A stretch of 24,297 nucleotides of DNA from positions 149 through 24,445 of the forward strand of contig DCGQ01000041.1 of NCBI GenBank assembly GCA_002314635.1, in the 5' to 3' direction. The DNA is from Clostridiales bacterium UBA1774 (GTDB lineage Bacteria; Bacillota; Clostridia; Oscillospirales; Oscillospiraceae). A program made the position numbers and the translations under genes. The notes below the pieces were generated by a model. The model was given only the letters and a program-made list of their open reading frames with translations, ran no database searches and was not told where the DNA came from. Shown here in pieces: positions 1 to 24,297 of the stretch (within the stretch, counting starts at the first letter, position 1; each line of letters opens with the position of its first letter).

Positions 1-250
1 GCGGCTGTTCCGGCAGATAGCCGATTCTGCGCTTCGCTTCCCGGGGCTGTTCAAATATGTCATAGCCGTCAATGGTCACGCTGCCCTCCGAGGCGGCCAG
101 ACAGCCGGTCATGATATTCATGGTTGTGGATTTCCCTGCGCCATTGGGGCCGAGAAAACCATAGATCTGTCCTTTTTCCACGGTGAAAGAAAGATCCGAT
201 ACCGCTGTATGGCTCCCATATCGTTTGGTCAGGTGCTGTACTTCGATCAC
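1..250 (-). CDS. ABC transporter ATP-binding protein, N-terminal part (gene continues past the window start)
   Basis: Reverse-strand translation from GTG at 248-250 gives (M)IEVQHLTKRYGSHTAVSDLSFTVEKGQIYGFLGPNGAGKSTTMNIMTGCL, with a canonical Walker A (GPNGAGKST). AGGAGG lies 7 nt upstream on the - strand. Confidence 0.8.
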   Translation of the reverse strand, partial: MIEVQHLTKRYGSHTAVSDLSFTVEKGQIYGFLGPNGAGKSTTMNIMTGCLAASEGSVTIDGYDIFEQPREAKRRIGYLPEQP

Positions 251-288
251 GAAAAGACCTCCTTACGGACTCATGTATTGCCGGTATC

Positions 289-294
289 AGTATA
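289..294 (-). promoter_or_regulatory. Putative extended -10 (TGcTATACT on - strand) for the ABC ATPase gene
   Basis: Minus strand reads ...GCTCGTGCTATACTGATACC, about 35 nt upstream of the GTG start. No good -35 was found. Confidence 0.3.
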
Positions 295-382
295 GCACGA
301 GCTTCTGAAAAATCATGCGAATTTCGGGAAGAAACTGTAACTTTCCCGTGAACCGGAGCTGAAATTCATTTCAGAAATGCCA

Positions 383-405
383 AATGGCGGCTGGCTGCCG
401 CCATT
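383..405 (-). terminator. Hairpin downstream of the MutS-like operon (AATGGCGGC-tggct-GCCGCCATT)
   Basis: Perfect 9-bp GC-rich stem with a 5-nt loop, directly after the stop at 414. The T-tract is moderate on both strands. Confidence 0.4.
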
Positions 406-413
406 TTAGTCAT

Positions 414-1910
414 TTATAATGTGATACCGCCGCGTTTCAGTGCATCCTCTGCATGGCTGACGCCCTCCGGTTCGCCGCGCACCACATGATAGGTAAAGCC
501 GTTCTGTTCATTCAGCAGGACCCGGATGGAACCCAGCCTGCTGCCCCACGGCAGTGTCTCCGTCAGACGGCTTCGGAAAATCGCAAGTTCATGCACATGA
601 GTCACCCAGATGCCTCTGGCGCCTGCCGCCATGCAGACGGCAATCACTTCGGCGGACAGGTCCCGCGTTTCATTGGGACCGGTGCCGGTCAGCGGTTCGT
701 TGAAAAGCACCATGCTCTCCCGTTCCAGTGCGCCAACCGTCCGCGCAATGCGGGTGGCCTCCTCTGTCAGCAGTCCCCGGCGTCCGTACTGCTGGCCATT
801 GGGTGCAAATACCGTGAGGATATTCTTCACCGGACTCAGCGCGGCTCTGGCTGCCGGAACCGGGAAACCCAGCTGACCCAGAAACTGGGTCAGTGCCACG
901 CTGAGCAGGAACACCGTTTTTCCGCCCTGATTGGCACCGGTGAGCAGCAGGATCTCGCCGCCTTCCTCCATGGTCAGGCTGTTGGGCACCGCCCGCTCTC
1001 CCCCGTCCAGAAGCAGCAGCGGATCGAACATATCTGTCATGTCAAAGACCTTCCGTTCTGCCGGGCAAAGCTCCGGGAAACAGAACGCCATGCCTTTCTC
1101 CCGCCAGAGCTTCATCAGACCGGAAGCTGCCAGACAAAGCAGCACATCCTTTTTCAGGCTGCGAAGCACCGCTGTCTCCCGCAGGACAAAGGTGGAAATG
1201 TCCTGCGATGCGGAAGCCACTGCACGCTGCAGCAGCATCCCGTCCATTTCGATCGCCCGGCGGGTCAGCATCATACGCCGCTTTTCCGGCTTCTTTTTGC
1301 TGCTGACATCGCCCTGCCACGGTTCCATCTGCAGCAGCTTCACCCGCTCCGGCTTCAGGCTTTCATCCAGATCAAAACCCAGTCGCATCTTTGCCGGGGA
1401 AACAAAACCGGCGCAGAGCGAGCGAAAATCCTCAGACACGGTCTGATAGCGCAGAGATTCGTGCATTCCGGTGAGCTGCGCAGAGAGTGCCTTCATTCCC
1501 TCGCTTTTCAGCGGCAGATCCCGAAACAGTCCGTCCAGTTCCTGAACTTTTTTCAGATAACTGTCCAGCCAGCTGAAATCGTCCAGTGAGAATCCAACAG
1601 CCATGGCATCATGACCGCCCCGGCGGGAGGAACCACCCCGTCCCTCCCAGCCATCCAGACAGTCCAGCAGCCGTTCCAGCGCGGGGATCAGCGCGGGGCA
1701 GTCCCGCACATCCTGCAATACTGCCTGTCGGTATTGCAGAAGCGAAAGATCATCCGTGAACAGCTCGCTCAGATCTCCCGCCGTCAGCCGATAATAACCG
1801 GAGGGAGAGCAGAATGCCGCCAGCCGTTCGATCTGAAGATCCTCCTCCGTCTGTGTCGGCACCGGCAGCGGTGCCGGTACATATCCCGCAGGGTACAGTA
1901 AACAACCCAT
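414..1910 (-). CDS. MutS domain-V family ATPase (paralog B), no mismatch-binding, clamp or Smr domains
   Basis: C-terminal half aligns to the MutS ABC-ATPase domain. Walker A is LLLTGANQGGKTV (canonical MutS: GPNMGGKST). Signature-like motif is GLLTEEATRIA. Walker B is VLFNEPLTGT (canonical MutS: LDEIGRGT, so D is replaced by N). H-loop is VTHVHEL. SD AAGGTGA lies 6 nt before the ATG at 1910. Confidence 0.75.
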   Translation of the reverse strand: MGCLLYPAGYVPAPLPVPTQTEEDLQIERLAAFCSPSGYYRLTAGDLSELFTDDLSLLQYRQAVLQDVRDCPALIPALERLLDCLDGWEGRGGSSRRGGHDAMAVGFSLDDFSWLDSYLKKVQELDGLFRDLPLKSEGMKALSAQLTGMHESLRYQTVSEDFRSLCAGFVSPAKMRLGFDLDESLKPERVKLLQMEPWQGDVSSKKKPEKRRMMLTRRAIEMDGMLLQRAVASASQDISTFVLRETAVLRSLKKDVLLCLAASGLMKLWREKGMAFCFPELCPAERKVFDMTDMFDPLLLLDGGERAVPNSLTMEEGGEILLLTGANQGGKTVFLLSVALTQFLGQLGFPVPAARAALSPVKNILTVFAPNGQQYGRRGLLTEEATRIARTVGALERESMVLFNEPLTGTGPNETRDLSAEVIAVCMAAGARGIWVTHVHELAIFRSRLTETLPWGSRLGSIRVLLNEQNGFTYHVVRGEPEGVSHAEDALKRGGITL

Positions 1911-1942
1911 GATATATCACCTTATCCGTTATCTGATTTGTC

Positions 1943-3715
1943 TCAGGAATCGGCCCGGAAAAGTCCCATCCCGACTTTCTGCCACTCCTGACCATCCATA
2001 TGCACGTCCAGTCCGCGTTCCTGCAGCTGTTTCAGCATTTCCGGCAGGCTGACGCCTGCTTTCGCCGCGACGGCTCTGGCGTGACTGTCCGGCGGAGGCG
2101 GTGCCTCCCGCAGCTGATACAGGTAGCGGATTCCCTCCGCGCCTGTTTCCGCAGTCATGACCATACTTTTCAGCTGCCCGGAAATCCGTTTTTCCGCAAA
2201 CAGCTCCTGCAGCCGGGGCCAGATATGATTAAAATGCGTCACCAGAATGTTTGTCACTTGTTTTTCTGACAGGGATGCCAGCAGGTCGGCACAAATATCG
2301 CCGCCCTCTTTGGCGCTGGTGCTGGTCATAGGTTCATTCAGCAGCATCAGACTGTCAGCCGTCATCTGCTGCCGGAGAACACCCAGTCTCTGTACCTCCA
2401 GACCCATGCGGCTGTCCGCACCGGTCTCGCTTTCACCGGCAGCAAAGAGGGTCAGCAGTGCATCCCGGGGCGCAAAGGAGGCCTCCTGTGCCGGAAGAAG
2501 CAGCCCCAGCTGTGCCAGAAACAGCAGTTGTCCGCACAGGATGAGCCAGCAGGTCTTACCGGAGCTGTTTGGGCCTGTCACCAGAATGCTGCCGCCGGGC
2601 GCAAGGTCGATATCATTGGGAACCGGCAGCAGTCCGGTACAGGTCTGCTCCGGCAGATACGCTTTCTTTGCGGACAGCACCCGTTCCGCTCCCACTGCCG
2701 GGCTGCACAGAGGTGCGCCCTTTTCCCGCAGCTTTCGGGCGAAATCGGCGGCAGCGGTATAAAACAGCAGCGCATCCCGCAGGCTCAGAAGCGTCTCCGA
2801 AGCATCCACCGGCAGCTTCCAGACTGCTTCCCGCTGCTTTGTCAGCGTGGTACGCAGTTCATACCCCACCTCACTGAGCAGGTATTCCTGAAACAGCGTG
2901 GCGGACCCGTTCTGCGGGAAGGCAAAACCATTGGTGATGCCGCTGCGCTCTCCCTCTGCTCCCGCTCCGGCAAACATACCCGGGCGGGGATAGCTCTCCT
3001 CCCGCGTTTCCGCAACCTCCAGTCCCACAATGCCCATGTGCCCGTCCATGCACACATCAATGGCAAAGGACCCAAGGCCTTTCCAATCCCGGTCCAGTCC
3101 GTCCAGCACCGCAAGCATATGCTCCGCATTTCCGCTGCGGCAGTTTTCCTCCGCCCAGTCCCGCAGTGTCCGCAGAACCGGACTCTGCAGCGGCAGCTTC
3201 GCCATACCGTCCCGCAGCAGGCAGAGGGCCTCTGCGGTTCCCCGTGCCTGCCGTTTCCGGAACATGGTCAGACGCAGCAGCTGGGCATAGCGGTTATCCG
3301 AGGCATTTTCCTCCAGAATATCCGCACCCTGCTTGCTCAGATTTTTTTCCAGCTTCAATACGGCCTTTTTTACGCCATCCATCGCCGCATCCACTCTGGA
3401 GACCCGAAGGCCGCCCATATTGTCCTGCACACCCTTTACTGCCAGTTCCAGCTCCGCAAGCCGCTCTGTCAGCCTTTTCAGGGTCTCCGTCAGTTCTGCA
3501 TTGTCAAGCAGCTCCGCAATGGTCTGCTGTCTGATTGCAATCGTCTCCGGGTCCCGGGTCAGCATGGGATTCAGGAAGCTCAGTGCCTCCTCCCCGTTTC
3601 TGCCGGGCAGCAGGAGTGCGCCCAGCCGTTCCAGTTCCAGATCCTGTTGGGAAAGGGAGATATCCATTTCCCCGCTGTGATCCCCGTTTGGCCAGAGAAG
3701 TGTGGTTCCTGTCAT
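1943..3715 (-). CDS. MutS domain-V family ATPase (paralog A)
   Basis: Walker A ILVTGPNSSGKTC, Walker-B-like LMLLNEPMTST (again N in place of D), H-loop LVTHFNHIW. The N-terminal region shares the DL.(I/L)ERL pattern with paralog B. GGAG lies 7 nt before the ATG. A 32-bp gap to paralog B implies an operon. Confidence 0.75.
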   Translation of the reverse strand: MTGTTLLWPNGDHSGEMDISLSQQDLELERLGALLLPGRNGEEALSFLNPMLTRDPETIAIRQQTIAELLDNAELTETLKRLTERLAELELAVKGVQDNMGGLRVSRVDAAMDGVKKAVLKLEKNLSKQGADILEENASDNRYAQLLRLTMFRKRQARGTAEALCLLRDGMAKLPLQSPVLRTLRDWAEENCRSGNAEHMLAVLDGLDRDWKGLGSFAIDVCMDGHMGIVGLEVAETREESYPRPGMFAGAGAEGERSGITNGFAFPQNGSATLFQEYLLSEVGYELRTTLTKQREAVWKLPVDASETLLSLRDALLFYTAAADFARKLREKGAPLCSPAVGAERVLSAKKAYLPEQTCTGLLPVPNDIDLAPGGSILVTGPNSSGKTCWLILCGQLLFLAQLGLLLPAQEASFAPRDALLTLFAAGESETGADSRMGLEVQRLGVLRQQMTADSLMLLNEPMTSTSAKEGGDICADLLASLSEKQVTNILVTHFNHIWPRLQELFAEKRISGQLKSMVMTAETGAEGIRYLYQLREAPPPPDSHARAVAAKAGVSLPEMLKQLQERGLDVHMDGQEWQKVGMGLFRADS

Positions 3716-3736
3716 TTTTCTGCTCCATTTCTGTTA

Positions 3737-3765
3737 CAATATCTGCATTTTATACGGATATGGAA
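3737..3765 (-). promoter_or_regulatory. Sigma-70-type promoter for the MutS-like operon (-35 TTGACT, 17-nt spacer, -10 TAAAAT on - strand)
   Basis: Minus strand reads TTGACTttttttccatatccgtaTAAAAT. The -35 complement is at 3760-3765 and the -10 complement at 3737-3742. Confidence 0.45.
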
Positions 3766-3793
3766 AAAAAGTCAATTCTGTGACAGGTTCCAC

Positions 3794-3822
3794 TTGTTAA
3801 ATTTGCGATTCACTGTTATAAT
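3794..3822 (+). promoter_or_regulatory. Sigma-70 promoter for the Mop gene (-35 TTGTTA, 17-nt spacer, -10 TATAAT)
   Basis: TTGTTA at 3794-3799 and TATAAT at 3817-3822, with an exact 17-nt spacer. It is divergent from the MutS-like operon promoter. Confidence 0.55.
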
Positions 3823-3871
3823 GCTATCAGTGAAAATAGCGCATAGGAAACCACATTCTTAGTATGAAAGG

Positions 3872-6709
3872 ATGATAAGATTGGCTAAACTCACCAGAAT
3901 GGCCTTCGAGATCAATGGCGTCAACCGTTTTGTCATCGTTGATCCGGAGAAGGACAAGCTCTCCACCGTACTGCGGCGGATGGGTCTCACCGGCGTAAAG
4001 GTCGGCTGCGGCATCGGCGTCTGCGGTGCCTGCACCGTACTGATCGATGACGAGCCGGTTCGTTCCTGCACCAAGAAGATCGGCAGCATCCCCGAGAACA
4101 GCCGCATCCTCACCATTGAGGGCATCGGCGCTCCCGGTCGTCTGCATCCCCTGCAGCAGGCATGGATCACCTACGGCGGCATTCAGTGCGGCTTCTGCAC
4201 CCCTGGCTTCATCGTCTCCGCTTATGGTCTGCTGCTGAAGAATCCTAACCCCACCCGTGAAGAGGTTCGTGACTGGTTCCGCGTGCACAAGAACGTGTGC
4301 CGCTGCACCGGCTACAAGCCCATCGTGGACTCCGTCATGGCCGCTGCCGCTGTCATGCGCGGTGAAAAGACCATGGAGGACATCACCTACAAGTATCAGG
4401 GTGAGGACATCTACGGCTCCCGCTTCCCCCGTCCCACTGCTCTGGCCAAGGCTACCGGTCTTGCCGACTACGGCGATGATCTGGCCCTCAAGATGCCCGA
4501 CGGCGTTGCTTTCCTGGCTCCCGTGCTGGGCGAAGCCACCCATGCCAACATCATTGACATCGACGTGTCCGAAGCCGAGAAGATGCCCGGCGTCATCAAG
4601 GTTCTGACCGCCAAGGATGTTAAGGGCACCAATAACATTGACTTCCCCGCCGTTGTACCGCGTCAGCGCGGCAGCGGTCTGACCGAGTTCCCCATCATCT
4701 GCGGCGAGAAACTCTGCCGTCAGGGCGACGTGGTGGCTCTGGTCTGTGCCGATACCCGTGACCATGCCCGCGAGGCCGCCAAGAAGGTCAAGCAGACTCT
4801 GGAAGTTCTGCCCGCCTACATGACGCTGCCCGAGGCTGTCATGCCCAACTCCATCCAGCTGCACAAGAATGTGCCCAACTTCTACATGGAGCAGCCCTGC
4901 TACAAGGGCAATGCCCCCGAGGTCATCGAGGATGCTCCCATTGTCGTGGAAGGTGCTTTCCACAGCCAGCATGAGCCCCACCTGCCCATCGAGCCCGATA
5001 CCGTTCAGGCTTACTGGGGGGCTGACGGCATGATGACCGTTCAGTGCAAGGCTCAGGCTCTCGACGAAGCCCGCGACGGCATCGCACAGGGCTGCGGCAT
5101 TCCCAAGGAAAACGTCCGCGTGATCGAAAACACCGTCGGCGGCTCCTTCGGCTACGCTGTCACCGCCAACACCTACGCGCTGGCTGTCACCGCTGTCCAG
5201 AATCTGGATATGCCTGTCAGCATGACCCTCAGCTGGGATGAGTTCCAGCATATGAGCGGCAAGCGCAGCGCCACCTACACCAACGGCCGTCTGGCTGTCA
5301 GCAAGGATGGCAAGATTCTGGCTGCCGAATATGACTGTGGTCTGGATCACGGCGCTTACGGCGTGGTTGCCGGCAAGATCTTCAACAATCTGGTGTCCGT
5401 GGGCTTCCACGGCTACAACGTGCCCGCTTTCCGCGGTCTGGCTCGCGGCGTCGCCACCAACCAGGGCTTCAACGCTGCTTACCGTGGATTCGGCGCTCCT
5501 CAGATCTACACCTGCACCGAGGCCCTGATCGACATGGCCGCTGAGAAGTGCGGCATGGATCCCTGGGAGTTCCGCTATCAGAACGTGGCGCAGCCCGGCG
5601 ATCTGACCATCAACAGCCGTCCCTATCAGGATTACCCCTACAAGCATATGCTGGAGCTGATCAAGCCCGCTTACGACCAGTACAAGGCGGAAGCCGAGGA
5701 AGGCAAGAAGCAGGGCAAGGCTGTCGGCGTCGGCATTTCTCTGGGCGGCTTCCTCATCACCATCGGCATGTTCGACCAGGCTGAAGCAGCTCTGGAACTG
5801 ATGCCCAACGGTGATGTGACCCTGTATGACACCTGGGAAGACATCGGACAGGGCGGCGATATCGGCTCCCTGACCCATGCCGTGAAGGCTCTGGAGCCGC
5901 TCGGCATCAAGCCCAGCCAGGTTCGTCTGGTCATGAACGACTCCAAGACCTGCCCGGATACCGGCATTGCCGCCGCTTCCCGCAGCCATTACATGGGCGG
6001 CCGCGCCATCATCGACGCTGCCAACCAGTTGATGGAGGCCATGAAGAAGGCTGACGGCACCTACCGTACCTATGACGAGATGATCGCAGAGAACATCGCC
6101 GTCAAGTACATCGGTCACTATGACCAGTTCAACATCGGTCTTCCTCCCGGACTGGATCCCAACACCGGCGAGGGCGAGAAGAACCCCACCTATATGTACG
6201 CTGTCAACACCTGCCTGGTGGAAGTCGATACTGCTTCCGGCAAAACGCAGGTCAAGCGCTGGACCACCGTTGCCGACATCGGCGTCATCGGCAACCGTCT
6301 GGCTGTCGAAGGTCAGGCTTACGGCGGCCTGAGCCACTCCATCGGCTTCGCTCTGAGTGAGAACTATCTGGCTGACAAGAAGACCAGCACGCTGGCCGGT
6401 GCCGGTGTTCCCACCATCGACATGATTCCCGATGATTATAACGTGATGTTTGTTGAGACTCCCAGACCCGATGGTCCTCACGGAAGCTGCGGCTGCTCCG
6501 AGTGCTTCCAGTCCTCCGGTCATATGGCCGTCATCAACGCCATCAAGGATGCCTGCGGCGTGCGGATCTTCCAGCTGCCCGCCACTCCCGACAAGGTCAA
6601 GGCTGCTCTGGCCGACAAGGCCGCCGGCAAGGAAGAGAAGCCTGAATTCTGGTTCCTCGGCTCCGATATGGACGACGAGCTGGAGCTCATCAAGGCCAAT
6701 CCCATGTAA
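3872..6709 (+). CDS. mop: Mop-type aldehyde oxidoreductase (xanthine dehydrogenase family; N-terminal 2x[2Fe-2S] plus molybdopterin-binding domains, no FAD domain)
   Basis: N-terminus GVKVGCGIGVCGACTVLIDDEPVRSC...GGIQCGFCTPGFIVSAYGLL...CRCTGYKP matches the two [2Fe-2S] cluster motifs. Length (about 945 aa) and many blocks (GFGAPQ, WEDIGQGGDIG, YMYAVN, RPDGPHGSCGCSE) match the Desulfovibrio gigas MOP architecture. The start is ambiguous between ATG 3872, TTG 3881 (GAAAGGA is 9 nt upstream) and ATG 3899. Confidence 0.85.
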   Translation: MIRLAKLTRMAFEINGVNRFVIVDPEKDKLSTVLRRMGLTGVKVGCGIGVCGACTVLIDDEPVRSCTKKIGSIPENSRILTIEGIGAPGRLHPLQQAWITYGGIQCGFCTPGFIVSAYGLLLKNPNPTREEVRDWFRVHKNVCRCTGYKPIVDSVMAAAAVMRGEKTMEDITYKYQGEDIYGSRFPRPTALAKATGLADYGDDLALKMPDGVAFLAPVLGEATHANIIDIDVSEAEKMPGVIKVLTAKDVKGTNNIDFPAVVPRQRGSGLTEFPIICGEKLCRQGDVVALVCADTRDHAREAAKKVKQTLEVLPAYMTLPEAVMPNSIQLHKNVPNFYMEQPCYKGNAPEVIEDAPIVVEGAFHSQHEPHLPIEPDTVQAYWGADGMMTVQCKAQALDEARDGIAQGCGIPKENVRVIENTVGGSFGYAVTANTYALAVTAVQNLDMPVSMTLSWDEFQHMSGKRSATYTNGRLAVSKDGKILAAEYDCGLDHGAYGVVAGKIFNNLVSVGFHGYNVPAFRGLARGVATNQGFNAAYRGFGAPQIYTCTEALIDMAAEKCGMDPWEFRYQNVAQPGDLTINSRPYQDYPYKHMLELIKPAYDQYKAEAEEGKKQGKAVGVGISLGGFLITIGMFDQAEAALELMPNGDVTLYDTWEDIGQGGDIGSLTHAVKALEPLGIKPSQVRLVMNDSKTCPDTGIAAASRSHYMGGRAIIDAANQLMEAMKKADGTYRTYDEMIAENIAVKYIGHYDQFNIGLPPGLDPNTGEGEKNPTYMYAVNTCLVEVDTASGKTQVKRWTTVADIGVIGNRLAVEGQAYGGLSHSIGFALSENYLADKKTSTLAGAGVPTIDMIPDDYNVMFVETPRPDGPHGSCGCSECFQSSGHMAVINAIKDACGVRIFQLPATPDKVKAALADKAAGKEEKPEFWFLGSDMDDELELIKANPM

Positions 6710-6720
6710 TGGATATCTAA

Positions 6721-6758
6721 AGAGGCGTCGGTTCTTCGGAATCGACACCTCTTTTTTA
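6721..6758 (+). terminator. Rho-independent terminator after mop
   Basis: AGAGGCGTCG-gttcttcggaa-CGACACCTCT, a 10-bp stem with one mismatch, followed by TTTTTT. Confidence 0.6.
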
Positions 6759-6760
6759 GA

Positions 6761-6799
6761 AAAACCGCTGTATGCGTTTTCGGCGCACACAGCGGTTTT
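6761..6799 (-). terminator. Second hairpin (AAAACCGCTGT...ACAGCGGTTTT), terminator for the floA operon and a backup for mop
   Basis: Perfect 11-bp stem with a 17-nt loop. On the - strand the GC core is followed by UUUUUCU, and on the + strand by TTTTCTCATTTTAT. Confidence 0.5.
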
Positions 6800-6967
6800 C
6801 TCATTTTATCGGCCGTTCTTTTTTCCGCGCAGGGCCAGCGGTTTTCCCATAACCTCCGACCAGATCAGCGCAGAGCGAAGGGTTCCGGCGGTACGCCAGT
6901 CGGGTTTTTCGGTTTTCGCCTTCGCCGGACTAACAGGTGCTCCGGCCTGCTTTACCGGTGCCGCCAT

Positions 6968-7939
6968 TTACTTCTTCTCCTCTTCCGCAATGGCGTCACG
7001 CATATGGGTATCTGCAATCACATTCTGCATATTGTAGTAATCCAGCACGCCCAGATGTCCGTCCCGCAGGGCGGCAGCCATGGCCATGGGCACCTCGGCT
7101 TCGGCCTCCACCACCTTGGCCTTCATTTCCTGTGTCTTGGCCTTCATCTCCTGCTCGTTGGCGATGGCCATGGCGCGGCGTTCCTCTGCCTTGGCCTGTG
7201 CGATCTTCTTGTCGGCCTCAGCCTGATCGGCCTGCAGCTGTGCGCCGATGTTGCGGCCCACATCAATATCCGCGATGTCGATGGAGAGGATCTCAAAAGC
7301 AGTGCCTGCTTCCAGACCCTTGCTCAGCACGGTCCGGGAGATCAGGTCCGGGTTTTCCAGCACTTCCTTGTGGGTAGCTGCGGAGCCGATGGTGGTGACT
7401 ACGCCTTCGCCCACTCGGGCAATGACGGTCTGTTCACCGGCACCGCCGACCAGACGGTCGATATTGGCACGGACGGTGACCTTCGCCTTGGCCTTCAGTT
7501 CAATACCGTCCTTGGCGATGGCGGCAACCACGGGGGTCTCGATAACCTTGGGATTGACGCTCATCTGCACGGCCTCCAGCACGTCACGACCGGCAAGGTC
7601 GATGGCAGCGGCCCGTTCAAACTCCAGCGGGATATCGGCACGCTGAGCCGCGATCAAAGCATTGACCACCCGGTCCACATTGCCGCCGGCCAGATAGTGT
7701 GCTTCCAGCTTGTTGATGGACAGCTTGATGCCGCCCTTCACAGCCTTGATCATCGGATTGACGATCAGCGGCGGGGATACACGGCGAAGGCGCATTCCCA
7801 CCAGAGCAAACAAACCCACCCGCACATTGGAGGACAGAGCGCTGATCCACAGACCTACCGGAATGAACCGGAACAGCAGGATCAGGAAAAGGATAATGAC
7901 TACAACCAAAACAATCGGTATTGTGGCTAGTGCTGGCAT
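6968..7939 (-). CDS. floA: Flotillin-like protein FloA (SPFH/band-7, YqfA family)
   Basis: Near-colinear similarity to B. subtilis FloA (LWISALAAGV...LVGMRLRRV...[21 protein letters not shown]...[23 protein letters not shown]...[19 protein letters not shown]). I take the ATG at 7939 ([10 protein letters not shown]...) as the start, because AAAGGAG lies 8 nt upstream. The track's ATG at 7957 has no usable SD and overlaps the preceding gene. Confidence 0.9.
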
Positions 7940-7943
7940 AAAA

Positions 7944-8447
7944 TTAACTCCTTTCATCTATCGGGCATACCACGATGCGGCTGCCCTCAACTTCGATAAC
8001 GCGCACCGCTGCGCCTTTATCTACAAATTCACCGCGGGTGACTACATCCATCCGTTTCCCGCTGAAATCCGCAATACCGGCGGGACGCAGCACCGTGATC
8101 GTGCTGCCGGTTTTGTCCAGCAGATCGGTATTCTCCTCGCTGGACGAAAAGCCCTGTTCCTTGTCCGTATTCTCCCGCAGAACCAGAAACCGGGGCAGCT
8201 TGCCCTTGGAGATCATTCTGGCTCCCACGACCAGAAACAGGAGGACGATGACGGCGGCAATCAGAACCAGCAGCACTCCCTGCGCTGCCGTTCTGGCAGA
8301 CAGGAGAATGTCCAGTCCCAGCGCCACAATCCCGATAACGCCCATAATCCCGAAGCCGGGTGCAAGGATCTCCGCTGTCAGAAATCCCAGACCGACCACC
8401 AGCAGGATCAGCGACCAGATGGTAAATCCGCCGAAAAACACGGGCAT
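7944..8447 (-). CDS. NfeD-family membrane protein (short form, TM helices plus C-terminal OB-fold)
   Basis: Hydrophobic N-terminal half, then a C-terminal [47 protein letters not shown] beta-barrel typical of NfeD partners of flotillins. GAAGGAG lies 10 nt before the ATG. The stop is 4 nt from the floA start. Confidence 0.75.
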
Positions 8448-8451
8448 AATC

Positions 8452-8832
8452 TCACAGCTCCTTCTTTTTCAGAGTATCCGTTTCCTTAATTTTCACACCA
8501 CAGTGGCGGCATTTTTTCGCCGCCTGATACGGTGTCAGGCTGATCAGTCCGCCGCACTTGGGGCAGCGGTAGCTTCGGATGAAGCAGAATATGCTGACCA
8601 TAAGAATCACGCATCCGAAGGCCATCAGCGCCCGGGGCAGGCTGACGGTTCCGCCGATCAGCAGCTTCCAGTCTTTTTCCGCATAATACGGAGCGATCTT
8701 TGGCATGAGCGCTCCCACCAGCAGGAAGGTCAGACCCGCAGTCTGCATCCGAATCACGATACTGCGGAGCGCACGAACGGTATTCAGTTCCTGCTGGGGC
8801 ATATTTCTCATCTTCGGCGGCACCTTTTTCAT
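8452..8832 (-). CDS. Small membrane protein with C-terminal zinc ribbon (CPKCG...CRHCG), function unknown
   Basis: Start moved to the internal ATG (MKKVPPKM...), preceded by AAGGAG with a 7-nt spacer. The 8895 ATG has none. Two predicted TM helices. The stop is 4 nt before the NfeD start. Confidence 0.55.
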   Translation of the reverse strand: MKKVPPKMRNMPQQELNTVRALRSIVIRMQTAGLTFLLVGALMPKIAPYYAEKDWKLLIGGTVSLPRALMAFGCVILMVSIFCFIRSYRCPKCGGLISLTPYQAAKKCRHCGVKIKETDTLKKKEL

Positions 8833-8891
8833 GGCAATGCTCCTTACCTGTTTTTTTCTATTGTAATCGGGCTTTGCCTGATTTACCAGTG

Positions 8892-10283
8892 TCAAATGTC
8901 ACTTTCCTGCAAAGTTTCCGCAGGTGCGGGGTTCGCTTTGCTGCCTGCCCAGCCGGGCAGTTCCATACCTGCCATCTGGAACATTTCGTTCAGCGGCGGA
9001 ATGCTCTTCATCAGGCCGGAAATGTACCCGGCGGTGGCATTCTTTCCGTCCTTTCCTTCGCCGGAATCCCAGACCGTGACCTTGTCGATCTTCACATTCT
9101 TCACGGCCTCTACCTGAATCCGGATCAGATCTTCCATTTTATCCGTCAGCATCAGCTTTGCGGCGGCATTGGCGTCTCCGCCGGCAGCTTCTACGATGGC
9201 ACGCAGACCTTCGGCCTGCTTCATCAGGATTTCCTTCTGGCCTTCGGCTTCCGCGATCATTCTGGCGCGGATTGCGTCTGCTTCACCGGCAGCGCGGCGG
9301 CGAATCTGCTCTGCCTCGGCTTCCGCTTCCAGCTCTGCCTTCCGCTTCAGGATCTCAGTGGATACGATGACGTCTGCTTCCTGCGTGGCCTTTTCTCGGG
9401 CGGCACGAGCCGCTTCTGCCTGCTGCTCCGCCACATAGGCTTCTTCCATGGCCTTGGCCGCCTGAATCTTCTCAGCCGCGGTTGCAAGACGCAGAGCCTC
9501 GGCTTCCTTCTCACGGCGCTGGGCTTCGGACATGGCCACCTGCACCTTGGCAGCATTTTCGCCCTGAATAGCCAGAGCATTTGCTTCCGAAACCTGCACA
9601 CGCTGATCTCTGTCCGCATTGGCCACGCCGATGGAACCGTCTCTGTCCTTTTCGGCCACGGTCTTTTTCGCATCGTTGATGGCCTTGGCTGCTGCTTCCT
9701 TACCCAGAGCCTCAATGTACCCGCTTTCATCGCTGATATCCGTGACATTCACGTTGATCAGGCGCAGACCGATTTTTTTCAGCTCCGTCTCCACATTGCG
9801 GCTGACCGCATCCAGAAACTTATCGCGGTCCGCGTTGATCTCCTCAATGTCCATGGTGGCAATCACCAGACGAAGCTGACCGAAGATGATATCCTTCGCC
9901 AGTTCCTGAATCTGCGGCAGCTTCAGACCCAGCAGACGCTCGGCAGCATTCTGCATCACACCGTTTTCCGTGGAGATGCCCACGGTGAAGGTGCTGGGTA
10001 CATTAATTCGGATATTCTGGCGGCTCAGCGCGTTCTGCAGATCCACGGAAATGCTGATGGGGGTCAGATCCAGATACTCCGCAGCCTGCACCACCGGCCA
10101 CACAAAGGCCGCGCCGCCATGAATACATTTGCTGGAACGAACCGTACCGTCCCGGTTGCTGCCCACATTACCGTAGACCACCATGACCTTGTCCGAAGGG
10201 CACTTTTTGTACCGTTTCAGAACCGCGGCCATCAGGCCGAAGGCGGCTACCACGATCACAGCAATCAAAATGAGTGTTTCCAT
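8892..10283 (-). CDS. floT: FloT-like flotillin (SPFH/band-7 with a long Ala/Glu-rich coiled coil)
   Basis: N-terminal TM, then an SPFH domain (VYGNVG...ISVDLQNALSRQNIRINVPSTFTVGI...). An EA-repeat coiled coil and a C-terminal flotillin tail follow, as in B. subtilis FloT/YuaG. I prefer the start at the second ATG (METLIL...), with AGGAGG 6 nt upstream. Confidence 0.85.
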   Translation of the reverse strand: METLILIAVIVVAAFGLMAAVLKRYKKCPSDKVMVVYGNVGSNRDGTVRSSKCIHGGAAFVWPVVQAAEYLDLTPISISVDLQNALSRQNIRINVPSTFTVGISTENGVMQNAAERLLGLKLPQIQELAKDIIFGQLRLVIATMDIEEINADRDKFLDAVSRNVETELKKIGLRLINVNVTDISDESGYIEALGKEAAAKAINDAKKTVAEKDRDGSIGVANADRDQRVQVSEANALAIQGENAAKVQVAMSEAQRREKEAEALRLATAAEKIQAAKAMEEAYVAEQQAEAARAAREKATQEADVIVSTEILKRKAELEAEAEAEQIRRRAAGEADAIRARMIAEAEGQKEILMKQAEGLRAIVEAAGGDANAAAKLMLTDKMEDLIRIQVEAVKNVKIDKVTVWDSGEGKDGKNATAGYISGLMKSIPPLNEMFQMAGMELPGWAGSKANPAPAETLQESDI

Positions 10284-10285
10284 TT

Positions 10286-10975
10286 TCATCCTCCTCTTTC
10301 TGTCTTTTTCATGACAATCAGTTCACCCTCCCGGGAAACGCCGATCACGGTCACCGGTGTTCCGGTGGGAATGGGTTCTTCTCCATCGGTTACGGCATTG
10401 CACTCTGTCAGGCTGCCCTGAATGACCACATTGACCTTACCTCTGCCCTGCCGTTTTTCCGGGATTCGCAGGTAAGCTTCTCCGGTCAGTCCCACCGCAT
10501 TCAGCGGGTCAACGGTCCCGTCCGCCTGCAGCCGCAGGAACAGCCGCATGACCACCGCAGTACCCACCAGAGCGGCAGTACCCAGCAGCAGGCCGGTCAG
10601 AATTGCGGCAATCCACGGATGCCCTGCCCGGGACACTGCCAGCGCTGCCCAGCCGTATACGGCGAAAAAATTGATGATACCCCGCAGCGTAAACAGATGC
10701 AGCGACAGGCTGTCGCCTCCGTCTCCCCCGGTATGGACATCGTGATCCGGTACTCCATCTCCGTCCGCATCCGGAAAGTCGGGAATACCATCTCCATCCA
10801 GATCAGGGCCGTCCGGGATTCCGTCCCCGTCAGTATCCAGATCCCCATCTCCGTCATGGTCGCCCAGACCCAGCAGGCTCATGACAAGCTGAATCACCAT
10901 CAGCAGGGTTGCCGGTATCGCGATACATGCATAGATACGTTCCAGCGCTGTCAAGGACAGCCACCAGTGATTCAT
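10286..10975 (-). CDS. NfeD-like (YuaF-like) membrane protein with an inserted Asp-rich Ca-binding-type repeat tract
   Basis: TM helices, then a C-terminal OB-fold (GLTGEAYLRIPEKRQGRGKVNVVIQGSLTECNAVTDGEEPIPTGTPVTVIGVSREGELIVMK). A DTDGDGIPDGPDLDGDGIPDFPDADGDGVPD tract lies between them. The stop overlaps the floT start region. GAGGGGAGAGAGG lies upstream of the ATG. Confidence 0.7.
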   Translation of the reverse strand: MNHWWLSLTALERIYACIAIPATLLMVIQLVMSLLGLGDHDGDGDLDTDGDGIPDGPDLDGDGIPDFPDADGDGVPDHDVHTGGDGGDSLSLHLFTLRGIINFFAVYGWAALAVSRAGHPWIAAILTGLLLGTAALVGTAVVMRLFLRLQADGTVDPLNAVGLTGEAYLRIPEKRQGRGKVNVVIQGSLTECNAVTDGEEPIPTGTPVTVIGVSREGELIVMKKTERGG

Positions 10976-10993
10976 ATGCGCCTCTCTCCCCTC

Positions 10994-11542
10994 TTACGCT
11001 TCATCCAGTGCGCCGATCAGTTCCTCTGCCCGCTGCTTCTGTTCTGCGGCCCGATATGCAGTCACCATGATTTCCAGCACCTGCCCCAACCGCTGCCCCG
11101 CTCCGGGAAACGGCTCCGCATATTCCTCCAGACAATGCCGGATCTTCGCTGCCGTCTGCGCTTCCGGGGCAGAAATACAGTCGATGAGCCACATATACAG
11201 CCGGGTATCATCCACCGTATCATCGCTCTCATCATCCAGATGCCCGTTTACATAGCTGAGCAGACGGCAGATGCGCTCCAGCGACAGGACGCTCCGCAGC
11301 ATGTTAATGGTCAAAATCCGGCTCAGCTGCCGACGGCTGTACCGCTTGTTCTCCGGCGGCGGCAGATACCCCCTTGCTACCCAGTTCTGAATCACATGGC
11401 TCTCCAGACCCGAAATATTGGAAACCTGACTCAGCATCAGATTCCCCCCGGCGAAAAGCGCTCCAAGCAGCGTCTCCGCCGCCTGTGGATAACCTGCGTC
11501 ATACCCCAAAACGCTGCCGGGCAATACCTTCTGCAATCCCAT
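10994..11542 (-). CDS. DUF1836-family protein (predicted HTH DNA-binding), first gene of the flotillin cluster
   Basis: LSQVSNISGLESHVIQNWVARGYLPPPENKRYSRRQLSRILTINMLRSVLSLERI matches the conserved DUF1836 core as I recall it (IQNYVKRGLLPPP.KK.YS..QL..L..I..L). The start is uncertain (ATG 11542, GTG 11545, or an internal ATG). Confidence 0.6.
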   Translation of the reverse strand: MGLQKVLPGSVLGYDAGYPQAAETLLGALFAGGNLMLSQVSNISGLESHVIQNWVARGYLPPPENKRYSRRQLSRILTINMLRSVLSLERICRLLSYVNGHLDDESDDTVDDTRLYMWLIDCISAPEAQTAAKIRHCLEEYAEPFPGAGQRLGQVLEIMVTAYRAAEQKQRAEELIGALDEA

Positions 11543-11561
11543 CACCTTCTATCTCGTCCGA

Positions 11562-11600
11562 GATTATCACATAATCACGTGATTGTCAACACAAATCTTG
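11562..11600 (-). promoter_or_regulatory. Promoter with an embedded 12-bp perfect palindrome AATCACGTGATT (11573-11584) upstream of the DUF1836 gene
   Basis: Minus strand reads TTGACAATCACGTGATTATGTGATAATCT. A -35 TTGACA is followed 15-17 nt later by a -10-like TGTGATAAT/TAATCT. The palindrome sits in the spacer, with additional ATCAC/GTGAT half-sites on either side. Confidence 0.45.
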
Positions 11601-11619
11601 TGATTCTCATTAATTGGTA

Positions 11620-11649
11620 GAAGCGGAGCGCCCGCAGACGCTCCGCTTC
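11620..11649 (-). terminator. Strong GC hairpin (GAAGCGGAGCG-cccgcaga-CGCTCCGCTTC) after the AKR-ferredoxin gene, no clear U-tract
   Basis: Perfect 11-bp stem 6 nt past the stop at 11656. Flanks are not T-rich on either strand, so it may be a weak terminator or an RNA-stability element. Confidence 0.4.
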
Positions 11650-11655
11650 GCTGCA

Positions 11656-12768
11656 TTATTCGTATGCCTGTGCGATTTCCTTCAGCTTATCCATAATCTG
11701 AATATGCTGGGGGCAGGCGGCTTCACACTGGCCGCAGGCTGCGCACTGGGAAGCCTTTGCTTTCCCGCCAGTGAACATATTGTAGTGGTTCTTCGCTCCC
11801 ACCGCATCCCCGTATACCAGTTCCTTATTTCGCGCCGAGAAAATGTCCGGAATCGGCATGGATACCGGGCATCCTTTGGTGCAGTAGCTGCATCCGGTGC
11901 AGGGAATGTTGGGACGGCGTTTCAGCTCTGTCAGCACCTCCGCAATGACTGCGTATTCCTTTTCATTCAGAGGCTTAAAATTCTTCATGGATGCAATGTT
12001 CTGCTCCATCTGCTCCAGCGTGGACATACCGCTGAGCACGGTGATAACACCGTCCAGAGAAGCGGCAAAACGCAGCGCGGAGGCCACCGGATCCATACCT
12101 GCATCGTGGAACGGCTTCTGCACGGATTCCGGCAGGTTGGCAAGGCTGCCGCCCTTCACCGGCTCCATAATGACCACGCTCTTGCCATGCTTCCGCACGA
12201 CCTCATAGCACTTGCGGGACTGCACACCGGCGTCCTCCCAGTCGGTATAATTGATCTGCAGCTGTACAAATTCCATATCCGGATGTTTGGTCAGCAGTTC
12301 GTCCAGCAGCTCCGGACCGTCATGGAAGGAGAAGCCCAGATGCCGGATCAGCCCTTCGTCACGGCGGGCACGCAGGAAATCCCAAATTCCGTAGTCATCG
12401 AAGAATTTCAAACGAGGTGCTCCAATGTTGTGCAGCAGATAAAAATCAAAATAACCCACGCCGGTCCGTTCCAGACTGGTCCAGAACATCTGTTTCGCTT
12501 CCTCCGCAGTTTTCGGGCCGGCCCACGCAGGCAGCTTGGTGGCCAGATAAAAGCTGTCCCGGGGATAACGATCCACCAGCGCAGCCTTGGCCGCAGCTTC
12601 ACTCTTTCCGCCCAGATACCCGAAAGCCGTGTCGAAATAGCGGAATCCGGCAGCCAGAAAACGATCGGTCATGGTCTTGACCTGTTCAATGTCCACGCTA
12701 TCTCCCAGCATGGGCAGCCGCATCAGGCCGAAACCCAGCTTCGGAATATTTTCACCCAGATATGACAT
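11656..12768 (-). CDS. Aldo/keto reductase fused to a C-terminal 2x[4Fe-4S] ferredoxin domain (COG1453-type Fe-S oxidoreductase)
   Basis: N-terminus LGFGLMRLP...FDTAFGYLGGKSE is the AKR signature. The C-terminus carries CTGCSYCTKGCP and CAACGQCEAACP cysteine clusters. GGGAGGA lies 6 nt before the ATG. Confidence 0.8.
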   Translation of the reverse strand: MSYLGENIPKLGFGLMRLPMLGDSVDIEQVKTMTDRFLAAGFRYFDTAFGYLGGKSEAAAKAALVDRYPRDSFYLATKLPAWAGPKTAEEAKQMFWTSLERTGVGYFDFYLLHNIGAPRLKFFDDYGIWDFLRARRDEGLIRHLGFSFHDGPELLDELLTKHPDMEFVQLQINYTDWEDAGVQSRKCYEVVRKHGKSVVIMEPVKGGSLANLPESVQKPFHDAGMDPVASALRFAASLDGVITVLSGMSTLEQMEQNIASMKNFKPLNEKEYAVIAEVLTELKRRPNIPCTGCSYCTKGCPVSMPIPDIFSARNKELVYGDAVGAKNHYNMFTGGKAKASQCAACGQCEAACPQHIQIMDKLKEIAQAYE

Positions 12769-12797
12769 ACGGAATCCTCCCTGTAATTTGATACCTG

Positions 12798-12826
12798 ATT
12801 ATATCGGTTTCCCGAATCAAATACAA
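12798..12826 (-). promoter_or_regulatory. Sigma-70 promoter for the AKR-ferredoxin gene (-35 TTGTAT, 17-nt spacer, -10 TATAAT on - strand)
   Basis: Minus strand reads TTGTATttgattcgggaaaccgaTATAAT, with the -10 complement at 12798-12803. Confidence 0.5.
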
Positions 12827-12840
12827 GAAGATAATACAAA

Positions 12841-12877
12841 ACCCGCAGGCGCTTGCGCGTCCGCGGGCAGCGGATTT
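12841..12877 (-). terminator. GC-rich imperfect hairpin after nagB (CCCGCAGGCGC...GCGTCCGCGGG) flanked by T-runs
   Basis: Imperfect inverted repeat followed by TTTTGTATTATC on the - strand and GGATTTTTAC on the + strand. Confidence 0.35.
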
Positions 12878-13591
12878 TTACAGCATGGAGGCAGCTTCGT
12901 AATCCAGATAAATCTCCACAAAGGGATGAAGCTGCAGGATGGAGGCGGGCACCTCAGGAGTCACAGGGCCAGTGAAGGACTTCTTCACGATATCGGCCTT
13001 GCCCTTGCCCAGCGCCATCAGCATGATGCTGCGGGCATTCATCACGGTCTTGATACCCATGGTAACCGCCTGCGTGGGTACTTCGTCCAGAGACGCAAAG
13101 AACCGGGCATTGGCCTTGCGGGTCATCTCAGTCAGATCTACCAGATGGGTGATGCTGTCGATGGGCGTTCCCGGCTCGTTGAAGCCGATATGTCCGTTGT
13201 TGCCGATACCCAGAAGCTGCAGCTCAATGCCGCCCGCCTCTTTGATCTGACGGTCATAGTCCGCAGCAGCCGCAATATCCAGACCGCTGGGCACATGGGT
13301 GCGGCTGCGATCGATATCCACGCCCATGAACAGGTTGTGATCCATAAAATAACGGTAGCTCTGATCATGGCTGCCATCCAAACCGGCGTATTCATCCAGG
13401 TTGAAGGTTGTCACGTCCTTGAAGGACAGAGCCCCGGCTGCATTCAGCCGCTGCAGCTCCGCATACAGGCCAAGGGGAGTGGAACCGGTGGCAAAACCCA
13501 GAACGGTATCGGGCTTGCGGTTCAGAATCTCCACATAACGCTGTGCGGCTTTTTTCGCAATGTTTTCTTCGGTATCAATGATAAATTTCAT
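12878..13591 (-). CDS. nagB: Glucosamine-6-phosphate deaminase
   Basis: Full-length match to the NagB family (GFATGSTPLGLY...NLDEY...LLGIGNNGHIGFNEPG...). AAGGAAGG lies 7 nt before the ATG. Confidence 0.9.
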   Translation of the reverse strand: MKFIIDTEENIAKKAAQRYVEILNRKPDTVLGFATGSTPLGLYAELQRLNAAGALSFKDVTTFNLDEYAGLDGSHDQSYRYFMDHNLFMGVDIDRSRTHVPSGLDIAAAADYDRQIKEAGGIELQLLGIGNNGHIGFNEPGTPIDSITHLVDLTEMTRKANARFFASLDEVPTQAVTMGIKTVMNARSIMLMALGKGKADIVKKSFTGPVTPEVPASILQLHPFVEIYLDYEAASML

Positions 13592-13638
13592 CGTTTTGCC
13601 TTCCTTATTTCAGTATGGTGGTTCAAAACACGGGGTTC

Positions 13639-13667
13639 ATTATACGAACGGTACCCCATTCTGTCAA
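13639..13667 (-). promoter_or_regulatory. Consensus sigma-70 promoter for nagB (TTGACA, 17-nt spacer, TATAAT on - strand)
   Basis: Minus strand reads TTGACAgaatggggtaccgttcgTATAAT. Both hexamers are perfect consensus. Confidence 0.55.
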
Positions 13668-13705
13668 GTCTGCATTTTACACAAAAAGGAATTTCCTTCC
13701 GCCCC

Positions 13706-13734
13706 TTGCGTGTATCTGCATTGCGTGTTACAAT
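13706..13734 (+). promoter_or_regulatory. Sigma-70 promoter for the URO-D-family/cvpA operon (TTGCGT, 17-nt spacer, TACAAT)
   Basis: TTGCGT at 13706-13711 and TACAAT at 13729-13734. GAGGTG lies 5 nt before the ATG at 13776. Confidence 0.5.
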
Positions 13735-13775
13735 AGGACAAAAATTAGAAATTACATATCTGATGAGGTGTCAAC

Positions 13776-14753
13776 ATGCTTTCCAACAAAGAAAACTATC
13801 TGCGCGTACTGCATCGGGAAATCCCCGAAGCTATTCCCCGTGCCATGTACTCCTGGGTCAAGCCTGCCTGCCTGTATGAGCACCGGAATCCGGACGGCAG
13901 CGGTTTTGACTATTTTGGTGTGGAATATGTCACCAGCAAGGAATCCGGCTTTGCCTCCGGTTTCATTCCCAAGCCGGGTAAGTTCATGATCACCGATATC
14001 ACCAAATGGCGCGACATTGTCAAAATTCCCGATTTCAGTCATGTAGACTGGGAGAAGATGGCCGCTGACGATCTGAAACAGTTCGATCGTTCCAAGACGC
14101 TGATCATGCCCGACGCTGTCACCGGTTTCTTCCAGGGCCTGATCAACTTCATGGGCTTCACCGAAGGCCTTCTCGCCTGCTATGAAGAGCCGGAAGAAGT
14201 CAAGGCCATGATGGAAGCCATCTGCGATTATCAGATCGGTGTTGCCAAGAACATCATTCAATATTACAAGCCCGACTGCCTCTGGCTGCCTGACGATATC
14301 TGCACGGCCCGTGCCCCCTTCGTCAGCAAAGAGACCTTCGAGGAACTTTTCATGCCCTATTGGAAGCGCTATGTTGCCGTGTACACAGAAGCGGGCATTC
14401 CCTCTCAGCTTCATTGCTGCGGCGCTGCCGATATTCTGGTGGATGATTTTGTGGAATGCGATTTTGCCTCCTGGGAAGCCCAGCCGCAGAACGATTTCCG
14501 CGGTCTGAAAGCTCGTCACGGTAATCGCATGGCCATTATCGGCGGTTTCGACACCGGCCGTTTGATGGATCCTTCCGTCAGCGAAGAAGAAGTCCGGGAA
14601 ACCACCCGCAGCTTCCTGACCGATCTGGCGCCCGGCGGCGGTCTTGCATGGTTCGGCGCTTTCGTATTCGGCGATCCCGAATCTGAGCGGAATAAGCGCG
14701 CCCGCTGGATCAACGAGGAATTTGAAGCGCTGAAATCCAAGTTCTACGCCTGA
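13776..14753 (+). CDS. Uroporphyrinogen decarboxylase (URO-D) family protein, MtaA/CmuA-like methyltransferase fold
   Basis: About 325 aa. The N-terminus NYLRVLHREIPEAIPRAM resembles the ...N.LRAL.GE.PD.VP opening of URO-D/MtaA-like proteins. The size is typical of the corrinoid:substrate methyltransferase subfamily. Assignment is by recall only. Confidence 0.55.
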   Translation: MLSNKENYLRVLHREIPEAIPRAMYSWVKPACLYEHRNPDGSGFDYFGVEYVTSKESGFASGFIPKPGKFMITDITKWRDIVKIPDFSHVDWEKMAADDLKQFDRSKTLIMPDAVTGFFQGLINFMGFTEGLLACYEEPEEVKAMMEAICDYQIGVAKNIIQYYKPDCLWLPDDICTARAPFVSKETFEELFMPYWKRYVAVYTEAGIPSQLHCCGAADILVDDFVECDFASWEAQPQNDFRGLKARHGNRMAIIGGFDTGRLMDPSVSEEEVRETTRSFLTDLAPGGGLAWFGAFVFGDPESERNKRARWINEEFEALKSKFYA

Positions 14754-14776
14754 TCGCGGCGGGAGGCAAGTATTCC

Positions 14777-15469
14777 ATGTCTTTTGATTTTCATTCTCTG
14801 CTTCCGGATATTATAATTGCAGTCGTTCTGCTGCTGTATATTCTGGTTGGCCGCAGTCAGGGCGTTGTCCGGAAAATCAGCGGTTTGGTTTCTTTGGTTC
14901 TGGCTGTGCTGGGCGGCAAAATCGCCCAAAAAAGTCTTTCTCCTCTCGTTTCCGAGCGCTGGCTGCGTTCCGTCGTCGGCGACCTTTTGGAACACGCCAG
15001 AGCCAGCATCGGTGCGGAGGACATGGTTGACCGGCTGGGAGATATCCTTGCCGAGAGCAAACTGCCTGATTTTTTGAAAACCGGCGTTCTGGACAAGGTT
15101 ACGGAGAAACTGAGCAGCACGCTGGACTCCGTAGTGGGTGAAGCAACGGTTGTCATTGCTGACCGGCTCAGCCAGTGGCTGGTCTTTATCGCCGCTGCAC
15201 TGATTATCTACATCGTGGTCAAGCTGCTGTTCAATGTGCTGCTGGAGCCGATCATCGACGGAATCGGCCCGCTCAAGGCCTGCAACCACCTGCTGGGCGC
15301 AGTTCTCGGTGGTCTGACCGGTCTTGTGGTCATCGGCATCGTGCTGCTGCTGGTTTACAAGCTGTTCCCTGCCCTTTCCGCGGAAAATGGTCTGCTCAGC
15401 TCTGCGCTGGTGGAAAAATCTTTCCTGACGAAATTCTACTTCCACGCTTTCCCCAAGCTGTTCTGTTGA
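14777..15469 (+). CDS. cvpA: CvpA-family membrane protein
   Basis: Four predicted TM segments, about 230 aa, architecture typical of CvpA. GGGAGG lies upstream of the ATG. There is a 23-bp gap from the upstream gene. Confidence 0.6.
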   Translation: MSFDFHSLLPDIIIAVVLLLYILVGRSQGVVRKISGLVSLVLAVLGGKIAQKSLSPLVSERWLRSVVGDLLEHARASIGAEDMVDRLGDILAESKLPDFLKTGVLDKVTEKLSSTLDSVVGEATVVIADRLSQWLVFIAAALIIYIVVKLLFNVLLEPIIDGIGPLKACNHLLGAVLGGLTGLVVIGIVLLLVYKLFPALSAENGLLSSALVEKSFLTKFYFHAFPKLFC

Positions 15470-15472
15470 ATG

Positions 15473-15514
15473 AAATCGCCCCTGTCCTTTCGGACAGAGG
15501 CGATTTCTTTATTC
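15473..15514 (+). terminator. Bidirectional terminator shared by cvpA (+) and the convergent glycosidase-like operon (-)
   Basis: AAATCGCCCCTGTCC-tttcg-GGACAGAGGCGATTT, a 15-bp stem with one mismatch, followed by CTTTATT. The stop of the - strand gene lies in the T-run. Confidence 0.55.
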
Positions 15515-17317
15515 CTCACCCTCCGGGATAACGGAGGTGATCAGGGTCAGGTTCGAGCAGGCATTCCAGCTGCTCCAGGGCCATCCGTCAGACGCGACGG
15601 GGCCGGGCGCGATGTATACCGGCTTGCCGGTGCCGGGATACACATCGGTTCTGGGCGGGAAGCCCAGGATGCAGCCCCGGTCCTGACTGCATTCGCAGAA
15701 GCGGCGGGCAATGTAGGCCGCTTCCTTCTTCTTTCCGGCCAGATTCAAACCGGCGCACATGAAGAGCTGTACCGGAGCAACAACGCGGCCATGGACAAAG
15801 GTGCTGGTGCCATAATCCGCATTGGTGCTGTGCAGGCTCTCGGAAGCAAGGCCGATCTCGGTAAGGAAGTTGCCCTCCTCAATAAGCTGTTCGGTGATGC
15901 GGTCAATGATATTCTGCGGCAGCTTTTTGCCCAGAATGATCGGCTGGTAGCTGGCAATTGACATGCTCTTCACCGGCTTGCCATTGTGCAGGGTGACGAA
16001 CTTGTCTCCGTCCCAATGCTCATCGATCAACGTTTTCAGCAGACGCTTGCTGCGGGCATCGTACTGCTCTGCCTCTGCCAGCTTGCCGCAGCCTCTGGCC
16101 AGACGGCCGGTTGCCTCCAGCAGATCCACCATAAAGGCCATCAGATCCGGGTTAACCGTGGGGAATCCATCGGCAAAAATGGTGGCATCGTCCCAGCCGG
16201 AATCATTGGGAGAATCGATCTGGGTCACATCGTCACCGCGGCCGGCAGAACGGTACTTCACCCAAAATTCCGCCCACTTGGCAAACTTGGGATACATTCT
16301 CTCGCACTCCTCCGGCGTGAGGAAGCTGTCGCCGCAGTGCTGGATCAGATAGTCCAGTGCAAAACCCTGAATCGGCGGCTGGATACCGGCATTGGCAGAG
16401 AGGAAACCCACATTGCCGGGAAGCTGACCGGTTTCTTCATTCTGGTATTCAAACATGGTGCAGATCTGACGCCAGCCTTCTTTCGGGTCGCCCATCATGG
16501 ACATGCCGTTGAAGCTCTGCTGCCAGGAGAAGCCTTCGCCCAGATATTCATAGTGCATCAGGATCATGGGGCTCTGGTAAATGCCGCCCGCACCCGGTTT
16601 GGTACGGCGTGCCCACACGGTATGAGTGGCATATTTGAACAGTCTCTCAAATCCGGCGGCAGGCTTCCGATAGTTCTTCTGGAAGCTCTGATATCGGTCA
16701 AAGCCATCCTTCCGCAGCTCGGCAGGATCGGGATAGCTTTCCGGCAGCGCGCCGATTTCGATCATATCCTCATGCAGCGCGAAATCCAGTTCTCCGTCCG
16801 CATCGGGCAGCAGCGTCACCTTGACTGCGGTGTACTCGCCCTTTTCGTTCTGACTGGTTTCCACCTTCACGCTGCCCTTCAGCGGCTTCAGGCGCAGCTT
16901 GCCATAGGTAGAGAAGCTCAGTTCGGTGGTTCCGTCCGGCAAGGTGCAGATGCCGTGGCAGGCGCCGTTGACTGCCGGTGCGCCGGGTTTGTAACGGGAG
17001 GCCTCCAGCATCAGGCTCAGGCCGCCGGTTCCCAGAATGCGGGCATATTCATAATAGGTGAAGATCAGTTCCAGCTGTCCCTTCATGCAGGTAAGCTTGA
17101 TGCTGCCCGGATCGCCGTGGTAGGCGTAGGGCATCTCCCGCTCACCCAGATAGGCGCGCAGGCTGAACAGGAAGGGGTTTGCGTCCATCCATGCGCCGGG
17201 CTTATAGGACGAGAGCTGCAGCAGATGCGTGTAGTAGTTTTCAATCAGGAAGAAGGCGCTTCCTTCCCGGGCATAGACCGCATGGGTCAGATCAAATCTT
17301 TCTCCGATTCCAAACAT
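15509..17317 (-). CDS. Putative (alpha/alpha)6-barrel glycoside hydrolase-like protein (GH63/GDE-like), family uncertain
   Basis: 602 aa. Composition and motifs (WDDATIFADGFPTVNPDLMAFMVDLLE, YEYLGEGFSWQQSFNGMSMMG) are reminiscent of six-hairpin glycosidases. The call rests on recall, not a search. AAAGGAG lies 9 nt before the ATG. Confidence 0.4.
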   Translation of the reverse strand: MFGIGERFDLTHAVYAREGSAFFLIENYYTHLLQLSSYKPGAWMDANPFLFSLRAYLGEREMPYAYHGDPGSIKLTCMKGQLELIFTYYEYARILGTGGLSLMLEASRYKPGAPAVNGACHGICTLPDGTTELSFSTYGKLRLKPLKGSVKVETSQNEKGEYTAVKVTLLPDADGELDFALHEDMIEIGALPESYPDPAELRKDGFDRYQSFQKNYRKPAAGFERLFKYATHTVWARRTKPGAGGIYQSPMILMHYEYLGEGFSWQQSFNGMSMMGDPKEGWRQICTMFEYQNEETGQLPGNVGFLSANAGIQPPIQGFALDYLIQHCGDSFLTPEECERMYPKFAKWAEFWVKYRSAGRGDDVTQIDSPNDSGWDDATIFADGFPTVNPDLMAFMVDLLEATGRLARGCGKLAEAEQYDARSKRLLKTLIDEHWDGDKFVTLHNGKPVKSMSIASYQPIILGKKLPQNIIDRITEQLIEEGNFLTEIGLASESLHSTNADYGTSTFVHGRVVAPVQLFMCAGLNLAGKKKEAAYIARRFCECSQDRGCILGFPPRTDVYPGTGKPVYIAPGPVASDGWPWSSWNACSNLTLITSVIPEGEE

Positions 17318-17322
17318 GGCTC

Positions 17323-18831
17323 TCAGCTCCTTTCTTCCAGCGCCAGCAGAAGGGCGCAGATTTCCGGATCGTAATTGGCGGCTGCAGGTGCGGACGCCGC
17401 TTCGATGCTCTGATCCAGCAGGGCGGCAGCACGTTTTTCACAGCCCAGCGCGGCAATATAGGCAGGAATGCCGGTAACTTCACCCTTGGGATTGATGCCA
17501 TCAGGCAGCTCGCTGCCCAGTGCAATGGTCATCAGCGCGTTTTCCGCAGGACAGGGTTTCTCTTCGCCGGTAACAGCATTGCGGATCAGGAAGGTGCCGC
17601 CCTTCCAGAGGCTCTTCAGGGTTTCCATCTGCTGAGCTGCTTTCTCTGTCCATGCTGCGGCTTCTTCCTTCTGTTCCAGCTTTGCGGCAATGGCGGCCAG
17701 TGCTTTGCAGTTCAGGTACATCCACGCGCACAGATCCGGGAAGACCTGCGGTGCGGCATCGGACGGGAGAGGCTGCTTCGCCCAACCACTTTCGCAGGCA
17801 TAGGCATAGAAGCACACACCGTTCACGCTGCGGTTCTGGAACCACCATTCGGTGGCCTTCTTCGCCAGCACATAGCACTGCTCCAGCTTTTCCAGCGGCA
17901 CCCGATCCAGTCCGTCAGCCTTTATGGCACGGGTCAGCGCCATACCCCACAGAGGAGGCGCGGCTTCAGGCAGAATGGCAGAATCCTTCGCCCATGCAGG
18001 AACCATGCCGCCGGGTGTCATCATCCCCAGCACACTGAGCAGACGATCCACCACACGCTCCGTCTTTTTGAAAGGCAGTGCGGCAAGGAGCTGACTGCGG
18101 CTCAGTGCCTTCACATCACACATTTTATTGGAGATGAGAAGCTCCTGTCCCCGCAGCTTCTGATATCCCAGCCAAAGTACATAGGCATACAGCTCGCTGC
18201 TGCCGAAGGTGCGTTCCTGATAAGCGGCAAAAGCGGTCTTTGCCTTCTCTGCAGCGGCCGCCACATTAGGAGCGATCTCCTGACGGGCATAGCTGCTGTC
18301 CGTATCCCAGAACACGGCCTCCAGAACACCGTCTTCCGGTGTCAGGGTGATCACAGGGTCAGTGGAATGCAGTGCAGTCAGATCCCACATGACCTGTAGA
18401 TCTGCCTTACCCTTACGCATTTCGATAATGTAGCGGGTAGCGCCCATATTCAGCACATAGCCGTTTTCAAACGTGGCGGCAGTTTCGCCATGCCCCAGAC
18501 GCACACGCATGGTCAGTCCCAGACCATCCGACTCCAGCAGCAGTGCGTTCCCGTCAATGGCCATGCGGAGCTGTTTTCCGCCGCAATGCAGGGTTGCCTG
18601 AGACGCATCGGCCTCCGCCGTGACCGGCAGCTGTTCCCCGTTCAGCGTGGGTGTCAGCTTCACCATACCGGCGCTGCGGCTCACCACACCGCCGAACATA
18701 CTGCTGCTCTCCGTAGCCAAAGCCAGAAACAGTCCCTTGTCATAACCCTTTCCCTGCGGGTCCCATTCTTCAAAGAGCAGGTGACGGCTCATGTTTTGGC
18801 CAAAAGGCAATTTTTTCAAATCGAGCTGCAT
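17323..18831 (-). CDS. Putative six-hairpin glycoside hydrolase-like protein, paralogous in function to the downstream gene
   Basis: 502 aa. AAAGGAG lies 7 nt before the ATG. Only 5 bp separate it from the next gene, so this is an operon. Motifs such as FYAYACESGWAKQP suggest the same fold class. Confidence 0.35.
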   Translation of the reverse strand: MQLDLKKLPFGQNMSRHLLFEEWDPQGKGYDKGLFLALATESSSMFGGVVSRSAGMVKLTPTLNGEQLPVTAEADASQATLHCGGKQLRMAIDGNALLLESDGLGLTMRVRLGHGETAATFENGYVLNMGATRYIIEMRKGKADLQVMWDLTALHSTDPVITLTPEDGVLEAVFWDTDSSYARQEIAPNVAAAAEKAKTAFAAYQERTFGSSELYAYVLWLGYQKLRGQELLISNKMCDVKALSRSQLLAALPFKKTERVVDRLLSVLGMMTPGGMVPAWAKDSAILPEAAPPLWGMALTRAIKADGLDRVPLEKLEQCYVLAKKATEWWFQNRSVNGVCFYAYACESGWAKQPLPSDAAPQVFPDLCAWMYLNCKALAAIAAKLEQKEEAAAWTEKAAQQMETLKSLWKGGTFLIRNAVTGEEKPCPAENALMTIALGSELPDGINPKGEVTGIPAYIAALGCEKRAAALLDQSIEAASAPAAANYDPEICALLLALEERS

Positions 18832-18862
18832 AGTGTTGCTCCTTTCTAATCTGTTTGGTGCA

Positions 18863-18871
18863 ATAATACCA
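18863..18871 (-). promoter_or_regulatory. Extended -10 (TGgTATTAT on - strand) for the glycosidase-like operon
   Basis: Minus strand reads TGGAAAaatgcgccgcgatatggTATTAT. The -35 is weak. Confidence 0.35.
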
Positions 18872-18940
18872 TATCGCGGCGCATTTTTCCACGGATTTCT
18901 TGTGATTTTCTCTTATTCCAAAAAAATATTTTTTCCGGTA

Positions 18941-18968
18941 TTGATATTAATCGGTGATGTGCTAATAT
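18941..18968 (+). promoter_or_regulatory. Sigma-70 promoter for the amino-acid ABC transporter operon (TTGATA, 16-nt spacer, TAATAT) with an upstream A/T tract
   Basis: TTGATA at 18941-18946 and TAATAT at 18963-18968. The AAAAAAATATTTTTT tract upstream resembles an UP element. Confidence 0.5.
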
Positions 18969-19014
18969 AGAAAATGCACTATTTGTGCAAATTTATCTGG
19001 AGGAAAATCTGAAC

Positions 19015-19908
19015 ATGAAAAAAACACTCGCTTTGATTTTTGCGCTGCTGATGCTGGTATTTTGCCTGACAGGCTGCAGCAAAAATACAGAAAATGATGT
19101 GAAGCCGTCCGCCGGAAACAACGGCAGCGGCCAGAGCTCCACGCCGGACGACCTGATCAGCGATGATCAGAATGGCAATGCCAGTCCTTCCGACCTGACC
19201 CGCCGCACCTTCACCGTAGGCTTCGATGCAGAGTTTCCGCCCTTCGGTTTTATCGCCGATGACGGCAGCTATGACGGCTTTGACCTTGCCATTGCCCAGG
19301 AGGTCTGTGCCCGTTTGGGTTGGGACTTCGTTGCAATGCCCATTGACTGGAATTCCAAGGATGCGGAGCTGAGCGCTGGTATCATCGACTGCATCTGGAA
19401 CGGTTTTACCTATGAAGGCCGCGAGGACAGCTATACCTGGAGTCCCAAATACTATGACAGCAGTATCGTGGTGGTTGTCAAGGCTGACAGCGGCATCCAG
19501 ACGCTGGCCGATCTGGCCGGCAAGAGCGTCATCACTCAGGCCGGTTCCTCCGGGCTCTCCGCTTTGGACGGTATGCCCGAGCTGACTGCCACTTTCGCCG
19601 AGCTGCTGGAATCTGCTGACTACAACAACGCTTTTCTGGAGCTGGGCATGGGCACCGTGGATGCGGTTGTGGCGGATATCGGTGTTGCCAACTACAACAT
19701 GGACGGCAAATCCGATGACTACATGATTCTGGACGAGAAGATCAGCACCGAAACCTATGCCATCGGCTTCCTCAAGGGCAATGATGCGCTGATGGAGCAG
19801 GTCTGGGGCGCTGTGGAGGAAATCGCCGCTGACGGCTCCATGGCTCTGCTGGCTGACGAATATGTGGCTTACGGTCTTGTGAAGGAAAATATCACGCTGA
19901 TCGGCTGA
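19015..19908 (+). CDS. Polar amino-acid ABC transporter substrate-binding lipoprotein (PBP type 3)
   Basis: Signal peptide with a lipobox (LLMLVFCLTGCS). The mature domain has the typical TFTVGFDAEFPPFGF...GFDLAIAQEVCARLGW...DCIWNGFTY motifs. The track ORF starts at GTG 18985, and ATG 19015 is preferred. Confidence 0.8.
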   Translation: MKKTLALIFALLMLVFCLTGCSKNTENDVKPSAGNNGSGQSSTPDDLISDDQNGNASPSDLTRRTFTVGFDAEFPPFGFIADDGSYDGFDLAIAQEVCARLGWDFVAMPIDWNSKDAELSAGIIDCIWNGFTYEGREDSYTWSPKYYDSSIVVVVKADSGIQTLADLAGKSVITQAGSSGLSALDGMPELTATFAELLESADYNNAFLELGMGTVDAVVADIGVANYNMDGKSDDYMILDEKISTETYAIGFLKGNDALMEQVWGAVEEIAADGSMALLADEYVAYGLVKENITLIG

Positions 19909-19920
19909 TTCTGTTTTCTG

Positions 19921-19949
19921 TGGGACTGCCGCATGACCTGCGGCAGTCC
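19921..19949 (+). other. Perfect 12-bp stem-loop (GGGACTGCCGCA-tgacc-TGCGGCAGTCCC) between the SBP and permease genes
   Basis: No U-tract follows. It is probably a partial terminator or mRNA-stabilising hairpin that decouples SBP from permease/ATPase expression. Confidence 0.45.
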
Positions 19950-20038
19950 CATTGTGCGGCCATGAAGGATTGGGAATGGAAAGGACCCTGCCTTCTTTTT
20001 CATTCCCAATTCCTCATTTTGTGTGTTTTGGAGGGTTT

Positions 20039-20689
20039 ATGACACTATCGACCATGATTTCCATGCTGTTGGGCGGCATGGGAAAATCCATCCTGATTTA
20101 TTTCCTGACACTGGTGGGTGCGCTTCCGCTGGGTCTTTTCGTTGCGTTCGGCAGAATGTCAAAATGCAAGCCACTGCAGGCGATCATCAAGTTCTACATA
20201 TCCGTCATGCGCGGCACGCCGCTGATGCTGCAGCTCATGGTGGTTTTCTTTGGGCCGCATTATCTGTTTCATATTTCGGTTGGTTCCGGCTGGCGTTTCG
20301 CCGCCGTGGTCATCGGCTTCATCATCAACTATGCCGCCTACTTCGCCGAAATCTATCGCGGTGGTATTCAGGGTATTCCTAAGGGACAGCGGGAAGCGGC
20401 ACAGGTGCTGGGTTATTCCAGAAGCCGCACATTCCTTACGATCATTCTGCCGCAGGTCATCAAATCCATTCTGCCCAGCATCACCAATGAAATGATCACG
20501 CTGGTAAAAGATACCTCCCTAGCTTTTGCCATTTCCTATGCGGAAATGTTCACCCTCGCCAAGAAAATTGCCTCCTCGCAAACCACGCTGATGCCTTTTG
20601 TGATTGCAGGTATTTTCTACTACGTGTTCAACTTCGCAGTGGCTTTTGTGATGGAGCGCTGCGAAAAGAAGCTCAGCTACTACCATTAA
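20039..20689 (+). CDS. Amino-acid ABC transporter permease
   Basis: The start is set at the internal ATG ([10 protein letters not shown]...), which follows GGAGGG. Multi-TM protein with a conserved permease loop ([44 protein letters not shown]). Confidence 0.8.
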
Positions 20690-20702
20690 GGAGGCGGATG
20701 CC

Positions 20703-21461
20703 ATGGAAATACTGAATATGAAAAACATCCGCAAGTCCTTTGGGGAAACGGAAGTGCTGAAAAGCATCTCTCTTTCCGTTTCGGAAGGACAGGTAACGGC
20801 GATCATCGGGCCCTCCGGCTCCGGCAAAAGCACGCTGCTGCGCTGTGCCACACTGCTGGAAACCATTGACGGCGGCAGCATCTGCTACATGGGCAGCTAT
20901 GCGGCAGACGACTCCGAGGGCAGTCTGCGGTATGCCTCAGCGAAAGCGCTGAAGGAAATCCGCAGTTGTTTCGGTCTGGTCTTTCAGAACTTCAACCTTT
21001 TCCCCCACTTTTCCGTGCTGCGGAACGTGACCGATGCGCCCATTCATGTTCTGGGCAAAAGCAAGGCGGAAGCGGAGGAGGAAGCGATGAAGCTGCTTCA
21101 CCGCATGGGGCTGGAGGACAAGGCGAAAGCCTATCCCTGCCAGCTTTCCGGTGGTCAGCAGCAGCGCGTGGCCATCGCACGGGCGCTGGCCATGAATCCC
21201 CGGATTCTCTTTTTCGATGAACCCACCTCCGCCCTTGACCCGGAGCTGACCGCTGAGGTTCTGAAGGTCATCCGCTCTCTGGCCGAAGAAAAAATGACCA
21301 TGGTAATCGTCACACACGAGATGAATTTCGCCAGACAGGTTGCCGATCACATTATCTTCATGGCAAACGGCTGCATTGTAGAAGAAGGCGGGCCGGAGAT
21401 TATTGACAATCCCACGCACGCCCGCACACGAGCCTTCCTGAACAAGCTGGAGGGCGAATAA
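20703..21461 (+). CDS. Amino-acid ABC transporter ATP-binding protein
   Basis: Walker [10 protein letters not shown], signature [15 protein letters not shown], Walker [20 protein letters not shown] lies 8 nt before the ATG. Confidence 0.9.
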
Positions 21462-21469
21462 GAAAACAG

Positions 21470-21516
21470 ATTCCTCCCGAATCCGCCGTCCGGCAGAATC
21501 AGGAGGAATTTTTAAT
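21470..21516 (+). terminator. Rho-independent terminator after the ABC operon
   Basis: ATTCCTCC...GGAGGAAT outer stem with a structured loop, followed by TTTTTAAT. Confidence 0.5.
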
Positions 21517-21538
21517 CGTATTCAATCCATGCGCGGCT

Positions 21539-22813
21539 TTATTTCAGCAGGCCAAGCCGTCCGCAGGTCTTGTCCACCTCAAACAGCACCCGTTCCCGGT
21601 CAATGGTGGTCAGCTCCCGGTTTCGCAGCAGGAAGCGGCCGTCAACCAGCACGTCGGTAGTTTCGTCGCCTCTGGCGCTGTAGACCAGGCTGGAGAGCAG
21701 ATCATTGTGAGGACGCAGCCACGGCTTGTCGATATCCAGCACGGTCAGATCCGCCCGGTTGCCTGCCTTGATCTCGCCGCAGCCGGTCAGTCCCAGTGCT
21801 TTTGCGCCGTTGCGCGTGGCCATGGCCATGGCCTCTGCCGCAGATACCAGCGTAGTGTCCCCGGTGCGGCCCTTATGCAGCAGCGTTACAAAGCTCAGCT
21901 CCCGGAACAGATTCAGTGCGTTGTTGCTGGCAGCACCATCGGTGCCCAGAGCCACATTGATGCCCGCCTGCATCATCTCCGGAACCGGCGCAATCCCGTT
22001 GCCCAGCTTCAGATTACTCACCGGATTGGTGGCAACGCTGACGCCCCGCGCCGCAAGAAGCTGCATATCGCTTTCGTTCAGGTACACGCAATGGGCGGCA
22101 ACGGTTCGATCTGTCAGGATGCCGCAGCGATCCATGTATTCCGCCGGAGTGCAGCCGTACTGCTCCCGGATGGTCTGCTGCTCGAACTGGCTCTCGGAAA
22201 TATGGGTATGCAGGCCAAGGCCCTCTTCCTTTGCCAGTGCGGCCACTTCCCGCAGATAGGCCTCGGAACAGCTGTAGGGCGCATGGGGGCCCAGTGCGAA
22301 GGTGACACGGCTGCAGCGGTCTTTCCAGTCCCGGTACTCGCCCATAAACTCGTCAATCCGCCGCTGTCCGCCGTCCGGCCCGGTCAGTCCCCGGGTCAGC
22401 ACGGTGCGGAAGCCGCTCTCCTCCGCAGCTCTGGAAGCAGTCTCGGTGAAAATGAACATGTCAATGGACGCAGTGGTTCCATTCAGAATCATTTCCATAT
22501 TGCCCAGCAGGGTGGCCCAATAGCAGTCCTCTCGGGTCATCTTCGCTTCCAGCGGGTCGATTCGCCCCATCAGCCATTCTGAGAAAGGCAGATCATCCCC
22601 GCAGCCGCGGAACATGGTCATATAGGTATGGGTATGGGCATTGATGAGACCGGGCAGCAACAGGCGGTTTAATCCATCTACCACCGTATCGGCATGAAAC
22701 CCCTCAGGTGCTTCCCCCACGGCGGCGATCTTCTCCCCGTCCACATACACATCCGTTTCCCGAATGGTCATGTCCGGCATCAGTGCCCGGATTTTTCTGA
22801 AATGAATCCCCAT
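21539..22813 (-). CDS. mtaD: 5'-methylthioadenosine/S-adenosylhomocysteine deaminase (amidohydrolase superfamily)
   Basis: LPGLINAHTHTYMTMFRG metal-binding motif and overall MtaD-like length and profile. The start ATG overlaps the metK stop (TAATG). An alternative start is MPDMTIRE... Confidence 0.75.
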   Translation of the reverse strand: MGIHFRKIRALMPDMTIRETDVYVDGEKIAAVGEAPEGFHADTVVDGLNRLLLPGLINAHTHTYMTMFRGCGDDLPFSEWLMGRIDPLEAKMTREDCYWATLLGNMEMILNGTTASIDMFIFTETASRAAEESGFRTVLTRGLTGPDGGQRRIDEFMGEYRDWKDRCSRVTFALGPHAPYSCSEAYLREVAALAKEEGLGLHTHISESQFEQQTIREQYGCTPAEYMDRCGILTDRTVAAHCVYLNESDMQLLAARGVSVATNPVSNLKLGNGIAPVPEMMQAGINVALGTDGAASNNALNLFRELSFVTLLHKGRTGDTTLVSAAEAMAMATRNGAKALGLTGCGEIKAGNRADLTVLDIDKPWLRPHNDLLSSLVYSARGDETTDVLVDGRFLLRNRELTTIDRERVLFEVDKTCGRLGLLK

Positions 22814-23994
22814 TATTTCACGGCCTCAAGCAGCGCTTCCACCTTGTCCGTGTCTTCCCAGCGAACACCCAGATCGGTACGGCCCATGTGGCCGTAAGCC
22901 GCCAGATGGCGATAAATGGGTTTCTGCAGCTCCAGCGTGCGGATGATAGCGGTAGGCCGCAGGTCGAACACCTGCTTTACGGCCTCTTCCAGCCGGTTAT
23001 CCGTCACCTTGCCGGTGCCGAAGGTGTCCACCAGAATGCTGACCGGCTGTGCAACGCCGATGGCGTAAGCCAGCTCGATCTGGCACTTGTCCGCCAGTCC
23101 GGCGGCAACGATGTTCTTCGCGATATAACGAGCTGCATAAGCGGCGCTGCGGTCCACCTTGGTGGGATCCTTGCCGGAGAAGGCTCCGCCGCCGTGGGGA
23201 GCGTATCCGCCGTAGGTGTCCACGATGATCTTCCGGCCGGTGAGGCCGCTGTCACCGTGGGGGCCGCCGATGACAAAGCGGCCGGTGGGATTCACATAAT
23301 ACTTGGTATTCTCATCCAGCAGCTGGGCGGGAACGATGGGCTTCACCACCAGCTCGATCATATCCTTCCGGATGGTCTCCAGAGCCGCATCCGGATCATG
23401 CTGGGTGGAAATCACGATGGTGTCCACACGGCAGGGCTTTCCATCTTCGCCGTATTCCACGGTGACCTGCGTTTTTCCATCGGGACGCAGATAGCTTACC
23501 AGACCCTGCTTGCGAACCTCGCTGAGCCGCTTGGCCAGACGATGCGCCAGAGAAATGGGCAAGGGCATCAGCTCCGGGGTTTCGTTACAGGCATAGCCGA
23601 ACATCATACCCTGATCGCCTGCACCGTTCTGCAGCTCATCAATGCCCTCCTCCTTGGCTTCCAGAGACTTGTCAACGCCCATGGCAATATCGCCGGACTG
23701 CTCGTCAATGGCAGTCAGTACGGCACAGGTGTCCGCATCAAAGCCGGTAGCGGCGTCGGTATAGCCGATTTCCCGCACCACCTGACGGGCAATTTTCGGA
23801 ATATCCACCACACTTTTGGTGGTGATCTCGCCCATGATGTAGATCACGCCGGTGGTAGCGGTGCATTCGCAGGCGACGCGGCCGGTGGGATCCTGTGCCA
23901 GAATGGCGTCCAGAACGGCGTCGGAAATCTGGTCACAGACCTTATCGGGATGTCCCTCAGTAACGGATTCAGAAGTAAAAAGACGCTTGCTCAT
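22813..23994 (-). CDS. metK: S-adenosylmethionine synthetase
   Basis: [18 protein letters not shown]..., [23 protein letters not shown] and the rest of the sequence are unmistakably MetK. The start is trimmed to the canonical M (23994), preceded by AAAGGAG. Confidence 0.95.
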
Positions 23995-24043
23995 AGTATA
24001 TCGTATCTCCTTTGATTGGAATAATGTCTTATGTGTATATTTG

Positions 24044-24297
24044 TCAATCAACTTTCCAGCTGTTCAGGTACTTATTCTGCGCTTCGCTGAGGCTGTCGAT
24101 ATGGACGCCCATGGCCGCCAGCTTGACCAGCGCAATCTGGTCATCGATTTCTGCCGGAACCCTGTAGAGCTTCTTTTCCAGATGGGGATGCTTCGATATC
24201 CACTCGGCGGTCATGGCCTGCACGGCAAAGGACATGTCCATGATCTCGGCAGGGTGACCGTTGCCGCAGGCAAGGTTCACCAGACGGCCTTCGCCCA
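24044..24297 (-). CDS. ahcY: Adenosylhomocysteinase, C-terminal part (gene continues past the window end)
   Basis: The frame is open to the window edge. ...[26 protein letters not shown]... matches the conserved AhcY C-terminal region. Confidence 0.8.

Follow-up and report, generated by a model that had tools for sequence, protein, structure and literature searches.

Two adjacent genes, designated here gene A and gene B, constituted a divergent, fast-evolving Oscillospiraceae branch of the MutS4A/MutS4B type, with a putative one-to-one orthology of A to MutS4A and of B to MutS4B that only modest HMM score margins back; the pair is a member of a known family of unproven function, not a new kind of system. 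They were located in a 24,297-nt stretch of Clostridiales bacterium UBA1774 contig DCGQ01000041.1 (hereafter the window). The sequence-only reading had found no subfamily to which the pair could be assigned, and this gap was closed by profile comparison, BLASTP, and gene arrangement.

Both minus-strand open reading frames were real, and their description as MutS-family paralogs in a single operon was borne out. A ribosome-binding site preceded the second gene, a sigma-70-like promoter lay upstream of the first, and a GC-rich hairpin directly followed the gene B stop codon (Table 1). The promoter was called by consensus match alone, the region-wide count of such matches was no higher than in shuffled sequence, and it sat inside a 156-bp divergent intergenic region common to gene A and the neighbouring oxidoreductase gene. 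The hairpin was called on the plus strand with a weak T-tail on the minus strand, and it likely terminates the operon of A and B. The start of a separate gene, for an ABC-transporter ATPase, lay further past this hairpin. The divergent neighbour of gene A, correctly read as a redox enzyme, was a Mo-cofactor/2Fe-2S oxidoreductase.

Table 1. Features of the MutS4-type locus (window positions in nucleotides unless residues are indicated)
Feature	Position	Strand	Remarks
Gene A, MutS4A-position subunit	1943-3715	minus	590 aa; ORF call and MutS_V match
Gene B, MutS4B-position subunit	414-1910	minus	498 aa; ORF call and MutS_V match
A-B spacer with AAGGTGA ribosome-binding site	1911-1942	minus	32 bp
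Sigma-70-like promoter TTGACT-17-TAAAAT	3775-3747	minus	10/12 consensus matches; ~30 bp upstream of gene A
GC-rich hairpin directly after gene B stop	385-400		Hairpin scan
Gene A Walker A, GPNSSGKT	2552-2575	minus	Fits GxxxxGK[ST]
Gene A Walker B, LMLLNE	2333-2350	minus	Asn460 for Mg-coordinating Asp; Glu461 kept
Gene B Walker A, GANQGGKT	915-938	minus	Family-wide B-type motif
Gene B Walker B, MVLFNE	696-713	minus	Asn404 for Asp; Glu405 kept
Gene A core/lever helices	~residues 28-210 and 272-331		AlphaFold2 model
Gene A clamp-position beta-hairpin	residues 216-238		AlphaFold2 model; followed by disordered loop 245-267
Gene A ATPase	~residues 347-540		
Gene A C-terminal helix-turn-helix and extra helices	residues 544-582		
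Gene B lever helices	~residues 19-166 and 217-271		AlphaFold2 model
Gene B clamp-position hairpin	residues 175-195		AlphaFold2 model
Gene B basic disordered loop, SSKKKPEKRRMMLTRR	residues 200-215		After clamp hairpin
Gene B ATPase	~residues 289-480		Protein stops past first helix-turn-helix helix

MutS4 was initially described as adjacent MutSac-only paralogs with overlapping stop and start codons (Lin, Nei and Ma 2007, PMC2190696), the MutS4A/MutS4B type was later extended (Kim et al. 2017, PMC5742357), and the stop/start overlap was termed a 'signature structure' in both papers. The window pair displayed a MutS ATPase without domains I, II, and Smr, an arrangement as adjacent same-strand paralogs, and homology to published carriers; the overlap of the A stop and the B start was absent from the window. 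Two of the carriers in Table S3 of Kim et al. (PMC5742357), Thermanaerothrix daxensis and Alicyclobacillus shizuokensis, corresponded to loci L092 and L077, respectively, with the ORFs equated to the listed proteins by species and gene arrangement. BLASTP against the T. daxensis pair gave E values of 1e-20 and 6e-20 for A and of 2e-27 and 4e-22 for B; B was slightly closer to T. daxensis 4A than to 4B, and pairwise BLAST did not discriminate between the two assignments. The first gene went to the position-1 profile and the second gene to the position-2 profile in six of six pairs by small HMM score margins, and each window protein scored better with the profile of its own position (A: 105.8 for position 1 vs 99.3 for position 2; B: 153.1 for position 2 vs 129.8 for position 1). 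In a neighbor-joining tree, the core 4A and 4B clades included neither of the two Oscillospiraceae clades, and the nearest outgroups of A were mixed NE-type proteins. Two other subfamilies were tried and rejected: (i) MutS1, for which A and B scored 52-61 bits vs cutoffs of 480 and 642 (TIGR01070 and NF003810) and had no PF01624 or PF05188 match, and (ii) MutS2, for which they scored 46.6 and 66.4 bits vs a TIGR01069 cutoff of 400 and had no Smr or KOW match.

The MutS domain-V core was recovered in both proteins by an HMM search, with Pfam MutS_V (PF00488) scores of 66.1 bits for A and 51.3 bits for B (gathering score, 30.2 bits), and Walker A, signature region, Walker B Glu, and H-loop His lay in register with the MutS superfamily; hhalign against a MutS1 profile gave E values of 7e-19 and 7e-24 for the two window proteins. 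No Pfam match to domain I (PF01624), domain II (PF05188), Smr, or KOW was found in A or B, in agreement with the earlier statement that domains I, II, and Smr were lacking. The further claim that only domain V had been kept did not survive: the AlphaFold2 models (A: pLDDT 81.8, pTM 0.79; B: pLDDT 82.3, pTM 0.81) displayed a core/lever region and a clamp-like hairpin, both models aligned end-to-end with MutS, MSH2, MSH3, MSH6, and MutS2 chains (~520-640 columns for MutS, MSH2, MSH3, and MutS2), and Foldseek matched them to MutS/MSH with E values of 6e-18 (A; ~610 columns) and 5e-19 (B), the structural matches starting at the MutS core domain. The B profile aligned with MSH2 residues 362-818 and MutS2 residues 92-500. 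Nor was the helix-turn-helix missing as had been supposed, since A aligned through that of MutS domain V and B reached its first helix; the sole C-terminal MutS part missing from the pair was the tetramerisation tail. Each subunit was a MutS minus domains I and II, with domain III, a reduced domain IV hairpin, and an ABC-type ATPase domain V, and the anatomy of MutS4-type proteins is that of a lever-clamp-ATPase machine rather than of domain V alone. Paralogy of A and B extended across their full length: their profiles aligned from end to end (E 2.4e-53), which overturned the view that their N-termini shared only a short motif. Both proteins were acidic overall and the clamp hairpin of A was not basic; the most basic patch of B-type subunits was the clamp tip family-wide.

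The two ATPase sites were canonical in Walker A and altered in Walker B. Both Walker A loops, previously called non-canonical, had the GxxxxGK[ST] form with the MutS Asn kept, and they differed from MutS1 at variable positions only. The replacement of the Walker B Asp by Asn with retention of Glu was confirmed by alignment with MutS1 in both proteins and all homologs, N460 and E461 of gene A being invariant in 35 homologs and N404 and E405 of gene B in 48. The TH(xx)EL motif ascribed to both proteins was present in B (VTHVHEL) and absent from A (VTHFNH). The signature position was Ser in A and Gly in B, and the MutS Arg after Walker B was absent from both. In A of the window the H-loop position was still His and the signature position still Ser, where core MutS4A proteins have Phe and Gly, and the site asymmetry of the window pair may therefore differ from that of the core MutS4 family.

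Relatives were encoded in at least 563 species genomes of bacteria and archaea, and MutS4-type pairs spanned thousands of protein clusters. All six Oscillospiraceae-type loci carried the tandem pair, as did ~55 of 80 loci in reference genomes from many phyla of bacteria and archaea, a layout that makes the proposed obligate heterodimer reasonable. The reference pairs mostly had a 4-bp start/stop overlap, which implies translational coupling, and the Oscillospiraceae-type relatives had spacers of 1-15 bp. In the relatives, the Walker A loop of the first gene read GPNQGGKT and that of the second GANQGGK[ST], with NE Walker B in both. No DNA-metabolism gene, translation-related gene, or recurrent enzyme family was found as a conserved neighbour across the family. 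A dynamin-like GTPase adjoined the pair in 13 of 85 loci, in some lineages, and this recurrent neighbour gave no obvious pointer to DNA.

The reading that we favour, and to which we give slightly less than an even chance, is that A and B form an asymmetric clamp, a heterodimer whose ATP switch is slow, and that this clamp works on DNA, possibly during recombination. We infer the heterodimer, its ATP-switch behaviour, its DNA substrate, and its role in recombination along the following lines. A and B would associate 1:1 via their ATPase domains, as in MutS/MSH dimers, and dimerisation would create two composite ATP sites and a lever/clamp channel. Judging from E. coli MutS D693N, the Walker B Asn together with the missing Arg at both sites would weaken Mg2+/ATP binding and leave basal hydrolysis, and the resulting switch would be slow and highly Mg2+-sensitive. 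The sites would be unequal, as A would supply a trans-acting signature Ser to the site of B, and B a Gly to the site of A. The basic loop at the clamp tip of B could contact the nucleic-acid backbone, and the complex may clamp a DNA structure without mismatch reading, in the manner of MSH4-MSH5, and so modulate recombination. Given the lack of domain I, a role outside mismatch repair, as had been suggested, is plausible.

Two published experiments bear on this reading: (i) E. coli MutS D693N lost Mg2+, bound ATP ~15-fold more weakly, kept basal ATPase, lost mismatch stimulation, and displayed slow switching (PMC2857095), and (ii) the M. yongonense MutS4 operon placed in M. smegmatis raised homeologous recombination (27/36 vs 5/16 colonies) and gave recombination tracts of 121 vs 44 nt (PMC5742357). 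The M. yongonense study tested gain of function in a heterologous host, with small samples and a distant actinobacterial member. To our knowledge, it is the sole functional experiment on the MutS4 family, and we know of no biochemistry of any member. Points that weigh against the favoured reading are the overall acidity of both proteins, the non-basic clamp hairpin of A, and gene neighbourhoods that held no conserved DNA-metabolism gene but, in some lineages, a dynamin-like GTPase.

In B. subtilis, MutS2 splits collided ribosomes. The window heterodimer might similarly be a translation/RNA factor that docks on the ribosome or another ribonucleoprotein and remodels it with ATP: its III-IV-V domain content without I and II equals the N-terminal part of MutS2, onto which the B profile aligned (see above), the Foldseek matches included the MutS2-disome structure 7qv3, and a basic clamp tip suits RNA as well as DNA. 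However, KOW and Smr, which recruit MutS2 to collided ribosomes (PMC10897456), were missing from A and B, the mutS2 model TIGR01069 gave 47-66 bits against its cutoff of 400, and no translation-related gene was a conserved neighbour, which makes such a factor very unlikely. Action on protein was considered as well, with the pair as a MutS-fold ATPase that reactivates or matures a cofactor enzyme, as KamC is annotated to do for lysine 5,6-aminomutase, and with the Mo-cofactor oxidoreductase as the candidate client. NF052383 (lysine 5,6-aminomutase reactivase ATPase KamC) was the top NCBIfam match for A and B, KamC (~508 aa, ATPase at ~300-430) matched B in layout, lysine 5,6-aminomutase needs an ATP-dependent auxiliary protein E2 (PMC3958899), and the oxidoreductase stayed beside the pair in L001 and L003. 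But the NF052383 scores of the window proteins (72.7 and 69.6 bits, ATPase core only) lay far from the cutoff of 300 bits, KamC scores of ~70-86 bits across the window proteins and 77 relatives were no better than their MutS1/MutS2 scores, and none of the 77 relatives was a KamC; no aminomutase or B12 gene and no kamDE cluster occurred in the 24-kb window or six related loci. The oxidoreductase was 80-89% identical among the loci where it adjoined the pair, and it was not adjacent at the more distant L005 and L013-L016; because its adjacency was limited to the closest relatives, it amounted to local synteny, and a functional link to the redox neighbour was not supported. No enzyme family recurred beside the pair across the family. 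A reactivase is highly improbable.

Defence against phages or plasmids, or membership of a mobile element, with a fast-evolving ATPase pair that senses foreign nucleic acid, would accord with the pace of divergence (A and B 56-57% identical to their counterparts where the oxidoreductase was 89% identical), with the patchy distribution of MutS4, the traces of its horizontal transfer, and its place in a predicted genomic island of M. yongonense, and with the dynamin-like GTPase beside some loci. Against this, PADLOC returned one P-loop-only match (mad8, E 7e-4, 24 residues) with no system-level match and no partner genes, A and B had no nuclease or other effector domain, and the pair had the same GC content as its flanks. 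The pair did not lie in a defence island: in the window and six other contexts it was surrounded by housekeeping genes, and neither defence genes nor integrases nor repeats occurred near it. We regard a defence role as having a slim chance. It is also unlikely, if somewhat less so, that MutS4-type pairs, the Oscillospiraceae branch included, are a widespread class of Mg-poor, slow-switching heterodimeric clamps with a target in neither repair nor recombination. They could then serve as a nucleotide-gated scaffold for membrane or nucleoid remodelling or for sensing of foreign elements, a view prompted by a Walker B Asn that is universal, by degeneration of the trans-acting motifs, and by operon-like linkage to a dynamin-like GTPase in several phyla. 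The window clade, whose A subunit kept a catalytically complete site, would for that reason be a heterodimer of its own that specialised independently.

We know of no curated family model that names MutS4-type pairs. Several points were absent from both MutS4 papers (PMC2190696, PMC5742357): the lever-clamp-ATPase anatomy, the constant Walker B Asn in both subunits, the trans-acting signature residue unlike between subunits, and a fast-evolving gut/rumen Oscillospiraceae variant with another site-degeneracy pattern. If the preferred role in recombination is true, the pair could affect the ease of diverged-DNA exchange among gut Clostridia.

Besides KamC (see above), the pair was compared with four known systems. 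The N-terminal region of MutS2 (RqcU) shared core/lever, clamp, and ATPase with the window proteins, with profile and fold alignments over nearly the whole proteins, but MutS2 is a homodimer with DE Walker B, KOW, and Smr, whereas the window pair would be a paralog heterodimer with NE. MSH4-MSH5 is a heterodimer of MutS paralogs without domain I that clamps on recombination intermediates and does not act in mismatch repair, and among known systems it would be the closest functional analogue of the mechanism proposed here. Both MSH4 and MSH5 are of the MutS1 lineage, with domain II retained and a canonical DE Walker B, and neither was specifically related in sequence to the window pair. E. coli MutS D693N (PDB 3k0s) carried the same Walker B Asp-to-Asn change as the window pair, but there it was engineered, as a lone change, into a full-length MutS1 that still has the Arg following Walker B and whose two subunits both carry the signature Ser, whereas a natural family may have compensating changes. 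Compared to MutS4A/MutS4B, A of the window was ~80 aa longer (lever insertion plus C-terminal extension) and the 32-bp spacer stood in place of the diagnostic 4-bp stop/start overlap; the two systems shared same-strand paralogs of ~500-600 aa in which standard searches detect the ATPase domain only, NE Walker B, N-terminal DLxL...RQ motifs, and a GPN first and GAN second Walker A.

The window pair, composed of the 590-aa product of gene A (WIN_A) and the 498-aa product of gene B (WIN_B), belonged securely to the MutS4 superclade. MutS4A and MutS4B were reported from Thermoanaerobacter, the Chloroflexus group, Thermoplasma, and Ferroplasma as adjacent paralogs with the MutS ATPase domain only, the A stop overlapping the B start, and their function was described as unstudied (Lin, Nei and Ma 2007, PMC2190696). 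The carrier list was extended by Kim et al. 2017 (PMC5742357), whose Table S3 has Thermanaerothrix daxensis, Alicyclobacillus shizuokensis, Mesoaciditoga, Thermoanaerobacterium, and Meiothermus. Two loci recovered here came from these species, L092 from T. daxensis and L077 from A. shizuokensis; for the latter, Kim et al. list MutS4B alone, in agreement with the A copy of L077 being cut by the contig end. Given these shared species and the shared gene arrangement, the widespread family recovered is the published MutS4. WIN_B matched T. daxensis MutS4A (E = 2e-27 over residues 54–486) and MutS4B (E = 4e-22), and WIN_A matched the same pair at E = 1e-20 and 6e-20; this homology, together with the Table S3 species, placed the pair in the MutS4 type, although the sequence-only reading had found it unassignable to any subfamily. 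The RT-PCR primers of the Mycobacterium yongonense MutS4 operon, translated to peptides, gave no match to the family.

One-to-one A/B orthology of the window pair was not secure. HMMs of the core positions (position 1 and position 2 being the first and second genes of core MutS4 pairs) assigned A-type proteins to position 1 and B-type proteins to position 2 in 6/6 Oscillospiraceae-type pairs, with small margins (WIN_A: 105.8 for position 1 vs 99.3; WIN_B: 153.1 for position 2 vs 129.8). Both Oscillospiraceae clades lay outside the core clades in an NJ tree that did not settle A/B orthology, and pairwise BLAST did not separate 4A from 4B for either window protein. When A was run in a full HMMER scan, about eight clusters at 50% identity formed a tight clade, beyond which came an NE-type continuum with no clean A/B sorting.

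The two-gene arrangement of the sequence-only reading was recovered as two minus-strand ORFs, and a separate ABC-transporter ATPase gene began beyond the hairpin downstream of B.

Coordinates of the pair, its neighbours, and related genes at other loci (L-numbers; other positions refer to the window)
Feature	Position	Strand	Description
Gene A	1943-3715	minus	ORF, 590 aa
Gene B	414-1910	minus	ORF, 498 aa
A-B spacer			32 bp; carries AAGGTGA ribosome-binding site 5' of B
Sigma-70-like promoter	3775-3747		TTGACT-17-TAAAAT; within 156-bp region common to A and divergent gene
GC-rich hairpin			directly after B stop codon
Oxidoreductase	3872-6709		Mo-cofactor
FloA	6968-7957	minus	flotillin-like
Second SPFH/Band-7 gene	8892-10289	minus
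URO-D-family genes	13776-14753	plus	window
	L003:11384-12469; L005:511-1578
Position-1 (MutS4A) examples	L008:6460-8004; L092:5830-7362		VTF; signature Gly
Single genes with DE Walker B	L017:5980-7626; L018:726-2378; L020:730-2388		MVLLDE, LVLMDE
Single-gene ~583-aa clade	L019, L021, L022, L025, L028-L030, L034, L035
Dynamin-like GTPase genes	L061, L083, L090, L046, L010, and eight other loci		outside window

The MutS domain-V assignment held in an HMM search, both proteins exceeding the Pfam MutS_V gathering score of 30.2 bits (A: 66.1 bits; B: 51.3 bits). The motifs, at verified coordinates, were (i) GPNSSGKT plus LMLLNE in A and (ii) GANQGGKT plus MVLFNE in B. Both Walker A loops, previously regarded as non-canonical, matched GxxxxGK[ST] with the MutS Asn retained, and differed from MutS1 only at variable positions. 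Alignment with genuine MutS1 (LDEIGRGTS) bore out the replacement of the Walker B Asp by Asn, with the next Glu retained, in both A and B; since the Asn never varied among 35 homologs of A and 48 of B, it is not an artefact of sequencing or a quirk of one strain. A few single-gene relatives had a canonical DE Walker B, so the Asn is characteristic of the superclade rather than absolute. The Arg following Walker B in MutS1, whose mutation gives E. coli R697A, the "ATPase-asymmetry mutant" named in the title of PDB 1ng9, was lost from both subunits, and the trans-supplied MutS signature residue (E. coli Ser668 equivalent) corresponded to Ser435 of A and Gly379 of B. At the H-loop and signature positions, window A retained His (VTHF) and Ser (DSRMG), where core MutS4A had Phe and Gly. 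These two replacements were found across the widespread position-1 proteins, and they imply that one ATP site would be degenerate in most of the MutS4 family.

The AlphaFold2 models built on family alignments were confident for A (pLDDT 81.8, pTM 0.79) and B (pLDDT 82.3, pTM 0.81), and shared one architecture, running from long helices at the N terminus through a two-stranded hairpin, a disordered loop, and further helices to the ATPase. Foldseek against the PDB matched only MutS, MSH2, MSH3, MSH6, and MutS2 chains (E = 1e-17 to 5e-19), including MutS-beta chains with only domains III–V ordered, and the alignments spanned the whole protein (about 520–640 columns; TM 0.5–0.64); in a PDB profile search, the B-family profile aligned to MSH2 residues 362–818 and MutS2 residues 92–500. 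On these matches, the N-terminal regions formerly left unassigned are, as modelled, the MutS core/lever (domain III) plus, in the clamp (domain IV) position, a reduced element, and the description of A and B as domain V only has to be abandoned. Their N-terminal homology to MutS rests on the fold matches and the PDB profile search, the MutS1 profile–profile comparison reaching only the ATPase and the helices just before it. From the MutS plan, only domain I (mismatch-binding), domain II (connector), and Smr were missing in A and B, all three listed as missing, along with the clamp, by the sequence-only reading; the C-terminal helix-turn-helix, which it also listed as missing, was aligned throughout in A, and that statement stood only in part for B, which ended after the first helix. 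Rather than sharing only a short N-terminal motif, A and B were paralogous over their full lengths (profile–profile E = 2.4e-53, spanning A 6–561 and B 4–506), with pairwise identities of 29% in the C-terminal 259 residues and 27% in the N-terminal 82 residues. A basic patch was present at the clamp tip in B-type subunits family-wide; in window B the basic loop covers residues 200–215.

Close homologs of A (586–591 aa) and B (494–509 aa) were found on the same contigs of Oscillospiraceae metagenome-assembled genomes, and intact pairs were carried by L001 (586 + 509 aa), L003 (591 + 430 aa), and L005 (553 + 556 aa). In three lineages, one of them represented by a Thermaceae genome (L008), more remote B relatives (about 500 aa) each formed the downstream member of a tandem pair and began 4 bp ahead of the first gene's stop codon. 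Relatives were present in at least 563 genomes (one genome per species scanned), from lineages that include Bacillota, Chloroflexota, Actinomycetota, Proteobacteria, Thermotogota, Spirochaetota, Verrucomicrobiota, and Thermoplasmata. Of 80 loci retrieved, about 55 contained a pair, usually with a 4-bp gene overlap, whose first gene had GPNQGGKT plus hhhhNE and second gene GANQGGK[ST] plus hhhFNE. A search with an actinomycete B protein gave at least 8,000 candidates at E <= 1e-20; among the matches listed, names were only generic (e.g., "MutS-related protein") and the named Mycobacterium MutS4 was not retrieved. Clostridia and Oscillospiraceae also had MutS-like genes that stood alone rather than in pairs and formed a clade of their own (~583 aa; GANQGGKT...MILMNE); several lay beside two recurring ORF families whose sequences resemble those of the glycogen-metabolism proteins GlgC and GlgB. 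The clade may represent another subfamily, possibly a MutS3-like one.

The pair diverged much faster than the neighbouring oxidoreductase: identities to the window in L001 and L003, respectively, were 89% and 80% for the oxidoreductase, 56% and 45% for A, and 57% and 53% for B. A functional link to the oxidoreductase was rejected, since the gene was kept only in these near relatives and was gone beside distant pairs; its adjacency is thus local synteny. FloA and the second SPFH gene lay in the 3–6 kb range from the pair, probably by coincidence because neither was kept beside it in L001 or L003. URO-D-family genes lay about 1.5–10 kb from the pair in the window and at L003 and L005, with only 28% identity between the window copy and that of L003. 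Links to FloA, SPFH, or URO-D were likewise rejected, these neighbours not being conserved. No universally conserved neighbour was found across 85 loci. The best recurrent one was a dynamin-like GTPase (Dynamin_N/MMR_HSR1, ~550–650 aa), encoded within 5 kb of a MutS4-type pair at 13/85 loci in bacteria and archaea; at four loci from four phyla it was on the same strand and abutted or overlapped the pair (-13, -16, -1, and -3 bp), an arrangement suggestive of a three-gene operon in some lineages.

KamC was the top NCBIfam match for both proteins, but its scores of about 70 bits fell far short of the 300-bit cutoff, were confined to the ATPase core, and did not surpass those of MutS1 or MutS2; with 0/77 relatives tested qualifying and no aminomutase context at the locus, KamC membership was rejected and a KamC-like reactivase is highly improbable. 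A literature search found no primary paper on KamC. A MutS2-like ribosome factor, suggested by a domain content equal to the N-terminal part of MutS2, is unlikely given that KOW and Smr were missing from both proteins. Equally doubtful is a role in defence: rapid evolution of the pair and traces of horizontal transfer in MutS4 would suit one, but no effector domain was present, PADLOC gave nothing beyond a P-loop match, and every context examined was made up of housekeeping genes, so that the defence islands raised by the sequence-only reading were not encountered.

The pair displayed a lever–clamp–ATPase fold, conserved and often translationally coupled tandem genes, and an NE Walker B that was invariant in A as well as in B. 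A and B would pair 1:1 as a heterodimer whose two composite ATP sites are unequal; B's site, completed by the Ser from A, would be the more canonical. MSH4–MSH5 holds a DNA structure between its levers without mismatch reading, and by analogy the most likely substrate of the pair would be a DNA structure gripped in the same manner. The best experimental guide to the effect of the natural Asn would be E. coli MutS D693N (PMC2857095), in which the Mg2+ site was empty, ATP binding was ~15-fold weaker, basal ATPase was kept and strongly Mg-dependent, mismatch stimulation was lost, switching was slow, and repair was reduced; going by this mutant, the natural family would likely be a slow, highly Mg2+-sensitive switch, and a dead ATPase would not be expected. 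The M. yongonense MutS4 operon in M. smegmatis gave more homeologous recombination (27/36 vs 5/16 colonies) and longer tracts (121 vs 44 nt) (PMC5742357). This only functional datum fits the DNA-clamp reading; because it comes from one small experiment with a distant member in a heterologous host, a role of the pair on DNA and in recombination is proposed tentatively, a little short of being judged probable.

Systems of this kind have been on record since 2007, and the pair is not categorically new. Neither PMC2190696 nor PMC5742357 mentions the lever/clamp anatomy, the Walker B Asn as a universal feature, the asymmetry of the trans-acting motifs, or the Oscillospiraceae variant, and MutS4 is a widely distributed "known unknown" that merits biochemistry. 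Compared to core MutS4, the Oscillospiraceae clade had 1–32 bp spacers in place of the diagnostic stop/start overlap; in view of these spacers, the secure superclade membership, the unsettled orthology, and the retained His and Ser, the window pair is classed as a divergent variant of the MutS4 type.

Follow-up and report, generated by a model that had tools for sequence, protein, structure and literature searches.

In Bacillus subtilis the yuaF-floT-yuaI and yqeZ-floA-yqfB operons lie at distant loci, and yqeZ-yqfA-yqfB is, like yuaFGI, dependent on sigma-W. According to Hinderhofer et al. 2009 (PMC2636767), the former is an SPFH2 operon and the latter an SPFH5 operon, yuaFGI is sigma-W-dependent and YuaF has weak sequence similarity to NfeD. 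According to PMC11222466, Staphylococcus aureus has a single flotillin, FloA, which under stress acts with NfeD to confine unfolded proteins in membrane microdomains and stabilise them there. Control of flotillin/SPFH scaffold levels is known mainly from Bacillus, via sigma-W, and we found no dedicated transcription factor for SPFH scaffolds in the literature searched.

YkrK of B. subtilis presumably carries a DUF1836 domain and, if it does, is to our knowledge the only characterised member of this family, regulating the same physiological area. YkrK represses htpX (Lin et al. 2012, J Bacteriol 194:6758, as cited in PMC8767453 and PMC11790237), and no information on its domains was found in the papers that mention it. 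In lactic acid bacteria, DUF1836 genes adjoin hemolysin III/DegV genes, and a neighbourhood analysis proposed DUF1836 as a helix-turn-helix regulator of membrane-related genes (PMC3146951).

Here we describe a locus of Clostridiales bacterium UBA1774 in which two SPFH modules follow a DUF1836 gene. The window, the whole stretch of DNA analysed, comprises 24,297 nt (DCGQ01000041.1:149-24445), and all coordinates are counted from its first letter.

Organization of the locus

The cluster is encoded on the minus strand in the order DUF1836/MerR protein, YuaF-type NfeD, flotillin, Zn-ribbon orphan, short NfeD, FloA and 53-aa protein (g1 to g7; Table 1). An earlier interpretation made from the DNA alone (the sequence-only reading) had described six co-oriented genes in this order. 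All six open reading frames are present on this strand, but a seventh conserved gene, g7, had been overlooked. The tight packing and strong Shine-Dalgarno sequences that it reported can be read directly from the sequence: g1 and g2 are separated by 18 nt, g3 and g4 by 59 nt, g4 and g5 as well as g5 and g6 by 4 nt, g2 and g3 overlap or abut at ATGA, and GGAGG-type motifs precede the gene starts. Domain calls and folds also uphold its assertion that both scaffolds and their NfeD partners are encoded at one locus.

As in B. subtilis, the same two scaffold types are found, each behind an NfeD-type partner, with a third small gene after floA. Unlike in B. subtilis, the modules are contiguous, a DUF1836/MerR gene stands at the head, and the sigma-W promoter TGAAAC-N16-CGTA has no match anywhere in the window. 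Further differences are that the FloA partner is a short NfeD without a protease domain, that yuaI is absent and that the Zn-ribbon orphan is inserted. The NfeD-FloA pair (g5-g6) is shared with S. aureus, whereas the second, FloT-like system and the dedicated candidate regulator in the same cluster are not; the role of FloA and NfeD in S. aureus suggests a plausible physiological role for g5-g6.

The terminator after g7 folds with -28 kcal/mol (z -7.0), and none of 200 shuffled sequences (0/200) folds as well. At the other end, the hairpin that follows the aldo/keto-reductase gene has no clear U-tract in the window and probably insulates the cluster from upstream transcription.

Table 1. Features of the cluster, from its upstream boundary to its terminator
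Feature	Position	Strand	Remarks
Hairpin after upstream aldo/keto-reductase stop	11621..11649	-	13-bp stem, -27.4 kcal/mol, z -4.4
Upstream operator-like box AATCACAAGATT (AATC-N4-GATT)	11594..11605	-	Operator pattern with one mismatch
Cluster promoter	11561..11589	-	-35 TTGACA 11584-11589; extended -10 TGA-TAATCT 11561-11569
Palindrome AATCACGTGATT in 17-nt spacer	11573-11584	-	Exact operator match
g1, MerR-fold/DUF1836 DNA-binding protein (putative), 182 aa	10994..11542	-	Pfam, fold
g2, YuaF-type NfeD membrane protein, 229 aa	10286..10975	-	Predicted fold
g3, flotillin-family SPFH protein, FloT/YuaG type (SPFH2), 463 aa	8892..10283 or 10289	-	Band_7
Intermodule junction, 59 nt	8833..8891	-	No terminator, operator or promoter match
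g4, orphan membrane protein with zinc ribbon, 126 aa	8452..8832	-	No family in Pfam/NCBIfam
g5, short NfeD, 167 aa	7944..8447	-	Pfam NfeD and NfeD_membrane
g6, FloA (SPFH5, YqfA type), 323 aa	6968..7939 or 7957	-	Pfam, NCBIfam
g7, conserved small protein, 53 aa	6806..6967	-	Public gene calls, conservation in relatives
Intrinsic terminator, cluster end	6755..6800	-	17-bp hairpin then UUUUUCU

Proteins of the two modules

The product of g3 has an N-terminal membrane anchor, a Band_7 domain (Pfam, 96 bits) and an Ala/Glu-rich coiled-coil region, and among solved structures it comes closest to human flotillin-1 and -2 (E 1e-23, residues 53-432). It therefore combines the SPFH domain, long coiled-coil and eukaryotic flotillin homology by which SPFH2 flotillins are defined. 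Against the NCBIfam FloT equivalog NF058507 it reaches 157 bits, over the first ~280 positions only, versus a cut-off of 700; we therefore refer to it as a flotillin-family, FloT-like protein and not as a FloT orthologue, and the earlier FloT-like label holds for family membership but not for equivalence to FloT. An exact-sequence look-up of its 465-aa form returned no record.

Three helical membrane segments and a C-terminal, five-stranded OB-like beta domain are predicted for g2, which lies directly ahead of the flotillin gene, as is typical of NfeD/YuaF-type proteins. A disordered loop (residues ~39-93) carries acidic DxDGDGxPD repeats. In sequence tests g2 falls short of Pfam NfeD (PF01957; 16.1 bits, cut-off 29.1) and has no similarity to the NfeD family of g5 (hhalign probability 0.7%), so that we class it as NfeD/YuaF-like by predicted fold alone. 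The sequence-only reading had called it an NfeD with a repeat tract; the fold and the protein-level repeat agree with this, but the Pfam score is below threshold, and at the DNA level Tandem Repeats Finder detected no repeat in the acidic tract. Matches of the g2 profile to beta-propeller ('Bagel') repeats among PDB sequences were discarded as spurious.

In the second module, g6 is FloA, matched over its full length (Pfam PF12127, 547 bits; NCBIfam NF010186, 556 bits, cut-off 393), and the co-oriented NfeD gene immediately upstream is the hallmark of a FloA (SPFH5) operon; an NfeD gene occupies this place in essentially all of the 80 FloA-anchored loci. This NfeD, g5, is the partner of FloA. 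It matches the membrane and OB domains (Pfam NfeD 43.6 bits, NfeD_membrane 31.2 bits) and lacks the N-terminal ClpP-like serine protease domain of the long, YqeZ/PH1510-type form. Abutting the floA stop (TAAATG), g7 is called as a gene in public contigs, and no Pfam family was found for it. Its N-terminus varies in length, but its C-terminal motif R-[ST]-A-[VL]-[VI]-W-[SAT]-E-[IV]-[LM]-G-K-P-x-A-L-R is conserved after floA in relatives L004, L011, L012 and L016 and also in the distant FloA loci L090, L109, L114 and L147.

Between the modules, g4 codes for a protein that has two hydrophobic segments and, at its C-terminal end, a zinc ribbon of the form CPxCG...CRxCG. It belongs to no family in Pfam or NCBIfam, in keeping with its earlier description as an uncharacterised Zn-ribbon membrane protein. 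Homologues, in which the Cys pairs and hydrophobic core are invariant, form only 4 clusters among 5.8 billion proteins, and 5 matches at E<=1e-10 were found among 1.84 billion representatives. The gene is absent from the fused loci L014-L016. Co-occurrence of this protein with FloA, a check that the sequence-only reading had proposed, came out negative (0/65 FloA loci), and with exhaustive searches returning an orphan we rejected it as a general FloA partner; g4 is a clade-restricted orphan and not a general raft component.

Gene neighbourhoods in relatives

A search with the DUF1836 alignment recovered relatives in 260 species genomes, of which the 80 best-scoring, biased to close relatives, were examined. 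In 78 of these best 80, all Oscillospiraceae-type genomes, an SPFH operon directly follows the DUF1836 gene; in the other two the contigs end within 700 nt. The operon consists of NfeD-like and flotillin genes in 56 of the best 80 loci and of HflK and HflC genes in 22, the latter identified in L019 and L035 by TIGR01933 (HflK, 232-237 bits, cut-off 159) and TIGR01932 (HflC, 168-181 bits, cut-off 134).

The fused order, with NfeD-FloA behind the flotillin gene, occurs in 5/47 regulator-anchored flotillin-type loci with enough sequence, and NfeD-FloA follows the flotillin gene only in the nearest relatives (L004-6, L011, L012, L014-16). No flotillin or DUF1836 subfamily gene was found upstream of FloA in 65 FloA-anchored metagenome loci (0/65). 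These two counts indicate that the fusion is not the common ancestral arrangement, which the sequence-only reading had named as the case against its claim of an unusual gene order. The co-occurrence that it had suggested examining is found for DUF1836 with flotillin in many loci and with FloA in few. A DUF1836 gene upstream of NfeD-FloA was likewise rejected as a general rule (1/80 FloA-anchored loci, L147, where it lacks a canonical start codon). The conserved and widespread unit is the DUF1836/YuaF-like NfeD/flotillin trio, and the FloA half appears to be a late, lineage-specific addition. The trio is also present in the cultured Flavonifractor plautii ATCC 29863, Pseudoflavonifractor capillosus ATCC 29799 and Lawsonibacter hominis.

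DegV was considered as a constant neighbour of the regulator and rejected, since it lies directly upstream in only two loci (L045, L047). In these two, a DegV-like gene adjoins the regulator as in lactic acid bacteria; otherwise the adjacency is inconsistent here, the targets are different, and a link to SPFH/flotillin genes was not reported for those bacteria.

A candidate regulator and its putative operator

The product of g1, identical to called protein P0001, matches Pfam DUF1836 (PF08876; 53.3 bits, gathering cut-off 27) and MerR_1 (33 bits). Its N-terminus is a confidently predicted MerR-type winged helix-turn-helix, with TnrA and GlnR, themselves MerR-fold regulators, among the top structural matches, and an acidic loop, NGxLDDESDD, is invariant in its C-terminal helical DUF1836 domain. 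In the monomer model, residues 148-181 form a long C-terminal helix; the candidate site, 12 bp in length, is perfectly palindromic. We found no paper characterising DUF1836 in a flotillin context in the literature searched, where further DUF1836 papers list the gene merely in tables; the earlier statement that the role of this protein is uncharacterised stands.

A comparison of 79 distinct promoters upstream of the DUF1836 gene revealed the common pattern TTGACA-aTCA..TGAy.gTgTG.TAtaaT, that is, TTGACA, 17 nt and TGnTATAAT, with an AATCA-NN-TGAyy palindrome in the spacer. The TCA and TGA arms carry 1.1-1.6 bits per position, matching the -35 and -10 hexamers in information, whereas the two central bases carry 0.2-0.3 bits and the upstream flank is not conserved. 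In the window, AATCACGTGATT is the sole exact operator match in 24 kb and overlaps the final base of the -35 hexamer (11584). The centre of a second box, AATCACAAGATT, lies 21 bp upstream of that of the palindrome; at this position, 83 promoters share the conserved sequence AAAATC-N4-(G/A)A. A generic consensus promoter/terminator scan overlooked both the g1 promoter, because its -10 matches only 3/6, and the g7 terminator; these were located by reading the sequence, locus comparison and folding.

The same motif is found in front of unlinked FloA operons. In 788 kb of FloA-anchored loci, scanned on both strands, a 29-nt PWM trained on the g1 promoters reached >=18 bits only three times, each time with 36-38 bits (training median 40). 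Each of these sites is found ahead of NfeD, at a distance of 55-100 nt, in an unlinked NfeD-FloA operon (L119, L152, L155), on metagenome contigs showing no regulator gene on the sequence available.

The co-occurrence of gene and motif suggests that g1 binds the palindrome and is a putative autoregulator of the cluster. We consider it very unlikely that the palindrome is instead the site of another factor or a promoter-context element, with the DUF1836 protein otherwise employed, for example in a non-DNA role with the scaffolds or as a syntenic hitch-hiker. Conservation of the left arm is inflated by its overlap with the -35 hexamer, as that explanation would have it, but the TGA of the right arm (positions 12-14) lies outside the hexamers and still stands well above the adjoining positions 10-11. 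Moreover, the motif accompanies the regulator gene across flotillin and HflKC operons, and g1 has the fold of a DNA-binding protein.

The sign of regulation is less certain, as MerR-family proteins classically activate from an operator in the spacer. Its MerR_1 match and fold, and an operator situated in the spacer, where classical MerR-type promoters have theirs, would allow g1 to be an activator that sits constitutively on the spacer palindrome and remodels the promoter upon a signal. In classical activation, the protein untwists a spacer that at 19-20 bp is too long, but here the spacer measures 17 nt in the window, and likewise in the consensus drawn from 79-83 promoters. That consensus has near-perfect -35 and -10 elements and an extended TG, which should make the promoter strong unaided, and the second box, ahead of -35, is reminiscent of the tandem operators of repressors. 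We thus regard activation as improbable. Since the spacer already has the optimal length, binding of g1 there should occlude RNA polymerase, making g1 a probable autorepressor.

The junction between the modules

The 59-nt junction between g3 and g4 shows no significant structure (MFE -13.4 kcal/mol, z -1.9), and neither a terminator, a U-tract, an operator nor a consensus promoter was found in it by consensus scans and folding. The earlier claim that no terminator separates floT from the three genes downstream holds on both results. We infer co-transcription across the junction solely from this lack of recognisable signals, and simple consensus scans are insensitive, many real promoters escaping them.

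This insensitivity, and the fact that NfeD-FloA is an autonomous operon almost everywhere else, would be compatible with two adjacent independent units: an ancestral g1-g3 operon, and g4-g7 with a promoter of its own in the junction or the end of g3, their co-orientation reflecting a rearrangement without regulatory coupling. The fused relatives L004, L011, L012 and L014 still have a strong GC hairpin directly behind the flotillin gene, but these hairpins have no U-tracts, and the window junction lacks even a significant hairpin; species with the trio only have full terminators at this place. Similarly, a TTGACA hexamer overlaps the g3 stop codon, but the nearest TACAAT is ~24 nt away by eye. 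No second operator was found in the fused loci or the window, so the operator-bearing promoter of the unlinked NfeD-FloA operons is missing ahead of g5-g6, as expected if their expression depends on read-through. With the fused order also kept in at least five species-level relatives, we find two independent units an unlikely arrangement.

DISCUSSION

Our favoured explanation, in which we have moderate confidence, is that g1-g7 form one autoregulated seven-gene operon in which a FloA module has moved behind a flotillin module and lost its own promoter. The operon would extend from ~11560 down to 6755 on the minus strand and encode two SPFH membrane-scaffold systems with their NfeD partners: a YuaF-like NfeD and a flotillin in the first module, a short NfeD, FloA and a small protein in the YqfB position in the second, and a clade-specific Zn-ribbon membrane orphan between them. 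A single near-consensus promoter of the sigma-A type would serve the whole cluster. A g1 dimer may bind the palindrome AATCA-NN-TGATT within the 17-nt spacer and, probably, the AATC-N4-GATT box two helical turns upstream as well, with autorepression lifted by some membrane or proteostasis signal. The regulator subfamily would be dedicated to SPFH operons in Oscillospiraceae-type Clostridia, driving flotillin or HflKC operons in cis and, in some species, an unlinked NfeD-FloA operon in trans via the same operator. In the lineage of the window, we infer that the FloA module moved directly behind the flotillin module and lost its operator-bearing promoter while the flotillin terminator decayed, so that one promoter may now serve both scaffolds.

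GlnR controls its own operon, glnRA, through two adjacent operators. Beyond the MerR fold, a sequence relationship of g1 with Bacillus GlnR and TnrA is not detectable, and the operator sequence differs; GlnR-like control of g1 by an operon partner would be pure analogy. YkrK differs in its target, which is htpX and not an SPFH operon.

The gene fusion itself is a modest gene-order variant, real but rare. The DUF1836 protein looks like a previously undescribed dedicated regulator of scaffold genes. Going further, we tentatively suggest, as a possibility that we still doubt, that this DUF1836/MerR-fold subfamily is the dedicated master regulator of SPFH scaffolds (flotillin, FloA, HflK/C) in Oscillospiraceae-type gut and rumen Clostridia, acting through the spacer operator AATCA-NN-TGAyy with its activity set by membrane or scaffold state. 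The co-encoded NfeD or flotillin could, for example, exert feedback on it, analogous cases being GlnR-glutamine synthetase and PspF-PspA. If so, collapse of that regulon into one transcript would have ended in the fused seven-gene operon and, together with YkrK-htpX and the hemolysin III/DegV neighbours, DUF1836 would be a Firmicute-wide family of membrane-homeostasis regulators. The locus and its relatives supply a candidate regulator, a precise 12-bp candidate operator and a natural experiment in which the same candidate regulator is connected, in cis or in trans, to operons for flotillin, HflKC or FloA; because cultured relatives carry the trio, the hypothesis is directly testable. If true, it would give a function to DUF1836 and a pointer to the signal that controls membrane microdomain capacity in abundant gut anaerobes.

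Organization of the gene cluster

The sequence-only reading proposed a cluster of six co-oriented, closely packed genes joining a flotillin module to a FloA module. All six ORFs are present on the minus strand from 11542 to 6968, and reading the sequence confirmed the spacing described for them: in gene order, 18 nt separate g1 and g2, g2 and g3 overlap or abut, 59 nt follow g3, and 4-nt gaps lie on either side of g5. The total of six needs revision, since public gene calls on an essentially identical 24.5-kb contig (JGI metagenome 3300020112) have the same coordinates and add a further small gene, g7. A 13-bp hairpin lies 3' of the upstream aldo/keto-reductase gene, and a 17-bp hairpin with a U-run lies 3' of g7 (-28 kcal/mol, z -7.0 by folding). 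Within the 59-nt g3-g4 junction, folding finds no significant structure (z -1.9) and a consensus scan finds neither promoter nor terminator, consistent with the earlier claim that no terminator separates the flotillin gene from the three genes downstream. Because in-silico promoter detection is weak, g4-g7 might be transcribed independently, a possibility that we consider unlikely.

Coordinates of features in the window and in related loci (L-numbers)
Feature	Position	Strand	Size	Matches and remarks
g1, DUF1836/MerR_1 protein	10994-11542	minus	182 aa	DUF1836 53 bits; MerR_1 33 bits
g2, YuaF-type NfeD	10286-10975	minus	229 aa	no family above threshold (Pfam, NCBIfam)
g2 acidic repeat	10700-10870	minus	residues ~39-93	three copies
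g3, flotillin	8892-10283	minus	463 aa	Band_7/SPFH domain
g4, Zn-ribbon protein	8452-8832	minus	126 aa	no family above threshold (Pfam, NCBIfam)
g5, short NfeD	7944-8447	minus	167 aa	NfeD and NfeD_membrane
g6, FloA	6968-7939	minus	323 aa	Pfam 547 bits; NCBIfam 556 bits (cut-off 393)
g7, small protein	6806-6967	minus	53 aa	abuts floA stop (TAAATG); unlisted in the sequence-only reading
TTGACA 5' of g1	11584-11589
Palindrome AATCACGTGATT	11573-11584
Second box AATCACAAGATT	11594-11605
MutS_V gene pair	414-1910; 1943-3715	minus	498 and 590 aa	sole Pfam hit in each
MGH1-like glycoside hydrolase tandem pair	15509-17317; 17323-18831	minus	602 and 502 aa
L045 promoter-operator copies	8746-8774; 8942-8970
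L119 promoter-operator	7043-7071	coding
L152 promoter-operator	6081-6109	coding
L155 promoter-operator	2121-2149	coding
L147 DUF1836 ORF, NfeD, FloA, g7-like	1180-3663
GC-rich hairpin after flotillin stop, L004	10963-11040
same, L011	11981-12060
same, L012	3392-3450
same, L014	11706-11750

By its family scores g6 is unambiguously FloA. The nearest solved relatives of g3 are human flotillin-1 and -2 (E 1e-23, almost full length), a match that identifies it as a true flotillin; its score against the FloT equivalog is only 157 bits where the cut-off is 700, and "FloT-like" describes it better than FloT orthologue. The protein encoded by g2 had been described as an NfeD with a repeat tract. It falls under the Pfam NfeD threshold by sequence, which fits the remark that YuaF proteins resemble NfeD weakly (Hinderhofer et al., PMC2636767), and profile comparison finds no similarity between g2 and g5. 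An AlphaFold2 model of g2 (23 homologues) contains three membrane helices, an acidic loop predicted as disordered and, at the C-terminus, a beta domain modelled with confidence (pLDDT 87-96). The repeat is real at the protein level, as the acidic motif D-x-D-G-D-G-[IV]-P-D, and no tandem repeat was found in the DNA beneath it. This region is disordered in the prediction, and among homologues its length and copy number vary widely, with His/Asp-rich tracts instead in some. The motif resembles thrombospondin-type-3/calcium-binding DxDxDG motifs.

In g4, an invariant CPxCG...CRxCG zinc ribbon accompanies two hydrophobic segments. Its relatives formed four clusters in a word-indexed search of 5.8 billion proteins and gave five hits at E<=1e-10 when 1.84 billion representatives were searched exhaustively by profile, marking g4 as a genuine orphan. 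No Pfam family matches g7, in which the N-terminus varies and the C-terminus carries a conserved motif, ...R[ST]A[VL][VI]W[SAT]E[IV][LM]GKPxALR (in the window, RSALIWSEVMGKPLALR). Close relatives carry the motif directly 3' of floA, and so do a few more distant FloA operons; as g7 occupies the position of yqfB in B. subtilis it may be the yqfB counterpart.

According to Pfam hits precomputed for the source contig, a MutS_V gene pair lies near the cluster, and the pair is conserved beside the cluster in the related metagenome contig L004. The MGH1-like pair adjoins an amino-acid ABC transporter in the window; in L004 the same block flanks the regulator directly, indicating a syntenic but rearranged neighbourhood.

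The candidate regulator gene precedes SPFH operons

A g1-homologue alignment scanned against one genome per GTDB species detected relatives in 260 genomes. Of these 260 loci, the best 80 all belong to Oscillospiraceae-type Clostridia (Pseudoflavonifractor, Flavonifractor, Lawsonibacter, Faecousia and many rumen/gut MAGs), and the seven proteins of the window were mapped onto them together with two HflK/HflC pairs. A g2-like NfeD gene and a flotillin gene lie immediately 3' of the regulator in 56 of the 80; in 22 this place is taken by an HflK-HflC pair, with both proteins above TIGRFAM cut-offs, and the remaining two contigs stop within 700 nt of the regulator. Among these 80, every locus with enough sequence has an SPFH operon behind the regulator.

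The fused order, with NfeD-FloA behind flotillin, was found in only five species-level loci of the best 80 of 260, all among the nearest relatives; g4 is present in two (L011, L012) and absent from three (L014-L016). The metagenome contigs L004-L006 are also fused, and the organisms of the fused clade are uncultured MAGs. Regulator, YuaF-like NfeD and flotillin stand alone in L010 (regulator identity 64%) and in every more distant species examined. A metagenome scan with FloA gave a similar picture from the other side. Nearly all of the 80 loci recovered (73-88% identity) pair NfeD with FloA, no flotillin, g2-like or g4-like gene lies nearby in any of the 65 with at least 700 nt upstream, and g4 occurs only on a short contig (L090). 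The arrangement of both modules at one locus is as unusual as had been supposed.

Other genes recur directly 5' of NfeD-FloA. One encodes a ~290-aa membrane histidine kinase (L091, L092, L095-L097, L104, L108, L110, L120, L137; in L092, SPOB_a 70 bits and HATPase_c 61 bits) and may be another way of coupling FloA to signalling. A second, on human-gut contigs (L119, L127-L131, L144, L152, L155, L156, L158, L163, L165), encodes a protein that matches no Pfam family; it has a hydrophobic segment, an acidic stretch and the conserved C-terminal motif FGFA[RE]WFNxHxFxLY.

A conserved promoter with a candidate operator

Upstream of g1, TTGACA is followed by a 17-nt spacer and TGA-TAATCT. The perfect palindrome AATCACGTGATT opens the spacer, with a second box, AATCACAAGATT, exactly 21 bp farther upstream; these are the only clustered exact and near-exact operator matches in the whole window. 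In every locus a single conserved block is found within 160 nt 5' of the regulator gene. Aligned on the -35, 83 distinct sequences give the consensus aaAaaATc..a..A...ctaTTGACAaTCA..TGAc.gTgTG.TAtaaT, with a 17-nt spacer throughout and an upstream AAAATC-N4-(G/A)A block corresponding to the second box of the window. The palindrome arms (TCA 1.35-1.58 bits, TGA 1.06-1.63 bits) equal the -35 and -10 hexamers in conservation, while the two central bases carry 0.2-0.3 bits and positions farther upstream 0.06-0.4 bits. Conserved arms around a poor centre and flank are the pattern expected of a dyad-symmetric protein-binding site, as opposed to general promoter conservation, and we think it very unlikely that this predicted site belongs to a factor other than g1.

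We favour a model, in our view a probable one, in which g1 (predicted structure, pLDDT 91.6) is an autoregulated repressor. Given its extended -10 element and a spacer of 17 nt, the promoter should be strong by itself; the candidate operator fills the spacer and abuts the -35, a second candidate site lies two helical turns upstream, and the regulator, as the first gene of the putative operon, would control its own synthesis. Classical MerR-type activation requires a 19-20-bp spacer. This feature is absent from the g1 promoter, and activation by g1 is kept as an improbable rival to repression. By analogy with GlnR and PspF, the co-encoded scaffold proteins might feed back on the putative repressor. 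Several SPFH systems have links to the quality control of membrane proteins: in S. aureus, unfolded membrane proteins are stabilised by FloA-NfeD (PMC11222466), HflK and HflC carry NCBIfam names as FtsH protease activity modulators, and B. subtilis yuaFGI is sigma-W dependent (PMC2636767). This leads us to guess that membrane or proteostasis stress is the inducing signal. No sigma-W-type promoter was found in the window.

In L045 (CP176394.1, a complete Oscillospiraceae genome) the regulator gene is preceded by two promoter-operator copies in tandem, ~200 nt apart, with a DegV-like gene just upstream. The arrangement is reminiscent of the DegV/DUF1836 neighbourhood described from lactic acid bacteria.

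The promoter-operator at unlinked FloA operons

A 29-nt weight matrix trained on 79 regulator promoters (training scores 21.6 to 47.6 bits, median 40) was run over both strands of the 788 kb of FloA loci and gave only three hits of at least 18 bits. Each scores 36-38 bits (for example, ctATTGACAGTCACGTGACCATGTGTTAACAT) and lies 55-100 nt 5' of the NfeD start in an unlinked NfeD-FloA operon, on human-gut metagenome contigs with no regulator gene in view. All three read TTGACA-GTCAnnTGAC-TGTGTTAAC, as at DUF1836 genes, and have an upstream block, TTA(A/T)GTTC(T/C)TG, in common with one of the two L045 copies. A motif of such information content would not be expected by chance in 1.6 Mb. That FloA operons in some organisms carry the regulator's own promoter-operator implies a regulon that would extend to FloA. 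No second operator site was found in the fused loci or the window.

In a more distant lineage (L147), a DUF1836 ORF (65 bits in Pfam; 35% identical to g1) immediately precedes NfeD, FloA and a g7-like gene, whose 157-aa product has a hydrophobic segment at its N-terminus. The ORF has no canonical in-frame start codon after the upstream stop, which may reflect a pseudogene, an error in sequencing or an unusual start.

History and significance of the fusion

The flotillin 3' end bears a hairpin and T-run in trio-only species and a strong GC hairpin without a U-tract in four fused loci (L004, L011, L012, L014); the window lacks even the hairpin. The hairpins of the fused relatives could be what is left of the ancestral terminator, or they may serve as attenuators or stabilisers setting the FloT:FloA expression ratio. 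This gradation, with the absence of a FloA promoter-operator, makes a four-step history the simplest, its direction inferred from the compared loci: one regulator would have been common to two operons, NfeD-FloA-g7 would have relocated behind flotillin, the FloA promoter would have been lost as the flotillin terminator decayed, and the orphan g4 would have been gained or lost at the junction.

In the literature searched, no paper ties DUF1836 or a MerR-type regulator to operons for flotillin, FloA or HflKC. The repressor of htpX in B. subtilis, YkrK, is presumably a DUF1836 member. It is called a novel type of regulator (PMC8767453, PMC11790237). DUF1836 is also reported next to hemolysin III/DegV genes, where it is predicted to be an HTH protein (PMC3146951), and elsewhere in that literature it appears only in gene tables. 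SPFH-NfeD operons, FloT and FloA are already well known, and the fused cluster is a rare, lineage-specific variant of known operons. Overall, the association of regulator, operator and SPFH operon, undescribed as far as our searches show, is a more valuable lead than the gene fusion.
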